64,000 nt of DNA from the NCBI GenBank assembly GCA_963781585.1, contig CAWAGQ010000004.1:1024001-1088000 (forward strand), given 5' to 3'. The notes under the pieces were generated by a model that saw nothing but the letters and a program-made list of their open reading frames with translations, did not search any database and was not told the origin of the DNA. Positions within the stretch are counted from its first letter, which is position 1; each line of letters begins with the position of its first letter. This DNA is from an uncultured Gemmatimonadaceae bacterium (lineage in GTDB: Bacteria; Gemmatimonadota; Gemmatimonadetes; Gemmatimonadales; Gemmatimonadaceae). Shown one piece after another: positions 1-64,000 of the stretch. A program made the translations under genes and the position numbers.

Positions 1-149
1 CCGAGGGAGCGGACGACGATGATCCGCAGGAGCATCCTGTCGGGAAGGCGCAACCTTCGAGATTGATCGACGCCGGAGGCTTCGGCATGGGGCCCGCGCA
101 CCGGCGTTGCAGGTGCGAGCGAGTGCGGCGGCGGCGGCGATTCGGGCAT
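1..149 (-). CDS. Possible N-terminal part of a CDS running off the left edge (MPESPPPPHSLAP...MLLRIIVVRSL)
   Basis: ATG at 149, 4 nt past the stop of the upstream minus-strand gene; frame open to position 1. Confidence 0.3.
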   Translation of the reverse strand, partial: MPESPPPPHSLAPATPVRGPHAEASGVDQSRRLRLPDRMLLRIIVVRSL

Positions 150-153
150 CGTC

Positions 154-564
154 TCAGCTCGCTGCCTCACGGATGCGACGCCGAATGGGTTCGTTATCCG
201 CGAACACGTGCCACTCCGCGATCGCTCCGCGTTTCACCCGGGCGAGCCACGCGCCCGGCGTCTCCCAGCGATCCTCCCCATGCATCACGCCGTCCCGCGC
301 GTAGGTGCCCCGGGCGACACCAACCACCACGACGCTGCCCCTGTCGCCGAACGTGTGGTGGACGTCAATGAGATAGTCGGGGACCATCCGCAGGTATGCC
401 GCCCACCCGGCACGCAACCTCTCACGTCCTTCGAACACCGCGCCGAGCGAATCGACGAAGCGATGGTCGTCGGAGAGGCAGTGCACGATGCCATCGAGGT
501 CGTGCGCGTTGATGCGCTCGATGAAGCGACGCACGCTCGTGGCGGGAGAGGGATAGCGAGCCAT
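154..564 (-). CDS. SnoaL-like / NTF2 family protein
   Basis: 136 aa; VRRFIERINAHDLDGIVHCLSDD..F.D...GRE pattern typical of the NTF2-like fold. Confidence 0.8.
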   Translation of the reverse strand: MARYPSPATSVRRFIERINAHDLDGIVHCLSDDHRFVDSLGAVFEGRERLRAGWAAYLRMVPDYLIDVHHTFGDRGSVVVVGVARGTYARDGVMHGEDRWETPGAWLARVKRGAIAEWHVFADNEPIRRRIREAAS

Positions 565-632
565 GTCTCCGTCTGACTGCGTGTGATTCCTGTGGCCTCT
601 GCCGGGACGACGAGGAATGATAGTCCGTGAGA

Positions 633-1130
633 CTACAGGCAGAGGCTGAAATCAGCGACCCAGAGGGTACCGGAGCCGCTCAGGTTGCGATCGAGCGGTC
701 GGAATGCGCCCAGGCGACCTCCGAGGCACAACAATGGGATGACCTGCAGTTCGAATCCGGCGTAGCGCGGGTGGTGCGCGTCACCCGACAGGAGCAGCCA
801 CGACGCGCGTGCGCTCCACCCGCCAGCGAAACTCCCAACCGACTCCGCGTAGCCCGCCGACAGACGCTGCGCACCGATCCCCGGTTCGGCGAGCGCAAAG
901 AGGAAACGTGAACGATCCTCAGGCTCTACTCCGTCGCGCTTGAAGCCGGCGCCCACGGCAATGGACGCATTGGTCGGCCCGAAGAAGTGTAGCCCACCTC
1001 CCCAGCCGAAGTGCCACGCCGGCACCGAGTCGCTGGTTGCGGCGGAAGCCTGCGCTGCCACTACCGGCGTCGCGACCACAAGGAGCGTGAGCGCGAGAAA
1101 GAGCCTCGGGAGCGGGATTCGGCGGCGCAC
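633..1130 (-). CDS. Hypothetical exported protein (possibly beta-strand rich / outer membrane)
   Basis: Signal peptide (MRRRIPLPRLFLALTLLVVATPVVAAQ); alternating aromatic/Gly strands. Confidence 0.55.
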   Translation of the reverse strand: MRRRIPLPRLFLALTLLVVATPVVAAQASAATSDSVPAWHFGWGGGLHFFGPTNASIAVGAGFKRDGVEPEDRSRFLFALAEPGIGAQRLSAGYAESVGSFAGGWSARASWLLLSGDAHHPRYAGFELQVIPLLCLGGRLGAFRPLDRNLSGSGTLWVADFSLCL

Positions 1131-1162
1131 GCCGGATTGTACGTCCGGACAATGGCGGGTGC

Positions 1163-1208
1163 CAACACACGGCGCTCCGGGAGCCGGCTCCCGGAGCGCC
1201 GTGTGTTG
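1163..1208. terminator. Perfect 46-bp palindrome, terminator-like hairpin
   Basis: caacacacggcgctccgggagcc|ggctcccggagcgccgtgtgttg, 23/23 pairs, 24 nt downstream of the 1233 stop. Confidence 0.6.
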
Positions 1209-1232
1209 CGCTCACAACGTACCAGCCGGTGC

Positions 1233-4200
1233 TCAGCGCTCGAACAGCCACTCGTCCTTGAGCACGTCCACCGTCTTGGTCTGACTCATCCCCCCCACGG
1301 TGAGCGTCACCGCGTAGGTGCCCGGATCCACAGCACCGAACCCACCGAATCCGCCGCCTCGCCCACCACCACCGCCCCCACCACCACCCTGCGGCGGATT
1401 GGGCGCGAGATTCCACAGCACGCGGTTGATGCCGGCGTCCTTGGTGCCATCGAGGGCCCTGATCTCGCGACCGGTGGCGTCCTTGATAGTGATCTTCACG
1501 TCCCCCGACGCCGGTGTCTTGAGGTAGTAGCTGATGTACGTGCCGCGCGGCGGATTCGCACCCGAAAACACCTTCTGTCCGCCACCTTGCGACCCCAGCC
1601 GGCGGTCGTTCAGCCACGCCACCGCCGGCCGAACGTCGAACAGTGTCACGTCCGCGGATTGCACCGCTGGGGTCAGCTGCTGGAGCGGCGTGATGTCATC
1701 GGCGATCCACACGCCTCGCCCGTGCGTGGCCACGATCAGGTCCCCATCGCGCGGATGAATGAAGATGTCGTCGGTGCGCACGGTGGGATAATCGTTCATG
1801 AACTTCTTCCACGATTTGCCAGCATCGGTGGAGAGATAGAGGCCAAACTCGGTCCCGACGTACAGCAGATCCTTGTTCTTCGGATCTTCCTTCACGACCT
1901 GGATGTTGCCGTACGCCGGAAGATCGTTGGCGATGCTCTGGAAGGTCGCGCCGAAGTCGTGCGTGACGTAGAGATACGGTCTGAGATCATCGCTCCGGTG
2001 TCCGTCCACCGACACGTACGCCGTCGCCGAGTCGAAGTGCGAGGCGTCCACTCGCGAAATCCAGTACATGTTGCCGCGCGGCAGTCCCGGGAGGTTCTTT
2101 CCAACCTCGGTGAACGACACGCCCCCGTCACGCGTGACCTGCAGATTGCCGTCGTCGGTGCCGGCCCATACGATGCCAGGCTTCACCGGCGATTCGGAGA
2201 CCGTGATGATCGTGCTGTACTCGCTGAGGCCGTCGTTCTTCGACAGCATCGTCAGGTTCCCTTTCATCCCCATGATCTCGGCGTCATTGCGATCGTACTG
2301 CTTCGTGAGATCCGGGCTGGCGATCCAGGTGTCGCCACGATCGTACGACTTGAAGAGCCGGTTTCCGCCCAGCCAGAGCACCTGGGGATTGTGCGGCGAG
2401 ATGATGTAGGGCGTGTTCCAGTTGAAGCGGTACTGCTCGGTGGGCGGCAGGTTGATGACGTTCGAGCGCCCCCCGGCTCCACCACCGCCCCCGCCCCCGC
2501 CCCCACCGCCCCGCCCGCCGACGCCACGTGGTTTGATGCTGGGCGAGCGACCGGTCGCCACTTCGATGCGGTTGACGTTGCCGTCCTGTGACTCCGCGTA
2601 GATCACGTTGAAGTCTGTGGGATCCACGGCCGTGTAGAAACCGTCGCCGCCGCCAATGCGGAACCAATCGCTGTTGAGGATTCCGTTTCCGCTGCGACGC
2701 ATCGACGGTCCGGCCCAGCTGCCGTTGTCCTGGAGCCCGGTGTAGACCCAGTAGGGGTGCCCCATGTCAGCCGTCACCACGTAGGAGAGCGCCGTCGCCA
2801 TGGTATTCACGTAGTCCCAGGTCTTCCCCTGATCCCACGAGATATCCAGGCCCCCATCGTTGCCGATCATCAGGTGATTCGAGTTCTTCGGATCGACCCA
2901 GATGGCATGCTGATCGACGTGTCCGGGAGAGTCGTTCCCGCCGGCGTCATCGAGAGTGGCGAACGTCTTGCCGCCATCGACCGACTTGGCCACTGGAAGC
3001 CCGGCCACATAGATGATGTCCGGGTTCATTGCGTCGACGCGCAGTTGGCTGAAGTACATCGGCCGCGCATCGCAATTTGTGATGAGGCGGAACGACCCCC
3101 CGGCGTTGTCCGACCGGAAGACGCCGCCCCGCGACAGATCGAGCTTCGGCGGCGTCTGCGGCTCCGCCGGCGCCGCTTGCTGTCCGCCACGTCCGCCGCC
3201 CCGCCCGAAGCCGTGCGTCGGACCGCCATTGTTACACCAATCGAATCCGCCCCGTCCACCGCCGCCCCCGCCACCACCACCACCACCGCCGCCCGCCCGC
3301 CCAGCGCGACCCGCCGCGCCCGGCTGATTCGCGGGCTGGGGCGGCGGCGCACCGCCACGACCACGGCCGGCGTCGGGAGTCCCCGTCACACCCGCCTCGA
3401 CCTGCACGTACACGATATTCGGATTCGACCGTGAGACATCCAGGGCAATGCGCCCGTAGGTCACGCCCGTCGGAAGGCCGCTGGTGAGCTTGTTCCAGGT
3501 ACGCCCCGCGTCCGTCGATTTCCAGACTGCGCTCCCGGGCCCTCCCCCGTTGAAGCAGCACGTGGTGCGGCGGCGCTGATAGCTGGAGGCGTAGAGCACA
3601 CTCGGATTCGCGTGATCGATTGCGATGTCGTTGAAGCCGGTGTCCTCATCGATGTACTTCACCTTCGTCCAGGTCCTGCCGCCGTCGGTGGACTTGTAGA
3701 TGCCGCGATCCGGACTGGAACCGAACAGATGGCCCGGCGAGGCCACGTACACCGTCTCGGGATTCCGCGGGTCGATGACGATGCGCGCGATCGTCTGCGT
3801 CTCCCGCAGCCCCATCGGCTGGAAGGTCTTCCCGCCATCGGTCGTCTTGTAGAGGCCGGCGCCGAACGACGACGTCTGGCGATTGTTCGGCTCGCCCGTT
3901 CCCACGTACACGATGTTCGGGTTGGTCGGATGAATCGCGATGTCGCCGATCGACGCGACCTCGTAGGTCTGGAAGACCGGCTCGAACGTCGTGCCGTTGT
4001 TTTCCGACTTCCATACACCGCCCACGGCGTATCCGAGATAGATGATGTTCGGATTCGACTCGGACACGGCGATGTCGTCGAGGCGCCCCCCCATGCCGGC
4101 GGGCCCGACGTTGCGGAATCGGAACGACTTCAGCAGGGGATCGGAAGACTGATTGAACATGGGGCCGGACTCTTCCTGTCCACCACCGCGTCCCTGCGCG

Positions 4201-4271
4201 GCAAGCCCGGTCGCGCCCACCAGGAGCGCCGAGAGAGTGCAGAGCGAATACCGCCGAAGTCCGCTGTCCAT
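1233..4271 (-). CDS. VPS10/sortilin-like BNR-repeat beta-propeller protein (putative exported glycosyl hydrolase)
   Basis: Signal peptide; FRNVGPAGMGGR N-terminal motif; many Asp-box SxDxGxTW repeats; LIVATHGRG; Gly/Arg-rich inserts. Confidence 0.85.
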   Translation of the reverse strand: MDSGLRRYSLCTLSALLVGATGLAAQGRGGGQEESGPMFNQSSDPLLKSFRFRNVGPAGMGGRLDDIAVSESNPNIIYLGYAVGGVWKSENNGTTFEPVFQTYEVASIGDIAIHPTNPNIVYVGTGEPNNRQTSSFGAGLYKTTDGGKTFQPMGLRETQTIARIVIDPRNPETVYVASPGHLFGSSPDRGIYKSTDGGRTWTKVKYIDEDTGFNDIAIDHANPSVLYASSYQRRRTTCCFNGGGPGSAVWKSTDAGRTWNKLTSGLPTGVTYGRIALDVSRSNPNIVYVQVEAGVTGTPDAGRGRGGAPPPQPANQPGAAGRAGRAGGGGGGGGGGGGGRGGFDWCNNGGPTHGFGRGGGRGGQQAAPAEPQTPPKLDLSRGGVFRSDNAGGSFRLITNCDARPMYFSQLRVDAMNPDIIYVAGLPVAKSVDGGKTFATLDDAGGNDSPGHVDQHAIWVDPKNSNHLMIGNDGGLDISWDQGKTWDYVNTMATALSYVVTADMGHPYWVYTGLQDNGSWAGPSMRRSGNGILNSDWFRIGGGDGFYTAVDPTDFNVIYAESQDGNVNRIEVATGRSPSIKPRGVGGRGGGGGGGGGGGAGGRSNVINLPPTEQYRFNWNTPYIISPHNPQVLWLGGNRLFKSYDRGDTWIASPDLTKQYDRNDAEIMGMKGNLTMLSKNDGLSEYSTIITVSESPVKPGIVWAGTDDGNLQVTRDGGVSFTEVGKNLPGLPRGNMYWISRVDASHFDSATAYVSVDGHRSDDLRPYLYVTHDFGATFQSIANDLPAYGNIQVVKEDPKNKDLLYVGTEFGLYLSTDAGKSWKKFMNDYPTVRTDDIFIHPRDGDLIVATHGRGVWIADDITPLQQLTPAVQSADVTLFDVRPAVAWLNDRRLGSQGGGQKVFSGANPPRGTYISYYLKTPASGDVKITIKDATGREIRALDGTKDAGINRVLWNLAPNPPQGGGGGGGGGRGGGFGGFGAVDPGTYAVTLTVGGMSQTKTVDVLKDEWLFER

Positions 4272-4555
4272 GGGCTACTATCCTCGTTGGAGGGCGAAGG
4301 AACGCGACTGGACGACCATCGCTGAACGCGCAGCGCTTGAATGCTGGAACTGGGCGCGGGTTGTGTGTCGCGTCCAGTATCCCGCCGGGCGCCGAGGTGT
4401 CAAGGTGGCGGCGCTGTGGCGCAAGTAGCCCGTCTGCGACTTCGGCGCTCGGCGGGTGCCGTGGGTCTTCGCCTCAAGTACGCCGCCGCACGGCGGATCG
4501 TTGCCGCCTCGCGACGGGGCTCCCGTTGCCGCCAACTCGTTAGGTCGCCCTCGAC

Positions 4556-5716
4556 CTATGGCATCAGGAGCGGCGGCCCGCCACCCAGCGTATTCAGGAC
4601 CATGACGTCCGAGAGCGTCAGGGTGCCGGTGCTCACGACGACCAGCCGGGTCACCTCCGGGCCGTACAGCGGGCCGTCGGAGCGGATTCCCGTCACCACG
4701 TAGTAGCGCTGGCCGTCCCCGCTCACCACGCCGCCGCCGACGCCCAGAGGCCGTACGCCTCCAGGCAGAGCGTGCAGGTCTACCACTGCCACCAGCTCCA
4801 GATCCGGCCGGAGAACATGAATGAGATCCGAACTGGGCTGCGTTGCCGTTCCCGGCGCCACCATGAAGAAGCGCCCGTCCCGCGGAGAACGGACCACCAG
4901 ACCGCCATTGGGGCGCACCGCCGATGCCGTAGTGCGCCAGGCGACCACATCCACCCGCAGAAGGCGGGTATCGGTTGCGACCACCATCTCGCGGCCGTCG
5001 TTCGCTGCGCTGACTTGCAGGACGTGCGATGACGGGCGCGCGAACACCAGCGAATCCGTAAGGGTCATCGGCGACCCCGTCAGCACGTACAGGTGCGCCC
5101 GAAGATTCTGCTGTGGACCATCGTCTCCGAAAACGATGAGCCCGCCTCCCGGAAAGCGTGGGTTGGGTGGGAGATACGCCAACCCACCTGGTCGGGTTGC
5201 CAGCGGACCAAAAAAGTCGGTGACGGCTCCCCGATCCGTGTCAAACGTGGCAACGCCAACGGCGCCATCCCGGCGGGACCGCCACAGGTACAGCTCGTGG
5301 TGGGAGGGGTGCGCGGCGATCGCCCCAGTGCCAAGTGAGGTCCCGTCGTACAGGACCTGGCCGTTTCCGGTGGCGGTCACGTAACGCCAGAGCTGGGTGC
5401 CGGTGCCTGCGTCGAATCCCAGGAGAACCTGCTCGCCAGTGGCGGTCGTCCCGGTGGTCACCAGATCGCCACCGTTCAGAAAGGTCGGCCCCTGGCCGGT
5501 GAGTCGCGGGCCGATGGCCCTGACTATGGCCCGCCTGGCCGGGTCCACCACGACCGCGGCCGCGTCCTCGGTGGCCGGGACCAACAGCAGATCGGCTTTG
5601 GCCGACGCGTCAGGCGTTGTTGCGTCCTTGCATCCCAGCAGCACGCCCGACGACGCCAGGAACAGCCCCACGACGAGGCGAAGAGAAAGGGATGGCAACT
5701 CGTCGCGGCCCTGCAC
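4556..5716 (-). CDS. Putative lipoprotein, YncE/YVTN-like beta-propeller
   Basis: Lipobox-like LLGC after a hydrophobic stretch; repeated beta-rich segments. Confidence 0.55.
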   Translation of the reverse strand: MQGRDELPSLSLRLVVGLFLASSGVLLGCKDATTPDASAKADLLLVPATEDAAAVVVDPARRAIVRAIGPRLTGQGPTFLNGGDLVTTGTTATGEQVLLGFDAGTGTQLWRYVTATGNGQVLYDGTSLGTGAIAAHPSHHELYLWRSRRDGAVGVATFDTDRGAVTDFFGPLATRPGGLAYLPPNPRFPGGGLIVFGDDGPQQNLRAHLYVLTGSPMTLTDSLVFARPSSHVLQVSAANDGREMVVATDTRLLRVDVVAWRTTASAVRPNGGLVVRSPRDGRFFMVAPGTATQPSSDLIHVLRPDLELVAVVDLHALPGGVRPLGVGGGVVSGDGQRYYVVTGIRSDGPLYGPEVTRLVVVSTGTLTLSDVMVLNTLGGGPPLLMP

Positions 5717-5744
5717 AGCCCCTCTTTTCAGTTGCCAAAGCGCG

Positions 5745-5918
5745 TCAGAATTCGCGGCGCTTCATCTCGCGGAACATGCGTTGTATTTCGCCCGTCTCGT
5801 CCTGGTTCCGACGCGTCGCATCGAGCGTCGCATCGTACGTTCGGGACCGGTTGGTCTGTACCCTGGCCGCCCTCGCTGCGTTTTTCCGTGCCAGCGCCTC
5901 GAGCTTCTTCTGGTTCAT
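5745..5918 (-). CDS. Small basic hypothetical protein, 57 aa (MNQKKLEALARKNAARAARVQTNRSRTYDATLDATRRNQDETGEIQRMFREMKRREF)
   Basis: Not in the ORF track; ATGA overlap with the terB-like stop at 5915-5918; fills the gap to the next gene. Confidence 0.65.
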   Translation of the reverse strand: MNQKKLEALARKNAARAARVQTNRSRTYDATLDATRRNQDETGEIQRMFREMKRREF

Positions 5919-6403
5919 GACCCTTCTGCTCCTTTTTGCGGAGTCCTTTGGGTAGCAGCCGCTGCCTTGGCTGCTGAAAGATAGCCGGGTTCGAGCTCGA
6001 GAAGGTTGGCGATCTTCCGCGTGAGGTATTGCTCATGCTCGGCAATCTTCCCGTCGGCCAGAACCAGCCCCCACATCACCTCGGCCAGTACCATCTTCTG
6101 ACCAAGGTCATAGCGCTTCTGTAACATCGACGTGAAGTGAAAGTGGTCGATCGACTTCCGCCGTTCGGCGTCGGCGATTTCGATGAGGCGTCGGCCGGCT
6201 TCCGGCTCCAACCCGAAGTGGCGCTCCAGAACGGCGTCGAGATGGGCGCGTTCTGGGGCCGTGAACTCGCCATCCGCGTACGCCACTTCGAGCAGCAGCG
6301 CGCAGGCCGCCAGATGGAGAGGATCGACGTCGGGATCGGGGGACGCGGTCGGTGCGGCGTCCTTACGCGGGGCAATCAGGGATCGAATCTGGTCCAGGAT
6401 CAT
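5915..6403 (-). CDS. TerB family (tellurite-resistance-like) protein
   Basis: LAACALLLEVAYADGEF..E and LADG.I..HE..L.RKIA.LL motifs. Confidence 0.85.
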   Translation of the reverse strand: MILDQIRSLIAPRKDAAPTASPDPDVDPLHLAACALLLEVAYADGEFTAPERAHLDAVLERHFGLEPEAGRRLIEIADAERRKSIDHFHFTSMLQKRYDLGQKMVLAEVMWGLVLADGKIAEHEQYLTRKIANLLELEPGYLSAAKAAAATQRTPQKGAEGS

Positions 6404-6590
6404 TCCTGCCTCCAGTCGTTTGGGAGCGGCGAGGAGAGAGGCCCGTGGCCGCCTGCCGGCAGCCGCGCGCGCCGCCTATCGCAAGGTACTGCACTGTGAC
6501 AAGGGTGTCAGCACGCGAAGACATCGGTTGCCGCGCCCGCGTTACTCGTGCTTCTTTGTTGCCGCCTCGTCACTCGTCGGAGCGCACGCG

Positions 6591-7271
6591 ATGTCGCAAA
6601 CCGGGAAACCAGGATTCCGGATTCTCCCCGCCCCGCCGCGGCTGAGCACTGATGTGGTGGAGCGCTTTCGCGGCTTCGCGAGTTCCAATCTGGCCGATGC
6701 GATGGGGCGCTTCCGGTACATGGACCCGGGGATTCAGTCCCGGAGCGGCCGGTCGCTTTGCGGAATCGCCCTGACCGCCCTCTGCCGTCCAGCGGATAAC
6801 CTCATGGTCCACAAGGCGCTCGCGGTGGCCGCTCCGGGCGACGTCGTGGTAGTGAACACCGGCGGCAACCTCACGAGCGCGGTGTTCGGTGAGCTGATGT
6901 GTCACACCGCCATGGGAGCGCGGTTGGGCGGGATTGTGGTGGACGGCGCGATCCGGGACGTGGAGGGCATTACAGAGCTGGGCCTCCCGGCCTTCAGCCG
7001 AACCGTGAGTCCCGGAGGCTGCGACAAGGATGGACCCGGCGAGATCAACGTGCCCGTGTGCTGCGGCGGCACCGTCGTCTCCCCGGGCGACATCATCGTG
7101 GGCGACGGCGACGGAATCGCCGTGGTGCCACGCGAGCTCGCCATGGAGATCCTGGATCTCGTCGGCGCTCTGCAGGCGCGCGAGCGCGATCGGGTCGCGG
7201 AGATTCGCGCCGGCGCCCTGTTCCGGGCCGAGATCGACGAGACCTTGCGCCGCAAGGGCGCGATCGAATGA
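6591..7271 (+). CDS. RraA family protein / HMG-CHA aldolase-like
   Basis: DNLMVH, GELM, DGAIRD, GPGEINVPV.CGG..V.PGDIIVGDGDG motifs; start re-called to ATG 6591. Confidence 0.88.
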   Translation: MSQTGKPGFRILPAPPRLSTDVVERFRGFASSNLADAMGRFRYMDPGIQSRSGRSLCGIALTALCRPADNLMVHKALAVAAPGDVVVVNTGGNLTSAVFGELMCHTAMGARLGGIVVDGAIRDVEGITELGLPAFSRTVSPGGCDKDGPGEINVPVCCGGTVVSPGDIIVGDGDGIAVVPRELAMEILDLVGALQARERDRVAEIRAGALFRAEIDETLRRKGAIE

Positions 7272-8422
7272 ACCCGGACCCCGCGTCCCTGGTGCTGATG
7301 ACACCGGGACCGACGCGCGTGCCCGAGCGCGTCCTGCGCGCCGGAGCCCGGCCCATGCTGCACCACCGCACGCCGGAGTTCTCACGGGAACTGGCCGCGG
7401 TCCTCGAGCTGCTCGCTCCGGTATTCGGCACCGCCGGGCGTGTGCTGCCGGTGCACACCACCGGTCGCGGTGCGATGGAAGCCACGATCTGCAACCTCTT
7501 CTCGCCCGGCGAGGAGATCGCAGTCTGCTGCAATGGCAAGTTCGGCGAGATGTGGGCGTCGTTCGCGGAATCGTACGGCCTCGTGGTGCATCGCTTCGCG
7601 CGAAGCTGGCACGAGGACATCGATCCTCTGGAGCTGGAGCACGCGTTCGACGAACATCGGCGCCTGAAGGCCCTGGCCCTGGCCTTCGGCGACACCTCCA
7701 CCGGCGTGTGCAATGACGTCGAGGCGGCCAGCCGCATCGCTCACGCCCGCGGCGTCCTGGTGCTCGTGGACGGCGTATCGTCGTTAGGCGGCATGCCGTT
7801 CGCTTTCGACGCCTGGGGTGTGGATGTCGCCATCACGGCTTCACAGAAGTGCCTGATGTCGGCGCCGGGACTGTCATTCGTCGCGGTCAGCGAGCGGGGC
7901 TGGGCGGCGGTCGCGCGGTCGCGACTCCCCCGCAACTACTGGGACTTCCGTGCGATTCGCGACGAGGTGTCCAAGCCGCGGCCGGAAACCCCCGGAACGA
8001 CGCCCGTGCACATCGTCCTGCAGGTGGCCGAGGCACTCCGGATGATGCACGAGGAGGGACTCGCCGCCGTCTTCGCGCGTCACGAGAGCATGGGCGCGCG
8101 CACCCGCGAAGGCGTGGCGGCTCTCGGACTCTCACTGCAGTGCGGCACCCTGCGGCGCCTGTCGCCCACGCTCACGGCGGTCGCGCTGCCGACCTCGATC
8201 GCGCCACGGGCCCTGCGTGACGCGATGAAGGAACGCGGCATTCTCACCGCTGCCGGACTGGGCCCGTTCGCCACCACGGCCTTCCGAATCGGCCACATGG
8301 GAGACATCCGCCTCGCCGACGTGGAACGGACGCTGGACGTCCTGGCACAGGTACTCCCTGCCACGCGTGAAGCGACAGCATCAGCCCCCGCGCCCGGCGC
8401 CCGCGGCGTGCCGGCCGAGTGA
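7268..8422 (+). CDS. Class V PLP aminotransferase (alanine-glyoxylate / serine-pyruvate family)
   Basis: LMTPGPT, DTSTG, VDGVSS, ASQKCLMSAPG (PLP Lys), FRIGHMG; ATGA overlap with upstream gene. Confidence 0.9.
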   Translation: MNPDPASLVLMTPGPTRVPERVLRAGARPMLHHRTPEFSRELAAVLELLAPVFGTAGRVLPVHTTGRGAMEATICNLFSPGEEIAVCCNGKFGEMWASFAESYGLVVHRFARSWHEDIDPLELEHAFDEHRRLKALALAFGDTSTGVCNDVEAASRIAHARGVLVLVDGVSSLGGMPFAFDAWGVDVAITASQKCLMSAPGLSFVAVSERGWAAVARSRLPRNYWDFRAIRDEVSKPRPETPGTTPVHIVLQVAEALRMMHEEGLAAVFARHESMGARTREGVAALGLSLQCGTLRRLSPTLTAVALPTSIAPRALRDAMKERGILTAAGLGPFATTAFRIGHMGDIRLADVERTLDVLAQVLPATREATASAPAPGARGVPAE

Positions 8423-9672
8423 AGCTGCATACCAGCATCCTCCTTGGCCTGGTGGCCGGGGCCGCGGTGGGCGGCGCGGCTCGCCTTGCCGGGGCGCCGC
8501 TGCAGCGCGCGGTGTTGCTCGCCGAGCCGCTCGGCACGGCGTTCATTCGACTGGTTACGATGGTCGTGGTTCCGCTGGTCATCGCCAGCCTGTTCGTCGG
8601 AGTCGCTTCACTCGGGGATGTGCGCCGCCTGGGACAGATCGGCGGTCGCAGTCTGGGCTGGTTTCTCGCGACGACCGTGGCAGCCGCGACAATCGGCCTC
8701 GCTACGGCGCTGGTGCTTCATGTCGGTCGAAATGCGCCGGCTGTAGCGTTCGCCAGCCAGGCAGCCAACGGCGCAGACGCGCCCGATGGTGTGAGCGCAG
8801 CCGGACTTGGCAAGGCGCTGCTGGCTCTCATCCCGCAGAATCCGTTTGCCGCCGCGGCGCAGGCCGATCTGCTCCCACTGATCGTCGCGGTGTGCCTGTT
8901 CGCGGCCGCGGCAACCGCGATCGGCGAGGAGCGTCGTCGGCCGCTGCTGTCCTTCTTCGAGAGCGTGAACGACGTGGCGATGGTGCTGATTCGCTGGCTG
9001 ATGGCACTCGCGCCGGCCGCAGTCCTGGTACTCATCGCCGCGACGGTCGCACGGTCGGGGCTGGCGATGCTGCGGAGTCTGTTGTGGTACGCGGTCGTGG
9101 TCGTTATCGCGTTAGGCATTCACGTCGGCGCGGTACTGCTGCCGCTGCTGCGGGCGCGCGCCGGGCTGGGGGTGGGCGGGTTCCTGCGTGCCGTGGGCGA
9201 TGCGCTGCTGCTTGCCCTGTCGACCGCCTCGTCGAGCGCGACCCTGCCGGTGAGCATGGCCGCGGCGCGGGACCGCCTTGGCATTCCCAACGAAGTGGCG
9301 AGTTTTCTGCTTCCCGCGGGTACGACCCTGAACAAGAACGGGGCCGCGGTTTACAAGGCCGTCACCGCGGTGTTCCTGGCGCAGGTCTACGGCCTTCACC
9401 TCGACCCGGTGCGGCTCGGCGTCATTCTGATCACCGCCTCCGTGGCCGCCTTTGCCGGGGCCGGCGTACCTGGAAGCTCCCTCGTCACGACCCTCATCGT
9501 GCTCAACGCGATCGGACTCGGTCCACGCGCGGCGGCCGGCATCGCGTTGGTCACGGGCATCGACCGGCCGCTCGACATGTGTCGCACCACCGTCAACACG
9601 CTCGGCAACCTGGTTGGTGCCGCGGTTGTCGCCCGCCGCCACCAGGGCACACCCGAGTCCGGGCGGAGGTGA
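8419..9672 (+). CDS. Dicarboxylate/amino acid:cation symporter (DAACS/SLC1)
   Basis: FIRLVTMVVVPL, STASSSATLP, AGVPG, DRPLDMCRTTVN; GTGA overlap. Confidence 0.9.
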   Translation: MKLHTSILLGLVAGAAVGGAARLAGAPLQRAVLLAEPLGTAFIRLVTMVVVPLVIASLFVGVASLGDVRRLGQIGGRSLGWFLATTVAAATIGLATALVLHVGRNAPAVAFASQAANGADAPDGVSAAGLGKALLALIPQNPFAAAAQADLLPLIVAVCLFAAAATAIGEERRRPLLSFFESVNDVAMVLIRWLMALAPAAVLVLIAATVARSGLAMLRSLLWYAVVVVIALGIHVGAVLLPLLRARAGLGVGGFLRAVGDALLLALSTASSSATLPVSMAAARDRLGIPNEVASFLLPAGTTLNKNGAAVYKAVTAVFLAQVYGLHLDPVRLGVILITASVAAFAGAGVPGSSLVTTLIVLNAIGLGPRAAAGIALVTGIDRPLDMCRTTVNTLGNLVGAAVVARRHQGTPESGRR

Positions 9673-9676
9673 ACGA

Positions 9677-10945
9677 GTGGTATCGGCCAAGACGATTTCC
9701 GAGAAGATCCTTTCGATCAAGTCTGGCTCCGACGCGCGGGCTGGCGACGTGGTGGTCTGTGTGACCGATCAGGTCATCGGCACCGACGCCTCCGCACCGA
9801 TGGCGATCGACTACTTCGAGCAGATGGATGGTGACCGCCTGTTCGACGCCTCGCGGGTGATGTTCGCGCTCGACCATTACGCACCGCCGACGTCGCCGGT
9901 CACCGCGTCGTACCATGCCCGGGTCCGGGAATTTGCCGCCCGGTTCGGTGCCGAGGTGCGTGAGGTGGGCGAGGGCATCAGTCATCAGGTCGCCGCCGAA
10001 AGCGGGCGGGCGCTCCCGGGCAACCTGATCGTGGGTGCCGACAGCCACACGGTGGGATGTGGGGCGCTCAACCTCTTCGCAACAGGTGTCGGCTCCTCCG
10101 ATCTGGCGGCCGCCATGCTCACCGGGCAGATCTGGTTGCGGGTGCCGGACTCGGTCCGGGTCGTGCTGTCAGGACGGCGTGGGCCCGGCGTGGCCGCCAA
10201 GGACGTGGGCCTCGCGCTCATTGCCGCACTCGGCGCCGACGGTGCCAACTACCGGGCGCTGGAATTCCATGGCGAGGCGTTAGGCGGCTTCACGCTCGAA
10301 GAACGGGTCGTGCTGTGCAATCTCGCGGTGGAGACCGGCGCCAAGGCGGCCATCTGCCCCGTGGATCAGGAGACGCACGAGTACCTCGCCGGCCGGACGA
10401 CCGATCTCGGCCGCCCGGTGCACGCCGACGCCGGCGCCCGGTATGTCCGCGAAGTCACCCTCGACGTGTCGAACGTGGCACCGCAGCTGGCGGTCCCACA
10501 TGCACCGGACCGGGTGGTACCGCTGGACGCAGCCGCTGGAACGCCGGTGCACATGGTGTTCATCGGGACCTGTACCGGCGGCCGCGTGGCCGACATTCAC
10601 GATGCGCTGCGGGTGCTCGAGCGCGGTGGCGGACGCCTCGCGCCCAACGTCCAGCTCGTCGTAACGCCGGCCTCGCGCGAAGTCTTCCTCCGCCTCATCG
10701 AGGATGGCTCGCTCGGCCGACTCGCGGCGCTTGGCGCGGTCATTACCACGCCCGGCTGCGGCGCCTGCTGCGGCACCAGCGGCGTGGTCCCGGCCGATGA
10801 CATGGTCGTGCTGTCGACCGCCAATCGCAATTTCCGGGGTCGGATGGGGAATTCCTCGGCCGCCATCTATCTCGCGTCCCCGGCCGCGTGCGCCGCTGCC
10901 GCCGTCACGGGGCGGATCACCGATCCGCGTACCGTACACGTCTGA
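9677..10945 (+). CDS. Aconitase family hydratase large subunit (LeuC/HacA/DmdA-like)
   Basis: KTISEKIL, DH, GISHQ, GADSHT, IGTCTGG, PGCGACCG, STANRNF.GRMG, YLASP. Confidence 0.9.
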   Translation: MVSAKTISEKILSIKSGSDARAGDVVVCVTDQVIGTDASAPMAIDYFEQMDGDRLFDASRVMFALDHYAPPTSPVTASYHARVREFAARFGAEVREVGEGISHQVAAESGRALPGNLIVGADSHTVGCGALNLFATGVGSSDLAAAMLTGQIWLRVPDSVRVVLSGRRGPGVAAKDVGLALIAALGADGANYRALEFHGEALGGFTLEERVVLCNLAVETGAKAAICPVDQETHEYLAGRTTDLGRPVHADAGARYVREVTLDVSNVAPQLAVPHAPDRVVPLDAAAGTPVHMVFIGTCTGGRVADIHDALRVLERGGGRLAPNVQLVVTPASREVFLRLIEDGSLGRLAALGAVITTPGCGACCGTSGVVPADDMVVLSTANRNFRGRMGNSSAAIYLASPAACAAAAVTGRITDPRTVHV

Positions 10946-10946
10946 G

Positions 10947-11498
10947 ATGGCCACGCATCTGCGGGCGCGCGCTCGCGTGTTGGGCGACAACGTCAACAGT
11001 GATTACATCATCGCGTCCACGCGGAAGCGCGATTCCCTCGATACGGAGGTCCTCAAGCAGTACCTGCTCGAAGCGGTGGACCCTTCCTTCGCGCAGTCCG
11101 TTCGCGCGGGCGACGTCCTGGTCGCCGGCGAAAACTTCGGCTGCGGTTCGGCAATGGAGGTCGCCGCGACCGTCATTCTGGCTGCGGGAATTCGCGTGGT
11201 CCTGGCACGAAGCTTTGCTCGCGCCTTCTTCCGCAACGCCGTCAATAACGGGCTGGTGCCACTCGAGTGCGACACCGCCGGCATCGCCGAAGGCGACCGC
11301 CTGACGATTGATCTGATGGGCGGAGATGCGCGGGTCACCAATCTCACACGCAACCTGGCGATCGAGGCGGCCAGTCTTCCCGCCATTGCACTTCGGATCC
11401 TCGATGCCGGCGGGCTGGTGGCGTTCCTGCGTGCGCAACCGGGACACTCGTTCACCGCATCCACCACCGGCGAGCATCCGCGGCGGACGCCGGACTGA
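10947..11498 (+). CDS. Aconitase family hydratase small subunit (LeuD/HacB-like)
   Basis: GDNVNSDYII, AGENFGCGS, SFARAFFRNAVNNG, ILDAGGL. Confidence 0.9.
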   Translation: MATHLRARARVLGDNVNSDYIIASTRKRDSLDTEVLKQYLLEAVDPSFAQSVRAGDVLVAGENFGCGSAMEVAATVILAAGIRVVLARSFARAFFRNAVNNGLVPLECDTAGIAEGDRLTIDLMGGDARVTNLTRNLAIEAASLPAIALRILDAGGLVAFLRAQPGHSFTASTTGEHPRRTPD

Positions 11499-11649
11499 TC
11501 CTGCGATTCGCGCCAGGGCCAGGTCGCCGTTTCAAGGGCAGCGCCGGACTCGTGGCAGGAATTCGGCGAGCGCCTCTCTCCCAGCGATGGCCTCCCGGAC
11601 GTGCCGCCAACCGGTGCCCGCACCAGGCGCTGACCCACGCCGGCGAACT

Positions 11650-13104
11650 CTACGCCGAGCGATGCCCTTCCTGTCCGGACGCGGCCTTCATGTCGTAGAG
11701 CATCAGATCTGCGGTGGACAGGAGCGCCTCGGCGGTCGCCCCGTCGCGAGGGTAGACGGCGTAGCCAGCGCTCACGGTCACGCGGGGAGACTGGCCATCG
11801 CTCTCCAGGGCGGCCGCGATTCGGGCTGTCACGTGGTACGCGGCATTATCATCAGCCTCCGGCAGCACCAGCGCGAACTCATCGCCCCCGTAGCGCGCCG
11901 CGGTGTCGATCGTGCGACACGTTGTCCGCATCGCATCGGCTACCCGGCACAGCGCCTTGCTGCCTGTCAGATGGCCGTGACGATCGTTGATGTCCTTGAG
12001 GCGATCCAGATCGAGGAGCAGGACCGCGAAGGACCGCTTCGTTCGCGCCGACCGCTGAATCTCCTGCTCCAGCACGTCCAGCAGCTGGCGATAGTTCGAC
12101 AGCCCGGTGAGCGCGTCGGTTACCGCCAGTCGTCGCAATTGCCCTTCCACGCTCTCCCGCTCGGCGACCACGCTGGCGAGCACCAGGCTGGTCAGCGCAT
12201 TCACGCCGGTAAAGACCTGAAGCAGCACCAGACTCTCGTTGAGCGTGCCGGTGACGAACGGGCCGCGACCGTGCACCGTCCCCCAGGTGGCGATCCCGGA
12301 GACGACCAGCACCGCGGTGGCAGCCTCGCGGCGTCCGAACCGATATGCCGCCCAAAGCAGCAGGGGCATGCACAGGAATTCGAGGGGGAAACTCGAACCC
12401 TGGTCGCCAGGGAGTCCGCCAAACACAAAGAGCGCGACCGCGGCAAGGGAGACCAGCAGGGCGAGCGCCTCGAGCCACTGGTATACGGTCCACTGCACTC
12501 GAGGACGGGCGAGCCACAGGAGCAGAAGCGGCGCGATGACGATGTCTCCGCCTGCGTCACCCAGCCACCAGGTGGTCCAGATGGACCAGAATTCGTGCCA
12601 TTGTGCAAGTCCGCCGAGGGCGAGCGTCGTCACGCCCACGGTGGCGCTCACCATCGTGCTCGCTATCGCCGCGTAGAACACGAGCCTGACGATGTACGAC
12701 GCCCGTTCAACCGCGTGTCGCCCACCCGCGAATCGCTGGAGGAGCGCCGCACCAACCAGGGCCTCGAGCGTGTTTCCGGTCGCGATTCCAAGCGACGTCG
12801 CCACGCCTCCGGCAGTCAGCAGGCTGGCGATGAATGCGCCCAGAAACACGCCCGGCCAGGGACGCGGACCGAAATAGAGCAGGGCCGCGAGCGCGATGCC
12901 GGAGGCTGGCCAGACCGCGGTCGCACTGGCATTGACCACGGCAAACTGCAGGCCGAAGCGTGCCGCGACGAAATACACGAGCGCCAGCGCCATGCAGGCC
13001 GCCAGAAGTTGGTGCGCACGCCACAGCCGGGGGCCGGCGGGGGGCGCGTTCGTGTCACCAAGCGTGCTATTCTCGCCTGCGGGAGCGGCCAAGGATGTCG
13101 CCAT
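11650..13104 (-). CDS. MASE1-domain diguanylate cyclase
   Basis: MASE1 TM region (VWPASG, WWLGDAGG); DALTGL.N, D.D.LK.IND..GH, RYGGDEF. Confidence 0.9.
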   Translation of the reverse strand: MATSLAAPAGENSTLGDTNAPPAGPRLWRAHQLLAACMALALVYFVAARFGLQFAVVNASATAVWPASGIALAALLYFGPRPWPGVFLGAFIASLLTAGGVATSLGIATGNTLEALVGAALLQRFAGGRHAVERASYIVRLVFYAAIASTMVSATVGVTTLALGGLAQWHEFWSIWTTWWLGDAGGDIVIAPLLLLWLARPRVQWTVYQWLEALALLVSLAAVALFVFGGLPGDQGSSFPLEFLCMPLLLWAAYRFGRREAATAVLVVSGIATWGTVHGRGPFVTGTLNESLVLLQVFTGVNALTSLVLASVVAERESVEGQLRRLAVTDALTGLSNYRQLLDVLEQEIQRSARTKRSFAVLLLDLDRLKDINDRHGHLTGSKALCRVADAMRTTCRTIDTAARYGGDEFALVLPEADDNAAYHVTARIAAALESDGQSPRVTVSAGYAVYPRDGATAEALLSTADLMLYDMKAASGQEGHRSA

Positions 13105-13428
13105 GCGTGATTAGAATGCTCGATCGACCGATTGGGTCGGGGCCGTGACCGGCACCACAAGACTCCCGGTCACTGGATCCGATTCGACCATTGACCAAAC
13201 AAAGTCGGGGGCAGTTCCTGCCTCACTATCCCCTCGAAAACGGGCCGTGCCCGTCGTACCGATTCGTCACGAAGAATAATGCGACGGTCGTCGCGAGACC
13301 GCAGTCAGGCGTTCCGGGCATCGCTGCCGCACTGTGCCCATCGGCGCATGTCGGCGAGCTGGCGATCGATGTCCTCCGGCATGCCAGGATGCACGGCGAT
13401 CGCGGCCCCCCGCACCCGGGCGGTGCAG

Positions 13429-15195
13429 TTATCGGGGCGCCGTGTCGTCCCGCGCCGGCCGCTCCGGCGCCAGGCGTTCCGGAGTCAGCGCCTCAGGAAG
13501 CTCCTCCGGCGCAATCACACCCCGCCCAACCAGCTCCAATGCGCGATTCCGCATCGGGACCAGCCCCGCCGCCAGCGCCGCATCGCGCAACTCGTTGAGG
13601 GCAAGCCGGCGCGCGATGGCGCGACGCACCGCCGAGGTCGCGTCGAGGTACTCGACCAGCGCGATCCGGCCGTGACTCCCGACCCCGCCGCATCGGCTGC
13701 ACCCGGTTCCGCGGAATGCGGTGAACCCGGGCGGCACACCGTCCGGGAAGATCTCGCCTAACAAGTCTGCGTCCGCAGTGTGCGGCGCCCGACAGCCGTC
13801 GCAGATTCGCTTGGCCAGCCGCTGCGCGAACACGGCAGCCAACTCGCTCGCGATCGAATTGGGATGCATGCCCAAGTCCAGCAGGCGCTGCACGGCGTCG
13901 ATCGCGTCATTGCCGTGGAGCGTAGAGAGGACCAGGTGTCCGGTCTGCGACGCCCGCAGCGCCTCGAGTGCCGTTTCCCCGTCCCGGATCTCGCCCACCA
14001 GAATGACGTCAGGATCCTCCCGCACGAAGGCGCGCATGGCGTTGGCGAACGTGAACCCGACTTCGGGCAGCACCTGCGATTGCTGTACGCCGTCGATCGC
14101 ATACTCGATCGGATCCTCGACCGTGATCACCTTGCGTGTGGTCTCCCCTGCCAGCACCTGCAGGCCCGCATAGAGCGTTGTCGATTTGCCCGATCCGGTC
14201 GGACCCACCACCAGCACCAGTCCTCCCGGGCTGTCGAGCAGACGCCGGTACGCGCGTGCCAGATCCTCCGGGAAACCGAGGTCCGGGATGGAAAGGAGGT
14301 TCGTATCCTGCGCCAGCAGGCGCAGCACCAGGTGCTCTCCGTGCAGCGACGGCTGGGTCTGCGCGCGCACGTCGAACTGCCGATCTCCCATGCGGACGCT
14401 GAAGCGGCCTCCCTGAGGCGCGCGGTGCTCGGCGAGATCCATCCTGGCGCGCACCTTCGCGACGCTGACGACCGAGACCGCCTGCGCAACGGTGAGCCGG
14501 TAGTGCGCCAGGTCGCGAAGATCGCCGTCGACGCGGATGCGTACCCGAACCTGCTCGCCGTAGACTTCAAGGTGTACGTCGCTGGCGCGCTCGGCGATGG
14601 CATCGAGCAGAATGGCCTGGAACAGCTCCTGAATTGGTGCCGAGAGGTGATGGTCTGCCGCGAGGAGGTTCGGCGTGGAGACCGACGCGGCCTGATCCCC
14701 GCGGGAATCGACCGGCATGGCGAGGTCGAGCGAGAGCCGGAGGCGACGATAGTCGGTGGGCGTGATGAGGACGATCTCGATCTCGCGCAGGCCGACCGCC
14801 GACGCCAGTTCGGGAGGGAACGCTTCCGGCTCCGACGATGCGACGATCAGGCGCCCGGCCGCGATAGCCAACGGCACCAGATGGTGGTATTCCCGAAACT
14901 GGCGGGAGATGCGTGCGACGACCTCACGATCGACGATCGGCAGCAGGTCGGCGACATCGGCAAAGCGCAGCTCGTGCAGGATCGCGAGCTGCTGATACAC
15001 GTCGCGCTCCTCGGCCATCCCCTGTTCCGTGAGGATCTCACCGATGCGGCGGCGCACACGCCGAGCGAGCGCGGCCGCCTGCTCGACGTCCTCACGCGAC
15101 GCAATGCCCGCCTCGACAATCAGGTCGCCCAGACGCCTGTCGAGCCGCTTCTGCCTCAGCGCGATCGTCTTCTCAGGCGCCTGGTCGGCGGACAT
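13429..15195 (-). CDS. GspE/PilB family secretion/pilus ATPase with N-terminal MshEN-like domain
   Basis: ASDVH.E, R.RVDG, GPTGSGKSTT, TVEDPIE, REDPDVILVGEIRD, TGHLVLSTLH, CxxC..CxxC. Confidence 0.9.
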   Translation of the reverse strand: MSADQAPEKTIALRQKRLDRRLGDLIVEAGIASREDVEQAAALARRVRRRIGEILTEQGMAEERDVYQQLAILHELRFADVADLLPIVDREVVARISRQFREYHHLVPLAIAAGRLIVASSEPEAFPPELASAVGLREIEIVLITPTDYRRLRLSLDLAMPVDSRGDQAASVSTPNLLAADHHLSAPIQELFQAILLDAIAERASDVHLEVYGEQVRVRIRVDGDLRDLAHYRLTVAQAVSVVSVAKVRARMDLAEHRAPQGGRFSVRMGDRQFDVRAQTQPSLHGEHLVLRLLAQDTNLLSIPDLGFPEDLARAYRRLLDSPGGLVLVVGPTGSGKSTTLYAGLQVLAGETTRKVITVEDPIEYAIDGVQQSQVLPEVGFTFANAMRAFVREDPDVILVGEIRDGETALEALRASQTGHLVLSTLHGNDAIDAVQRLLDLGMHPNSIASELAAVFAQRLAKRICDGCRAPHTADADLLGEIFPDGVPPGFTAFRGTGCSRCGGVGSHGRIALVEYLDATSAVRRAIARRLALNELRDAALAAGLVPMRNRALELVGRGVIAPEELPEALTPERLAPERPARDDTAPR

Positions 15196-15204
15196 GACGC
15201 TGCG

Positions 15205-18200
15205 TTACCCTCCGGCGGCAGGCGAATGGTCGGACACAGCGTTCGTCCGCTGCGGAGGCGGCTCGTCGGTCGTCGGGACGATCTCGGGAAGTCCGGCCGC
15301 CTTGAGCATGGCGTTCAGGCGACCGAGGAACGCATCCACGTTCTTCTTGTATCGGGCGAGCTCCCGGTCGAGTTTCGGCGACAACGTGTTGAAGACCTCG
15401 TATGCCTGCGGGGGCGGCCGCCGTTCGCCGTTACTCACGAAACCCATCAGTGCCGCAAGCTGGTTGTTCACGCGTACCGGGAAGTTGAGTGGATCCTCAC
15501 CGCTCTTGTTCTTCGTCTGGTAGATGGAGTCTTCGACCGCGCTCAGACTGTCGGCAAACGTCGTGGCGAGCGGCGCGAACGCCGCGACCGCCGCCATCTT
15601 CGGTGTGCGGTCATCGAGCTGCCGTTTGACGCTGCGAATTCGCTTGACGGCGTCGTTGGCCTCGGTGACCCGGTCGCGTAGCTGCAGCGCGAACCGCGTC
15701 TGCTCGGCGAGATCGGCGTCGGTGGCGCTCGCTCGCGGGTCGCGGCGAACCACGAGCGGTGCCGACAGCGGCGCGGCGTCGCCGACCGTGAGCCGCACGG
15801 TGTAGGTCCCCGGCGCGATCGCCGGGCCGGTGACTCCGCCCGCCCAGAAGATCATCCCCTGAAAGCTCGATGCGTCGGGGTAGCGCATGTTCCATTGATA
15901 CTGATTGACGCCGAGCCGCGTGGTGACCCGCGCCGCACCGGCGCCACCAAATCGCCCGCCGCCTCCGCGCCCGCCGACGCCCTGCGGCACCGAATCCGTG
16001 GACGAGTATTTCCGGACGAGCTTGCCTGTCGGATCGAGGAATTCAACAGTCACCGGCTGTGAGTCCTGCGCGAGGCGATACATCACGGTGGCGCTCGCGT
16101 TGCCGGCGCGGGTGACCGGCGCCGGCTTGTAGAGGAAGTTCTTCCCCTGCGCAGCCGCCACTTCCGGTGCCTGACGCAGCTCGGTCAGGTTCTCCATCAC
16201 CCAGAACGCCCGCCCGTGCGTGGCGATCACCATGTCGTCATCGCGCAGAGCGATGTCGTGTACCGGGACGGGCGGGAGGTTGCGCTGCAGGCTCTGCCAG
16301 TTGCGGCCGTCGTTGTACGACACCCACACGCCGCGTTCGGTGGCCGCGTACAGCAGACCTGGACGGACCAGGTCCTCGCGTACGGCGCGCGTGAACTCGG
16401 TCGGCGTGATCCCGTCAGTGATTTTCGTCCAGGTTGCTCCGTAGTCATGCGTCTTGTACAGGTACGGCGCGAAGTCGTCCAACTGGTATCGATTCGCCGC
16501 CACGTACGCCGTAGCCGGGTCATGCGGCGACGGGTCGATGATCGAGATGCGCGTCCACTCGGGCAGCCCTTTCGGTGTGACGTTCTTCCAGCTCTTGCCG
16601 CCGTCCCGGGTCAGGTAGATGAGCCCATCGTCCGAGCCTGTCCAGATCAACCCGGGCGTGACCGGTGACTCCTGGACGGCGAAGATCGTGGCGTAGTACT
16701 CGATAGACGTCTGATCCTTCGTGATGGGCCCACCCGACGGACCGAGCGTCGCGGGATCGTGCCGCGTGAGATCCGGCGAAATCACCGACCAGGTCTTCCC
16801 GTCGTTCGACGACTTGAAGAGCACGTTGGATCCCACGTACAGGACGTGCGGATCGCGCGGCGAGTTCATGATCGGGTACGTCCACTGGAAGCGGTACTTC
16901 GAATCCTTCGCGTCGTGGCCCATCGGGTTGAGCGGCCAGGGGTCCAGCCGCTCGCTCAGCCCGGTCCGGCGATTCTGCATCTCGAGCACGCCGCTGTAGT
17001 TGCCGCCGTAGGTGATTTCGGGATCGAGCGGATCGGAGGCGATGTAGCCCGACTCGCCGCCCGCAACACCGTAGAAGTCGGAATACTGCGGTCCGGACGT
17101 CGTGCCACCGCGCCCGCCGCGGCCTCCCCCGCCACCACCCCGTCCGAATCCGCCGGCCGCTCGCACCGGGCCGCACGACGATCCGGCATCCTGCTTGGCC
17201 CCGCACACGTGATATGGAACGTGATTCGTGAGGTGTACGTGGTAGAATTGCCCGGTCGGCGCCGCCACCCGGATCGACGATGAGCCGCCGTCGGTGGTGA
17301 TGATCGCCCCGTTGTCGTGCGCCACGGCGATCCGCTTCGGGTCGTCGGGCGCGATCCACACGTCATGATTGTCGCCGCCGCCGAACCCGCGCGCGAAGGT
17401 CTTGCCGCCATCCTTCGACCACATCGGTCCCACGTTAGGCGCTGCAAGGACGTTCGTGTCCTTCGGGTCGGCGTAGATGTTCGAGTAGTACCAGGCCCGC
17501 TGGCGCAGATCGCGGTCGCCATTCATGAAGGTCCAGGTCGCCCCGCCGTCGGCCGATCGGTAGATGCCGCCGTTCGGCTCATGCTCGATCAGCGCCCACA
17601 CCAGGTTCGACTTCACCGGCGACACCGCGACGCCGATGCGTCCCAGAACTCCCGACGGGAGCCCGGGGTTGTGCGTGATCTCCGTCCAGTGTTCCCCACC
17701 ATCGGTGGTCTTGAAGATGCCGCTCCCGGCCCCGCCGCTGATGAGCAACCACGGTTTCCGCCCGGCCTGCCAGAACGCGGCGTACAGCACCTCCGGATTC
17801 GTCGGATCCATGACCAGATCGCTGATGCCGGTGGAGTCGTTCCGGAACAGCACCTTGCGCCAGGTTCTGCCACCGTCGGTGGTCTTGAAAACGCCGCGCT
17901 CCGGATTCGGTCCCCACACATGTCCGAGCGCACCGACGTACACAATGTCCGGATTGGTGGGGTGGACACGGACCCTCGCAATCTGTTGCGTCTCTCGGAG
18001 ACCCAGGTAGCTCCAGGTCTTTCCACCGTCCGTGGTCTTCCAGACACCCTCGCCATGGGACACGTTTCCGCGGATCGGCGATTCGCCGCCCCCCACGTAC
18101 ACGATGTCGGGATTGCTCTCGCTCACAGCGATCGCCCCGATGGTCCCGCCGAAGTACTTGTCGGTAACTGGTGTGAGGGTCGTGCCACCATCCGTTGTCT

Positions 18201-18471
18201 TCCACACGCCGCCACCGGTTGTGCCGAAGTAGTACTCCCTGGGTCTCGCCGACGAACCCGCTACCGCAGCCATCCGGCCCGCGCTGTTCGGGCCGATGCT
18301 TCGCCACTGCAGGCTGCCCCACAGCGCGGTGTCGACGGGGACCGCGACCTGCGTCGCGGCGGATATCTGCCGGCCGACGGACGATCCGGTGGGTCGCTGC
18401 TGTGCCACAAGGGCACCGGGCACAGCGCAGGCGACGGCCAGTGCTCGCGAGAGGAGGGTCGGTCGATTCAC
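15205..18471 (-). CDS. VPS10/sortilin-like BNR-repeat protein (putative exported glycosyl hydrolase), second paralog
   Basis: Signal peptide; WRSIGP..AGR; Asp-box repeats; VIATHGRAFW; helical C-terminal domain. Confidence 0.85.
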   Translation of the reverse strand: MNRPTLLSRALAVACAVPGALVAQQRPTGSSVGRQISAATQVAVPVDTALWGSLQWRSIGPNSAGRMAAVAGSSARPREYYFGTTGGGVWKTTDGGTTLTPVTDKYFGGTIGAIAVSESNPDIVYVGGGESPIRGNVSHGEGVWKTTDGGKTWSYLGLRETQQIARVRVHPTNPDIVYVGALGHVWGPNPERGVFKTTDGGRTWRKVLFRNDSTGISDLVMDPTNPEVLYAAFWQAGRKPWLLISGGAGSGIFKTTDGGEHWTEITHNPGLPSGVLGRIGVAVSPVKSNLVWALIEHEPNGGIYRSADGGATWTFMNGDRDLRQRAWYYSNIYADPKDTNVLAAPNVGPMWSKDGGKTFARGFGGGDNHDVWIAPDDPKRIAVAHDNGAIITTDGGSSSIRVAAPTGQFYHVHLTNHVPYHVCGAKQDAGSSCGPVRAAGGFGRGGGGGGRGGRGGTTSGPQYSDFYGVAGGESGYIASDPLDPEITYGGNYSGVLEMQNRRTGLSERLDPWPLNPMGHDAKDSKYRFQWTYPIMNSPRDPHVLYVGSNVLFKSSNDGKTWSVISPDLTRHDPATLGPSGGPITKDQTSIEYYATIFAVQESPVTPGLIWTGSDDGLIYLTRDGGKSWKNVTPKGLPEWTRISIIDPSPHDPATAYVAANRYQLDDFAPYLYKTHDYGATWTKITDGITPTEFTRAVREDLVRPGLLYAATERGVWVSYNDGRNWQSLQRNLPPVPVHDIALRDDDMVIATHGRAFWVMENLTELRQAPEVAAAQGKNFLYKPAPVTRAGNASATVMYRLAQDSQPVTVEFLDPTGKLVRKYSSTDSVPQGVGGRGGGGRFGGAGAARVTTRLGVNQYQWNMRYPDASSFQGMIFWAGGVTGPAIAPGTYTVRLTVGDAAPLSAPLVVRRDPRASATDADLAEQTRFALQLRDRVTEANDAVKRIRSVKRQLDDRTPKMAAVAAFAPLATTFADSLSAVEDSIYQTKNKSGEDPLNFPVRVNNQLAALMGFVSNGERRPPPQAYEVFNTLSPKLDRELARYKKNVDAFLGRLNAMLKAAGLPEIVPTTDEPPPQRTNAVSDHSPAAGG

Positions 18472-18640
18472 TTGGACGATTCCGGGACAGGAGGGGGGCG
18501 CGTTTGCAGAGGTTGGGCGTTCGGCTCGTGGTCAAGGCGCGCCGTCATCCTACGCTACGCGCGCGACCCGCGTTGTGCCACCGGGGATGCCGGCTCCCGC
18601 GGTCGCTCGCGGCAGCTCTCTGCCGTCGGCTACAGCGGGG

Positions 18641-18922
18641 CTATCCGCCGCTCACGGCGGCGATGATCTCGATGGTGTCGCCGTCGCGCACACCCGTCTC
18701 CAGTCCCTCGGCAAATCGGACGCTCTCCTGTCCCACGAACACGTTCACGTGCTCACGAATGGCGCCCTGCTCGGTGAGCACGCGGTCCACGGCGGCCGGA
18801 TACCGGTCCTTCAGCGCGATGAGCGCATGTCGGACGGTAGAACATTGCTCCTCCAGAACCACGATGCGGCTGCCGCTGGCGTACGGCTCCAGTGCACTAG
18901 GCAAGGCGATGGTCACAGACAT
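18641..18922 (-). CDS. ThiS/MoaD family ubiquitin-like protein
   Basis: 93 aa beta-grasp; HVNVFVG..VR...GL.T.V.DGD.I.I..AVSGG with C-terminal di-Gly. Confidence 0.9.
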   Translation of the reverse strand: MSVTIALPSALEPYASGSRIVVLEEQCSTVRHALIALKDRYPAAVDRVLTEQGAIREHVNVFVGQESVRFAEGLETGVRDGDTIEIIAAVSGG

Positions 18923-18938
18923 GATGGCCGGAGCAGTC

Positions 18939-20078
18939 TCAGGTCACGCCAGCCGGTCCGCCGACCACCGCCGCGTTCACGCAGGTGATGGGGGGCAGCG
19001 CGTCGCTGATCGCCTTCCACGTTTCTCCCTCGTCGGAGGAACCGAAGAGCTTTCCGCTGCGGGTACCAAAATAGATACCCGCCTGGTTGCACGAGTCCGC
19101 GCACAGGGCATCACGCAGAACTGCCTCGTACGCACGACGCTGCGGCAATCCCCTTGCCAGCGGCTGCCACGATGCGCCCGCGTCGCGCGTGCGATACACC
19201 CGGAGCCTCGCTCCCGGAACACACCTGAACATGTCGGACTCGAGCGGAACGATGTACACCGAGTCGGCGTCTGTCGGATGCATCTGCATCGCGAACCCGA
19301 AGTCGCTCGGGACACCGTTGGCAATGTCGTGCCAACTGTCTCCCCAATCATCGCTGCGGTAAAGTCCCCAGTGATTCTGAAGAAACAGCCGCTCAGGCCG
19401 ACTGGGATGCTGCGCCACCTTGTGGACGCACTGCCCGAACTCCGGATGTTTGTCGGGCAGAAACTCCGCACGAACACCCACGTTGCGAGGCCGCCAGGTT
19501 CGGCCGCCGTCCTCGGTGCGGTAGACGCCGCCCGTGGACATCGCCACGATCATGCGCTGCCGATCGGTGGGATGCGTTACGATCGTGTGGAGGCAGAGCC
19601 CGCCGCCTCCCGGCGTCCACCGGGCTCGGTGCTCGTGCGTCAGCAGCCCGTCGACGACCGTCCACGTATCGCCGCCGTCGCGCGATTCGAAGAGCGCCGA
19701 CGGTTCCACTCCCGCCCAGAGCAGGTTCGGTTCGTCAGCCGGACCGGGGAGAATCTGCCAGATCTGAACGAGAGACAGACCAGACGCTTCCGGAAACCTC
19801 ACGGACGGACGATCGGGTGCACTCCAGCTCCGGCCAAAGTCATCGCTCGTGCGAATGCCGCTGCCCCAGTGAAAGCTGCGCGTGGCTGCGAGAAGCCGTC
19901 GGCGACCGCCGCGCTCGTCGTACGTGAAGGCGTATACGGATTCCCCGGGGAAGTGAGGACCATCCATGCGCCATCGCTTACGGAACGGATCGGACGCCAG
20001 GACAAAGGCGCCCTTGGTCGTGCCGACGAGGAGAAGGACATCGCCCTTGTTCGGTGAAGGTGCGCGGCTTCGAGGCAT
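18939..20078 (-). CDS. BNR/Asp-box beta-propeller protein without signal peptide (sialidase-like fold)
   Basis: LLVGTTKGAF N-terminus; six Asp boxes (SDDFGRSW, SRDGGDTW, TEDGGRTW, SDDWGDSW, TRDAGASW, SSDEGETW). Confidence 0.85.
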   Translation of the reverse strand: MPRSRAPSPNKGDVLLLVGTTKGAFVLASDPFRKRWRMDGPHFPGESVYAFTYDERGGRRRLLAATRSFHWGSGIRTSDDFGRSWSAPDRPSVRFPEASGLSLVQIWQILPGPADEPNLLWAGVEPSALFESRDGGDTWTVVDGLLTHEHRARWTPGGGGLCLHTIVTHPTDRQRMIVAMSTGGVYRTEDGGRTWRPRNVGVRAEFLPDKHPEFGQCVHKVAQHPSRPERLFLQNHWGLYRSDDWGDSWHDIANGVPSDFGFAMQMHPTDADSVYIVPLESDMFRCVPGARLRVYRTRDAGASWQPLARGLPQRRAYEAVLRDALCADSCNQAGIYFGTRSGKLFGSSDEGETWKAISDALPPITCVNAAVVGGPAGVT

Positions 20079-20270
20079 GGTGTTGTGAGAGTCGATGCAA
20101 CAGCGGTGAGAAGGTACGCCAGAGACCGTCGTTCGCTATGCCGAACCCGGAAAGAGCCCACATCCGGCGCGCTGTGCCTCGAGTCGAGCAATGCTCATTG
20201 GTCGGCTTCCCTCGCAAGGGGTGGCTCCGGCGCTCGAAAACTCGGCGCGCGCCGGGTCCGACGCAAGCAA

Positions 20271-21488
20271 CTACTCGTATCGCAGGGCCTGAATGGGATC
20301 GAGGAGTGCTGCTTTGCGAGCTGGATAGTAGCCGAAGAAGATGCCGACCGCGGCCGAGAACCCGATCGCGATGCCGGCCATCGCCGGCGCAATGGTCGTG
20401 CCCCAGCCGGTGAAGTGTTGCAGTACCGCCGCCCCTCCAAATCCCACACCGATACCGATGATGCCACCGAACACGCTCATCACCACGCTCTCAACCAGGA
20501 ACTGGCGCATGACGTCCGCTCCGCGGGCGCCGATGGCGAGCCGGATCCCGATCTCGCGGGTCCGCTCGGTGACCGATACCAGCATGATGTTCATGATGCC
20601 GATGCCGCCGACCAGCAGCGAGATGCTGGCAATCGCCGCGAGCAGCAGCGACATGACCTCCGTCGTGCCCTGGGCCGCCTGCGCCAGATCAGTCTGATTC
20701 CGGACGGTAAAATCATCCGGCTCGTATTCGGCGAGTTTGTGGGTCTCACGCAGAATGCCGCGGATCTCGTCTTCGGCTGCCGGGATGTCGGCCTTCGACG
20801 GCGTCGACGCGAGAATCTGGGGGATGAACGTGTGACGGGACAGGCGGGTCTGCACGGTCGTATACGGCGCGAGGATCACGTCGTCCTGGTCGCTTCCCTC
20901 GGCGGTCTGGCCTTTTTCCGACAACACACCGACGATTTCGACCGGCACGTTCCTGATCAGAATCTGCTGACCGACGGGGTCCTGATTCGGGAAGAGATTC
21001 TTCGCGACGGTCTGGCCGATCACCACGACTTTCCGCACGCCGCGGACCTCACTGTCGTCGAACAGTCGACCCGATTGCGCCTGCCAGTCGCGAATGATGA
21101 AGTAATCGGTGGAAACGCCGTCGACCATGGTGCGCCAGTTGGTTCCTCCGCCCACCACCTGCGTCGGCGCCATCACCACCGGCGACGACCCGGCCAGCAA
21201 CACGCTTTCGCGCTTGAGGGCATCCGCATCCTCCAGTGACAGTCGGTTCGACGTTCCCGCTCCCTGGCTGACTCCGCCGGACTGACTCGCTCCCTGGGTA
21301 ATTACGATCATGTTCGTTCCAAGATTCTCGATGCGCTGCTGAATCTGGGTCTTCGCACCCTGTCCCACGGCGACCATCACAATCACCGCGGCCACACCGA
21401 TGATGATGCCAAGCATGGTCAGCAGCGTACGCATCTTGTTCTTCAGGATGCTCTTGGTCGCTATGTCGATCAGTCGGGTTGCCTTCAT
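20271..21488 (-). CDS. MacB-like ABC transporter permease
   Basis: NKMRTLLTMLGIIIGV, VGGIGIMNIMLVSVTERTREIGIR.AIGA, FFGYYPARKAA.LDPI.ALRYE; start re-called to ATG 21488. Confidence 0.92.
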   Translation of the reverse strand: MKATRLIDIATKSILKNKMRTLLTMLGIIIGVAAVIVMVAVGQGAKTQIQQRIENLGTNMIVITQGASQSGGVSQGAGTSNRLSLEDADALKRESVLLAGSSPVVMAPTQVVGGGTNWRTMVDGVSTDYFIIRDWQAQSGRLFDDSEVRGVRKVVVIGQTVAKNLFPNQDPVGQQILIRNVPVEIVGVLSEKGQTAEGSDQDDVILAPYTTVQTRLSRHTFIPQILASTPSKADIPAAEDEIRGILRETHKLAEYEPDDFTVRNQTDLAQAAQGTTEVMSLLLAAIASISLLVGGIGIMNIMLVSVTERTREIGIRLAIGARGADVMRQFLVESVVMSVFGGIIGIGVGFGGAAVLQHFTGWGTTIAPAMAGIAIGFSAAVGIFFGYYPARKAALLDPIQALRYE

Positions 21489-21489
21489 G

Positions 21490-22251
21490 TCAATCTTCCA
21501 CCGGAATGGGACCAACCAGCTCCAGGTCGCGGGCCGCCGCGTGGCGATCGCTGACCGGCTCGTCGCGAAGAATGTGGCCATCTCGCAGTTCGACGATACG
21601 CCGGGCGTACTGCGCGATGTCGTGTTCGTGCGTCACCAGGAGTATCGTGATGCCCTGGTCGTTCAGGGTTTGAAAGATGGAAAGCACTTCGATCGACGTG
21701 ACGCTGTCGAGATTGCCGGTTGGTTCGTCGGCGAGCACGATCGCCGGCTGGGTGACGAGGGCGCGTGCGATGGCGACGCGCTGCTGTTGACCACCCGACA
21801 GTTCGCTGGGCTCGTGATCCATTCGGTCACCGAGTCCCACGCGTTCGAGGGCCTCACGCGCGACACGCTTCGTATCCAGCTTGCGGCCGCTCCGATCATA
21901 CAGGAGGGGCAGCTCGACATTGTCCAGTGCACTCGTGCGCGGCAGCAGGTTGAATCCCTGAAAGACGAAACCGATGCGCGAGTTGCGAATGTCCGCGAGC
22001 GCGTTCTTGTCCAGTCCGTCCACGCGCACGTCGTCCAGCCAGTAGCTGCCCGATGTGGGCCGATCGAGACAGCCAAGAATATTCATGAGCGTCGACTTTC
22101 CAGAGCCGGACGCGCCCATGATGGCCACCATCTCGCCCCGATCCACCGACAAGTCGACCCCGCGCAGGGCGTGCACCTCGGTCTTTCCGGTGCGATAGAT
22201 GCGCTTGAGGTGCTCAACCCGGATCACCGGACTTCCTGCGACGGCCGTCAT
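21490..22251 (-). CDS. MacB/LolD-like ABC transporter ATP-binding protein
   Basis: GASGSGKST, LSGGQQQRVAIARAL, ADEPTGNLD, VTHE. Confidence 0.93.
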   Translation of the reverse strand: MTAVAGSPVIRVEHLKRIYRTGKTEVHALRGVDLSVDRGEMVAIMGASGSGKSTLMNILGCLDRPTSGSYWLDDVRVDGLDKNALADIRNSRIGFVFQGFNLLPRTSALDNVELPLLYDRSGRKLDTKRVAREALERVGLGDRMDHEPSELSGGQQQRVAIARALVTQPAIVLADEPTGNLDSVTSIEVLSIFQTLNDQGITILLVTHEHDIAQYARRIVELRDGHILRDEPVSDRHAAARDLELVGPIPVED

Positions 22252-23558
22252 CAGAATCCTCCGCGACCCCGGAAGCCGCCGCGGCCCTGTGGCTGACCGG
22301 TCTGAAACGGGCTGGACACGGCGCCCGGAGCCTGGTCGGACGACGTCACGGCCGCGATGACCTGCATGCCTTCGTGGACGCTGCTGCCGGTGATTTCAGT
22401 CTCCTGGCCGTTCGTCAAGCCGGTCCGCACGCGCGTCATGGCCGGGTTTCCGTTGTCGTCCAGATACCAGAGCTGCGCAAACCCCACGCGCTGGGATTCG
22501 CCGACACCGCCCGCGCGCCCGGGCTCGCGGAGCGCATCCTCCTCAACGGTGCCAGGCCGCCGAGCGATGCCGCGGCCGCTGTCCGTGCCCGCACGCGAAC
22601 TGTCGCGCAACCCGGCCGGACCGCCTGTCCGTGCAGTCGCAATCATGGCCGCGGTGGGACGCAGGCGCAGGGCCGCGTTTTGCACCTTGAGCACGTTGGT
22701 CGCTTTGGCGACCTCGAAGCTGACGGTCGCCGTCATCCCCGGCAGAAGAAGCCCATCGGGATTGTTCACGGCGACGACCACCGTGTAGTTGACGACGTTC
22801 TCGTTGGCCGTGGACTGCATCCGCACCTGACCGACCTTTCCGTCGAAGGTGCGATTGGGATAGGCCTGCACCGTGAAGTGGACTGGCTGGCCTTCGCGGA
22901 TCTGGCCGATGTCGCCTTCGTCAACCGAGGCGAGGATCTGCATATGCGACAGGTCCTCGGCGATCAGGAAGAGCTGTGGCGCGGACAGGCTGGCCGCCAC
23001 GGTCTGCCCGACGTCCACGTTGCGCTCGATCACAATGCCGTCGATGGGCGAGTAGATCGACGCGTAGCTGAGATTCCGCTTGGCGCGTTCGAGATTCGAC
23101 TGCGACGACTTGAGCGCCGCCTCGGACATTTTCGCGTCATACTGCGCGGTCTTGTACTCAGTCTCCGTGGAGACCTCGTTCTTGTACATGGACTCTGTCT
23201 GATTGAGCACGAACTGCTTCTGCTGCAGATCAGCCTGAGCCCGTTCCACGTCTGCCTCCGCCTGCCGAACGGCCTCTTCGAGCACCGTCGGATCGAGACG
23301 GGCGATGAGCTGGCCCTTCTTGACATGGTCGTTGAAGTCAGCGTGGAGCTCGGCGATCTGCCCGGACACCTGCGTGCCGACCTGCACCGTGCGGACCGCG
23401 CTGAGGATCCCCGTGGAATTCACCGCCGACTCGATGTCGCCGCGTGTCACTTCCACAAAACGATATGACGTGGTGTCTTTCGCCGAGCGGTGCAGCAGAA
23501 ACGCGATGCTGACACCAGCAATGGCGAGGACGGAAATCCCGGTGATGAGGCGTCTCAT
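22251..23558 (-). CDS. MacA-like periplasmic adaptor subunit
   Basis: VQVGTQVSGQI, VKKGQLIA, I.SPIDG.V..RNV.VGQTVAASL, LLPGMTA; start re-called to ATG 23558. Confidence 0.9.
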   Translation of the reverse strand: MRRLITGISVLAIAGVSIAFLLHRSAKDTTSYRFVEVTRGDIESAVNSTGILSAVRTVQVGTQVSGQIAELHADFNDHVKKGQLIARLDPTVLEEAVRQAEADVERAQADLQQKQFVLNQTESMYKNEVSTETEYKTAQYDAKMSEAALKSSQSNLERAKRNLSYASIYSPIDGIVIERNVDVGQTVAASLSAPQLFLIAEDLSHMQILASVDEGDIGQIREGQPVHFTVQAYPNRTFDGKVGQVRMQSTANENVVNYTVVVAVNNPDGLLLPGMTATVSFEVAKATNVLKVQNAALRLRPTAAMIATARTGGPAGLRDSSRAGTDSGRGIARRPGTVEEDALREPGRAGGVGESQRVGFAQLWYLDDNGNPAMTRVRTGLTNGQETEITGSSVHEGMQVIAAVTSSDQAPGAVSSPFQTGQPQGRGGFRGRGGF

Positions 23559-23850
23559 TGCTCTCCCGTAATGGCGGAGTTCTCGCCGCCGAAGCGGCAG
23601 GTAGAATCGCTCGTGTTCCTGGGCGCGCTCCTCGAACGAGGAGTACCCGCGAAAGCGCTGCGCGGTCGGCTGCACACGCGAAAGCGCGCTCGAGAACGAG
23701 CGCGAGGTGCGGCGGACTCAGCCGCGAAGGCGCGGGATCACGAACGTGTCGAAATCAGCGCGCGATCCTGCGCTTCTTAGACGGACCGAGCGCCCTATCC
23801 GTTAACGGAGCCCGACTGCACATCGTTGGGCGCTTGTCGAAGGTCGCAAA

Positions 23851-25557
23851 CTACCACTTGTCGACGTGCTTCTTGAGTTCCTCGAGGCCGTGATCGGTGG
23901 TGAGCACGAGCAGCCGGTCGCCGGCCAGCAGCTGCACTCCCTTGTGAGGCACCTGCATGTGTTCTCCACGCATGATGGCGATGATCTGTGCGTCGTCGTC
24001 GAGGCGGCCTCCATTCTCCGGCATGACGGTTCCCGCGAACGCACTGTCAGGGCGCAGCACGCCCACGACCAGTCGACGGTCATCGGCCAGCTGCGCCGCC
24101 TCACCCGAGCGAAGCTGCGACAGCAGGGCCAAGTGGTCGGGGTCGAGTGGGCGGGTCAGGCGGCGCTGCTCGAGAATCCGCAGCGCGATGTCGAGGTGCT
24201 CCACATGGTGCGCCGGCGAGTCCGACCGGCGTGGCACCTGTTCCTGGTACAGCCGACGGTAGCGCAGTCGGCTGCTGCCGCGCACCTGGATGATGTAGCT
24301 GAGCATGACTGCCAGCGCGGCCGGCACCAGGAGCGTGTAGCCGCCCGTCATTTCGGTGACCATGATGAGCGACGCCACGGGCACGCGCGCGGCCCCGGCA
24401 AAGACCGCCGCCATGCCGACGATCGCGAACGGCGCGGGAGCCTTGTGAACGGCCACCGCGAAGAACCCGCCCAGCATCGTTCCGATAAACAGGCTCGGTG
24501 CGAAGACTCCACCTGATCCCCCGGAGGAGACCGTCAGACTCATCGCGACCATTTTTGCGAACACGAGCATGAGCAGCGTGGTCGCGAGCATGTTGCCGTC
24601 GATGGCCCGCTGCATCCACCCGTATCCACCCCCGATCACCTGCGGCGCCGCGATCGCCAGTGAGCCCATGAGCAGGCCGCCGATGGCCGGTCTGAGCGGT
24701 GGCGGGACCGGCAACCGGCGGAACAGATCGCGGGTGCCGTAGAAAACCGTCGGAACAACCATCGCGACGATTCCGGCGGCCACGCCGAGCACCGCGAACC
24801 AGGCGTAGTCGAGACTCCCGGGCACCGCCAGGGGGGGTATGCGGAACAGCGGCGTGAAACCGACGAAGATGCCGTTGACAGCGTAGGCCACGATCGACGC
24901 CAGCATCGTGTACAGGAGGGCGCCGGTCTCGAACTCCATGTCGGAGTACAGCACTTCGATGGCAAACAGCGCCGTGCCCACCGGGGATCGGAAGATTGCT
25001 GCGAGACCCGCCGACATGCCGATCAGGAGGAGCAGGCGTCGGTCCTCGGCGTCGCGATGAGTCAGCGACGCGTACCACGACCCGATGCCGGCCGCCATGA
25101 GCGCCGCCGGTCCCTCGCGACCCGCCGAACCGCCGGACCCCACGGTGAGGGCCGATGCGATAAGCTTCAGCGGCGGAACGCGCGCGCGTAGAGCTCCGTC
25201 GGCGCGATGGAAGGCCCGGATGGCCGTGTCGGTGCCGTGTCCTTCGGTTTCGGGGGCCACCTTCCAGGTCAGGAACCCAACCAGCAGCCCGCCGAGTGTG
25301 GTCGCGACGGGAATGAGCCAGAGCCCGTACGGCCCGATCAGCTCGATGGGATTCCCGCCCTCATTGATCAGGCCAGGTGGGTGGTACCCGGCCAGCCGCG
25401 ACAGAAAGACTCCCTGGGCCAGGCGAAGCAGCAGGAGGAATAGCTGTGCTGCGAATGCCCCTCCCACGCCGAGGAGGGCACTGTCGATGATCAGGCGGTG
25501 CTGTCGCTGTACCTCGTCTCTCAGGGGTGGCTCCGGACTCGCGCTTTTCTCTCGCAA
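23851..25557 (-). CDS. ClC family chloride channel / H+:Cl- antiporter with C-terminal TrkA-C (RCK_C)-like domain
   Basis: GSGGSAGREGP (gating Glu), GGSGGVFAPSL, MVTEMTGGY; C-terminal IAIMRGE...L.AGDRLLV. Confidence 0.88.
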   Translation of the reverse strand: MREKSASPEPPLRDEVQRQHRLIIDSALLGVGGAFAAQLFLLLLRLAQGVFLSRLAGYHPPGLINEGGNPIELIGPYGLWLIPVATTLGGLLVGFLTWKVAPETEGHGTDTAIRAFHRADGALRARVPPLKLIASALTVGSGGSAGREGPAALMAAGIGSWYASLTHRDAEDRRLLLLIGMSAGLAAIFRSPVGTALFAIEVLYSDMEFETGALLYTMLASIVAYAVNGIFVGFTPLFRIPPLAVPGSLDYAWFAVLGVAAGIVAMVVPTVFYGTRDLFRRLPVPPPLRPAIGGLLMGSLAIAAPQVIGGGYGWMQRAIDGNMLATTLLMLVFAKMVAMSLTVSSGGSGGVFAPSLFIGTMLGGFFAVAVHKAPAPFAIVGMAAVFAGAARVPVASLIMVTEMTGGYTLLVPAALAVMLSYIIQVRGSSRLRYRRLYQEQVPRRSDSPAHHVEHLDIALRILEQRRLTRPLDPDHLALLSQLRSGEAAQLADDRRLVVGVLRPDSAFAGTVMPENGGRLDDDAQIIAIMRGEHMQVPHKGVQLLAGDRLLVLTTDHGLEELKKHVDKW

Positions 25558-25634
25558 CGTAGCCGGGTGGCCAACCTCGCGCCATGCTTGCGCACCGGCA
25601 TCCCAGGTCCGTGCGGCGGCGACGGTTGGACCGC

Positions 25635-26003
25635 CTACGCGGACTTATCGCACCTCAGTTCAATGCGAACCATGGAGCTCGGATCGCCAACGGCGGGACG
25701 AGCCGGCTGGCGAATGCCCGTGAACGCCTGTTCCCAGCGCAGGTATCGCGTTCCCTCGTCCGGGAGCGACAAGGTAACGGTCGCGCCTGGCGACACCGTT
25801 CCGAGCGGCCGTCGAGTCCCGCGAGCGTCGTATGCGATGATGTCGATGTCCTGCGGGAGACGATTCGAGACCGTCGCCACACCACCGTACTCGCACGACG
25901 ATGCCGGCGCGGGCGCCGCGGAGCGTGACGAGTGCTGCGTGCAGCCCGACAACGGCGGCGCGCCTGCGATGACAACGAGCTCGATGAGGCGGATAACCCG
26001 CAT
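25635..26003 (-). CDS. Hypothetical protein, possible small lipoprotein
   Basis: MRVIRLIELVVIAGAPPLSGC lipobox-like; LGTVSPGATVTL beta-rich segment; start uncertain. Confidence 0.4.
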   Translation of the reverse strand: MRVIRLIELVVIAGAPPLSGCTQHSSRSAAPAPASSCEYGGVATVSNRLPQDIDIIAYDARGTRRPLGTVSPGATVTLSLPDEGTRYLRWEQAFTGIRQPARPAVGDPSSMVRIELRCDKSA

Positions 26004-26203
26004 CGATATTGCCCTGCGCACGGGAACGTGGACCACACGCAGCACCGACATGCTGACACCGGCCCAGCAGGAATGTTGACCTATCCCTCGCGGCAGGGGA
26101 AGACGGCGTCGCCTGCCGGTATCACCGGTGCCCTGCAGCGAACGCCGGGCGCGTAGCGCCGCGATCGCGCGATTCGTACCGTCCATCCGGTAGTGGCTGA
26201 TCG

Positions 26204-27463
26204 TCAGGCGGGAGCGGAAGGTAGGGCAGACGCCTCGCCCGGAGGCTCAGCCGGCGGCGGCGATCCTGGCGCCGCGGCTCTGGGAAGCTGGTCGAGCCAG
26301 CGGAGCAGCGGCGGCATCGTGCTCCCCTGAACGATCAGCGAGAACGCGACCACCGCGAACGTGACGCGAACAATCTGCTCGCGAAACGCCAGACCGGGTG
26401 GCAGGCCCAGCGCCAGCGCAAGGGCAAGCGCGCCGCGCAATCCGCCCCAGAAGAGTACGTGCTGATGGCGGCGCTCCACGCGATGCCGGGTGGGCGCGAT
26501 GACTGCGCACAGCGGATAGATCGCGACGGCGCGGGCCGCGAGGACGAGAGGAATGGCCACCACCGCCGATGCGACAGCGGTCAGAAAATCCTCCCTCACT
26601 TCGCGCATACCGATCAGCAGAAAGATCAGCGAATTCACCACGAACGCGGCGTACGCCCAGAAGCCGTCGACCGCCTCGCGCCCGCGCTGCGAAATGGCAC
26701 CCATCGATACGCCGAGGTTGCCCACGATGAGTCCGGCCGTGAGGCACGCGAGGACGCCCGAAAAGTGGCGCTGTTCGGCCAGAATGAACGAGCCGTATGC
26801 GGCGACGGTGGTGAACGTGATTTCGACCAGGTGATCTGTGGTGCGTCCGGCAAGCAGCAGCGCCACTCCGGCGACCACGCCGCCGACGACGATGGCGCCC
26901 CCGATGGTACGCAGAATGTCGAGCCCGATGGCCGCGGCGCCGCCTCCCGTCCCTGCGGCGGCGAACGCCAGCGCCGTAGCGAACAGGATCGCCGCAGTGG
27001 AATCGTTGAACAGGCTCTCGGCTTCCACCAGCAGTCGGAGCCGCCCGCGCAATCCGGCTTCCCGGAACAGGGCGATCACCGATACCGGGTCGGTCGCCGC
27101 GATGAGCGAGCCGAACAACAGTGACGCGGGTACGGGCCATCCGGCGATGTAGCGCATGCCGGCGGCCGTCACCCCCGCCGAGATCAGCACGCCGGCGGAG
27201 GCGAGCAGCAGCACGACGCCGAAGTCGCGCCACAGTTCCTTCCACTTGAGATCGATCGCCGCTTCAAAGATCAGCGGGGGAAGAAACGCGTTGTAGATGA
27301 GATCGCGTGTGAGGTCCAGTCCCGGAGACACGTCGAAGAACGCGAGGGCGCCACCGGCGACGACCAGCCCGACGCTCGACGGCACATGCAGGCGGCGCGC
27401 GACGATCGCCACCAGCGCGGCGATGAGCAGCAGGATTTCGACGCGATTGAGGATCTGGTCCAC
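26204..27463 (-). CDS. CPA1 (NhaP/NhaG-like) Na+/H+ antiporter
   Basis: FLPPLIFEAA, ATDPVSV, ESLFND, WGGLRGAL. Confidence 0.92.
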   Translation of the reverse strand: MDQILNRVEILLLIAALVAIVARRLHVPSSVGLVVAGGALAFFDVSPGLDLTRDLIYNAFLPPLIFEAAIDLKWKELWRDFGVVLLLASAGVLISAGVTAAGMRYIAGWPVPASLLFGSLIAATDPVSVIALFREAGLRGRLRLLVEAESLFNDSTAAILFATALAFAAAGTGGGAAAIGLDILRTIGGAIVVGGVVAGVALLLAGRTTDHLVEITFTTVAAYGSFILAEQRHFSGVLACLTAGLIVGNLGVSMGAISQRGREAVDGFWAYAAFVVNSLIFLLIGMREVREDFLTAVASAVVAIPLVLAARAVAIYPLCAVIAPTRHRVERRHQHVLFWGGLRGALALALALGLPPGLAFREQIVRVTFAVVAFSLIVQGSTMPPLLRWLDQLPRAAAPGSPPPAEPPGEASALPSAPA

Positions 27464-27570
27464 GGGTCGCCTCGACGGGGTGTGCGGTTAATGTAGCGGC
27501 GACACGGGGACCGGGACGAACGCGGGGGTGAGCCGGTGACCGCCTGTCCAGACCGTGCGCCGCACCGTGT

Positions 27571-29748
27571 TCAAGGGCGGCCGCTCAAGCCTAACGAGGA
27601 CGGTGCGCTGCGCACGATGTCGAGGCGCAGCTCGGTCCAGCCGTCCACCTGGAAGAAGCGCAGGCGCAGGGCGTGACGCCCCGCCGCGACCGGTACGGCA
27701 TCGACCGCTGACTCGTGCAGGGTCCAGCGATCGATGCGGAGCGTGTCGTCCACCCAGACGCGGATGCCGTCGTCGCTGATTGTCCGCAGGATGTAGGAGC
27801 CTGGCGCCAGATCGACCGCAGTCGTCGCCTCGATCGCAAACCGCGCCTGAGGCAACTCACGAATCGTGGGCCGATACCAGAGATAGTCGAGTCGCGGGGC
27901 GCGCCGCTCCACCAGCGGCTCCGACCGCAGCAGGGCGTCGAAGCGATCCGACGCGGTGCGCGGATCGGTGCTGTCGGCCCAGGCAAAGAAGCGGATGTCC
28001 CAATCGACCCGCGGCTCGAAGTGCTCATACGAAAGGCGCACCGGCGTGCCCGGAGGACGTCGCGTCCCCGTGGACGACACCGTGGCCCTGCCCCGGTATT
28101 CGAGCGTAAGCGTCCAGTCATCCGCAGCTTCAGGCTCGGGCGTCACCGCGATCGTATCTCCCACGCGGCCGGCAGCGCGCGACACCCGACTCACTCCGCG
28201 TCGTGCCACCACGCGCCAGTCACCGGAAGGACCGAGCACGGCGAGCCGGAGCGGAACGGCACGCGTGCTGTCCACAGGCCACAGCCTGGGCGTCCTCCAG
28301 TCATACGGTCCCCATTCGTCCACCACGATCGCGGCTCGGTTCCGGCGGGCGTCGGCCGAAGATGGCGGGCGACGCGGAACGCCGGGAAGCGTGGGAACCC
28401 GCCGCGCCCACTCGCTCGGGACCGCCGGGGCCGGGCAATCGCCCGGCGTCGTGCCTGACGAGTCGTTCTGATCGACCGTCAGGCCGCTGGTATTGGCCGA
28501 CTGAATCCGGATGCGATTGGCGACGAATCTGTTCTGCTCGATCCGGTAGTCGCGACTGCGCGTGTCGCGGTGCCGGGGGTAGCCCCAGTCGGAGGGCTCG
28601 ATGCTGTCCGCCCACAACCGAATGGCCGTGCTGTCGCCGAGAAAGAAGTTTCCGGCAATGACGTTGTCCTGCCCGTGTTCGATGGCCACGCCGGTGTGGT
28701 TCCCGTGAAAGCAGTTGGCGATGACCTGCGATTCGAAGCTGTAACCGCCCCAGAGCCCGTAGTCGCTCCCCGCGGCTCGATTGGCGACGAAACTGTTCCG
28801 ACTGAACGTGGCCTCCATGGCATTGGCGGGCGCGAAGCTGAAATCGTTGCCGACGAACAGATTGTCGTTCGCCCCACCTTCTCCCGTGTCCATGGTGCTC
28901 TGTCCGGCCCAGAGAAAGAGCCCGTCGCCGCCGTGCGTGGCCGAGTTGAATGCGACGATGTTTCGGCTGCTCTGCTCGTACAACAGGATGTCCGCGGAGT
29001 CCTGGCCGCGCCGGTAGAAGCCGTCACTGTAGCCGCGCACGTTGAAGTCGACGCGATTGCGCACAACGGTATTATCGCTCGACCGGTAAAGGCCGATGCC
29101 GACGCCGGAGTTGAACGAGAAGTCGTTGTCCTGGACCCGGAGGTGGTTGCTGCGCACCAGGAGCAGGGCGTTCATCCCCTGGCGGACCACGGAGCGCCGC
29201 ACCGCACCGCCCTGCACGTCCACCAGGTACATCGCAGCGCCGTAGCGGAGCCACTCGTCCTTCTCGTTGTGATGATAGCTGAGCCAGTCGACGAGACTCT
29301 CATGCTCGACCAGGCTGAAGAGACGCGGCTTCCAGTTGTAGCTGGCATCGATGTTCGTGAGCACGAGGTCGCGTGTGCCGCGGGCCAGGATTGCAACCTT
29401 GTAGCCGCGGATGCGCGCGTTGATGATGCGTACGTTTCGGCCGCCATCAATGCGAATGGCAACGCCGGTGGCGAGGTCGGGGGCGGCGGCGGCCGCAGTA
29501 CCCTGGAGCGTGGCGCCGTCGAAGTCCACGGTTACATCGTCGCCACGAACCACGATCAGCGAGGAATCGAGACCACCTGGTGCCGGCAGCCGATACACCT
29601 CGGGGACGACGCGCACCGACTGCGAGATGACCATCCCTGAGCGCAGCCGGATCCGTTCCTGGGCGCTTGATGCGCGCGCGAATCCGAGCGCGCACACCCC
29701 AACCGCGAGGGACACCCGGACCGCGCCGCAGGGTAGCGGCAATCTCAC
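27571..29748 (-). CDS. Exported right-handed parallel beta-helix (NosD/pectate-lyase-like) protein with C-terminal PA14 domain
   Basis: Signal peptide; Asn-ladder repeats (NDFSFN, NRVDFN); PA14 motif SDDGIRVWVDD..ID.W. Confidence 0.8.
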   Translation of the reverse strand: MRLPLPCGAVRVSLAVGVCALGFARASSAQERIRLRSGMVISQSVRVVPEVYRLPAPGGLDSSLIVVRGDDVTVDFDGATLQGTAAAAAPDLATGVAIRIDGGRNVRIINARIRGYKVAILARGTRDLVLTNIDASYNWKPRLFSLVEHESLVDWLSYHHNEKDEWLRYGAAMYLVDVQGGAVRRSVVRQGMNALLLVRSNHLRVQDNDFSFNSGVGIGLYRSSDNTVVRNRVDFNVRGYSDGFYRRGQDSADILLYEQSSRNIVAFNSATHGGDGLFLWAGQSTMDTGEGGANDNLFVGNDFSFAPANAMEATFSRNSFVANRAAGSDYGLWGGYSFESQVIANCFHGNHTGVAIEHGQDNVIAGNFFLGDSTAIRLWADSIEPSDWGYPRHRDTRSRDYRIEQNRFVANRIRIQSANTSGLTVDQNDSSGTTPGDCPAPAVPSEWARRVPTLPGVPRRPPSSADARRNRAAIVVDEWGPYDWRTPRLWPVDSTRAVPLRLAVLGPSGDWRVVARRGVSRVSRAAGRVGDTIAVTPEPEAADDWTLTLEYRGRATVSSTGTRRPPGTPVRLSYEHFEPRVDWDIRFFAWADSTDPRTASDRFDALLRSEPLVERRAPRLDYLWYRPTIRELPQARFAIEATTAVDLAPGSYILRTISDDGIRVWVDDTLRIDRWTLHESAVDAVPVAAGRHALRLRFFQVDGWTELRLDIVRSAPSSLGLSGRP

Positions 29749-30050
29749 GGCGCGTGCCGGCCCTTCGGCTTGCCAAAGAGGACGAGCAATTCGTGCGTGG
29801 CCCGTTCCGGTCGGCGGCGGCGGGCCGCGGGCAGGCCCTTCCCAGCCCGATTGATGCAGAAGAACATGAACATCGACATCGCCGAGCGACAGGCACCGGC
29901 CTTGCGTCGCCAGCTCCGCTCGGCCGATCGCTTCAATGATCGCGCGATGGCACGCCGGTCATCGAACGCCAATACGCCGCGATCCAGATCGGCCGCATTG
30001 CTCCGCCCGGTGACCCGCTCCGACCAACATGCCCCGGCGCCCTTCCCCAT
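29745..30050 (-). CDS. DUF3175-like small basic protein
   Basis: WSERVT..SNA.DLD.GV....D...IARSLKRSAERS.RRK....RSAMSM..F.INRAGK.L recalled as the DUF3175 pattern; overlaps next start (GTGA). Confidence 0.7.
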   Translation of the reverse strand: MGKGAGACWSERVTGRSNAADLDRGVLAFDDRRAIARSLKRSAERSWRRKAGACRSAMSMFMFFCINRAGKGLPAARRRRPERATHELLVLFGKPKGRHAP

Positions 30051-30066
30051 CGTCCAACCTGATCGA

Positions 30067-30573
30067 TCAGCCGCCCTTGTGGCTGATGGCGTAGACATAC
30101 GCAGCAACCGCCTTGATCTGATCCTGGGTGAGGTTCGCGCCTCCCATGGGAAGCATCGGGCCCGGAAACGGCGGCGTGGGGTTGGGCATGCCTTCGGTCA
30201 CGCGCTTCTGGATGAACGCATACGTTCCATCTCCGGTCTGCCACAGAGAATCGACCAGCGACGGGGCGAGCTGCGTGCCCTTGGCGTCGACGCCGTGACA
30301 GGTGAAGCAGGCGCCGCTGGCGACCTGACCATGGAAGATGCTGTCGCCGAGGGCGACCATTTCCGCCGTGGCACCGGCTGGTGGCGCCCCGGGCGTCGGA
30401 GGCGCGGCCATCGCCATGGCGGCGGTATCCGGGGCCATTGCCATCCCGGTGTCCGTCTGCGCCGCCTTCTCGCCCCCTCCCCCGCACGCGTTCATGGTGA
30501 ACGCGAGCGCCAGTCCGAATGCCGCCACCGGGCGTGCTCGGCGCAAGAGATCCCCGGAATCGCACGTACGCAT
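30067..30573 (-). CDS. Monoheme c-type cytochrome lipoprotein
   Basis: Lipobox MNAC; CFTCH heme motif; distal PMLPMGG; GGAGGA upstream of ATG 30573. Confidence 0.85.
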   Translation of the reverse strand: MRTCDSGDLLRRARPVAAFGLALAFTMNACGGGGEKAAQTDTGMAMAPDTAAMAMAAPPTPGAPPAGATAEMVALGDSIFHGQVASGACFTCHGVDAKGTQLAPSLVDSLWQTGDGTYAFIQKRVTEGMPNPTPPFPGPMLPMGGANLTQDQIKAVAAYVYAISHKGG

Positions 30574-30867
30574 GTCATCCTCCATTCTTGCCGTTGGGTT
30601 GAAACTATCATAGCGCATCGCATGGTCACTGTGGCGGCGGGGCCATGGCGCAGCTGAGGGCGATTCTCGCGGCTGCCCCTGCTTGCGGTCCCCGGACCGA
30701 CGTCACCGGCCATGCGGCGAAGTCGTGTACATTCCGACAGCGTCAACAATATCATGTTGTCGTTCGATTTGGCATGGCCGCCCCGCCGGTCTCCTCGGTT
30801 CGGGCCAGGGATCGCGGCCCCCCGGGGTGTGCTCCACCGTCCGATCATCTGCCGGAAGAGATTCTCC

Positions 30868-32016
30868 ATGATACCGCCGCCATATCGCCGGGCCCGGTCG
30901 CTACGCCTAACGCCTGTCGCGCTCTGTGCGCTGCTGACCGCGGTCGCGGTGTGTCCGGCAAGGGCGCAGGGCATCCCGGCTCGCCTCGACGACAGTACGT
31001 TCTGGCAGATGATCTCCGACCTGTCGGAGCCGGGCGGAACGTTCCGATCGGACAACTTCGTCTCGAATGAGGCGGCCTATCAGTACGTCATCCCGGGACT
31101 GCTGTCCCGCGTTCGGCCCGGCGGCGTGTACCTCGGTGTGGGTCCCGACCAGAATTTCACGTACATCGCGGCGTTTGTCCCGCGGATTGCGTTCATCGTC
31201 GACATCCGCCGTCAGAACCTGGTCCAGCACCTGATGTACAAGGCGCTGATCGAGGACTCGGCCGACCGCCCAGAGTTCGTATCCCGGCTCTTCTCTCGAC
31301 CACGACCGGCCGGGCTCGATACCAGCATGAGCGCGGAGGTCATCCTGGACGCGTATGCAGCGGTGGCACCCGACTCGGCGATGTTCCGCCGCACGCTGAC
31401 CGCGATCCGGGAGCGCCTCCTGTCAGCACACGGGTTTGCGCTCACCCATGAGGACCTGAACTCGCTGGACTATGTCTTCGGGGCGTTCTACCGCGCGGGT
31501 CCCGACATCACGTACTCCTTCGGGTCTGCCGGGCGCAACTATGGTGGATACGGCATGCCCACCTATGCGCAGCTGATGCTGGAGACCGACGGGCACGGTG
31601 TCGACCGGAGCTACCTCGGCAGCGAGTCGACCTATCGCACACTCAAGGAACTGGAGGAGCAGAACCTGATCGTTCCGCTGGTGGGGGACTTCGCCGGGCC
31701 GCAGGCGCTGCGTGCGGTGGGAGAGTATCTGAAGGCGCATGGCGCCGCCGTGTCGATATTCTACACGTCCAACGTCGAGATGTATCTGTTCCAGGACCCG
31801 GACGCGTGGAAGCGATTCTACAGCAGCGTGTCGACTCTGCCGATCGATTCCACCAGTACGTTCATCCGGTCGCTCTCGAATCGCGGCTGGGTGACGAGCC
31901 AGAATCCGAATTCGCGGTCGGCGCAGCTCGTGGCATCAATGGCCGATCTCGTGGACGCCTTTGCGCACGGGCGTATCGAATCCTACTACAGCATCATCCA
32001 GATCTCGCGCTATTGA
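30868..32016 (+). CDS. Hypothetical exported protein
   Basis: Signal peptide ending ARAQ; globular region with SDNFVSNE, YLGVGPDQNFTYI, FYTSNVEMYL; start re-called to ATG 30868. Confidence 0.7.
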   Translation: MIPPPYRRARSLRLTPVALCALLTAVAVCPARAQGIPARLDDSTFWQMISDLSEPGGTFRSDNFVSNEAAYQYVIPGLLSRVRPGGVYLGVGPDQNFTYIAAFVPRIAFIVDIRRQNLVQHLMYKALIEDSADRPEFVSRLFSRPRPAGLDTSMSAEVILDAYAAVAPDSAMFRRTLTAIRERLLSAHGFALTHEDLNSLDYVFGAFYRAGPDITYSFGSAGRNYGGYGMPTYAQLMLETDGHGVDRSYLGSESTYRTLKELEEQNLIVPLVGDFAGPQALRAVGEYLKAHGAAVSIFYTSNVEMYLFQDPDAWKRFYSSVSTLPIDSTSTFIRSLSNRGWVTSQNPNSRSAQLVASMADLVDAFAHGRIESYYSIIQISRY

Positions 32017-32037
32017 CGACGTCCCGACATCGACGGA

Positions 32038-32244
32038 TCAGCCGAGCGTAATTTCACCGTCCACGCGGTGGTCGGCGATCAGATCACCAAGGCTGAGCGT
32101 GGCGCGTACCGGCAGCGATTCGTGTCCCTGCAGGCTCCCCGCCGCGAGCGCGGCGCGGACGGCCTGTTCGATCTCGCGCTGCGCCGTGACACCGAACTGC
32201 TTGAGGAACTTCCGGATCGAGAGATTGAAGGCGTCGTCGTTCAT
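32038..32244 (-). CDS. DUF6494-like small protein
   Basis: MNDDAFNLSIRKFLKQFGVTAQREIE.AV recalled as the family pattern; AGGAG upstream. Confidence 0.75.
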   Translation of the reverse strand: MNDDAFNLSIRKFLKQFGVTAQREIEQAVRAALAAGSLQGHESLPVRATLSLGDLIADHRVDGEITLG

Positions 32245-32464
32245 GACTTCTCCTGTCGTGGCGGGTTCGCGGTGGCGACCTCACGCGATCAACGGTCGGC
32301 ACCGCGGCTGACGGCCCGGTCGACCGGACCGGCAGGCCGCAATTGTACGACATTTCGGCCCAGCCCGCCGCTTGACGGCTCGGAATCCATGTGCATCGTT
32401 GATGCGCCGTCTGTGGTGGCGCTTCATCCTCGACACGATATCCACACCCTTGAGAGTGACACTC

Positions 32465-33064
32465 ATGAACCGCACCGTGCGTCTGGCCATACCGGCCGCC
32501 CTCATTTTCGGAGTGTCGTGCTCATCCAAGCAGACCTCCACACCAGCCCCCGCACCAACGCCCGCGCCCACGCCGGCCGGAGGAGTGGCGCAGGGTCGCG
32601 GCAGCGCGCCGGGCGGGCGCGGCGGGGCACCGGCGGGTGGACGCGCGCCGATGACGCCCGAGATGCGGGCTGCCCGTCGCGACTCCATCGCCAAGCTGCG
32701 CGAGGCAACGGTGCAGCAGGTGCTGGCGTCGATCGCGGGCCATGAGAACGAACCCGCCGGCGAGGTCTTCAAGAACGTGCAGTTGCTCAAGGACATGCCG
32801 GCGGGCGAGTTCGTGAAGAACATGGATCAGATGTTCGGCCGCGCGCTGAGCCAGAACTGCACGTCGTGCCACGTGGCGGATCAATGGGAAGACGACTCGC
32901 GCAACGGCAAGAAGACCGCGCGCCTCATGATCGAGATGATGGACCACATCAATGCGGACCATCTGAGCAAACTGCCGCCGAACCGAGGCGGGCAGACGCC
33001 GAAGATCACCTGCGTGACGTGTCACCGCGGCAACGGGAACCCCGGCTCGGCGCTGCTTCCCTAG
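32465..33064 (+). CDS. Diheme c-type cytochrome lipoprotein, PufC (reaction-centre cytochrome)-like
   Basis: Lipobox VSC; VFKNVQLL, M..M...L..NCTSCHV, K.TARLMI.M...IN, ITCVTCHRG. Confidence 0.82.
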   Translation: MNRTVRLAIPAALIFGVSCSSKQTSTPAPAPTPAPTPAGGVAQGRGSAPGGRGGAPAGGRAPMTPEMRAARRDSIAKLREATVQQVLASIAGHENEPAGEVFKNVQLLKDMPAGEFVKNMDQMFGRALSQNCTSCHVADQWEDDSRNGKKTARLMIEMMDHINADHLSKLPPNRGGQTPKITCVTCHRGNGNPGSALLP

Positions 33065-33071
33065 GAGCTGA

Positions 33072-33103
33072 CGCGCCGCGGCTTCCTGATGGGCCGCGGC
33101 GCG
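33072..33103. terminator. GC-rich hairpin between convergent genes (possible bidirectional terminator)
   Basis: cgcgccgcggc-N10-gccgcggcgcg 11-bp stem between stops at 33064 and 33115; no U-tract. Confidence 0.5.
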
Positions 33104-33114
33104 CAGGCCGCGCC

Positions 33115-35451
33115 TCAGGGTCGGTCGGAGCCTCCTCCCTGAGACGCGGCGGCGGACTGTCGTTCCCACACGAATCGGTGCAGGAAGTCCCCGATTTTCG
33201 TCCAGGTGCTCATCCACCGCGAGTGCATCATGGACTCGTGGAGATCGTCGGGGATCACCGTGAGCTCGAAGTGCACGTTGCGGGCGCGGAGTAACTGCAC
33301 CAGCCCGACCATCTGGGCAAAGTCGACATTCCGGTCGTCGTCACCCTGGAGGAGGAAGACCGGCGACTTCCAGCCGTCGATGGCCGAGATGGTGGAAGAG
33401 CGATACGAGACAGCGCCGGTGTCGAGCGAGCTACCCCAGAGGTGCACACCGGCCAGGTCGGCACCTGCGACGAAGACGTCGGAGTTGCGGGCCAGCGCCT
33501 GCGAGGTGAGGACGCCACCATACGACAGTCCCCAGATGCCGACCCGGGTTGAGTCGACATCGGAACGGGACTGCAGGTATTTGCCTCCGGCGATCACGTC
33601 CTGGTACTCGGCGTTGCCGCGCCCGCCAGTATTCGGCGCCTGGCGGAAGGACCGGCCGTAGCCGATGCCGCTGCGGTAGTTCACCGACATCACGACGTAG
33701 CCCTGGCTCGCCAGCCACTGGTTGAACGCGTATGCCCAGTGATAGAACTGCATGTAGTGGTAGCCGGGCATCATCTGTCGTACCGGTCCGCCGTGCACGA
33801 AGATCATCGCTGGACGACGCTCACCCGGTTTCAGATCGCTGGGCAGAAAGAGCTGGTTGTGAATCTCCAGGCCGTCGGCTGCTTTGGTGATCACGATCTG
33901 CGGCGTGACGTGGGCTGCCTTGGCGAAATCCTTCGGCAAGATGGGGAAGATCAACTTCGCGGTGCCGCCGGCGGCCGGAACCAGTCCGACAGACGCGGGC
34001 TGGGTGGCGCCGAAATACAGCACGGCCACCTGCCGGCCCGAGGCGAGGGGGGTCGGCGAGGTTTCGATGCCATCGCCCTGCGAGACCTGCGTCGGCGTCC
34101 CACCGGACGTGGGGACCGCCCAGATGTGGCGGCGCTCGATGTCGTTGGCGTTGGTGCAGTAGTAGAGCGTCTTCCCATCGTGGGACAGGGCCGCCGAGGT
34201 GACGTCCTCGATGAGTCCGTCGGTGGTGGTCAGCTCGATCGGCCGATCGGTGGACCCGTCGACCGCGATGGCCCAGTAGCGGTCGAACTCGTCGTCGGAC
34301 GGCGAGAGCGGGAAGACCAGATGGCCGGCGCCCCACATCATGCGCGCGATGAAGTTGAAAACCGGCTCGTTAGGTTCGTTGTGCCAGATCTCCTTCGCCT
34401 CCCCGGTGGCGAGATCGGCCACCATCACTTCCAGCGTGTATCCGCCGCGGAACGTCGCCCGGCACAGTCCCGGGAAGCGCTTGTCGACGCTGGTGGCGGT
34501 ATCGGGCTCGCCGCCAAAGCGGCCGCCACCACGCCCACCAAGCCGACCACGCCCGACGCCAGCGCAGATGCCGGCTGACAACCCGGCATTCCCTCCGCGT
34601 CCACCTCCGCCACGCCCGGCGGCGGGTCCGTTGGGATTGCCGAGACTTCCGGTGCCTTCCTGCGCCTGCTGGCCAAAAGGCAGCCCCGGACGACGCGTGA
34701 ACGCGATATGCTTGCCGTCCGGCGACCAGACCGGTCCGGCGTCGAAGTCGACACTCGGTGCCACATAGTCGGCCGTCCGCGACTTCACGTCATACATCCC
34801 GATGAGCGAGTGATTGCCGCGGTCACTGACGAATGCGATCCGCGAACCATCCGGGGACCAGCGGGGGCTGCTCTGTCGTCCCCATTCATTAATGAAGGGC
34901 TTGAGCCCGAGGTCCATCGAATCCGGCTGGGCCACGTGGGCGACCCGGGCGCGGAAGATCTGCCCGTCCTTCACATAGAGGACGGTTCTCCCATCGGGAG
35001 ACAGTTCCGGCCCGGCTCCGTCCGCCAGCTTCCAGGCGGGTCCGCCCGCCGTGCGGACGGCCCAGATGGCGCGCTCGCCACCGTCCGGGTCGTGCGACGG
35101 ATTGGCCACCCAGCCCTGGCGATTGGGCGCGGATCCGCGAACGAAGACGACGACCGATCCGTCATCGGAGATGCCGACGTCGCCCAGATCCACGCCGTCG
35201 TCCTTGAGGAATCGCGTCAGGCGGACGGGGGTGAAGGCCGGCGCCGCCGCGGTGTACACGTTCCGCATGCCGCGGTCGTACGCCATCCACGCCACGCGGT
35301 CGGCGTTCCGGGCGGCGGTGATGGAGAGTGGCGACGCCTCGTTGAAGAACTGCTCAATCGTCGGCCTGGACTGACCTGCGAGCGGCGGCGCGAAGAGGAA
35401 GAGCGCCACGGAAGTGAATCGGACAACGCGGGCGGTGGTGGGGCGAAACAT
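33115..35451 (-). CDS. S9 family (prolyl oligopeptidase / DPP-IV-like) exported peptidase
   Basis: Signal peptide; WSPDG propeller repeats; HGGP, GLSYGG nucleophile, DDRNV, DLH; start re-called to ATG 35451. Confidence 0.9.
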   Translation of the reverse strand: MFRPTTARVVRFTSVALFLFAPPLAGQSRPTIEQFFNEASPLSITAARNADRVAWMAYDRGMRNVYTAAAPAFTPVRLTRFLKDDGVDLGDVGISDDGSVVVFVRGSAPNRQGWVANPSHDPDGGERAIWAVRTAGGPAWKLADGAGPELSPDGRTVLYVKDGQIFRARVAHVAQPDSMDLGLKPFINEWGRQSSPRWSPDGSRIAFVSDRGNHSLIGMYDVKSRTADYVAPSVDFDAGPVWSPDGKHIAFTRRPGLPFGQQAQEGTGSLGNPNGPAAGRGGGGRGGNAGLSAGICAGVGRGRLGGRGGGRFGGEPDTATSVDKRFPGLCRATFRGGYTLEVMVADLATGEAKEIWHNEPNEPVFNFIARMMWGAGHLVFPLSPSDDEFDRYWAIAVDGSTDRPIELTTTDGLIEDVTSAALSHDGKTLYYCTNANDIERRHIWAVPTSGGTPTQVSQGDGIETSPTPLASGRQVAVLYFGATQPASVGLVPAAGGTAKLIFPILPKDFAKAAHVTPQIVITKAADGLEIHNQLFLPSDLKPGERRPAMIFVHGGPVRQMMPGYHYMQFYHWAYAFNQWLASQGYVVMSVNYRSGIGYGRSFRQAPNTGGRGNAEYQDVIAGGKYLQSRSDVDSTRVGIWGLSYGGVLTSQALARNSDVFVAGADLAGVHLWGSSLDTGAVSYRSSTISAIDGWKSPVFLLQGDDDRNVDFAQMVGLVQLLRARNVHFELTVIPDDLHESMMHSRWMSTWTKIGDFLHRFVWERQSAAASQGGGSDRP

Positions 35452-35534
35452 GGGCACCTCGGAATCGACGATCGTCGCAAGGCACTGCGCGGAGGGATCT
35501 CGAACGACGCGCCAAGAGCGTAACACCCACGCGC

Positions 35535-37187
35535 TCAGGAGTCCACCGCCGTCCGCACTGGAGGGAGCGACTCGAGGACCTGATGGACGTCGGCGATTTC
35601 GACGGGCTTGACGAGGTGGTGCTGGAAGCCCGCCTCGCGCGACCGCATCCGATCCTGCGCCTGGCCGTACCCCGTCATCGCAATCAGGACGAGTGCCTCC
35701 ATGCCCGGCAGCTCACGGATCGCGACCGCCACCTCATATCCGGTCATGCCGGGAATACCGATGTCCAGGAGCGCGACCTCGGGCCGGAACTGGCGGGCGA
35801 GGGCAATGGCGCCTGAACCGTTCAGGGCGACCCGGACATCGTGGCCGGAGAGGCGCAGCACGGCCGCCATGCTCTCGGCGGAATCGGGACTGTCGTCCAC
35901 CACCAGCACACGCCGCGGCGTGGCTGACTGTGCGATCGGCGCGGTGCGTCCGGACGGCGTCGGCATTCTGGGAGGCAGGGCGTCGAGGCGTGGCAGGCGC
36001 ACCACGAATTCACTGCCGCGCCCCGGGCCCTCGCTGAACACATCGACCGTCCCACCGTGCATCTGCGCCAGTCGCTGGACGATCGTGAGTCCGATTCCGA
36101 GTCCTCCTGCGGCGCGGTCGAGCGACGAGTCACCCTGCCTGAAGAGATCGAAGATGTGAGGCTGCAATGCCGTGTCGATGCCCGCGCCATTGTCGCGAAC
36201 ACTGAGCACCGCCCGGTCGCCCTCGGCGGCAACCGAGAGTCGGATCGTGCCATCCTCGGGCGTAAACCGGGCCGCGTTGTTGAGGAGATTCGTCACGACC
36301 TGTGCCAGGCGCGCGAGGTCACCCTCAACCAGGACCGGGGAGCGCGAATAGTCGATTTCGAGGTGCTGACGTCTCGCGTCGATCAGGGGCCGGCTCGCTT
36401 CCACGCCACGCGCAACCACGACCGCGAGCTCGAGCGGCTCCTTGTTGAGGGCGATCGTCCCGCTCGTTATGCGACTGACGTCGATGAGATCGTCCACCAT
36501 CCGGGTGAGCTGCCTGAGCTGGCGGTCAATCACGTCACGCGCCCACTGCAGATTCGAGTCCGGCACCGGCTTCAGGTGCATGACGGCCAGGGCATTGCGA
36601 ATGGGCGCGAGCGGATTGCGCAGCTCGTGCCCCAGCATGGCCAGGAACTCGTTGACGCGCTGCTCCGCGAGCTCGAGGGCTTCGACCCGACGTTGCCCCG
36701 TGAGATCCCGGGTAATCTTCAGGAACCCCTGATGGCGGCCGGCGCTATCGGTGAGCGCGGTGATGACGACGTTGGCCCAGAACACCGATCCGTCCTTGCG
36801 AACCCGCCATCCCTCTTCCTCGAATCGTCCCTCTCGTCGCGCCATCTCGAGCTCACGTTCCGGATGCCCGCGCGCCGCCACCTCCGGAGGATAGAAGACG
36901 CTGAACGATTGCCCGATGATCTCGCTCGCGGTGTAGCCCTTGATGCGCTCGGCCCCGGCGTTCCAGCTGAGCACGCGGCCGTTGGGATCCAACAGGAAGA
37001 TCGCGTAATCGCGGACCGCCTCAACCACCAGGTGAAACCCGTCTGCACGCAGGAGCGCCGCCTCATCATCGCCTCGCGGGTCGCCATCACCCACGGTCCG
37101 GGCGGCTGGCTCCCATGCCGCCCTGGCTGACGCACTCTGGCGGATGGTGGGGGCGGGCGGAACCGATGGGCCGTCACCAGTGGACAT
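35535..37187 (-). CDS. Hybrid PAS histidine kinase / response regulator
   Basis: PAS/PAC (WNAGAERIKGY, RVRKDGS.FWA), HELRNPL, NLLNNA, GGLGIGL, receiver LLDIGIP..HHLVKP. Confidence 0.92.
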   Translation of the reverse strand: MSTGDGPSVPPAPTIRQSASARAAWEPAARTVGDGDPRGDDEAALLRADGFHLVVEAVRDYAIFLLDPNGRVLSWNAGAERIKGYTASEIIGQSFSVFYPPEVAARGHPERELEMARREGRFEEEGWRVRKDGSVFWANVVITALTDSAGRHQGFLKITRDLTGQRRVEALELAEQRVNEFLAMLGHELRNPLAPIRNALAVMHLKPVPDSNLQWARDVIDRQLRQLTRMVDDLIDVSRITSGTIALNKEPLELAVVVARGVEASRPLIDARRQHLEIDYSRSPVLVEGDLARLAQVVTNLLNNAARFTPEDGTIRLSVAAEGDRAVLSVRDNGAGIDTALQPHIFDLFRQGDSSLDRAAGGLGIGLTIVQRLAQMHGGTVDVFSEGPGRGSEFVVRLPRLDALPPRMPTPSGRTAPIAQSATPRRVLVVDDSPDSAESMAAVLRLSGHDVRVALNGSGAIALARQFRPEVALLDIGIPGMTGYEVAVAIRELPGMEALVLIAMTGYGQAQDRMRSREAGFQHHLVKPVEIADVHQVLESLPPVRTAVDS

Positions 37188-37364
37188 GGTGCCCCAGCAT
37201 ACTCTGCGGGGACGCGCCAACTCAAGCCTGCGTGCTGCGGGCTGAACCATATCACGACGCATCCGCACGCCGCGATCCAGCCACCCCGACAGCTCACACC
37301 ATCGGACAGGCGGCGGGACCGAAGCGATCCGCCGGCGATGTCGCCCGCTCAGCCTCGGACTCGT

Positions 37365-38096
37365 TCATCGGCCGCCCGTGGTGTCGTGAGCCATTCTCTT
37401 GCGCAACCAGCGATCGGTGGTCAACGACGCTGCGATACCCAGTGCTCCGCTCGCCACCACATCGCTGGGCCAGTGCGCCTGCGCGTAGACTCGCTGCAGT
37501 GCGATGAGGCCGCCGATGGCGTATCCGGTCGACTCGGCCGTCGGTGAACCCCACTCGTCGGCCAACGCCGCCGCGATCGAGAAAGCATGCGTAGTGTGCG
37601 CAGACGGAAACGACTGCCACTCATCGCCCCGACGGAATGGCCGGAACCACCAGGCATCTTCATTCGCGCCCCGGGGTCGATGACGGCCGACCGCCCCCTT
37701 GAGCACGCTGGTGACGGCATTGGCGACCGTGTATCCTGCGGCCACGCGAAGGACCGCATCGGCAGCGCGCCGGTGCCCGGTGAGGCGCGCAATGATCCAT
37801 CCTCCGGCCATCGCGGGGACGAGCACCGCGCCGCGTCCGAGCGGCTGCAGATCGTCGAGTACGTGTTGCATGCGCGGGGGGAGGCGGGTGGCGTCGCCCG
37901 ACAGTCGCGCATCCCAGACCGCCGCCACACCAGTGAGCGCGGCCGCGGCCCCCCAGAAGCGAGCATCGCGCGGCATGACGTGGAACTGCGCCTGGCCCGC
38001 CTGTGCACCGACGCAGATGAGCGAGGCGCAGACGCGGAGGGCGCGGACGAGCGCATGCGTCCGGGGCGAGGTACTCCCGATACTCACACGCCCCAA
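37365..38096 (-). CDS. PAP2 family phosphatase
   Basis: K...GRHRP, SFPSAH, RV..QAHWPSDV; start uncertain. Confidence 0.82.
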   Translation of the reverse strand: MGRVSIGSTSPRTHALVRALRVCASLICVGAQAGQAQFHVMPRDARFWGAAAALTGVAAVWDARLSGDATRLPPRMQHVLDDLQPLGRGAVLVPAMAGGWIIARLTGHRRAADAVLRVAAGYTVANAVTSVLKGAVGRHRPRGANEDAWWFRPFRRGDEWQSFPSAHTTHAFSIAAALADEWGSPTAESTGYAIGGLIALQRVYAQAHWPSDVVASGALGIAASLTTDRWLRKRMAHDTTGGR

Positions 38097-38197
38097 TCTA
38101 GGCCGGCGTAATCAGGCCGGCGCCATTCAGGCCGGCGTAATCAGGCCCGCGCAATCCAGCCCGGAACAATCAGGCCGCCGCCATCCAGGCCGTCGCC
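38095..38197. repeat. Imperfect tandem repeat, 7 units of 14-15 bp (consensus AATCAGGCCGGCGY)
   Basis: aatctaggccggcgt/aatcaggccggcgcc/attcaggccggcgt/aatcaggcccgcgc/aatccagcccggaac/aatcaggccgccgcc/atccaggccgtcgcc. Confidence 0.85.
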
Positions 38198-38204
38198 ACG
38201 CCCC

Positions 38205-38552
38205 TCATGTGCGAAGTTCGCCGTCGCGGAACCGAGACGTACCGCACACGGTACAGGCCGCCATATTGCGACCGTACAGCGCCAAGTCGGTCTCGCGCTC
38301 GCAGACCTCGCACCAGCCACGTGCCGTGGCAAGCGAGTCGAGCGGAAGGCCGCTGCGTACGAGGCGGGCGATCATGGCGTTCGGCTCCGCCGCCCCCAGC
38401 GGACACAGCGTGCCGGTGCACCACTCGCCAATCTCGAGGCAGACCAGTTCGGGGTCGCGCACGTTCGCCTGCGGGTCGTGGACCGTGTCCTCTGTCATCA
38501 ACACCCGCACGTCGTGGTCGCAGCCGCTGCAGAACATCGTCGCGTAGTGCAT
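38205..38552 (-). CDS. Cys-rich hypothetical protein (zinc-ribbon / metal-binding-like), 115 aa
   Basis: GGAGGT SD before ATG 38552; CSGC, C-x6-C-x4-C, CEVC, CTVC. Confidence 0.75.
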   Translation of the reverse strand: MHYATMFCSGCDHDVRVLMTEDTVHDPQANVRDPELVCLEIGEWCTGTLCPLGAAEPNAMIARLVRSGLPLDSLATARGWCEVCERETDLALYGRNMAACTVCGTSRFRDGELRT

Positions 38553-38610
38553 AGGATACCTCCACCGTCTCGATGAGAGCGCCACGACACGCGGCCGTGG
38601 CGGCAACGCA

Positions 38611-39606
38611 CTACCCTGTGGACGCCAGTCGAGCGCCGGGCATGCGCGAAGCGAGCAGCGCGCGAGCATCCGTCGCCGACATTCCGAACACCGCCGTGGC
38701 CGCAGCATCCGCGTTCATGCAGGTTTCGGCCTCAACGGTCACACTGTGCTCCGAGGTCTGCTTTGGCCGGGCGGTGGCCGGATCCATGAGGTGGTGATAA
38801 CGCACGCCGCGGAACCGGAAGAACTGGACGTAGTCCCCAGAGGTGGCCACGGCGCGGTCGGAGACGTCCAGCACACCGAGCAGTTCGTCCGGATCAACCG
38901 GCGATTGAATACCGATACGCCAGGGAGAGCCGTCGGGGGCCATCCCCATGGCCACGAGATCGCCGCCGACGTTGATGAGCGCGTCGCGGACGCCCAGGGC
39001 ACGAAGGGCGTCGGACGCCCGATCGACGCCGTACCCCTTGGCGATGCCACCCAGGTCGAGATGGATCTCGGGAGATCGAAACGCGACTGCCGGCTGCCCC
39101 CTCTCCATTCCCAGTTCGACGCCGTGGAAGAGGTGGCGCCCGGCCAGACGACGCACGGGTGCGTCGGGGGGCGGCTCGTACCGGTGGTTCACGTCCCACA
39201 GCTCGACCACGCGTCCAATCGCGGGGTCGAAGGCGCCGTCGCTGGCGTGAGCCCAGCGGAGCGCTGCATCGAGCACGTCGCGGGTCGGACCGGAGACCGC
39301 GACCGGCTGGTGGAACGCGAGGGCGTTGGCCCTGCCCACATCCGACTCGGGGAGGAAGCGACTCATCGTGCGCTCAACGCCCGTCAATTCCGCGAACGCC
39401 GCGTCGATGGCGTGCTCGCCCCTGCCGAAGTCGTCGGCGATCACGGTGATTTCGGCGATGGTCCCCATCACGGGCAGCATGCGGCGGACCGTGCGCCGAC
39501 GGAAACGAGCCGAGATCGGGACCGCGGCGACGACGAACGCGCCGATCCCGATCGCAATGAACTCCCGGCGATGCGTCAACGGGCCGGGTGAAGAGTCGAC
39601 TGTCAT
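38611..39606 (-). CDS. apbE: FAD:protein FMN transferase
   Basis: Twin-Arg (HRREFI); VMGT, FDPAIG, DLGGIAKGY.VD, INVGGD, ATSGDY, HHLMDP, ADAAATA. Confidence 0.93.
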   Translation of the reverse strand: MTVDSSPGPLTHRREFIAIGIGAFVVAAVPISARFRRRTVRRMLPVMGTIAEITVIADDFGRGEHAIDAAFAELTGVERTMSRFLPESDVGRANALAFHQPVAVSGPTRDVLDAALRWAHASDGAFDPAIGRVVELWDVNHRYEPPPDAPVRRLAGRHLFHGVELGMERGQPAVAFRSPEIHLDLGGIAKGYGVDRASDALRALGVRDALINVGGDLVAMGMAPDGSPWRIGIQSPVDPDELLGVLDVSDRAVATSGDYVQFFRFRGVRYHHLMDPATARPKQTSEHSVTVEAETCMNADAAATAVFGMSATDARALLASRMPGARLASTG

Positions 39607-39755
39607 TTCGTTCCTCCCTCGACGTGCTGGTGCAGCGGGCAATCGCCCTGACACGCGCCGCATCCGCCCGATTCGCAGCCGCGTTGCGGATGCAGCAGAC
39701 CGAAGACGACAAAGAGCACGGCGACGAGCGCGATGCCGGCAAGCGCGGTAATCAT
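39603..39755 (-). CDS. Small Cys-rich membrane protein, 50 aa (FeoB-associated Cys-rich-like)
   Basis: MITALAGIALVAVLFVVFGLLHPQRGCESGGCGACQGDCPLHQHVEGGTK; ATGA overlaps with both rnfA and apbE. Confidence 0.75.
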   Translation of the reverse strand: MITALAGIALVAVLFVVFGLLHPQRGCESGGCGACQGDCPLHQHVEGGTK

Positions 39756-40327
39756 GAGGTGCCCAGGCCGGCGAAGCCCATGAAGGCCATGGACAGGCAA
39801 CTGGCGATGAACAGGACGATGGCCATCGGGCGTGCGAGCCGCGGCACCTCGGTCAGCTCGGTGCGGACCCGTATGGACGCCATGAGCGTGAGCGCCAAGG
39901 TGAGGCCCATCCCGGCGCCGATGGCAAAGGCGAGACCCTGGATGAAGTTGTAGCCGCGATTGGTCTGGAAGATGGCGAGACCGAGGATGGCGCAGTTGGT
40001 GGTGATGAGGGGCAGGTAGATGCCAAGCTGTCGGAAGAGCACCGGATAGTGCTTCCTCACAGCCATCTCGACGATCTGCACTGCCGAGGCGATGACCACG
40101 ATGAACGCGATGATACGCAGAAACGGCGCCGGACCGAGCACATACTTGTTCAGGAACCAGGCGGACACGGCCGTCATCACGAGGACGAACGTGTTGGCCA
40201 GGCCGAGGCGCAGGGCGGTGCCGATCTGCTGGGTGACGCCGAAGAAGGAACAAAGCCCGAGAAACATCACCAGCGTGAAGTTGTTCACGAGCAGGGACGA
40301 GATCATGATCCACGCCAGATCACCCAT
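39752..40327 (-). CDS. rnfA: Rnf complex subunit A
   Basis: NNFTL..FLGLC.F.GV, LGIYLPLITTNCAILG, LSMAFMGFAG. Confidence 0.95.
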   Translation of the reverse strand: MGDLAWIMISSLLVNNFTLVMFLGLCSFFGVTQQIGTALRLGLANTFVLVMTAVSAWFLNKYVLGPAPFLRIIAFIVVIASAVQIVEMAVRKHYPVLFRQLGIYLPLITTNCAILGLAIFQTNRGYNFIQGLAFAIGAGMGLTLALTLMASIRVRTELTEVPRLARPMAIVLFIASCLSMAFMGFAGLGTS

Positions 40328-41027
40328 TTCCTGTCCTCCCGGATCGCACTGCACGTGCACGCCGCGTGCGCAGGTCGGCTGCGACGGCGACGCCCATGAG
40401 CAGCAGGCCAAGCGTGAAGAAGCCTCCTGGTGGGAGCATCATGAACACCCAGGGCTCGAAGCTGGCGGGCAGGACGCGGATCCCGAGCAGGGCGCCGCTG
40501 CCTAACAATTCCCGGATTGCGCCCATCATGGTCAGCGCGATCGTGAACCCCGCGCCCATGCCGACGGCGTCGAGGACGGCGCGTCCCACCGGCTGCCTGG
40601 CGGCGAACGCTTCCTGCCGTCCCAGCAGCAGGCAGTTCGCGACGATCAGGGCGATGAAGGGGCCAAGCGCCTTGTGAATGTCGGGCACCATCGCCTCCAG
40701 CAGCATGTCGGCCAGCGTCACGAAGGTGGCGATGATCAGGATGTACGAGGCGATGCGGACCTCGTTCGGAAACCGGCGGCGGAGCAGCGAGACGAAGAAT
40801 TCCGACCCCAGCAGGACGAACAGCGTGGCCATGCCCATGGCGAACGCGTTGGCGACGTTGTTGGTGACCGCCATGGTCGGGCACATGCCGAGCATCTGCA
40901 CCAGGACCGGGTTCTCCTTCCAGATGCCGCGCATCAGGTCCCCGATCAGCGGCGCCGGGGTCGTCGACGGTGGCGGCGGCACGGCCGGCGCGGCGACCGG
41001 CATTGTGGCGTCGATGGTCGTGCTCAT
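40320..41027 (-). CDS. rnfE: Rnf complex subunit E
   Basis: GIWKENP.LVQMLGMCPTMAVT, LIVANC..LGR.EAFA, RELLG.G, LPPGGF. Confidence 0.95.
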   Translation of the reverse strand: MSTTIDATMPVAAPAVPPPPSTTPAPLIGDLMRGIWKENPVLVQMLGMCPTMAVTNNVANAFAMGMATLFVLLGSEFFVSLLRRRFPNEVRIASYILIIATFVTLADMLLEAMVPDIHKALGPFIALIVANCLLLGRQEAFAARQPVGRAVLDAVGMGAGFTIALTMMGAIRELLGSGALLGIRVLPASFEPWVFMMLPPGGFFTLGLLLMGVAVAADLRTRRARAVRSGRTGNG

Positions 41028-41698
41028 GGGGTTGCTCCGGCCTGGTACGCCGTCAGCAGCGGGCGCCAGCGGGCAACCGCGTTGTTGATGATCCGGGTGA
41101 CGGCGCGCGACGAGATCGTGGCGCCGCTGATCGCCTGCACCTCAGCGGGGTCGTTGCCGCTGCGCTTCTTCACCGTCTTCAGGGGCGCGACCAGGCCGTG
41201 CCACTGGCCGACGAACGTGCTGTCCTTCTCGATCTTCTCCCCGAGACCCGGCGTCTCCTTCTGATCCAGGACCTTGAAGCCGAGAATGGTGCCGCTTCGC
41301 GGATCGAAGCCGAACATCAGGGAGATCACATCGGAGAATCCGGGTTCACCGGCGGTGATCGCCACGCCGAGCGAGTGCCCCTGCGCGTCGTAGCCGACGT
41401 AGGCCGCCTGGAGTTCGCTTCGCGCCACCGTGGGCTGCCTGGTCAACGCGCCGTTCTCCAGATAGAGCGTGTCCAGTCGCGCCGGGTGCTGGAGCACTTC
41501 GGCCACGGCCTGCTGGACGACCAGTCCCTTGTGCGCCTCGATCGGAGTGAGCGTGAGGCGATACACGATTACCACCAGCAGACCGGCCAGGGCGCCGGCC
41601 AGGCCTAACGTGCTCACCAGCCGCCAGGCCGGCGTCGCTTCGGCCGGGGGAAGTTCGGCCGGAACACCGGGGGTGTGGCAGTGCACCGGGTCGGTCAT
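41024..41698 (-). CDS. rnfG: Rnf complex subunit G (FMN-binding)
   Basis: One TM helix; ETPGLG; ISGATISS flavinylation motif; ATGA overlap with rnfD. Confidence 0.92.
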   Translation of the reverse strand: MTDPVHCHTPGVPAELPPAEATPAWRLVSTLGLAGALAGLLVVIVYRLTLTPIEAHKGLVVQQAVAEVLQHPARLDTLYLENGALTRQPTVARSELQAAYVGYDAQGHSLGVAITAGEPGFSDVISLMFGFDPRSGTILGFKVLDQKETPGLGEKIEKDSTFVGQWHGLVAPLKTVKKRSGNDPAEVQAISGATISSRAVTRIINNAVARWRPLLTAYQAGATP

Positions 41699-42693
41699 GC
41701 GATGACCCGCCCGGTGGTGCCGAACACGCGCGGCTGGGTGGCCTTGTTGATGAACGGCGTGAACGCGTTCATGAACAGGATGGCGTACATGACCCCTTCG
41801 GGGAGACCTCCCCAGACCCGGATCACCACCGTGACCACGCCCACGCCGGCGCCGAAGATCCAGCGCCCCGGGTTGGTCACGGGCGCGGTGACCATGTCGG
41901 TGGCCATGAAGATCGCGCCGAGCGCGAGTCCGCCCGAGAAGAGCATGAACAAGGGCGCCGGATAGGCCGGCGAGAAGGCGTGGAGGATGACCGCGAACGC
42001 GGCAATCGACGCGAAGATACTGACCGGGACACGCCAGTTGAGGTATCCGCGCAATGCCAGGTACGCGCCGCACAGCACGATCACGATCACCGAGGTCTCA
42101 CCTAACGAGCCGCCGGTGTTCCCGGTGAACAGGGCCAGCACCGAGGTGCCGTGTCCCTCGAACTTCCAGGCGCCAAGTGGCGTGGCGGCGGTGATGGCTT
42201 CCGTCACCCGCGGGTGGGTGAGGGGGAAGGCGAACAGATCACCCCGCAGCGCCCACCAGGATTGACCGGGAACCGGCCAGGTCGTGATGGCGACCGGAAA
42301 CGCCGCCTGCAGGAAGGCGCGTCCGAACAAGGCAGGATTGAAGATGTTCTGGCCCAGACCCCCGAACACGATCTTTCCGAAACCGATTCCCATGGCGCCA
42401 CCGAGAAACGCCATCCACAACGGCATCCCGGCGGGGAGGGTGAGTCCGAGCAGGATGCCGGTGATCGCGGCCGAGCCGTCGGAGAGCGTTCCCGACTTGC
42501 CAAAGACGCGCTCGGTCAGCATGGCGCCGAGCGTGGCCGCTCCCACCACCAGGAGCGCACTGACCCCGAAATACCACGCCGCAACCACGACGATGGGGAT
42601 CAGGCTGCCCACGACGTTCCACATGATCCGCGGCGTGGACTCGCGCGCGCGGAGGTGCGGCGCGGCGGTGACGACCAGCGAACCGCCGCTCAC
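41695..42693 (-). CDS. rnfD: Rnf complex subunit D
   Basis: APH, D.SA.ITG.LL..LP, GGLGQNIFNPA, TAATPL, GS.GETS, FMATD.VT.P, PEGV.YAIL; GTG start overlapping rnfC stop. Confidence 0.94.
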   Translation of the reverse strand: MSGGSLVVTAAPHLRARESTPRIMWNVVGSLIPIVVVAAWYFGVSALLVVGAATLGAMLTERVFGKSGTLSDGSAAITGILLGLTLPAGMPLWMAFLGGAMGIGFGKIVFGGLGQNIFNPALFGRAFLQAAFPVAITTWPVPGQSWWALRGDLFAFPLTHPRVTEAITAATPLGAWKFEGHGTSVLALFTGNTGGSLGETSVIVIVLCGAYLALRGYLNWRVPVSIFASIAAFAVILHAFSPAYPAPLFMLFSGGLALGAIFMATDMVTAPVTNPGRWIFGAGVGVVTVVIRVWGGLPEGVMYAILFMNAFTPFINKATQPRVFGTTGRVIA

Positions 42694-44021
42694 GCGGCCG
42701 CCGCCTTGCGCTTCTTCAGCGCGGTCCTGCTGAACGCGAACAGCTGGGCGAGCGGGATGTTCGAGGGGCACACATAGGAGCACGCGCCACAGAGCATGCA
42801 ATCGGCCAGGTGCAGCGCCTCCATGTCGTCATACCGGTTCAGCCGCGCGTAGTCGCCGAGCAGCGAGGGATTCAGGAACACCGGGCAGGCATCCAGACAG
42901 TTGCCGCAGTGGATGCAGGGGTAGATCTGTTCGCTGCGTGTCTCGTCGCCAGCCAGGGCCACGATGCCCGTGGTCCCCTTGGTGACCGGCGCGTCGAGGG
43001 AGCTCTGGGCCAGGCCCATCATCGGGCCGCCGATGATGACTTCGGCCGCGTCGTCGGTGAGCCCTCCACAGAACTCCAGCACGTCACGCAGCCTGGTCCC
43101 CACCGGGACGATCAGGTTTCCGGGCTTCCGCACGCCACGGCCGCTCACGGTGACGATGCGTTCGATGAGCGGCATCCCGGTCTCGAAGACCTCGGCGATG
43201 GCCGCCACCGACCCGACATTCTGGACCAGCACGCCCAGGCTCACCGGCAGCTTGCCCGACGGCACCTCGCGACCGGTGACGGCGCGAATCAGCATCTTCT
43301 CCGCCCCCTGCGGATACTTCACGGTCAGGGGGAGGATCGTCACGTCCAGGTCGGTGGGTGCCGACGCGCGCAGCGCCTCGATCGCGTCGGGCTTGTTGCG
43401 CTCCACACCGATCACCGTGCGCCGTACACCTAACGCGGCCATCATCACGCGGATGCCGAAGTGCACCCGGGCGGGGTACTCCGCCATGATGCGGTGATCG
43501 GATGTGAGATATGGCTCGCACTCGGCGCCGTTGACGATGATCGACTCGACCGCGTACTCCTTCGGCGGCGAGAGCTTCACGTGGGTGGGGAAGGCCGCAC
43601 CACCCAGCCCGACCACGCCCGCCTCCTGAACGGCAAGAACCGTCTGTTCGGTGGTCAAACCTTCCCACCTCGGCACCAGGCGTGGACGCGTGGTCTGTAC
43701 CGCATACCGATCGACGGCGATCCGCACCGCCATGGTATCGGTCCCGTCGATGTAGGGGGCCCACTCGATCGCGGTGACTCGTCCCGCGGCCGACGCATGG
43801 ATGGGCACCGACATCCAGCCATCGGACGTGCCGACCTTGTCGCCGCGTTCGACATGGTCGCCGGGCTTCACACAGGCGATGGCGGGCTTCCCGGCATGCT
43901 GCTGGAGCGGCAACACCAGCTCCGCCGGGAACGGCATCCGGCGAATCGGGAGCGTGTTGGTGAGTTCCTTGGATTCGGGAGGATGAACCCCGTGCTGGAA
44001 GCCGAACCGTGAGAGCAGCAT
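42690..44021 (-). CDS. rnfC: Rnf complex subunit C
   Basis: GVHP..K, QHAG.PA, GLGGAAFPTHVK, NGAECEPYLT.D, KYPQGAEK, GGPMMG, CIHCGNC..CP, CMLCGACSYVCPS. Confidence 0.95.
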   Translation of the reverse strand: MLLSRFGFQHGVHPPESKELTNTLPIRRMPFPAELVLPLQQHAGKPAIACVKPGDHVERGDKVGTSDGWMSVPIHASAAGRVTAIEWAPYIDGTDTMAVRIAVDRYAVQTTRPRLVPRWEGLTTEQTVLAVQEAGVVGLGGAAFPTHVKLSPPKEYAVESIIVNGAECEPYLTSDHRIMAEYPARVHFGIRVMMAALGVRRTVIGVERNKPDAIEALRASAPTDLDVTILPLTVKYPQGAEKMLIRAVTGREVPSGKLPVSLGVLVQNVGSVAAIAEVFETGMPLIERIVTVSGRGVRKPGNLIVPVGTRLRDVLEFCGGLTDDAAEVIIGGPMMGLAQSSLDAPVTKGTTGIVALAGDETRSEQIYPCIHCGNCLDACPVFLNPSLLGDYARLNRYDDMEALHLADCMLCGACSYVCPSNIPLAQLFAFSRTALKKRKAAAA

Positions 44022-44025
44022 GTGA

Positions 44026-47000
44026 TCAGCTGAAGGGCTTGGCCCGCTCGATCCACTTCGGGAGATCCTTCTCCTTCGGGTTGAGCGGCGTTCCGGGGTG
44101 AATGGCGGCGACGGGGCACTTCTCGGCGGCCTGCACCAGCTGCGCGAACGTGCCGGCCTTTGCGTCCTTCACATACGCCTGCTTGTTCGCGTTGTAGGCG
44201 AACATGCGTCCGTTGAGATTCGTGCATTCGTTGCAGGTCGTGCACCGCGCCGACTCGACGTAGGCCTCCATCGCCAGGTCGTCGTCCTCCTGGGGTTGCG
44301 CAGGCGGCGCCGCCGCGGCCGCGGCGACGGCACCGTCCGCGCGGTGTGCGGTTTCCGGACCGGCCTCGGAAGACGCGTGAGACGCCGTGACGCCCGCACC
44401 GTTCGACCCGGAGGCCGCGTCCGGGGCTAGCGCGCTCCCCGAAGGGATGGCACTCGGTGCGGGCGCTGATACGGCATCGGAAACCAGATCGTTCGCCACG
44501 CCGGTGGCGAAACGGGACAGCAACTCGGTTGCGGCATGCGGGCCACCCGCGCTCCGCAGCAGCCCCTGGGCGAGACGCCGAGCAATCAACGGCGGGTAGC
44601 TCGCACGCAGGTCGGCCAGCTTCTTTTCGTACTCGCTGCGCAGCTCCTGCACCTGCCGATCGAAGTCCGACTCGACCGCGGACAGTACGCGCTCGCGAAT
44701 GGCGGGCGCGACCTCCAGACCGGCGAGCTGGCGCAACTGCGACCAGAACAGGAGCCGTTCTTCCGCGAGTTGCACCATTTCGGCCGAGACCGCGAGCCGG
44801 CGGAGCCGCTTCTCTCCGGTGGTCGCCCAGATGAAGGGCGACTTCCCCGCTCTCTCGTCAGGCGCGAGGGCAACGTACTCGTGGAACGGCAGCATCTCGT
44901 CGTTCCAGGCGGCGTGCTTCACTTCCCGGAAGTGCTTCCGGAAGCGTCCCTCGGTGGCCGCCCAGTCGGCGATGGTGAGCGGAAGGTCCATGCTGCCTGG
45001 GGCGCCGTCGTCGTCGGCATAGTGCAGGGTGTACGACGGCCACAGATCGTCGACGGCCGGATTGCCGTCGAGCGTGAGGCAGTCGGCCAGCGCGCCACCT
45101 GCGTCGGGATCGTAGGTCAGGAAGGGGAATGCCCGACTCTCGAGCGCCAGACGGGCGGCGTGCTGACCCCAGTCGTCGGCCAGCCCGTGCTCCACCGGAC
45201 ACGGCGTGTAGATGTTGAACACCGCCGGCCGGCGCTGCTGCAGACCACGCAGGATGCCGCCCATGAGATGCGACGCCGAGGCCTGCGACGACTGGTGCAC
45301 GAACACGCCGCGGTGCGCGATGGCAATGAGGGCGAGTTCCTTCCGCACTTCGGTCTTGCCATGCTGCACCGCGCCATAAGCGGACATGTCGGCCACCTGA
45401 CCCGTGAAACCACTGGTGCACGCCTGTCCGCCGGTGTTCGAGTAGACCTGGGTGTCGAGGACGACCACCCGCAGCGGCTTTCCGGAGGCGAGCAGCCGCG
45501 AGAGGTTCTGGAAGCCGATATCGAGCATGGCGCCATCGCCACCCATGGTGACGATGGGCGGGCACATGGCGAATTCCTCATCGGTGAACTGCTGCCAACC
45601 GACGGCGACGAATTCCTTCTCATGCGTGGCCGCGTCGTAGGCGTCGTTGGCCAGCAGCTCGGCCCGTCGCACGCTCACGAACTGGTCGGCCATCTTGCGC
45701 ATCTGCCCTTCGAAGACGCCGATCGCCACCGACGGGGCGTCCTGGAAGAGGTGGTTCACCCACGGGAAGGGGTATGGATTGTACGGGTAGGTACTGCCCC
45801 ACACCGACGAGCACCCGGTGCTGTTGGCCATGCCCAGGCGCGCCCTTCCCTTCCCAGCCGGCCCCTCCAGGTAGCGCCACCGAAGATCCTTGAGCTCGTC
45901 GATCGCCCGAGCGAGCAGCGCGAGGCGCTTCCGACGATCCTCATCAACCGGAACGGTGACTTCCCCAGCGGGGGCCTGACCGGCCGCGCGCAGATCGGCG
46001 CTGGAGGCGAGCAACTCGCGGGCCTTGGCGTCGAGGGTCGCGATGAGCGAATCGAGCCGCGCCACGTACCGCTCGACGCGCGGACCCATCAGCGCGTGGA
46101 TCGTCGACGTGACCAGGTGGACGGTCGTCTTTTCCCCGCAGCCCATGCAGGCGCCGTCGCCGCCCACCATCGACCGGTAGCTGTTCTTCTTGAGCAGCAA
46201 CGACGGAAGCACGCCGACACCTTCGTCGATGCGCGAGACGTTCACGTACCGGTCGTCGGTGTCGGGAAGCTGCTTCCAGAATTCCCAGTTGCGGCGAAGT
46301 CGCGCGAGCTTGTCGTCGTCCTGCCGCACGGTTACGAGGGCCTGATCGGGGCAGACGGCGACACACAGGTTGCAGCCCTTGCAGGCCTCGGGGTTCACGG
46401 TGATGGAGAGGAGCCCGCCGCTCGCCTTTGCCTTGCTCTCGGGCAGATCGTAGAACGGTCGCGTGCGCGCAAAGCGCATCTCGGCTATGGTGGCGTGCAC
46501 CGGCTCGAACTCGGCATCGACAGCGACCCGACGCTCGGGCTCTGTGACGAGTTTTCCGGCAACGGTGTCGTAGGCGCGTCGCAGCGCGGTCGCGAAGTCC
46601 ACGGAGGGATCACCGGCCATGACGCGTCGCGACTCCTTGCTGACAGGCTTGACCAGCTGCCGCAGGCGATCCAGCGGCGCACGCTGGCGCTCGGCGACGT
46701 CGATTGCGGAGCCAAGCGTGTCTTCGACGCCGGTCACGAGCCCCGGGATGGCAGCGTCGGGACATTGGGTCCAGCACTGCGCGCAGCCCGTGCACTTTTC
46801 CGCAATGAAGTCGGGTATCTCCATCCGCACACCGCTCATGTCGCGCACGGCGCCGGTGGCGGCGGGGATGGCGCTGATGGCGGCGAACGGATCGGCGATC
46901 ACGTCCTGGGAGAGCTTGCAGACGGCGCAGACCTGCTCCCAGAACCGTCCCGGGTTGCCGATGCCCTGTTCCGCGTCAGGCACGTCGAGCACGTCAGGAA

Positions 47001-49164
47001 TAGCCGGGACCGCTCCGTTCTCGTGGGCGTGGTCCGGCAGATCGACCGCGTCGACACCCACCACCTCGTCGTAGCCGCGGCGGATGACGCGCAGGTTGTC
47101 TTCCACCACCTGCGCGCCACGATGTCCGAACTTCTTGTCGAGCTGCTGGTGGATGCCGTCGAAGAGCGCCGCTTCGCTGCCGCCCTCCCGCTCCAGCAGC
47201 GGCGAGACCCGGAAGAAGGCGCCGAGGAACGCCGCGCCCTGCATCCGGTAGCGCAGGTCGGCATCGGAGGCTTCGGCGGCGGCGATGCGAAAGGCGTCGA
47301 TGACATAGGTGCGAATTCCGCGGCGTCGGATTTCGGCACGCGCCCCGGGCGGCAGGGTCGCCCATGCCGCAACCGGCTCCAGCTCGCTCTGCAGCACGAA
47401 GACGCCGCCGTCGGCCAACCCCGCCAGAGGATCCGAGTGGCGGAAGACGTTCGGATCGGGGGCGAGCACGACGTCGACGTGTTTCAACTCGCCATTGAGG
47501 CGAATCGGCTCATGTGCGAGCGTGGCGTAGAAGGTGGTGGGTTGTCCCTTCTTCTCGGATCCGTATTTCGGGTTGGCCTTGATGTGCATCCCGAACAGCT
47601 CGAAGGCGGTCATCGACAGGTTCTTGCCCATCGTGATCGCGCCCCAGCCGCCCACCGAGTGAATGCGCACGGACGTCGAGTTCTTCGGCATCAGGTTGAA
47701 GTCACCGGCCGACTTGAGCGCGAGATCTTCGATGTCCGGGTACGCTTCGATCAGCTGCTCCTGCCAGATCTGGAGCTTGGGCAGGCGCGTGTCCCGGCGA
47801 ATGAAGTCGATACCGAGGTAGAACTGGCGGCGCCGCTCCGCGCGGGCCGCGGGCAGCATATTCTCGACCGCGGCGATCACGTCGCCAGGCTGCAGGTCGC
47901 GGCTGCCGAGGCCGAAGCACCCGGAGTAGCAGTCGGGGATGTCGTCCGGGGCGATCAGCTGGATGCCCGGATGCGGCACGCTCACGCCTCGAGCGCGGAA
48001 GTTCTCGTGGCCTTTCGACAGCGCGGCGCGGATCTCGCGCAGCAACGGGAGATCGACCGCCAGCGGCTGGTCGGTCCGTTCCAGCACCACCACGCCCTTC
48101 TTGCCGCGAAGCAGGCGTGAGATCAGGTCGGCGGGGAACGGCCGGAACATGGTGAGGTTGACCACGCCGACGCGGAGCTGTCGGGTTTCCCGCAGGAAGT
48201 CGGCGACCGCTTCGGCGTTGGCCACGAGCGAACCCTGTCCTACGATGAGATACTCCGCATCGTCGGTGCGGTATCCGGTGGCACGCGCATAACGACGCCC
48301 GGTCAGAGTGGCGAATTCGGCCATGGCGCGGTCAGTCAGATCCGCCAGGTGCTCGAAATAGAACGGGCGCTGGGCGGCGACCCCCTGGGCATAACTGTCC
48401 TGGTTCTGCACCACGCCGAGCATGGCCGGGTGGTCGAGATCGAACATCTCCGGAATGCGACGGCGTTTCGCGCCGAAGACGAGGCGCTGTGCGGGCGTCG
48501 GCGCGTCGATGAAATCGGCCGGGCTCCCGAGGAACTCACGCACCAAGTCGCGTTCGGGGAGCCGGATCGACTCGATGACGTGACTGGTCAGGAAGCCGTC
48601 CTGGGCGCAGATCCCCGGGTTGAGCGACAGTTCGGCGATGCGGTGCGCGATGAGATTGAGGTCGGCGCTCTCCTGGACGTCCTTGGCGAAGAGCTGGAAG
48701 AATCCGGAGTCGTCGACGGCGTGGTAGTCGTCGTGGCCGGCGTGGACGTTGAGCGCGTGCTTGGTGAGCGCCCGAGCAGCCACGTTGAGGACGTAGGTGA
48801 GTCGCTTTCCGACAGCCGGGTAGAGCGATTCGTGCATGTACACGATGCCCTGTCCGCTGGAGAAGTTCGTCGCCCGCATACCGGTCATGCTCATGCCGGC
48901 GGTAACGGCGGCGGCGGCGTGCTCGCCCTCGGGCTCGAAGAAGAGGAGGCGGCGGCCGAACACGTTGGTCTTGCCCTCGGCCACCGCGGCCGCCCACCCT
49001 TCGCCCATCTGTGTGGAGGGGGTGATGGGATATGCTCCGGCGGCTTCGCTGGCCGCGGTCTCCATCGCCACGACGGCGGCAGATCCGTCCATCGCCTCGA
49101 CAACGCCCGGATAGCGAGGCGGTGCCGCCGCTGGTTCGCTGGTCTTTCCCGGCCAGATCTTCAT
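44026..49164 (-). CDS. nifJ: Pyruvate:ferredoxin/flavodoxin oxidoreductase (NifJ-type), 1712 aa, with extra linker and C-terminal ferredoxin domain
   Basis: AYPITPST, VAARA, FRPFP, YGSEKKG, CTGCAQC..CP, CKGCNLC..CP, GACMGCGE, NSTGCSSVWG, GGDG, DTQVYSNTGGQ, TPC; C-terminal CTTCNEC..CP; start re-called to ATG 49164 (ATGA with rnfB). Confidence 0.88.
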   Translation of the reverse strand: MKIWPGKTSEPAAAPPRYPGVVEAMDGSAAVVAMETAASEAAGAYPITPSTQMGEGWAAAVAEGKTNVFGRRLLFFEPEGEHAAAAVTAGMSMTGMRATNFSSGQGIVYMHESLYPAVGKRLTYVLNVAARALTKHALNVHAGHDDYHAVDDSGFFQLFAKDVQESADLNLIAHRIAELSLNPGICAQDGFLTSHVIESIRLPERDLVREFLGSPADFIDAPTPAQRLVFGAKRRRIPEMFDLDHPAMLGVVQNQDSYAQGVAAQRPFYFEHLADLTDRAMAEFATLTGRRYARATGYRTDDAEYLIVGQGSLVANAEAVADFLRETRQLRVGVVNLTMFRPFPADLISRLLRGKKGVVVLERTDQPLAVDLPLLREIRAALSKGHENFRARGVSVPHPGIQLIAPDDIPDCYSGCFGLGSRDLQPGDVIAAVENMLPAARAERRRQFYLGIDFIRRDTRLPKLQIWQEQLIEAYPDIEDLALKSAGDFNLMPKNSTSVRIHSVGGWGAITMGKNLSMTAFELFGMHIKANPKYGSEKKGQPTTFYATLAHEPIRLNGELKHVDVVLAPDPNVFRHSDPLAGLADGGVFVLQSELEPVAAWATLPPGARAEIRRRGIRTYVIDAFRIAAAEASDADLRYRMQGAAFLGAFFRVSPLLEREGGSEAALFDGIHQQLDKKFGHRGAQVVEDNLRVIRRGYDEVVGVDAVDLPDHAHENGAVPAIPDVLDVPDAEQGIGNPGRFWEQVCAVCKLSQDVIADPFAAISAIPAATGAVRDMSGVRMEIPDFIAEKCTGCAQCWTQCPDAAIPGLVTGVEDTLGSAIDVAERQRAPLDRLRQLVKPVSKESRRVMAGDPSVDFATALRRAYDTVAGKLVTEPERRVAVDAEFEPVHATIAEMRFARTRPFYDLPESKAKASGGLLSITVNPEACKGCNLCVAVCPDQALVTVRQDDDKLARLRRNWEFWKQLPDTDDRYVNVSRIDEGVGVLPSLLLKKNSYRSMVGGDGACMGCGEKTTVHLVTSTIHALMGPRVERYVARLDSLIATLDAKARELLASSADLRAAGQAPAGEVTVPVDEDRRKRLALLARAIDELKDLRWRYLEGPAGKGRARLGMANSTGCSSVWGSTYPYNPYPFPWVNHLFQDAPSVAIGVFEGQMRKMADQFVSVRRAELLANDAYDAATHEKEFVAVGWQQFTDEEFAMCPPIVTMGGDGAMLDIGFQNLSRLLASGKPLRVVVLDTQVYSNTGGQACTSGFTGQVADMSAYGAVQHGKTEVRKELALIAIAHRGVFVHQSSQASASHLMGGILRGLQQRRPAVFNIYTPCPVEHGLADDWGQHAARLALESRAFPFLTYDPDAGGALADCLTLDGNPAVDDLWPSYTLHYADDDGAPGSMDLPLTIADWAATEGRFRKHFREVKHAAWNDEMLPFHEYVALAPDERAGKSPFIWATTGEKRLRRLAVSAEMVQLAEERLLFWSQLRQLAGLEVAPAIRERVLSAVESDFDRQVQELRSEYEKKLADLRASYPPLIARRLAQGLLRSAGGPHAATELLSRFATGVANDLVSDAVSAPAPSAIPSGSALAPDAASGSNGAGVTASHASSEAGPETAHRADGAVAAAAAAPPAQPQEDDDLAMEAYVESARCTTCNECTNLNGRMFAYNANKQAYVKDAKAGTFAQLVQAAEKCPVAAIHPGTPLNPKEKDLPKWIERAKPFS

Positions 49165-50000
49165 GCGTGCGCGCTCCCGACGAGACTGTCCTGACTGACG
49201 AACTGCGCCCGGTCGAGCCAGACGATCGCGCCGGTGGGACAGCGCTCGACGGCGCGTGGGTCCTCGAGTTCGACCTTCGAGTAGTCGATCACGGCGACGC
49301 CGGTGGCGACCGAAACCAGACCGACCGCGGCATCGACGACGCACTTGCCGCAGGCGGTACAGGCGACGCGGCAATCCTCGAGGATGTCGTCCCCGACGCG
49401 CAGGTTGCGGCACTGCACCAGCAGGTGGTGATCGACGGGCATGATGGTAAACAGGTCCTTGGGGCAGGCATCGACGCAGTCGCCACAAGCCGTGCACTTG
49501 TCGACGTCGACCACCGGCAGGCCCATGTCGTTCATCGCGATCGCATCGAAGTCGCACACCCGCGCGCAGTCGCCCAGGCCGAGACAGCCCCAGGCACAGC
49601 CCTTGGCGCCGCTGGCCACGGCGGCGGCCGCCGCGCAGGTGCGCACGCCGCGATACTCGGCGCGGGCAAAGGCGACGTCGGACCCACCCGCGCAGTGCAG
49701 TCGCGCGACCCGCTTCACGGCCGTGCCGGCATCGACGCCGAGAAACGCGGCGATGCCGGCGATGCCCTCGGCGTTGGACACGGTGCACTGGGCGGGCTGG
49801 ATGGTGCCCGCGACAGCCTGCTCGGCGAACGCCCGGCATCCCGGCAGGCCGCACGCGCCGCAGTTGGCGTTAGGCAGCATGGCGGCGACCGCGTCGATGC
49901 GCGGGTCCTCGTACACCCGGAGGCGCCGGTACGCGGCGGCAATCAGGCCGCCGAAGACCAGGCCCACGCCGCCGAGGATCGCGATCGCCAGGAGAATCAT
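49161..50000 (-). CDS. rnfB: Rnf complex subunit B (polyferredoxin)
   Basis: N-terminal TM; LP..NCGACG.PGC; GCLGLGDC..VC; CTACGDCVDACP; start re-called to ATG 50000. Confidence 0.93.
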   Translation of the reverse strand: MILLAIAILGGVGLVFGGLIAAAYRRLRVYEDPRIDAVAAMLPNANCGACGLPGCRAFAEQAVAGTIQPAQCTVSNAEGIAGIAAFLGVDAGTAVKRVARLHCAGGSDVAFARAEYRGVRTCAAAAAVASGAKGCAWGCLGLGDCARVCDFDAIAMNDMGLPVVDVDKCTACGDCVDACPKDLFTIMPVDHHLLVQCRNLRVGDDILEDCRVACTACGKCVVDAAVGLVSVATGVAVIDYSKVELEDPRAVERCPTGAIVWLDRAQFVSQDSLVGSAHA

Positions 50001-50013
50001 TGCCGGTCGCCCC

Positions 50014-51084
50014 TCACGAATCGCCGAGCCGGGACTGGGCCAGCAACCAGGACGCCAGCCGATCCACTGCATCATCGCTGCCCGCGTCGGTCACCGCTTC
50101 GGCCGGAAGCGGCGGCGCGAGCGGGGCGGCGGCCAGCGCCTCGAGTTGCCCCAGATCTTCCTGCATCTGCCAGACACTCGCTCCCCCGATCGTCCTTTCC
50201 GGTGCGACGCCGGTTCGCCAGACCGACAGACGCTGCCAGGCTTCGCGCCCACGAGCGGGATCGTGGAGGAAGCACGCCGCGCCGTCGGGCACGATCGCGG
50301 CAATGCCGGGCCCCGCGCTGGTGGCCAGGAGATCCAGTCCGGTCGCGTCTCCGGTCTGCAGCACCAGAGCGCCCGGGGTGACCAGGCGAACGAGGGGCGC
50401 CGGTGGGCACGGTTCCTCCACCACGAGCACCAGCTTCTCGCGCCCGTCCATGAAGGTCGCGAGCTCGCCCGCGCGAAGGTCGGCACCGCCGACCAGCACG
50501 ATCAGCGGCGGCGCATACCGTCGCTCCGTCCTGGTCCACGAGCGGAAGGCAAGTACGTCCAGCAGCCGATCGTGCTCGGCAGGAACGAACGCACCGCTGC
50601 GAATGAGTTCGATCGACAGCAGCGCGCCGAAGGCGCGACCCAGGCGGGACAGCGCGGCTTCCACGACTGCGCCGATCGAATCTCCCGGCGACACCCGGGC
50701 CAGGAACAGATCGTCGCCGTGCACCAACATCGAGCGCAGCGTGTCGACGGCGCGCTCCAATCGCTCACGCTGATCGTCGGACAACGGCGGCAGTGCGTCG
50801 AACAGATGCGTGAACACCGCCGGATCCACGCGCCCTGCCGCGAAGTGTCCCAGCTCGCGGGCCATGCGCTGGCGGCGGGCGTCGTCGCCCGACATCCGCG
50901 CCAGGCTGAGCGCCTCGGCCTGTTCCAGCGCCCCCGCCAGCGCGGCCCGGAATTCCGCGACCGGCCGGGCGAGCGCGTCGAACGCCAGCCGCAGGCGCTG
51001 TCTCGCGCTGCCCGATCCGTTGTCGGCGGATGCGCCAAGCGCGTCCAGCGCGGCCGAGACGAGTGACGTTGCGTCAGACCGCAT
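50014..51084 (-). CDS. Hypothetical protein; apparent degenerate paralog of the PFOR TPP-binding region
   Basis: 356 aa, overlaps korB stop; gapless 39-aa similarity to the PFOR segment before the GGDG motif; no GDG or Fe-S Cys motifs. Confidence 0.75.
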   Translation of the reverse strand: MRSDATSLVSAALDALGASADNGSGSARQRLRLAFDALARPVAEFRAALAGALEQAEALSLARMSGDDARRQRMARELGHFAAGRVDPAVFTHLFDALPPLSDDQRERLERAVDTLRSMLVHGDDLFLARVSPGDSIGAVVEAALSRLGRAFGALLSIELIRSGAFVPAEHDRLLDVLAFRSWTRTERRYAPPLIVLVGGADLRAGELATFMDGREKLVLVVEEPCPPAPLVRLVTPGALVLQTGDATGLDLLATSAGPGIAAIVPDGAACFLHDPARGREAWQRLSVWRTGVAPERTIGGASVWQMQEDLGQLEALAAAPLAPPLPAEAVTDAGSDDAVDRLASWLLAQSRLGDS

Positions 51085-52024
51085 AGCGATCGAGCTCCGC
51101 TTCCAGCAGAGAGAGACGTTCGTCGGCTGACCTGGGCGCCACCCGGCGGAGATCTTCGTACCGCTCCCGCGTAGGATCGCGATAGAAGAGCCCCAGGCGG
51201 ATGGAGTCGGTGGGTTCGGCGAGGCGCCGCGCCGCGTCGAGATCGCGCGGATCGTGCACCAGGCGTTGCTTGTAGATGCCTTCGATCTCCGGAGCGGCCA
51301 CGCCCGCGTCGTGCACCAGCAGCTCCACCAGCGCCGGCTTCTTCACGGCCTCGGCGTAGATGCCCGGCGTGTAGACGGGACAGCGCTGGAGGATGCGCAC
51401 GAACGACAGGCCACGATGCCGGTATGCGGCCCGCAACGTGGCGTAGAGATGGGCGGGAACGAACTCGGCCGTCTGCGCCACGAACGAGGCGTTGGTGACG
51501 CCTAACGCTACCGTCAACGGATTGAGCGACGGCAGGTACGAACCGCGGGGCTGGGTGTTGCTCGGCAGCCCGCGGGGCGTGGTCGGCGAGGTCTGGTTCT
51601 TGGTCAGGCCGTAGATGCCGTTGTCGAGCAGCATCACGGTCAGGTCCGGATTGTAGCGAAGGGCGTGAACCCAGTGCGCGGCGCCGATCGAACAGCAGTC
51701 CCCGTCGCCCATGACGACAAACACGTCGAGGTCGGGGCGGTGCAGCTTGATGCCGGTCGCCACCGGCAGCGCCCGACCGTGGATGCCGTGAAAACCGTAG
51801 GTCTTGAGATAGTGCGGGAAGCGGCTGGAGCAGCCGATGCCGGACACGAACACCGTCGTCTCGGGTCGCAGCTGTTCGGACGTGAGCAGCTTTTCCACGG
51901 CCGTGAGCACGGAATGATCGCCACACCCCGGGCACCATCGCGCCCGCGCGCCCTCGTAGTCGCTCAACTCGAAGTGGCGATCATCGTCGTCGGCGAAGAG
52001 CAGACCACACTGCAGCTCGTTCAT
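51074..52024 (-). CDS. korB: 2-oxoacid:ferredoxin oxidoreductase beta subunit
   Basis: WCPGCGD, SGIGCSSR, HGRALP.ATG.K, GDGD..SIG..H, N.IYGLTKNQ.SPT, QRCP; ATGA overlap. Confidence 0.92.
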   Translation of the reverse strand: MNELQCGLLFADDDDRHFELSDYEGARARWCPGCGDHSVLTAVEKLLTSEQLRPETTVFVSGIGCSSRFPHYLKTYGFHGIHGRALPVATGIKLHRPDLDVFVVMGDGDCCSIGAAHWVHALRYNPDLTVMLLDNGIYGLTKNQTSPTTPRGLPSNTQPRGSYLPSLNPLTVALGVTNASFVAQTAEFVPAHLYATLRAAYRHRGLSFVRILQRCPVYTPGIYAEAVKKPALVELLVHDAGVAAPEIEGIYKQRLVHDPRDLDAARRLAEPTDSIRLGLFYRDPTRERYEDLRRVAPRSADERLSLLEAELDRYAV

Positions 52025-53937
52025 CGTCCGGCCTCCCCACCGCGCGTCGTTCGGGCGCGAATCGTGTCCAGGATCGCTGCCGGACGGAGCGGCTCGCCGG
52101 GGACCCGCGTCCAGCAATCGACGTCCACCAGGGTGCTCGCCCGCAGCAGGGTACAGAGTTGTCCGCGCCGCCGGTTCTCCTCGGTGACATAGGGATCGCC
52201 CGACTGGTCGCTGTAGTTGAGTTCGACCGTCAGGACGTCGCGGAAGCGCGCGAAGATCTCCTTTAGCCCAGGCTCCAGTGGCGACAGGAACCGAAGGTGG
52301 ACCGCGGACACGGCGATGCCGCTGTCGCGCGCGCGGTCCACGGCTTCCTCGATCGCCCCTTTCGTGCTTCCCCACCCCACGATCAACAGGTCGCCTGCAT
52401 CGTCGCCATGGATTTCAGGCGGCCGCAGCATGGACTGCAGCACCGCCAGCTTCCGGCTTCGCATCGTGCTCGCACGCTGATGCACGCCGGCGCTGTACGC
52501 GACTTTGCTCCCTTCGTCGTGCGAGAGGCCCGTAAGCGTGTGCAGACCGCCGATCTGTCCCGGAATGAACCGGCGCGACAGCCCGGTGGCCGGGTCCCAG
52601 TCATACGGGCGCTTGCCATCCGGCACGCGGCCCAGGTCGAGCGGCGGCGCCTGCCAGGCAGTGTCGAGCACCGGACGCGGGAAGGGTTGCACGCCGGTGG
52701 CGAGGTTCGCGTCGGAGAGGACGACTACGACGGTGCGGAACGCCTCGGCGAGCCGCCGCGCGGTAACCATCACGTGGAAGCACTCTTCGATGGTCGCCGG
52801 GGCGATGACGATGCGCGGCGCGTCGCCAGGCTGGCCGAACAGGGCCGCGAGCAGATCCGACTGCTCCACCTTGGTAGGAAGGCCGGTGCTCGGACCGCCG
52901 CGCTGCACGTCGACCACCACGAGCGGCACTTCGGTCATCACCGCGAGACCGATGAATTCCGTCTTGAGCGCGAGGCCCGGACCCGACGTCACCGTAAAGG
53001 CCACCTTGCCGGCGTAGGACGCGCCGATGGCGACCCCGGCGGCGGCGATCTCGTCTTCGGCCTGGTGCACCACGCCGCCGAACTTCTCGAACACCTCGCC
53101 CAGGTAGTGCGAGACCGACGTCGCGGGCGTGATGGGGTACATGGCGCAGAGTTCGAGTCCGGCAGCGATCGCACCCATTCCGAGCGCCTCGTTACCGTTC
53201 ATCACCACCATCGCCTTGTCGCTGGGCACGGGTGGCACATCGATCCGGAAATCGAGGTGCGCCGCCGCCCAGTGAACCCCGAGGCGCACCAGGTCCACGT
53301 TGCGCCGGTACACGTCGTCGGACTTCTTGCGAAAGGCGTGCGCGATCTGCTCGTCGATTCGCTCCAGGTCCCGCCCGTAGATCCAGGCGAGAATACCGAG
53401 CGCGAACATGTTCTTGCCCTTGCGCGGATTATCGACCAGCGTCAGGCACTCTTCCTCCATCGGGACGGGGATGATGCGGTAATGGTGTCCCGAGAGTTCC
53501 TCCATCGCGGCTGACCAGGCGGCGCGGATGGACTCGTCGTCGTGCGTAGCCCAGCGGTCTTCCAGCAGAATCACCGCGTCCTCAGCCAGCGCGCCGAGAC
53601 GGTGCCTTGCCAGCAGCACCTGTTCATTGAAGGCGACAACGAGGTTGGTGTGGTCGCCCCAGTTGGTCACGGCGCCGGTGCCGAGGCGGATCCGGATGCC
53701 GCTGGCGCCTTCAGGAGCGCGGGGCGGGGGCTGGATTTCGGCGGGGATGATCTCGACAGTCCAGACGCCATTCCCCGTCTTCGCCGACACGGCGCCGAAG
53801 ATCTGGCCGCATTTCTGCGCGCCTTCGCCCGAGTCGGAGACAATTTCCACCGTGTGTTCGCGAACGCGCGTCGCCGGCGGCGCGTCTGGAGCCGCCATTG
53901 CATCGTTCGACAGCACGGTTTCGGAAAGCACAGGCAC
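52021..53937 (-). CDS. korA: 2-oxoacid:ferredoxin oxidoreductase alpha(-gamma) subunit
   Basis: DSGEGAQ, KNMFALG, MNGNEA, YPITPAT, QAEDEIAA, TSGPG, QRGGPSTGLPT, GWGST; start (GTG 53937) approximate. Confidence 0.92.
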   Translation of the reverse strand: MPVLSETVLSNDAMAAPDAPPATRVREHTVEIVSDSGEGAQKCGQIFGAVSAKTGNGVWTVEIIPAEIQPPPRAPEGASGIRIRLGTGAVTNWGDHTNLVVAFNEQVLLARHRLGALAEDAVILLEDRWATHDDESIRAAWSAAMEELSGHHYRIIPVPMEEECLTLVDNPRKGKNMFALGILAWIYGRDLERIDEQIAHAFRKKSDDVYRRNVDLVRLGVHWAAAHLDFRIDVPPVPSDKAMVVMNGNEALGMGAIAAGLELCAMYPITPATSVSHYLGEVFEKFGGVVHQAEDEIAAAGVAIGASYAGKVAFTVTSGPGLALKTEFIGLAVMTEVPLVVVDVQRGGPSTGLPTKVEQSDLLAALFGQPGDAPRIVIAPATIEECFHVMVTARRLAEAFRTVVVVLSDANLATGVQPFPRPVLDTAWQAPPLDLGRVPDGKRPYDWDPATGLSRRFIPGQIGGLHTLTGLSHDEGSKVAYSAGVHQRASTMRSRKLAVLQSMLRPPEIHGDDAGDLLIVGWGSTKGAIEEAVDRARDSGIAVSAVHLRFLSPLEPGLKEIFARFRDVLTVELNYSDQSGDPYVTEENRRRGQLCTLLRASTLVDVDCWTRVPGEPLRPAAILDTIRARTTRGGEAGR

Positions 53938-54209
53938 GCGTCGCCCCCCCTTCCGGGGTTGAGCCAATGGAGGGCAGGGGCACACGAGCGCCCAGTGGAA
54001 GCGGCCTTGCCACTGGCGTGATCTCTTGCCGGAACCGGGCGACCGTCCTCACCTGTCGGGTGAACGACGAGCTCCAGCACCGTTGGGCGAACCATAGGCC
54101 GCCACGGAGAAGGGCGTCTGTAGGGGACGCGCCGATGGAATGCGAGGGATCGTCGGTCAGCCGCGTGTCAGGCAATCGCTGACGCGCCGAGCGCGCCTAC
54201 CGACCCGCG

Positions 54210-55391
54210 TCAGACCGGCGCGAGGGACCGCTGGCGCACGCGCCCCGCCCGGCTCGCCGCTTCGCGCAGCCGCTCTGGTGAGGTGATGAATGAGACGCGG
54301 AAGAAGCCTTCACCGCCGGACCCGAACCCCGAGCCGGGAAGCACGATCACGCCTTCCTCCTCGAGCAGGCGCTCGGCGAACAGCGCGCTCGGCACGCCGT
54401 CGGGAACCGGGATCCAGAGGTACATCGTGGCCCGGGGCGCGTCGCAGGAGAAGCCCGCGGCGCGAAACGCAGCGACCGCCGCGTCCCGTCGCTCGCGGAA
54501 GACGCGCAGATTCCCGGGCACGAATTCCGCCCAACTCTCGAGCGCGGCGACCGCGGCGTACTGGATCCCCATGTACGCGCCGGTGTCCACGAACGACTTC
54601 ACACGGGCGAGGGCGCCACAGAGCTCCGGATTGCCGATCGCCCATCCGCAGCGCCAGCCGGTCATGTTGTAGGTCTTGCTGAGCGAGTGAAACTCGATCG
54701 CCACCTCGCGTGCTCCGTCGATCTCGAAGATGCTCGGCGGCAGATAGCCGTCGTAGGCCATCTCCGAGTAGGCGTTGTCGTACGCAAGGATGATGTCGCG
54801 CTCGCGACAGCGCCGGACGACGTCAGCGAGATACTCACGCGGTGCGACCGCGGCGGTCGGATTGTTGGGATAGTTCAGGTAGAGGACGCGCGTGCGGCGG
54901 AGGACCTCGTCGGGAACGGCATCGAGGTCGACGAGGAAGTTCGTGGCCGGGCGCAGGGGAAAGGAATACACCTCGGCGTCGGACAGGAGGGTGCCGCCGG
55001 CGTAGGCCATATAGCCCGGCTCGGGCACGACGGCCGCGTCGCCGCGCTGCAGATACGCGAACGCGAGGTGGGCGATTCCTTCCTTGGATCCGATCAGCGG
55101 CACCACTTCGCGGAGAGGATCGAAGGTGAGGCCGAAGCGGGTCTTCGTCCAGGAGACGATTGCTTCCCGGAATGGCACGTAGCCCAGCCCGAAGCCATAG
55201 CGGCCTAACGATGGCAGCTCCGCGGCGCGCGCGAGGGCCTCGATGGCGGCCGGCGGCGGCGCCAGGTCGGCGTCCCCGGCGCCCAGGTCGATGACATCCA
55301 CGCCCTTCGCAAGCAGTTCGCGTTTGCGCTGGGGAATGTGCGCCAGCGGATACGGCGGGAGCGCGGTGAAACGGCTGGTCTGAGGCGGCAT
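54210..55391 (-). CDS. Class I/II PLP aminotransferase (LL-diaminopimelate aminotransferase-like)
   Basis: LIGSKEGIAH, NYPNNPT, DNAYSE, FHSLSKTYNMTGWR.G, PG.GFG..GEG.FR. Confidence 0.88.
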   Translation of the reverse strand: MPPQTSRFTALPPYPLAHIPQRKRELLAKGVDVIDLGAGDADLAPPPAAIEALARAAELPSLGRYGFGLGYVPFREAIVSWTKTRFGLTFDPLREVVPLIGSKEGIAHLAFAYLQRGDAAVVPEPGYMAYAGGTLLSDAEVYSFPLRPATNFLVDLDAVPDEVLRRTRVLYLNYPNNPTAAVAPREYLADVVRRCRERDIILAYDNAYSEMAYDGYLPPSIFEIDGAREVAIEFHSLSKTYNMTGWRCGWAIGNPELCGALARVKSFVDTGAYMGIQYAAVAALESWAEFVPGNLRVFRERRDAAVAAFRAAGFSCDAPRATMYLWIPVPDGVPSALFAERLLEEEGVIVLPGSGFGSGGEGFFRVSFITSPERLREAASRAGRVRQRSLAPV

Positions 55392-55484
55392 GGCAAGGGC
55401 GGCCCTGAAGGTGGATTTGGCGCGCTGTGGCTGGCCGCAACCGAAGTCGGCGCTGAACGCTGACGGCTGACCGCCGCCCCCGCG

Positions 55485-56231
55485 TCACCAGCGCCGCACG
55501 ACCCGTGCGGTCACAATGTAATCCAGGCGCGGAAACCGGCGCCGCAAGTAGGCATTCCCCTGCAACCGGATCGAGTCCTGCGATGGACCGGGGAAGGTCT
55601 GACCACCCCGCGTCCCGGAGTATTCCCAGGTGAGCGAATCGAGCACCGACAGCCCCTGCACGACCTCACCGATCGGCGGGAAACCGAAGCCATTGAGGGT
55701 ATCGAGTCGCGGGGTGTTGTCGACGGTGTTGAAGAAGAGCTGGACCGAGCGTGTGTTCGGTCCCCCGCGCGCAAACGCCAGGGCGCCGCGACGGTTCGGT
55801 GCCTTCACCGGGTCGTCGGGAATTGTCTGCCCCCGCCAGGCGGCATTCACCGAAGGATCCCCGTGCAGCCCGAACTGCGCGACGAAGTTCCGGATCGTGC
55901 GAAAGAAGGCGGCATCGTCGAAGTAGCCGGCGCGCACCAGACCGTAGTAGCGATCCGCTCCGTGTGGCGACCAGTCGCGGCGGACTCGCACCATCATTGC
56001 GCCTTTTGTCGTAACCAACTCGACGTCGAACGAGTCGGGCGCCACCGCACTGTATTCCCGTGACCCGGGCGCGAACAGCGAGGTGCGGTGCGTGCACCCG
56101 AGGGTCGTCGCGCCCCCGAGCATGGCGCAGAATGCAGCGACCCGAAGCCCGGGCCTCACACGCTGCCGCCTCGACCGCGGAAACTGCTGTGCACGCGAGA
56201 ACGCTGAGCGCATCGGCGCGGAATGTACCAC
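55485..56231 (-). CDS. Cyclophilin-type peptidyl-prolyl isomerase (exported/lipoprotein)
   Basis: W.P.GADR.Y.LV..GYFD..FFR...FVAQFG, FA..GPNTRS.Q.F.N, GFPP.GEV..G; start uncertain. Confidence 0.85.
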   Translation of the reverse strand: MVHSAPMRSAFSRAQQFPRSRRQRVRPGLRVAAFCAMLGGATTLGCTHRTSLFAPGSREYSAVAPDSFDVELVTTKGAMMVRVRRDWSPHGADRYYGLVRAGYFDDAAFFRTIRNFVAQFGLHGDPSVNAAWRGQTIPDDPVKAPNRRGALAFARGGPNTRSVQLFFNTVDNTPRLDTLNGFGFPPIGEVVQGLSVLDSLTWEYSGTRGGQTFPGPSQDSIRLQGNAYLRRRFPRLDYIVTARVVRRW

Positions 56232-56246
56232 TGCGGTTACCCTGTG

Positions 56247-56738
56247 TCATTCATCCGGCGACACGCCGAGGTGCACCGCAAGGCGGTCCAGCAGCTCGGT
56301 CTGGGCGCCATTGATCTTCGTCCGGGCCACTGGAAGCGGAAACCAGGCGCATCGGTCCACCTCCGGAAACGTCTCCCAGCGTCCCGATCCCGGAGGGCGT
56401 TCCACGCGCACGACGTTGCTGCGGAGCGCGCTGATGTCGGCGTCACCCCGACAGCCCCAGGCGAACACCGTCTTCCCTGCCTTCTGGCGGACGCTTCCGA
56501 GGGACACGAAGGGCCCCTCTGGCGCCATTCCGGTCTCCTCCTCGAACTCGCGCCGAGCCGCCTCGAGCAGATCTTCGCCCGCGGCGACCTCCCCTTTCGG
56601 GATTGACCACGCGCCGAGGTCCCGTCGCCGCCAGAACGGACCGCCTGGATGGGCGAGCAGCACCTCGAGCCCGCCGGCACCACTCCGATACAGAAGGAGC
56701 CCGGCGCTGACGGCGCGCGGCGTCGGCCGTGTCGACAT
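56247..56738 (-). CDS. NUDIX hydrolase
   Basis: SAGLLLYR, HPGGPFW, WSIPKG E..AARREFEEETG Nudix box, FPEVDR..WF. Confidence 0.9.
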   Translation of the reverse strand: MSTRPTPRAVSAGLLLYRSGAGGLEVLLAHPGGPFWRRRDLGAWSIPKGEVAAGEDLLEAARREFEEETGMAPEGPFVSLGSVRQKAGKTVFAWGCRGDADISALRSNVVRVERPPGSGRWETFPEVDRCAWFPLPVARTKINGAQTELLDRLAVHLGVSPDE

Positions 56739-56799
56739 GCAACGCCCGATCCCGCGGCCTAACGAGATCTGGTACGCGATGCGCTCGCGCCCGGCAGGA

Positions 56800-57335
56800 T
56801 CATGACGAACCCGGTCCGGGAAGCCGCGCCGGTCGCGAGGCAGACAAGTCGCGCCCGGCGTCCGCAGTCGCCTGCTGCAGCAGATGCTCGCTCACGGCCA
56901 GCGCCAGCTCGCTGGTGAATTCGCGCGCCACCTGGCTGTCGGCACCGCGAATCTCGAGCACCATCTCGGCCGGGTGTTCGAGCACCAGCCCCGATACGCC
57001 CCCTTCGCCGGCCAATGCGTCGAACGCCCGCAGGTCGGCGGCGTTGAGCACCACGACCTGGCGGGGGAGCCAGTTCCGCCATCGCCGGTGCACGCGCGCT
57101 CCCGCCAGACCCGACAACGGCACCGAGACTTCCCGCAGCGGCGCCAGTTCACGATCGGTGCGGATCTCGCGCCCAACCCGGCTCACCTCGACGCTCGCCC
57201 GCCACTGGATCACCAGACGGTCGTCCTCCAGGCGGAGCAGGCCGTGAATCTCTTCGCGGGTGGACGTGATCTCGCGACGGCTCACCACCCATGTTCTCGT
57301 CGGAGGACGAATGGCAACGCGGAGAGATGAGACAT
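56800..57335 (-). CDS. Hypothetical protein, possibly frameshifted near 57289 (main ORF 56800..57288)
   Basis: ATG 57335 gives MSHLSALPFVLRREH, then 2 nt, then the long frame VVSRREITSTREEIHGLL... Confidence 0.5.
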
Positions 57336-57398
57336 GTCAATCGGGATGCGGAGGTCGTGGTCGACGATGGCCAGTCCTGCAACCGGCGCAGTTAGGCA

Positions 57399-57686
57399 TC
57401 ACCGAATCCCGAGCCACTCCGGAAAGTTCTGGATCGCGGAGCGCACCACCAATACGAGCAGAACTCCGGCGATGGCACAGCGTACCAGGGCCCCAACCAC
57501 GGGGAGCAGGCGGTTCTCGCCCGGGGTGTGGTGGGTGAGCCGGTTGAACAGCGCCCGAACGCTGCTGATCGCGAACCAGGCGAGGCCGTACGCGAACACC
57601 ATCAGCAGCAAGACGAGGAATCGCGTTCCCCACACGCCGGCGTGCTCCACCAGCCAGTCGACCAGATCCTCGAAGAGTCCTTTCAC
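57399..57686 (-). CDS. Small membrane protein (2 TM)
   Basis: GAGGA SD then GTG 57686; two hydrophobic helices. Confidence 0.6.
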   Translation of the reverse strand: MKGLFEDLVDWLVEHAGVWGTRFLVLLLMVFAYGLAWFAISSVRALFNRLTHHTPGENRLLPVVGALVRCAIAGVLLVLVVRSAIQNFPEWLGIR

Positions 57687-57696
57687 GATCGTTTCC

Positions 57697-59745
57697 TCAG
57701 GATGTCGCGGCGTCACGCCGCCGCACCAGGGTGAGGATCGTGTAGGTCGCCACGAGCTCGTTCTCCTGATTCGTGACGCCGACGTCCCACGCCACGACAC
57801 CCTGCGGAACGCCGTCGGGGGGCGTTTCTTTCAGCGTCTTCGACTTGCAGGTGAGGCGGGCCCGGATCGTATCGCCGATGTAGACCGGTTTGGTGAAGCG
57901 CAGATTCTCCAGGCCGTAGTTGGCCAGCACCGGTCCCGGGGCGGGATCGACGAACAGCCCGGCGGCCGCCGAGAGCACGAAGTAGCCGTGCGCGACGCGG
58001 CGCCCGAAGATGGACTCCCTGGCCGCGATGTCGTCGACGTGCGCGTAGAAGTGATCGCCGCTGATGGCGGCGAAGTTGACGATGTCCGCCTCGGTCACGG
58101 TGCGGCGATGGGTGGTGAGGGTCTCGCCGATCGCAAGCTCGTCGAAATACTTGCGGAACGGGTGCACCTGATCGGCGGACTGGGCGGCCCCGGTAATCCA
58201 CTCCCTCGTTATGCGGGTGATCGTCGTGGGGGAGCCTTGCACCGCCGTGCGCTGCATGTAGTGGAGCACGCCGCGCACGCCCCCCATCTCCTCGCCACCG
58301 CCCGCCCGGCCCGGGCCGCCGTGCACGAGGTGCGGCAGCGGTGAGCCGTGGCCCGTGGACTCCCGCGCGCAGTGGCGGTTCACCACCACGAGTCGCCCGT
58401 GATACGATGCCGTTCCCAACACCACCTCGCGCGCCACGGCATCGTCGGCGGTGAACAACGAGCCGCACAGACTGCCGCGCCCACGCCGGGCCAGGTCGAT
58501 GGCGTCGTCCACGCTGTCGTAGGGCATGACCGTGTTCACCGGTCCGAACGCCTCGATCTCGTGCGGCTGCGAATGCGCACGCGGCTCGCTGCAGGCCAGC
58601 AACGTGATCGGAAAGAACGCCCCGGAACCGGCCGGCACGCCGACCGGTTCGATGCCGTCGCCGCCAAACACCACCTCGGCTCCGGCCTCCAGTGCCTGCA
58701 GCCGCTCGCGGACTTCGCGCACCTGCGGCGTGCCGGCAAGGGGGCCCATCTTCACGCCCTCGACCGCGGGATCGCCCACCTTCACGTCGCCAAGACGCTT
58801 CCGGAGCGCCTGCACCACGTCGTACATCATTCCGTTGGGGACGAGGGTGCGTCGAATGGCGGTGCACTTCTGTCCGGCCTTGGACGTCATCTCGCGCACG
58901 ACTTCCTTCACGAACAACTCGAACTCCTCGGTTCCGGGCGCGGCGTCCGGTCCAAGCAGCGAATAGTTGAGCGAGTCGGCTTCCTGATTGAAGCGTACCG
59001 CGCCGTTGACGATCGCCTCACGCTCGCGCAGCATGCGGCCCGTGGCCGCCGAGCCGGTGAACGCCACCGCGTCCTGTCCTCCGAGGTGGTCGAGCAGGTC
59101 GCCGGCGCTTCCGCAGATGAGCTGCACGGCGCCGGCGGGCAGGATCCCGGATTCGGTCAGTACCCGAAATACCCGTGCGGTGAGATAGCTGGTCAGGGTG
59201 GCCGGCTTCACGATGGCCGGCATGCCGGCCAGCAGGGTGGGCGCGAGCTTCTCCAGCATGCCCCAGGCGGGGAAGTTGAAGGCGTTGATGTGCACAGCCA
59301 CGCCTGCCAGTGGAACGCAGATGTGCCGCGCCACGAACGTGCCGTTCTTCGAGATCCCCTCCATGGGGCCGTCCAGGTAGAACGACTCGTCAGGCAGCTC
59401 GCGTCGGCCCTTGCTGGCGTAGACGAAGAACGTGCCGATGCCGCCGTCGATGTCGATCCACGAGTCGTTCCGGGTGGCGCCGGTGGCCGCCGACAGCGCG
59501 TACAGCTCGTCCTTGCGCTCGTTCAGATACATCGCGAGCGCCTTGAGCATCCGCGCGCGTTCGTGGAAGGTCATGCGACGCAGCGCCGGGCCGCCCACCT
59601 CCCGGGCGTGGCGCACCATGGCCCCGAAGTCGAGGCCATCGGACGACGCGATGGCGACCTGGTCGCCCGTCACCGCATGATAAAGCGGCGTTCCCGGACC
59701 GGACCCGTCGATCCATCGGTCAAGTGCGTAATGCTGCAGGCGCAT
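57697..59745 (-). CDS. paaZ: Phenylacetate catabolism bifunctional oxepin-CoA hydrolase / aldehyde dehydrogenase
   Basis: [53 protein letters not shown]-terminal MaoC domain (GDHFYAH, AHGYF). Confidence 0.95.
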
Positions 59746-59767
59746 GAGGGGGAACGGCGTCCGCTGG

Positions 59768-61006
59768 TCAGATGATCGACTTGACGCCGTTCAGCGCGCG
59801 CCGCCACAGGTGCGGCCGCGGCCCGGGGGTCCGCCCACGTCGGGCCACGACGTGATACGCCTGCAGGGTATTGTTCCGGAACGCATGGGCGCCGCCCCAG
59901 AGGTACAACTGCCACGCACGAAACAGGCGCTCGCCCCAGCGGCGGACGATCAGATCGCGAGCCGCGTCGAATCGCTCGGCCCATCGCATCATCGTCAACT
60001 CGTAGTCCCGGGTCTCGCTCTGCACCTCCAGCAGATCCATTCCGTGGTAGGACAACTCGCGCAGCAGGTCCTGCAGGCACAGAAACGTGTGCGACCCGGG
60101 CCAGATGTACTTCCGGGTGAATGAACTGATGTCGAACTTCTCGCGCGACGCCGAGGCGTCCAGGTACAATCGGCCCTCCGGCTTCAGCAACCCCCACACG
60201 CGGCGGGCGAACGCGCGGTAGTCGGGGATGTGCTCGATGACACCGAAGATCACCACGGCGTCGTAGGGCTGCGCCGGCTGATGGACCAGAAAATCCTCGA
60301 GGCGCACCTCGGCCGTCAGGTGGGCACATTCGATGACTCGCGCCACAAACGCGCGGGAATCCTCGGCGATGGTCAGACCCGTGACGTGAATGCCACGCGA
60401 CCCGAAATACTCCTCGGCCGCGCCCCATCCGGCCCCGATATCCAGAATGCGCATGCCCGGCCGGAGGGCCAGCGCACGATACGCCTGTTCCAGCTTGCGT
60501 TCGACCGCGTCCTCGAGGGTATCGCGGTCATCGACGAAGATGCCGTGCGAATAGAGTCGGAACCGGCGGTCCAGCAGCGCCAGATAGAAGTCGTCGCCCA
60601 GCTCATAGTGCACGTCGATGGCCCGCCGGTTGAGCGACGTGCGCGGGCGAAAGAAGTGCGCGAACCAGACATTGAGGAACTCGCTGACTGGAACGCGGTC
60701 GACCAGTTGGGTGCGCACGTCGAAGGCACGGAGGAGGTCGCCCTCCACGTCGAATTCCCCATCGAGATACGATTCGGCGATACCGCGTTCGCCCAGGCCG
60801 CGCCCAAATGGTAGGTCGGTGTGAAACCGGAGTGCGAACGCCGGCGGCGATGCGCCTACGCGAACCGCCTGGCCGGATGCAAGGATGAGCTCGCAGGCGA
60901 CTCCGGCGCGATCAAGCAGGCGGCGGAGGTCGGCCAGCGGCCCCTCCAGCGTGGCGTCGCGCGCCCGCACGAACTCGCGCGGGTGCGGCGTTACGGTAGT
61001 GGCCAT
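59768..61006 (-). CDS. Cyclopropane-fatty-acyl-phospholipid synthase-like SAM methyltransferase
   Basis: ESYLDG, HYELGDDFY, LDIGAGWG, GVIEH, KYIWPG, R.WQLYL; start re-called to ATG 61006. Confidence 0.85.
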   Translation of the reverse strand: MATTVTPHPREFVRARDATLEGPLADLRRLLDRAGVACELILASGQAVRVGASPPAFALRFHTDLPFGRGLGERGIAESYLDGEFDVEGDLLRAFDVRTQLVDRVPVSEFLNVWFAHFFRPRTSLNRRAIDVHYELGDDFYLALLDRRFRLYSHGIFVDDRDTLEDAVERKLEQAYRALALRPGMRILDIGAGWGAAEEYFGSRGIHVTGLTIAEDSRAFVARVIECAHLTAEVRLEDFLVHQPAQPYDAVVIFGVIEHIPDYRAFARRVWGLLKPEGRLYLDASASREKFDISSFTRKYIWPGSHTFLCLQDLLRELSYHGMDLLEVQSETRDYELTMMRWAERFDAARDLIVRRWGERLFRAWQLYLWGGAHAFRNNTLQAYHVVARRGRTPGPRPHLWRRALNGVKSII

Positions 61007-61198
61007 GAGAGTTCTCTGGTTCCGAGAAAGGGGGGCGCCGGTGCCGCGCACGGTCCTTCGCCGGCGGTCCCACCCCGTTGGGAAAATGGGAGGCCTTTGC
61101 ACGCAACGGAAGGCGCGATTTGCGTGGGAGCGGGGCACCCCGGAGATTGTCAGGCATCGGTTTCTTCGGTTCGGCTCCCGCCTTCAGACCATTCCGTC

Positions 61199-62917
61199 AT
61201 GATCCGCCTTCCCGCGCGCCGAACGGCCGGCGCACTCCTCGTCGCCTGTGCCGGTGCACACGCGCTGCCCGCCCAGGACTCGTCCCAGGTCGTGCGTTCC
61301 CGACGGGGTCTGGTCGTGTCCGTTTCGGCGCCGGCGTCCGACGCCGGCGCGTCGGTTCTTGCCCGGGGCGGGAACGCGGTCGACGCGGCGGTGGCCACGG
61401 CGTTCGCGCTGGCGGTGACGCATCCCAGCGCCGGCAACATCGGCGGCGGCGGATTCATGGTCATTCGTCAGGCAAACGGCACGGCGACCACCATCGACTA
61501 CCGTGAGCGCGCGCCGCTCAAAGCCGACTCGCTGCTGTTCGCACCGGGTGGCACGCTCATCCGCGCGTTAGGCGATACCGGCTATCTGTCGGCCGGCGTC
61601 CCGGGCACCGTGCGCGGGCTGGAGCTTGCCCACCGCAAGTACGGCAAGCTGCCGTGGGCGCAGGTCGTGCAGCCGGCGGTGCAGCTTGCCAGCCGAGGGT
61701 GGCCGCTCTCGTCCGCGCTCGCGCGCGCCATCAATTCCACCGTCCACGGACGCAGTGCACGCTACCCCTCGACCGTCGAAGCCTACGGGAAGCCCGGTGG
61801 CGGCGACTGGCAGGCAGGGGACACGATCCGCCTGCCGGCGCTGGCGCACACGCTGTCCGAAATCGCGACCAAAGGGGCGGCGGTCTTCTACACCGGCTGG
61901 ATCGCCGATTCGATCGACGCCCAGATGCGGGCGCATCGCGGAGTCATGACGCGGGGAGACCTCGCGGTCTACGCCGCCGTTGAGCGTCCTCCCGTGCGGG
62001 GATCGTTTCTGGGCTACGACATCCTGGCGATGGGCCCCCCCACGTCGGGCGGCCAGGTAGTCATCGAAACCCTGAACCTGCTCGAGAAGCTGGGCGTGGG
62101 ATCGATGGAGCCGCAGTCGGCGTCGTACCTCTTCGCGCTCATCGAGGCGACGCGCCGGGCGTACTACGACCGCGCCCGGTTCCTCGGGGACGCCGATTTC
62201 GTACAGGTTCCGCTCGGCCGGCTGCTTTCCAAGGCCTACGCCGACTCGCTGGCCGCGACGATCGACCTGTCACACGCCACCAGGAGCGTCGACCTGGGAA
62301 GCGAGATCGTCACGGCGCACGAGTCGAATGAGACCACGCACTTTTCGGTGGTCGATGCCCAGGGCATGGCGGTGTCGAACACGTTCACGCTGCAGAACGG
62401 ATGGGGTAACGGCATCGTGGTGCAAGGGGCGGGCTTCCTGCTGAACGATGAGATGGGCGACTTCAACCGCCTGCCCGGCGTGACCAATGCGCGTGGCGAC
62501 ATCGGCACGCCGGCCAACATCATCGAACCGGGGAAGCGCATGCTGAGCTCAATGAGTCCGGTAATCCTGTCGCGCAACGGCAAACTCTTTCTGGTCACCG
62601 GTTCGCCCGGAGGACGCACCATTCCAAACACGGTGCTCGACGTGATCCTGGGTGTCACGGCCTTTCACATGAATGTGCGGGAGGCGGTGGACGCCCCGCG
62701 GCTGCACCATCAGTGGCTCCCGGACACGACCACCATCGAGCCCGGCGGCGCCAGCGATGACGTGCTCGCCGCGCTGCGCGCGAGGGGCGAGCACGTCGGA
62801 ATAGCACGCGGCCGGAATCAGGGTGACGCGCATTCGATCATGTACGATCCGGCAACCGGCACGGCGTCTGGAGCCAACGACAAGCGGAGTCCGGACTCGA
62901 AGGCCAGCAAGCCCTGA
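61199..62917 (+). CDS. ggt: Gamma-glutamyltransferase
   Basis: GGNAVDAAVA, GNIGGGGF, IDYRERAP, ETTHFSVVD (catalytic Thr), LNDEM.DF, PGKRMLSSM, GSPGG, PRLHHQW. Confidence 0.95.
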   Translation: MIRLPARRTAGALLVACAGAHALPAQDSSQVVRSRRGLVVSVSAPASDAGASVLARGGNAVDAAVATAFALAVTHPSAGNIGGGGFMVIRQANGTATTIDYRERAPLKADSLLFAPGGTLIRALGDTGYLSAGVPGTVRGLELAHRKYGKLPWAQVVQPAVQLASRGWPLSSALARAINSTVHGRSARYPSTVEAYGKPGGGDWQAGDTIRLPALAHTLSEIATKGAAVFYTGWIADSIDAQMRAHRGVMTRGDLAVYAAVERPPVRGSFLGYDILAMGPPTSGGQVVIETLNLLEKLGVGSMEPQSASYLFALIEATRRAYYDRARFLGDADFVQVPLGRLLSKAYADSLAATIDLSHATRSVDLGSEIVTAHESNETTHFSVVDAQGMAVSNTFTLQNGWGNGIVVQGAGFLLNDEMGDFNRLPGVTNARGDIGTPANIIEPGKRMLSSMSPVILSRNGKLFLVTGSPGGRTIPNTVLDVILGVTAFHMNVREAVDAPRLHHQWLPDTTTIEPGGASDDVLAALRARGEHVGIARGRNQGDAHSIMYDPATGTASGANDKRSPDSKASKP

Positions 62918-63034
62918 CCGCCAACAGCCCGATACCTCCGATCGCAGCTCACAGCGCACACTGATCGCTGGTAGCCCATAACCGAGAATCGATCGCCGCT
63001 CGCTCCCGGCTGGCGCGGTGCGGCGCCCGCGTCG

Positions 63035-64000
63035 TCAGGCGCGCTCGAGCACCATGGCCGCACCCTGCCCCACGCCCACGCACATGGTGCAGAGCGCGTA
63101 GCGGCCACCGGCTTGCGCCAGTTCGGTGGCCGCCGTCAGGAGCAGTCGCGCTCCGGACATTCCCAGCGGATGCCCCAGCGCAATCGCGCCGCCGCCCGGA
63201 TTGACCCGCGGATCGTCGTCGCGCAGTCCGAGCTCGCGCAGGCAGGCCAGCGATTGGGCGGCGAAGGCTTCGTTCAGCTCGATGACGGCCAGGTCGTCGA
63301 GCGAGAGCCCGGCCCGGTTCAGGACCTGCCGGGTGGCCGGCACGGGTCCCATCCCCATGAGTCGCGGTTCCACTCCCACCGCCGCCGCCGCCACGATGCG
63401 CGCCAGGGGCGCGAGCCCGAATTCGCCGACCGCCCGCTCGGCGGCCAGCAGCAGCGCGCAGGCGCCGTCGTTGATGCCTGACGAGTTCCCGGCCGTCACG
63501 CTTCCGTGGCCGTCGGTGCGGAACGCCGGACGCAGGCGGCCCAGCACCTCGCGCGTGGTTCCGGGCTTGATGAACTCGTCCGTCGCAAATTCCTCGGTGG
63601 CACCCTTTCGGGCGCCGGGCACCGTGACGGCGGTGATCTCGAGGGACAGCCGCCCGCGGTCGCGGGCGCGGGTCGCTTTCTCCTGGCTGCTCACGGCAAA
63701 AGCGTCCTGGTCTTCGCGCGACACCCGGTAGTGCTCCGCGACGTTCTCGGCGGTCTGGCCCATCGAATCGATTCCGTAGAGCTCGCGCATGCGCGGATTC
63801 ACGAAACGCCAGCCGATGCTCGTGTCGTAGAGCTGGGCGTCGCGGGCCCAGGGCGCGCCGCCCTTGGAGACCACGTATGGCGCCCGTGTCATGCTCTCCA
63901 CCCCGCCCGCGACGTACACGTCTCCGTCACCGAGGGCGATGCCGTTGGCGGCGATGGCGGCCGCGCTCATCCCGGAGGCGCACAGGCGGTTCACCGTCAT
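63035..64000 (-). CDS. pcaF: 3-oxoadipyl-CoA / 3-oxo-5,6-dehydrosuberyl-CoA thiolase (PcaF/PaaJ), 5' end beyond window
   Basis: TVNRLCASG, GGVESMTRAP, DT.IGWRF.N, TAGNSSGINDGA, NEAFA, GHPLG.SG, MCVGVGQG. Confidence 0.9.
   Translation of the reverse strand: MTVNRLCASGMSAAAIAANGIALGDGDVYVAGGVESMTRAPYVVSKGGAPWARDAQLYDTSIGWRFVNPRMRELYGIDSMGQTAENVAEHYRVSREDQDAFAVSSQEKATRARDRGRLSLEITAVTVPGARKGATEEFATDEFIKPGTTREVLGRLRPAFRTDGHGSVTAGNSSGINDGACALLLAAERAVGEFGLAPLARIVAAAAVGVEPRLMGMGPVPATRQVLNRAGLSLDDLAVIELNEAFAAQSLACLRELGLRDDDPRVNPGGGAIALGHPLGMSGARLLLTAATELAQAGGRYALCTMCVGVGQGAAMVLERA

Follow-up and report, generated by a model that had tools for sequence, protein, structure and literature searches.

Introduction

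In the 4,5-cleavage of protocatechuate and gallate, 4-oxalomesaconate hydratase (LigJ/GalB) generates a 4-hydroxy-2-oxo acid. This product is split into pyruvate and a 2-oxo acid by a class II aldolase of the RraA fold (LigK/GalC; structure 3NOJ). Hydroxyproline is catabolised via 4-hydroxyglutamate, on which an aspartate aminotransferase and then 4-hydroxy-2-oxoglutarate aldolase act, with a glyoxylate aminotransferase alongside. In the β-hydroxyaspartate cycle (BhcABCD), a PLP-dependent dehydratase is paired with an aspartate/oxaloacetate aminotransferase. The two-subunit hydro-lyases LeuCD and HacAB (4KP1, 3VBA, 4KP2, 2PKP) work with synthase and dehydrogenase partners, and AcnX provides an aconitase-superfamily precedent for substrates other than alkylmalates, with altered residues past the catalytic Ser.

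Here we describe an operon in a 64,000-nucleotide stretch of DNA from an uncultured Gemmatimonadaceae bacterium (the window) that resembles each of these systems in part. Like the protocatechuate/gallate route, it combines a hydratase candidate with an RraA-fold aldolase, but its hydratase belongs to the aconitase/LeuCD family and not to those of LigJ or GalB, and in place of ring-cleavage genes it carries an aminotransferase and an amino-acid transporter. With the 4-hydroxyglutamate route it would share transamination of an acidic γ-hydroxy amino acid, retro-aldol cleavage to pyruvate and glyoxylate, and an AGT-type aminotransferase that handles glyoxylate, a combination matched by related loci that have no LeuCD. 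That route, however, needs no hydro-lyase and uses an aldolase of a different family; the LeuCD step of the operon implies a different or additional substrate. BhcA is the nearest relative of the aminotransferase, and some α-proteobacterial loci share a PLP aldolase and an IclR regulator with the β-hydroxyaspartate cycle, but BhcB-, BhcC- and BhcD-type genes are missing from the operon, whose candidate dehydratase belongs to the Fe-S enzymes and not to the PLP enzymes. AcnX represents a very remote subfamily whose cluster ligands differ, whereas the operon enzyme is close to archaeal-type LeuCD/HacAB, from whose systems it differs in having no synthase or dehydrogenase partners. The initial annotation of the window left room for a match to a characterised pathway; we found no such counterpart in the literature, and together the five genes look like an undescribed breakdown pathway for a glutamate- or aspartate-like amino acid.

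Results

The initial annotation described five tightly packed, co-directional genes of named families, and the ORF listing, translation and Pfam matches bear this out (Table 1). The RraA-like and aminotransferase genes overlap at ATGA, and the aminotransferase and symporter genes at GTGA. The LeuC-like gene follows after 4 nt, starting with GTG 8 nt past a GGAGG, and 1 nt separates it from the LeuD-like gene. Neither a sigma-70 consensus nor an Rfam family was found in the 187-nt region upstream. The operon stands alone between unrelated neighbours. Since other genomes have the arrangement too, the genes are not neighbours by chance.

Table 1 The operon and its flanks in the window
Feature	Position	Strand	Details
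Five-gene operon	6591-11498	+	Junctions are overlaps or 1-4 nt gaps
Presumed promoter region, 187-nt intergenic	6404..6590	+	Role presumed from position only; divergent from TerB gene
RraA-like class II aldolase/oxaloacetate decarboxylase, 226 aa	6591..7271	+	PF03737, 3e-42
Class V (AGT-type) aminotransferase, 384 aa	7268..8422	+	PF00266, 7.5e-24
DAACS/SDF-family symporter, 417 aa	8419..9672	+	PF00375, 8e-100
LeuC-like large subunit, aconitase-family Fe-S hydro-lyase, 422 aa	9677..10945	+	PF00330, 5e-87
LeuD-like small subunit, 183 aa	10947..11498	+	PF00694, 3.5e-16; GSAME clade
TerB gene, upstream flank	5915-6403	opposite to operon
MASE1-GGDEF gene, downstream flank	11650-13104	opposite to operon

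The RraA-like protein appears to be of the PRK06201 type. In a profile search with NF004850, a 'hypothetical protein' model, its 224.2 bits fall slightly short of the cut-off of 231; counterparts from related genomes score 305.8 at a LeuCD-linked locus (L059) and 279.2 and 230.9 at two loci without LeuCD (L100 and L104). Its best match among solved structures is the HMG/CHA aldolase 3NOJ (5.7e-29), and equivalents of R40, N71, H75, G101, R123, D124, K147 and E199 are retained in the alignment. The portion of PMC5065237 on which we draw assigns roles in HMG/CHA aldolase to an essential Arg, Asp and Glu metal ligands, Asn71 and Lys147. The RraA fold and all of these residues are present in the operon protein, which in this respect resembles LigK/GalC. 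It does not reach the LigK/PcmE/GalC equivalog models (TIGR02798, 131 against 304.5 bits; NF006731, 146.6 against 179), and no protocatechuate/gallate 4,5-cleavage genes occur among the neighbours scanned here or at related loci. The family carries the model name 'CHA aldolase/oxaloacetate decarboxylase'. The protein may be a retro-aldolase or an oxaloacetate decarboxylase.

For the aminotransferase, the nearest named family is BhcA (L-aspartate--glyoxylate aminotransferase; NF045640). It is not a BhcA equivalog, because its 245 bits are far below the cut-off of 650; the scores of the class V enzymes lie between 245 and 275. No bhcB, bhcC or bhcD neighbours were found, and the operon has no other PLP dehydratase, aldolase or imine reductase. 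Both aminotransferase types present at loci of this kind, class V and an AspAT-like class I/II, have aspartate enzymes as their nearest relatives, and class V AGT-type enzymes usually act on C3-C4 amino acids. Together these suggest aspartate/oxaloacetate more than glutamate analogues.

The symporter likewise falls short of the DAACS equivalog models (GltP, NF008440, 217 against 638 bits; DctA, 182 against 513). Aligned with GltPh, it keeps D394, R397 and N401, reading LDMCRTTVN where GltPh has LDMGRTMVN, while the NMDGT of GltPh is NKNGA and R276 is Ala. N-K-N-G-[AS] was present in 15 of the 18 orthologues, from a cluster of 38 ORFs, in which the search pattern located the motif. According to the part of PMC12668577 used here, the Asp of GltPh-type carriers binds the α-amino group, the Arg the side-chain carboxylate and the Asn the main-chain carboxylate. 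All three binding residues of glutamate/aspartate symporters are thus in place, and the site is predicted to be of the acidic amino-acid type.

The LeuC-like and LeuD-like proteins exceed the cut-offs of their family models (NF001614, 471 against 385 bits, and TIGR01343, 454 against 385.7, for the large subunit; the LeuD/DmdB family TIGR02087, 139 against 109, for the small one). They lie below the equivalog models for LeuC (TIGR00170, 179 against 560; TIGR02083, 376 against 611), LeuD (TIGR00171, 47 against 116; TIGR02084, 122 against 246) and HacAB (NF040615, 346 against 550; NF040604, 121 against 230). At the family level the pair has the features of the aconitase/IPMI/homoaconitase superfamily: with LeuCD and HacAB it shares the fold, the two-subunit build, the catalytic Ser and the His/Asp residues, and alignment with 4KP1 shows that the three cluster cysteines, D-S-H, N..E and N-R..R are all retained. 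Across the clade, all 76 large subunits share the Fe-S ligands and catalytic residues, except at N215 (72/76), and Ser68, the catalytic serine, is invariant in the small subunits.

Around this core the pair departs from its relatives. The small-subunit GCGSAME aligns with the GCGSSRE of 2PKP and 3VBA; GSSRE is a near-universal substrate-binding motif, whereas GSAME is found in 120/120 relatives listed. Loci were retrieved partly with the pattern NFGCGSAM, so motif counts within the retrieved loci are circular; the listing of 120 relatives and the resolution of the clade are free of this circularity. The change from GSSRE to GSAME, missed in the initial annotation, is the most telling sequence feature. 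That annotation did point to ASTRKRDS after a D-x-I-I motif, and the translation contains it, as D-Y-I-I-A-S-T-R-K-R-D-S, in the position of the specificity loop. The clade-wide loop pattern is [AST][ST]xRK[RK][DE], with RKR[DE] in place of the YLV or YLRT types of LeuCD/HacAB; RKRD aligns to the YLRT of HacB, with only the Arg in common. In the large subunit, three positions adjoining catalytic motifs are altered relative to 4KP1: MVHD to IGTD, DHQ to DHY and GRQG to GRMG. The SSRE-to-SAME, H-to-T, Q-to-Y and Q-to-M changes turn residues non-polar or remove hydrogen-bond donors, and the loop acquires two or three cationic residues that do not vary. These changes fit a substrate whose distal anionic group is more remote from the carbanion carbon than a β-carboxylate would be. 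The pair belongs to a distinct clade. The equivalog scores below cut-off, the GSAME motif and the missing leuA/leuB partners place it outside 3-isopropylmalate dehydratase LeuCD at the equivalog level, and the HacAB scores below cut-off and the RKRD loop where YLRT is expected place it outside methanogen homoaconitase.

Conservation was counted in 80 loci kept out of 578 confirmed relatives. LeuC is adjacent in 80/80. Within 6 kb, 61 loci have an RraA-like gene and 64 an aminotransferase (class V in 51, class I/II in 13); 54 have the two together, and 28 match the window operon in all five families. Where at least 6 kb was available on each side (n=51), the corresponding numbers are 45 for RraA, 44 for the aminotransferase, 40 for both and 18 for all five families. 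The association of the clade with RraA-like and aminotransferase genes spans four or more phyla, and the cluster, on whose conservation the initial annotation had staked its reading, is thus conserved. In 13 β-proteobacterial loci the class V enzyme gives way to one of AspAT-like class I/II, which scores 613-615 bits to PRK06107 (cut-off 617). As the transporter, eight Acidobacteriota loci have GltS, Paraburkholderia loci a GltI-like ABC system, Cupriavidus and Ramlibacter loci TctC, and α-proteobacterial loci an ABC or TAXI-TRAP system. This exchange of aminotransferase and transporter for unrelated families of like role is non-orthologous replacement. Related loci also carry regulators of kinds that commonly accompany catabolic operons (LysR, IclR and GntR). 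Some loci have no aminotransferase (for example L011, L036, L054, L039 and L070) and some no adjacent RraA gene (for example L083, L088, L046 and L066). Three α-proteobacterial operons contain a threonine-aldolase-like PLP enzyme, two of them without an adjacent RraA. Trios of RraA, aminotransferase and transporter genes without LeuCD occur at L100 and at L104, which has two diverged tandem sets, each with a DAACS transporter.

Discussion

Our preferred reading, to which we give slightly less than an even chance, is that the operon is a self-contained catabolic route for an acidic amino acid that resembles glutamate or aspartate and bears a hydroxyl group or a double bond. The symporter would import the amino acid and the aminotransferase would convert it to a 2-oxo diacid, plausibly with glyoxylate or pyruvate as the amino acceptor. 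The LeuCD-like [4Fe-4S] hydro-lyase would then add water or shift a hydroxyl group to give a 4-hydroxy-2-oxo diacid of the HOG, HMG or CHA type, with a 2-oxo-acid (oxalyl) group where ordinary alkylmalates have the β-carboxylate, and the RraA-like class II aldolase would release pyruvate together with another 2-oxo acid, which could be glyoxylate, pyruvate or oxaloacetate. The substrate might be one of the γ-substituted glutamates, candidates being 4-methyleneglutamate, which via HMG would give two pyruvate, and 3-hydroxyglutamate, which via HOG would give pyruvate and glyoxylate. The data show the gene content, the families, the kept catalytic residues, the conserved module and the missing leucine pathway; the step order, the way in which the hydro-lyase runs, the function of the aldolase and the identity of the substrate are what we infer. 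The cross-phylum module and the transporter and aldolase residues strengthen the general idea, already put forward in the initial annotation, of acidic amino-acid catabolism as opposed to leucine biosynthesis. Against this model, the threonine-aldolase-like PLP enzyme of the α-proteobacterial loci is left unexplained, the loci lacking an aminotransferase or an adjacent RraA count against it, and the nearest relatives of both aminotransferase types point towards aspartate rather than glutamate-analogue substrates. We know of no aconitase-family enzyme in which a 2-oxo group substitutes for the β-carboxylate, nor, to our knowledge, are unsaturated or 3-hydroxy glutamate analogues abundant in the habitats of these genomes.

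The operon is not one for leucine or lysine biosynthesis, because the genome (93.5% complete) has no match to an HMGL-like synthase (PF00682; leuA or homocitrate synthase) and no canonical leuC above cut-off, and because carriers of the clade, proteobacteria included, have a true leuC elsewhere in four of five other genomes. That the LeuCD-like genes are an ordinary isopropylmalate or homoaconitate isomerase for these pathways, lying beside unrelated genes, is therefore very improbable. The initial annotation had tied such a role to a sole LeuCD copy relieving auxotrophy: the window pair is indeed the only LeuCD-type pair in the genome, but it has no leuA-type synthase to serve, and neither leuA- nor leuB-type genes lie in the operon, as that annotation noted. 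The sole copy speaks for such an isomerase, as does an IDH/LEU3_arch-like dehydrogenase of unclear role on another contig. The only leuB-family genes of the genome are of IDH type, one an NADP-isocitrate dehydrogenase and the other an IDH-like gene below every cut-off, with a best TIGR00169 (leuB) score of 212 bits against 353. The HMGL-like synthase is also missing from 5 of 20 other relatives searched, some with genomes 98-100% complete, and no more than 5 of the 201 genomes sampled from the phylum carry the clade; the equivalog scores, the altered GSSRE and the linkage to RraA, aminotransferase and transporter genes across phyla also speak against such an isomerase. A biosynthetic operon of another kind is improbable too. 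In it the aldolase would join pyruvate to a 2-oxo acid, LeuCD would dehydrate or isomerise the product and the aminotransferase would yield a non-proteinogenic acidic amino acid, the transporter supplying the amino donor or exporting the product. Every reaction involved is reversible, γ-hydroxy amino acids are made by pairs of aldolase and aminotransferase, and LeuCD-like enzymes are reported from clusters for natural products and phosphonates, the pantaphos HiVir cluster among them. Yet none of the loci examined showed genes for synthetases, tailoring or resistance. What recurs beside the cluster are uptake systems, among them one-way importers (binding-protein-dependent ABC, TctC and TRAP), and LysR, IclR or GntR regulators, and the operon stands by itself.

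The main rival, unlikely in our estimate, also fits part of the data. It takes the LeuCD-like pair as an Fe-S β-hydroxyaspartate dehydratase (3-aminomalate to iminosuccinate, and on to oxaloacetate and ammonia) or, in a variant, a tartrate-type dehydratase; the aminotransferase would interconvert aspartate and oxaloacetate, and the RraA-like protein would decarboxylate oxaloacetate to pyruvate. On this view the operon would break down both aspartate and β-hydroxyaspartate, the latter from siderophores or glyoxylate metabolism for example, and would be an analogue of part of the β-hydroxyaspartate cycle. The aspartate-like affinities of two unrelated aminotransferases and the second half of the RraA family name agree with this, and it accommodates loci with LeuCD and RraA without an aminotransferase as well as those with LeuCD and an aminotransferase without RraA. 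The α-proteobacterial threonine-aldolase-like enzymes, one with an IclR regulator, resemble the bhc cluster; dehydration of a β-hydroxy-α-amino acid is within reach of the aconitase superfamily, as AcnX demonstrates, and β-hydroxyaspartate is transported by GltP-family carriers. But β-hydroxyaspartate retains both carboxylates of malate, which leaves the loss of Arg and Ser from GSSRE and the three large-subunit changes unexplained, and the invariant R-K-[RK] loop would lie opposite an ammonium group, not an anion. The residue at Ser+2, whose role we take from AcnX structures and the aconitase literature rather than from a model of our own, is polar in AcnX, where it contacts the substrate nitrogen, and Met here. 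E. coli GltS, whose counterparts occur at eight loci, is glutamate-specific, and a dedicated aminotransferase would be superfluous if dehydration already freed ammonia. The diverged tandem trios suit exotic analogues better than plain aspartate. For the catabolic route that we prefer, the trios without LeuCD are what breakdown of a γ-hydroxy amino acid would need.

A self-contained five-gene operon

The initial annotation placed a five-gene operon at 6591-11498, and the ORF coordinates, tight junctions and Pfam/NCBIfam families bear this out. Successive genes are joined by an ATGA overlap, a GTGA overlap, a 4-nt gap and a 1-nt gap, and both Pfam and NCBIfam back the family assignment of all five. 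The flanking genes are unrelated and lie on the opposite strand; the five genes thus form a self-contained unit without an adjacent regulator. No sigma-70-like promoter, intrinsic terminator or Rfam family was detected in window 5800-11800. Two very large sortilin/Vps10-BNR repeat proteins (1012 and 1088 aa) are also encoded in the window, with a type II/IV secretion ATPase and the MASE1-GGDEF cyclase between these genes and the operon.

Genes of the operon and its surroundings
Feature	Position	Strand	Basis or remark
Sortilin/Vps10-BNR repeat gene (1012 aa)	1233-4271	-	
TerB gene	5915-6403	opposite to operon	flank, unrelated
RraA-like gene	6591-7271	+	ORF call, Pfam and NCBIfam
Class V aminotransferase gene	7268-8422	+	ORF call, Pfam and NCBIfam
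DAACS symporter gene	8419-9672	+	ORF call, Pfam and NCBIfam
LeuC-like gene	9677-10945	+	ORF call, Pfam and NCBIfam
LeuD-like gene	10947-11498	+	ORF call, Pfam and NCBIfam
MASE1-GGDEF cyclase gene	11650-13104	opposite to operon	flank, unrelated
Type II/IV secretion ATPase gene	13429-15195	-	
Sortilin/Vps10-BNR repeat gene (1088 aa)	15205-18471	-	

The LeuCD-like pair belongs to an atypical clade

In alignments, the small subunit reads GCGSAME where HacB (2PKP) and IPMI small subunits (3VBA, 1V7L) read GCGSSRE or GIGSSRE, and it has R-K-R-D at the position of Y-L-R-T in the specificity loop of HacB. The loop quoted in the initial annotation, DYIIASTRKRDS, is present in the protein. In a search of 5.8 billion proteins, 120/120 relatives among the matches listed have SAME, together with the loop pattern [AST][ST]xRK[RK][DE]. 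When 1.84 billion representatives were searched with HMMER without an index, 5278 matches were obtained at E ≤ 0.001; among the best 150 of these 5278, 43 carried SAME and scored highest, 74 combined canonical SSRE with loops of the PARYL or GKYL type, and 33 had other motifs or none that could be located. A quick maximum-likelihood tree of 91 rows, for which 60 of the 150 representatives had been dropped (fragments, over-long sequences, other motifs), gathered 22 of 23 SAME rows and one STME row into one clade (SH-aLRT 96), here called the GSAME clade; a single long-branch SAME row was placed outside it. A few LeuD-family representatives mix traits of the canonical and GSAME groups (P0148, P0165 and P0192: one with SSRE and a VKRKRD loop, another with SSRE and an SSRHR loop, the third with STME) and may mark the transition between them.

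All 76 large-subunit sequences share the three cluster cysteines, D-S-H, E219 and N-R..R, and 72 of them have N215. Because these cluster and active-site residues are invariant, the pair is predicted, almost certainly, to be an active Fe-S hydro-lyase. Differences from the M. jannaschii enzyme 4KP1 lie beside these motifs: T36 replaces His in 75 of the 76 sequences, and Y68 and M390 each replace Gln in all 76. Compared with the references, one subsite has lost one Arg, one Ser, one His and two Gln, whereas two or three cationic residues and an acidic one are new in the specificity loop. In the small subunit, the altered residues are A69 and M70 in GSAME and R26 and K27 in the loop.

The operon is not part of leucine or lysine biosynthesis

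The hydro-lyase is a member of the aconitase/LeuCD superfamily at family level, but it does not qualify as LeuCD or HacAB: it scored under all cut-offs of the leuC, leuD, HacA and HacB equivalog models and passed family-level models alone. The HMGL-like domain had no match anywhere in the window's genome (G000; assembly of 5.7 Mb in 17 contigs, 93.5% complete, 7.2% contamination), which implies that it has no isopropylmalate, citramalate or homocitrate synthase, and canonical leuC was not found across the assembly. Besides the operon's LeuCD, the assembly has one gene of the aconitase family, an AcnA-like frame of 984 aa. There are two leuB-family genes, one a bona fide NADP-isocitrate dehydrogenase and the other IDH/LEU3_arch-like, under every cut-off and on a separate contig from the window. 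The HMGL-like domain was also missing in 5 of 20 other relatives searched (matches in 15/21 genomes overall, a set that includes the unpublished genome G008). Since three of these five are 98-100% complete, leuA seems to be genuinely missing from this lineage of Gemmatimonadota, which may be unable to make leucine.

Elsewhere in the genome, a true leuC above cut-off was present in 4/5 other GSAME-clade genomes checked, those of Paraburkholderia fungorum, Bradyrhizobium pachyrhizi, Cupriavidus gilardii and Ramlibacter sp.; the fifth, a Gemmatimonadales MAG, had no true leuC over cut-off. The initial annotation named, as speaking against its reading, a LeuCD pair that complements leucine/lysine auxotrophy and is the genome's only copy. 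The pair is indeed the only one in G000, but there is no leuA-type pathway for it to serve, and the operon is not one of leucine or lysine biosynthesis. Genome pipelines currently label the GSAME clade 'isopropylmalate isomerase', so that predicted leucine prototrophy is overstated in Gemmatimonadota and Acidobacteriota; G000, with 'LeuCD' present and leuA absent, is an example.

Active-site residues of the aldolase and the transporter

For the RraA-like protein, the nearest match is the HMG/CHA aldolase 3NOJ (5.7e-29). Aligned to it, R123, D124, E199, N71, K147, H75, R40 and G101 are retained, T145 is replaced by Cys and R195 by Leu. According to the accessible part of a study of that aldolase (PMC5065237), R123 is essential and stabilises the enolate, D124 and E199 are metal ligands, and mutation of N71 or K147 lowers kcat more than 1000-fold. 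The window's protein scored 224 bits against the cut-off of 231 of PRK06201, a 'hypothetical protein' model, and counterparts from related genomes (L059, from P. fungorum, and L100 and L104, RraA loci without LeuCD) scored 231-306 bits. Further PRK06201-like RraA genes occur in two Ramlibacter genomes (loci L101 and L103 in G210 and G211), where the neighbours are a D-2-hydroxyacid dehydrogenase, a TctC receptor and an FMN-dependent α-hydroxyacid dehydrogenase, with a DHDPS-like gene in L103. These RraA ORFs are 293-408 aa long, with start calls that are possibly over-extended, and the setting looks like a separate, hydroxy-acid-centred one for the same aldolase subfamily.

Alignment of the DAACS protein to GltPh showed that D394, R397 and N401 are retained. 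In the available text of PMC12668577, D394 binds the α-amino group, R397 the side-chain carboxylate and N401 the main-chain carboxylate, and the three select acidic amino acids against dicarboxylates and neutral amino acids. Since these residues are kept, the predicted cargo is an acidic amino acid rather than a simple di- or tricarboxylate. The N-M-D-G-T motif of GltPh and its relatives, which contributes to Na+ and substrate sites, reads N-K-N-G-A in this protein, and R276 is replaced by Ala; the pattern located the motif in 18 DAACS orthologues, of which 15 read N-K-N-G-[AS]. Lys for Met311 and Asn for Asp312 might alter ion coupling.

Conservation and modularity of the gene cluster

A small-subunit scan of one genome per species gave at least 578 confirmed relatives, and the analysis used the best 80 loci. 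Since NFGCGSAM served as one of two scan patterns, motif counts within the 80 loci are circular; gene-neighbour counts are not. The five-gene cluster, whose conservation the initial annotation had wanted checked, recurs with the same five families in 28/80 loci, and LeuCD with both an RraA-like gene and an aminotransferase in 54/80.

Gene neighbours of the LeuD-like gene (RraA-like genes counted within 6 kb)
Neighbour	Best 80 loci	Loci with ≥ 6 kb each side
LeuC, adjacent	80/80	51/51
RraA-like gene	61/80	45/51
Any aminotransferase	64/80 (51 class V, 13 class I/II)	44/51 (32 class V, 12 class I/II)
RraA-like gene or aminotransferase	71/80	49/51
RraA-like gene and aminotransferase	54/80	40/51
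Same five families as in the window	28/80	18/51

The window's gene order predominates in Gemmatimonadota and Vicinamibacterales. Terriglobia and Bryobacterales have LeuCD-AT5-RraA (AT5, class V aminotransferase), and 8 of these loci include GltS. Paraburkholderia, Caballeronia and Burkholderia combine LysR with LeuCD-RraA-AspAT-like and then a GltI-like ABC system, Cupriavidus combines LysR with TctC-LeuCD-AspAT-like-RraA, Ramlibacter combines LysR with TctC-LeuCD-AspAT-like without an adjacent RraA, and Bradyrhizobium combines IclR with RraA-LeuCD-AT5-ABC. The solute-binding protein of the GltI-like system lies at 12404-13396 in L059 (P. fungorum), and TctC at 7614-8636 in L077 (C. gilardii). 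Unrelated proteins thus fill the same slots, the aminotransferases being of two folds and the transporters of at least five types, which is the strongest evidence for one pathway acting on an imported acidic amino acid. The clade is patchy in Gemmatimonadota, with a match of ≥60% identity in 5 of 201 sampled genomes; matches of 40-46% identity in 7 more were taken as ordinary archaeal-type LeuD. Cross-phylum identities of 55-69% are consistent with horizontal spread.

Where LeuCD loci lacked an adjacent RraA, a PRK06201-like RraA was present elsewhere in 5/5 such genomes. In Ramlibacter, the distant copy lies in LysR with RraA-AspAT-like-SBP-permease-permease-ATPase, without LeuCD. In an Acidobacteriota MAG (L104, G214:C1:322000-341999), two tandem diverged RraA-AT5-DAACS sets without LeuCD sit 18-22 kb from the genome's GSAME-type LeuCD. 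These separate RraA sets indicate that RraA, aminotransferase and transporter form one unit and LeuCD, aminotransferase and transporter another, the two being joined in the window's operon. One DAACS copy of L104 is apparently split over two ORFs under crude gene calling.

A candidate pathway and its alternatives

The proposal of an acidic amino-acid catabolic pathway in the initial annotation is partly supported by the conserved module, the acidic-type transporter site and the exclusion of biosynthesis, and can be sharpened. Our best explanation, a tentative one, is uptake, transamination, LeuCD-type hydration and aldol cleavage. The transporter would import an acidic amino acid; the aminotransferase would convert it to a 2-oxo diacid; LeuCD-type hydration would give a 4-hydroxy-2-oxo diacid of the HOG, HMG or CHA type; and the RraA-like aldolase would release pyruvate from it by retro-aldol cleavage. 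RraA, aminotransferase and transporter are the set needed to break down a γ-hydroxy-α-amino acid, by transamination to a 4-hydroxy-2-oxo acid and retro-aldol cleavage to pyruvate, and adding the Fe-S hydro-lyase would widen the range to analogues that first need hydration or a hydroxyl shift, 4-methyleneglutamate and 3-hydroxyglutamate being illustrative substrates.

Judged from the alignments, the changes in the LeuCD active site would fit a substrate whose proton is acidified by a 2-oxo-acid (oxalyl) unit and not by a β-carboxylate: the polar subsite beside the catalytic Ser would be emptied, and the new cationic loop residues would reach a carboxylate that is more distant by one carbon. In AcnX structures, as described in the accessible part of PMC8184944, the two residues after the catalytic Ser touch the carboxylate of the substrate and the substituent that the carbanion carbon carries; the second residue is polar with a nitrogen substituent and Val with hydrogen. 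By analogy, Met at this second position in the GSAME clade suggests a CH2 substituent. The role given here to the counterparts of aconitase Arg644/Ser643 is based on that AcnX text, on the statement about GSSRE in the available part of PMC7308503 and on general background.

On chemical reasoning, several candidate substrates fitted poorly: plain aspartate or glutamate; 3-methylaspartate, 2-aminoadipate and γ-carboxyglutamate; and cysteate, sulfolactate and phosphonoalanine. Direct action of the hydro-lyase on 4-hydroxyglutamate was set aside on the same kind of reasoning, as the β-proton would lack activation.

The main rival, which we consider unlikely, centres on oxaloacetate, with LeuCD as an Fe-S β-hydroxyaspartate dehydratase, the aminotransferase acting on aspartate and RraA as an oxaloacetate decarboxylase. 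Aspartate enzymes are nearest to both aminotransferase types, the scheme still works for loci without an aminotransferase or without RraA, and a threonine-aldolase-like PLP enzyme in three α-proteobacterial operons is reminiscent of the β-hydroxyaspartate cycle. Yet β-hydroxyaspartate retains both malate carboxylates and gains an ammonium, whereas the enzyme has a cationic loop and a non-polar altered subsite; GltS is the transporter in eight loci, and a dedicated aminotransferase would be redundant. A biosynthetic operon is a weak and quite improbable alternative, and an ordinary LeuCD enzyme is more improbable still, given the missing HMGL-like synthase, the failed equivalog cut-offs and the separate true leuC of other carriers. 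The remaining probability falls to substrates or step orders outside these readings.

Among known systems, the hydratase-aldolase end of the operon resembles that of the protocatechuate/gallate 4,5-cleavage pathway, and its amino-acid front end that of the 4-hydroxyglutamate route. The operon belongs to neither system: its hydratase comes from another superfamily, and its aldolase and aminotransferase fall under the equivalog cut-offs. A characterised pathway of LeuCD, RraA and aminotransferase, a match that the initial annotation had asked to be looked for, was not found in searches of full-text literature with few subscription journals. Neither the enzyme families nor the logic of the pathway is unusual. 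The hydro-lyase clade is atypical, and the pathway, though conserved, is an orphan. A broader reading, which we regard as evenly poised, is that the GSAME clade is an unrecognised branch of the aconitase superfamily that (de)hydrates a 2-oxo (or amino) diacid and no longer alkylmalates, a keto or oxalyl group replacing the β-carboxylate in acidifying the abstracted proton. Together with PRK06201-type RraA, it would form an undescribed, widespread and horizontally shared catabolism of non-proteinogenic acidic amino acids (γ-substituted glutamates or β-hydroxyaspartate), carried by bacteria from soil and fresh water that belong to four phyla or more (Gemmatimonadota, Acidobacteriota, Pseudomonadota and Myxococcota). 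If true, this would be a new reaction type for the aconitase/LeuCD family, would give a function to the 'hypothetical' PRK06201 subfamily of RraA, and would provide abundant, poorly cultured soil phyla with a route to unusual acidic amino acids, for which plants, fungi, siderophores and necromass are possible sources. Toolboxes of this hydratase-aldolase-aminotransferase kind are used, moreover, for making chiral γ-hydroxy amino acids.

Two Hyphomicrobiales loci (L066, 5961-7981, and L071, 7169-7960) have an enoyl-CoA hydratase and a GntR regulator upstream of LeuCD-AT5 on the same strand. The hydratase scores 307 bits with the model of the PRK06127 subfamily, whose cut-off is 291. L066 has in addition a family III CoA-transferase, nearest to succinate-glutarate/mesaconate types and far under cut-off. 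The CoA-transferase and enoyl-CoA hydratase are accounted for by neither the hydration-aldol nor the oxaloacetate model. TAXI-TRAP transporter genes lie near LeuCD-AT5 in these loci.

Follow-up and report, generated by a model that had tools for sequence, protein, structure and literature searches.

The 64,000-nucleotide stretch of DNA analysed here (the window) carries, on its minus strand, a cluster of OFOR and Rnf genes that encloses a 356-aa open reading frame, here called HYPO (50014..51084). The cluster begins with korA (OFOR alpha; 52021..53985, start codon not fixed), which scores 525.8 bits with TIGR03710, above the cut-off, and korB (OFOR beta; 51074..52027, 317 aa from the Met at 52027), which matches Pfam TPP_enzyme_C and PFO_beta_C. 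The TGA of korB and the ATG of HYPO lie in an 11-nt overlap, and 13 nt separate the HYPO stop from the start of rnfB (49161..50000, 279 aa from the Met at 50000; Pfam FeS and Fer4). Encoded between rnfB and rnfC is a long one-subunit PFOR of 1712 aa with a C-terminal ferredoxin domain (44026..49164; Pfam POR_N, PFOR_II, POR, Fer4, TPP_enzyme_C, and Fer4_13), which reaches 403 bits with TIGR02176, below the cut-off of 911. The remaining genes are rnfC (42690..44021; RnfC_N, Complex1_51K, SLBB), rnfD (41695..42801; NQR2_RnfD_RnfE), rnfG (41024..42073; FMN_bind), rnfE and rnfA (39752..41027; two matches to Rnf-Nqr), and apbE for a flavin transferase (38611..39663; ApbE).

HYPO (X) is a fixed gene of this korA-korB-X-rnfB-PFOR-rnfCDGEA-apbE cluster. 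The order KorA-KorB-HYPO-RnfB-PFOR is kept at 20/20 loci from seven families, and at further loci, where contigs allow, KorB is upstream of HYPO in 71/71 and RnfB downstream in 70/71. Across 401 genomes of the phylum, HYPO was found in 76, of which 75 also encode a close relative of the long PFOR; in the 76th (L053), the PFOR N-terminus falls at a contig end. The co-occurrence of homologues with rnfB-PFOR clusters that the original prediction had anticipated is thus borne out at the level of both loci and genomes. Carriers of the cluster are mainly Gemmatimonadota, together with some Planctomycetota and Rokubacteria bins. One complete genome (G136) encodes a close long PFOR that has neither Kor nor Rnf nor HYPO as a neighbour, so this type of PFOR does not strictly need HYPO.

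The HYPO protein family

HYPO is a genuine, conserved protein that belongs to no named family: it matched no Pfam family at E values up to 0.01, TPP_enzyme_C (PF02775) included, and no NCBIfam family at E values up to 1. The searches gave 94 homologues and 432 clusters at 50% identity. Median identity to the protein of the window is 42% within the HYPO family, compared with 61–72% for KorA, KorB, RnfB, PFOR, and RnfC. The alignment, its conservation, and the AF2 model all delineate a conserved C-terminal helix (residues 339–350; 50035..50070, minus strand), in which W346 and L347 are conserved at 95% or more and which follows a variable Ala/Pro-rich linker. A global alignment suggested that this helix is the “ADWAATE” helix of PFOR, an equivalence that we dropped because no counterpart of the helix is detectable in PFOR (score 12.0, against 11.6 ± 1.2 for shuffles). 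A search for longer (fused) forms of HYPO, by its nature weak evidence, returned none. The ESM Atlas gave NACHT/STAND-type clusters with a best score of 0.84, which is below lead level, and these were discarded. Two antisense open reading frames on the plus strand (49441–51066 and 50000–50773) have no Pfam match and were taken as high-GC artefacts.

Sequence similarity to PFOR domain VI

The region of the neighbouring PFOR that resembles a parent of HYPO spans residues 940–1420 (domain VI; 44905..46347, minus strand), as supported by phmmer and by collinear hhalign matches. Against PDB sequences, phmmer aligned residues 264–416 of this 940–1420 piece with residues 960–1107 of Moorella PFOR. 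The original prediction had drawn attention to a gapless alignment of 39 aa between HYPO residues 157–195 (50500–50616 of the window) and PFOR residues 1167–1205 (45550–45666), both on the minus strand; the stated positions and residues proved correct, and a recount confirmed 9/39 identities (EL, A, A, H, T, E, and PP). BLASTP widened this match to 68 aa at 30.4 bits (E 3e-4 for the single comparison), whereas the best BLASTP match of HYPO to KorB had an E value of only 3.7.

Profile–profile comparison with hhalign, using a 38-sequence alignment of the HYPO family and a 19-sequence alignment of PFOR, gave a score of 48.0 (P 7.5e-5) for HYPO 147–195 (50500..50646, minus strand) against PFOR 1157–1205 (45550..45696, minus strand), a segment just before the GDG motif that phmmer leaves unaligned to canonical PFORs. 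This is the sole segment of HYPO with a match that is significant on its own, scoring 47.9 when tested alone. In 150 column shuffles of the query, the mean score was 18.05 (sd 2.95, maximum 28.0) and none reached 48, which places the real score about 10 sd above the shuffles; the reversed query scored 22.7. Control families from the same loci gave 17.0 for KorA, 18.5–18.6 for KorB, 13.9 for RnfB, 16.3 for RnfC, and 15.0 for RnfG, and other pieces of PFOR gave 20.6 (residues 1–939) and 15.8 (residues 1421–1712). The scores with RnfB, RnfC, and RnfG are at background level and no Rnf family of Pfam matches HYPO. A second PFOR alignment, built from 44 loci, returned 46.4 at the same place (PFOR 1155–1205).

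Under relaxed settings, hhalign joined 259 collinear columns, HYPO 21–316 against PFOR 1020–1385 (probability 79%, P 1.6e-5), leaving both cofactor loops as gaps. In separate tests, each outer third of HYPO (N- and C-terminal) had its top match at the collinear place, neither match being significant, so that sequence significance is confined to about 50–68 residues and the remaining alignment rests on collinearity. The same applies to the second resemblance named in the original prediction, between DQRERLERAVDTL of HYPO and KRLALLARAIDEL of PFOR: its location was right, as it falls at the collinear place (PFOR 1030–1093), but it is not significant alone, with 20.2 for the N-terminal 130 residues of HYPO against 14.5 ± 2.8 (maximum 23.4) for shuffles. 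The register that hhalign gives for DQRERLERAVDTL and KRLALLARAIDEL is off by 2 residues from the one proposed earlier.

A six-frame search of the 401 genomes with the HYPO family profile also matched a PFOR open reading frame in five genomes (per-genome E 4.6e-5 to 7.6e-4), and all five of these secondary matches fall in PFOR domain VI, at profile positions 126–181. In the window's own genome, hmmsearch of the family HMM over 39,408 open reading frames placed the PFOR frame only sixth (E 0.69, not significant), and among PDB sequences the family profile recovered no OFOR, its matches being limited to designed repeat proteins and ATP synthase subunit c, none better than E 0.18. By profile–profile comparison, HYPO is a remote homologue of OFOR domain VI.

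Predicted structure

The AF2 model of HYPO has a pLDDT of 87.5 and a pTM of 0.80, and the α/β half modelled alone reaches a pLDDT of 93.8. With the full model as query, the ten best Foldseek matches are all PFOR, the best at E 3e-3; none reaches 0.001. In a VIA-align search of 48,161 PDB representatives, Moorella PFOR 784–1170 ranked first with Z 8.5 over 209 aligned residues and was the only match with a Z of at least 8. The α/β half alone again placed PFOR first (Z 7.9, 172 of 201 residues aligned), with the next row at 5.3; among the best 50 rows for this half, 46 are ThDP enzymes by title, and 50/50 on a second look. The structural comparison proposed along with the original prediction has PFOR domain VI as the top match of both the whole model and its α/β half.

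In a separate comparison, OOR beta matched the model at Z 8.0 across residues 9–305 of 310 and PorB at Z 7.2–7.3, while helical bundles match HYPO residues 37–181 at Z 7.3–7.4. Z values of 8–9 are in the middling range of the tool, and the rmsd values of the HYPO matches are high, at 5.6–7.9 Å. At this moderate Z, the model shows the three-layer α/β fold of ThDP enzymes, with OFOR domain VI as the closest relative.

Loss of the cofactor sites

PFOR domain VI is the domain of the ThDP diphosphate and the proximal [4Fe-4S] cluster, and the GDG-X(24–27)-N(N) motif binds Mg and the ThDP diphosphate. HYPO retains the α/β core of the domain and the helical elements preceding this core, and lacks the motif. 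Two stretches of domain VI are deleted: a 39-residue segment with a cluster cysteine (GCSS) and active-site loops, and a loop of about 25 residues bearing the Mg-binding Asn. Where PFOR has GGDG, HYPO has GGADL, just as originally read (residues 199–203; 50476..50490, minus strand); relaxed hhalign aligns it to GGDGAMLD of PFOR, and it appears to be a degenerate remnant of the GDG ThDP/Mg loop. The reported absence of Fe–S cysteine motifs also holds, the only cysteines of HYPO being C226 and C271.

Conservation was counted over 236 family members. The position of the GDG Asp (199) is Asp in 114/236, and Cys reaches 30% of the sequences in a single column, C226 (107/236), leaving no conserved Cys set and no four cluster ligands. 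With the loops deleted, and with the GDG Asp and the Cys set unconserved, HYPO would be unable to act as a canonical ThDP/Fe–S enzyme, and it very probably performs no such chemistry. The best-conserved residues of the family (G200, D202, D213-G214, P228-A229, and H274–P276) are nonetheless located at the sites of the former cofactor loops, with G200 kept in 228, D202 in 211, D213 in 229, A229 in 231, H274 in 230, and P276 in 234 of the 236 sequences. Because these residues occupy former cofactor-loop positions, some ligand may still bind HYPO.

Discussion

The profile similarity to PFOR and not to KorB, the collinearity, the fold ranking, and the loss of ligands all support the central claim of the original prediction, that HYPO is a catalytically dead paralogue of the TPP domain of the neighbouring PFOR. 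We consider descent from PFOR domain VI highly likely. An unrelated helical and Rossmann-like protein, similar to PFOR by chance or convergence, would fit Z values of 8–9 at most with rmsd of at least 5.6 Å, the E value of 0.69 for PFOR in the own-genome search, and the helical bundles that match residues 37–181 at Z 7.3–7.4. Such an origin is very unlikely, since it leaves unexplained a profile score about 10 sd above shuffles and well clear of all seven real controls (families or pieces), a match that falls on the structurally corresponding element, the strand leading into the GDG loop, with weak collinear matches flanking it on both sides, and two independent fold searches, whole and half, that rank PFOR domain VI first in a list filled by ThDP enzymes.

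If the origin is accepted, HYPO is probably a non-catalytic part of an energy-converting gene cluster, and we favour the explanation that it is a cofactor-less domain VI homologue serving as a non-catalytic structural subunit; that this subunit is a stable one is a plausible, if tentative, assignment. The same origin could have led to two other fates. A protein that is not dead, whose remodelled pocket binds a small molecule (non-canonical ThDP, a nucleotide, CoA, or a 2-oxoacid) and which serves KorAB, PFOR, or Rnf as sensor or regulator, would account for the conserved columns at former cofactor-loop positions and for the Asp that about half of the family retains at the GDG position; against a deleted Asn loop, deleted ThDP-wrapping loops, and no Pfam TPP_enzyme_C signal, we regard it as improbable. 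Slightly less so, although still unlikely, is transient binding as an assembly or maturation factor or protective cap outside the working complex, which would cover the domain I surface of KorAB or PFOR, or their cluster face, while cofactors are inserted or oxygen is present. The faster evolution of HYPO relative to its neighbours would suit such a factor, as would carriers that are mostly from Gemmatimonadota, a largely aerobic phylum. Accessory OFOR subunits without a known role do exist, epsilon being an example described in PMC13768988. However, a stoichiometric subunit would account at least equally well for genes that overlap or nearly abut and for a position that is strictly conserved, and HYPO has no chaperone or redox-protein feature, such as a conserved Cys pair.

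Among known systems, domain VI of one-subunit PFORs (Moorella thermoacetica, 6cin; Desulfovibrio africanus, 1b0p) gives the best match by structure (Z 7.9–9.0), and the neighbouring long PFOR is the only significant profile–profile match, collinear through the strand–GDG loop–helix–strand unit. HYPO differs from both in lacking the proximal [4Fe-4S] Cys ligands, the conserved GDG Asp, and the Asn loop, with two loops deleted, and in standing alone as an unfused protein of about 330–356 aa that Pfam and NCBIfam leave undetected. Free-standing OFOR beta subunits of about 300 aa (KorB, PorB, OorB, and oxalate oxidoreductase beta) appear, from the model, to share the domain VI fold with HYPO, but KorB retains GDGD and the Cys motifs and is at background in hhalign. 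Prozymes, such as the trypanosomatid AdoMetDC prozyme, are dead paralogues that partner active relatives; HYPO may by analogy be likened to them, as a paralogue without catalytic residues that is kept beside an active enzyme and presumably acts with it, except that its parent is a single domain within a fused enzyme of several domains. The epsilon subunit of five-subunit PFOR/OGOR (Aquifex, Hydrogenobacter) is likewise an extra non-catalytic protein associated with an OFOR in organisms that meet oxygen; as described in PMC13768988, it matches none of the seven PFOR domains, which by that description sets it apart from HYPO with its domain VI.

With these results, a widespread hypothetical family that has no Pfam or NCBIfam model gains an origin and a fold. 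To our knowledge, a ThDP-fold pseudo-enzyme attached to 2-oxoacid:ferredoxin oxidoreductases has not been described before. The literature searched, including passages of a 2026 PFOR review (PMC13768988), contained no description of HYPO or of Rnf-embedded PFORs, and nothing on HYPO was found in passages of the Ferrigenium preprint. The korAB-X-rnfB-PFOR-rnfCDGEA-apbE module could represent a 2-oxoacid/Rnf machine whose parts are physically coupled, which bears on the question of how low-potential ferredoxin is made or used in mostly aerobic bacteria, and a dedicated non-catalytic subunit would offer a concrete handle for pull-downs and cryo-EM.

As to how the favoured structural subunit might act, domain VI of OFORs contacts domain I and the second protomer and adjoins the ferredoxin site. 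According to PMC5020499, the dimer interface of all OFORs includes a contribution from domain VI, and by analogy with the StOFOR beta subunit, whose C-terminal helix is described there, the C-terminal helix of HYPO is a possible clasping arm. With surfaces kept from domain VI and this tethered helix, HYPO could bind KorAB, PFOR, or RnfB and would help to link the Rnf ion pump with the oxidation or synthesis of 2-oxoacids. The second part of the original prediction, that HYPO heterodimerises with PFOR/Kor or scaffolds them on Rnf, would be of this kind and is likewise a hypothesis. A more specific role as docking subunit of a membrane-bound supercomplex, anchoring KorAB to RnfB, and possibly also the giant PFOR including its built-in ferredoxin domain, is doubtful; were it true, the Rnf pump would be linked straight to 2-oxoacid oxidation or, in aerobes, to reductive carboxylation, and free ferredoxin would not be needed. 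A mirror-tree comparison over 44 loci singles out no partner, as its pairs lack independence and a single divergent PFOR (L054) has a strong influence; it gave the lowest correlation with HYPO for PFOR (raw r 0.35, partial r −0.12), below KorB (partial r 0.25), RnfB (0.28), RnfC (0.31), and RnfG (0.39), with KorA the highest at 0.45.

Genomic context and conservation of HYPO

HYPO (51084–50014, −; 356 aa) lies in a run of minus-strand genes that opens with an aminotransferase (55391–54210) and continues with korA (53985–52021), korB (52027–51074), HYPO itself, rnfB (50000–49161), the one-subunit PFOR of 1712 aa (49164–44026) and, 3′ of PFOR in transcription order, rnfC, rnfD, rnfG, rnfE, rnfA and apbE. 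The korB TGA falls 8 nt past the HYPO ATG, an overlap of 11 nt, and 13 nt separate the HYPO stop from the rnfB start; the G+C content of the HYPO region is 66–73%. HYPO is a real gene. A word-indexed search returned 94 homologues at E ≤ 0.001, all of about 330 aa, none with a precomputed Pfam domain and, where named, all labelled hypothetical; an exhaustive search enlarged the family to 432 clusters (50% identity), with E ≤ 1e-30 for 266 of them. HYPO itself matches no family in Pfam (E up to 0.01) or NCBIfam (E up to 1), and no fused forms were found. An alignment of 38 sequences contains 16 invariant columns and, used as AlphaFold2 input, gave a whole-protein model with pLDDT 87.5 and pTM 0.80; residues 339–350 form a conserved helix attached through a variable tether. 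Median identity to HYPO is 42%, indicating faster evolution than that of its neighbours (61–72% for KorA, KorB, RnfB, PFOR and RnfC; 45% for RnfG).

Two antisense ORFs across HYPO had no match in a Pfam search, and we take them to be high-GC artefacts. One of the two, a 541-aa open frame antisense to both HYPO and rnfB (49441–51066, +; GC3 0.83), is of a kind that is typical for high-GC DNA and could mislead gene callers.

Among 401 sampled Gemmatimonadota genomes, HYPO is present in 76 (42 of 148 genera) and the PFOR C-terminal half is matched at E 1e-20 or better in 85. Comparison of the two lists places 75 of the 76 within the 85; the HYPO contig of the remaining genome (G109, locus L053) terminates with the PFOR N-terminus. 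PFOR is matched in the absence of HYPO in ten genomes. Identity is only 33–42% in seven of these, which therefore hold other PFOR types, and in two (G295 and G385) the match lies at a contig start. The complete genome G136 encodes a close long PFOR (68% identity over residues 7–1528; L051, G136:C1:3924000–3943900) with a TGA inside the match. The 20 kb retrieved there contain none of Kor, HYPO and Rnf, and the copy may be in decay or stand alone.

Co-occurrence with rnfB–PFOR clusters, put forward in the original prediction, was borne out across genomes and loci, with a near-constant KorB-HYPO-RnfB order. All 20 regions fetched from seven families show KorA-KorB-HYPO-RnfB-PFOR, followed by RnfC and RnfG in 19. 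A scan of species-representative genomes confirmed 173 relatives. The 80 best were retained, and their record titles assign 66 to Gemmatimonadota, 6 to Planctomycetota, 5 to Rokubacteria and 1 to a “Deltaproteobacteria” bin and leave 2 unclassified. Where the contig sufficed, KorB lies directly upstream in 71/71 loci and RnfB directly downstream in 70/71. PFOR comes next at ≥50% identity in 61 of 64 loci; of the three misses, one is an assembly gap and two are PFORs of lower identity (35% and 49%). The lone exception at RnfB, locus L096 (4587–6778), has an intact korAB-HYPO followed by a Pfam-less ORF and an AI-2E family transporter instead of rnfB. L097, its nearest relative in a quick tree, is arranged in the standard way. 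The same tree intersperses members from Rokubacteria and Planctomycetota with those from Gemmatimonadota, which fits whole-cluster transfer or mis-binning. HYPO is a fixed member of the kor-rnf-PFOR cluster.

Individual genomes show further irregularities. In G059 (L035, 3439–6311) the korAB of the cluster has another korA-korB pair immediately next to it on the upstream side; this extra pair is divergent (35% and 42% identity). The HYPO match is broken into at least two parts by a change of frame or a stop codon in G302 (L041), G337, G238 and G323, and so is the PFOR match in G302; possible causes are frameshifts, gene decay and sequencing errors.

Similarity of HYPO to PFOR domain VI

The PFOR encoded between rnfB and rnfC is unusually long (1712 aa vs. 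~1170–1230 for solved PFORs) and scores 403 bits against TIGR02176 (cut-off 911). In its domain VI (residues 940–1420) the motifs GACxGCGE and GCSS are separated by an insertion of ~85 residues, and the protein closes with a C-terminal extension of ~290 residues whose last part is a single-cluster ferredoxin domain (Fer4_13). On the single contig of G389, the PFOR match in the cluster ends after about residue 671 with no rnfC following in the locus (L039, G389:C1:1318900–1338800), and the C-terminal half is found at a distance of ~0.8 Mb, within an open frame of 995 aa (G389:C1:2132869–2135100). Either the PFOR is split or the contig is misassembled.

HYPO had been read as a catalytically dead paralogue of the PFOR TPP domain from a gapless 39-aa alignment. 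The letters and coordinates of that match proved correct in the translations, nine identities were recounted, and BLASTP extended it to 68 aa (HYPO 132–199 vs. PFOR 1143–1209; 30.4 bits, E 3e-4 for a single comparison); against KorB, BLASTP returned nothing better than E 3.7. With the HYPO alignment set against one of 19 PFORs from related loci, hhalign matched HYPO 147–195 to PFOR 1157–1205 with a score of 48.0 (P 7.5e-5). Controls gave 18.05 ± 2.95 (maximum 28.0) when the columns of the HYPO alignment were shuffled 150 times, 22.7 when it was reversed, 13.9–18.5 for real families of like composition (KorA 17.0, KorB 18.5, RnfB 13.9, RnfC 16.3, RnfG 15.0), and 20.6 and 15.8 for PFOR 1–939 and 1421–1712; a second, independently built PFOR alignment (44 loci) scored 46.4 at the same site. 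A six-frame search of the 401 genomes with the HYPO profile produced five secondary matches (per-genome E 4.6e-5 to 7.6e-4), all placed by their coordinates inside the PFOR C-terminal half. On the other side, hmmsearch with the 236-sequence family HMM over the 39,408 ORFs of the genome that holds the window ranks the PFOR ORF only sixth and without significance (E 0.69), albeit at the same site. By these sequence comparisons the similarity, though weak, is genuine, and profiles on both sides are needed to detect it.

At a relaxed threshold, hhalign joined HYPO 21–316 and PFOR 1020–1385 in a single collinear alignment (259 columns; probability 79%, P 1.6e-5). The strand-GDG loop-helix-strand of PFOR (PPIVTMGGDGAMLDIG...LRVVVLD) is aligned to PPLIVLVGGADL...KLVLVVE of HYPO; further along, GvfVhQsS falls under consensus GtlVlQT and YDPDAG under HDPxxG. 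HYPO is gapped at a 39-residue PFOR segment holding the GCSS cluster-cysteine motif and adjoining loops, and at a ~25-residue loop past the YSNTGGQ motif that carries the Mg-binding Asn. Taken separately, the N-terminal 130 residues (best match PFOR 1030–1093, score 20.2) and residues 196–330 (PFOR 1349–1370, score 21.5) are collinear with this alignment and score within the shuffle range; they are only consistent with it and are not evidence by themselves.

When PFOR 940–1420 was searched against the PDB with phmmer, residues 264–416 of the piece aligned to Moorella PFOR 960–1107, leaving unaligned ~85 residues where Moorella has 4, and 50 residues directly before GGDG. The helical N-terminal half of HYPO and its sole significant segment coincide with these two lineage-specific stretches which, with a KorB hhalign score of 18.6, fits an origin by duplication within this PFOR lineage rather than from KorB. 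HYPO is very probably descended from PFOR domain VI.

Predicted fold

A Foldseek search of the PDB with the HYPO model returned PFOR chains in all of the top ten rows, followed by transketolase, DXS and OFOR beta; the best row has E 3e-3 and probability 0.97, and none reaches E 0.001. VIA-align on this list gave Z 9.0 for both Moorella PFOR (203 residues aligned, rmsd 5.6 Å) and D. africanus PFOR (212 residues, 7.9 Å), 8.0 for oxalate oxidoreductase beta (175 aligned, chain 9–305 of 310), 7.2 for PorB and 6.1 for OorB. A Foldseek-independent search of 48,161 representatives also placed Moorella PFOR 784–1170 first (Z 8.5, 209 aligned), as the sole row with Z ≥ 8; PorB scored 7.3, and the remaining high rows are helical bundles covering only HYPO residues 37–181. 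Residues 125–325 folded alone (49 sequences) gave pLDDT 93.8 and pTM 0.88. With this model the wide search again ranked PFOR first (828–1170, Z 7.9, 172/201 aligned; next row 5.3), with ThDP-dependent enzymes, by title, in 46 of the 50 rows shown; in a second look PFOR domain VI took the top seven rows (Z 6.9–8.2) and ThDP enzymes all 50. The Z values are moderate on the tool's own calibration, and we give the match weight because PFOR domain VI comes first in every search, the whole of HYPO is covered and the sequence alignment agrees.

Loss of the cofactor sites

Across 236 family members, the residue opposite the GDG aspartate is Asp in 114, G200 is retained in 228 and D202 in 211, none has Asn at the place of the former Asn loop, and the sole column with Cys in at least 30% is C226 (107/236). 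These ligand losses indicate that the canonical ThDP/Mg and [4Fe-4S] sites are absent. The best-kept columns (G200, D213, A229, L231, Q243, H274, P276 and others) gather at the former cofactor loops, which points to a remodelled pocket or interface under selection that may still bind a ligand. HYPO groups with OFOR domain VI and the beta subunits by fold and remote homology. It lacks all three features of a working ThDP domain that were tested (profile match, GDG...N motif, Cys ligands) and is accordingly filed as a degenerate relative, not a member. Homology to domain VI together with the lost ligands supports the reading as a dead paralogue.

Proposed role

The dimer interface of all OFORs is formed by domains I, II and VI, and the C-terminal helix of the Sulfolobus OFOR beta subunit extends over the other subunit, according to the text of PMC5020499. 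In two-subunit OFORs, the ferredoxin pocket is described as lying between domains III and VI. HYPO would still bind proteins, as domain VI does, but no longer carry out the chemistry of that domain; its putative binding surfaces are the lineage-specific segment best shared with PFOR and the tethered helix. Since the best-shared part is a lineage-specific surface segment and the conserved helix sits on a variable tether, our most likely, if tentative, reading is that HYPO is a non-catalytic subunit binding KorAB, PFOR or RnfB. A mirror-tree comparison singled out none of these as the partner. The original prediction put HYPO forward as a candidate heterodimer partner of PFOR/Kor, or a scaffold for them on Rnf. 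That it instead acts as a transient assembly or protective factor seems unlikely. A ligand-sensing regulator would suit the clustering of its best-kept columns at the former cofactor loops and is slightly less probable still. A full-text literature search and a term look-up in the PFOR review PMC13768988 found no description of the protein; the review names Rnf once in its text, as a generic ferredoxin sink, and once more among its references, and “Gemmatimon” nowhere. The epsilon subunit of five-subunit PFORs, as presented there, is like HYPO an accessory protein of unknown role but, unlike HYPO, matches none of the seven PFOR domains.
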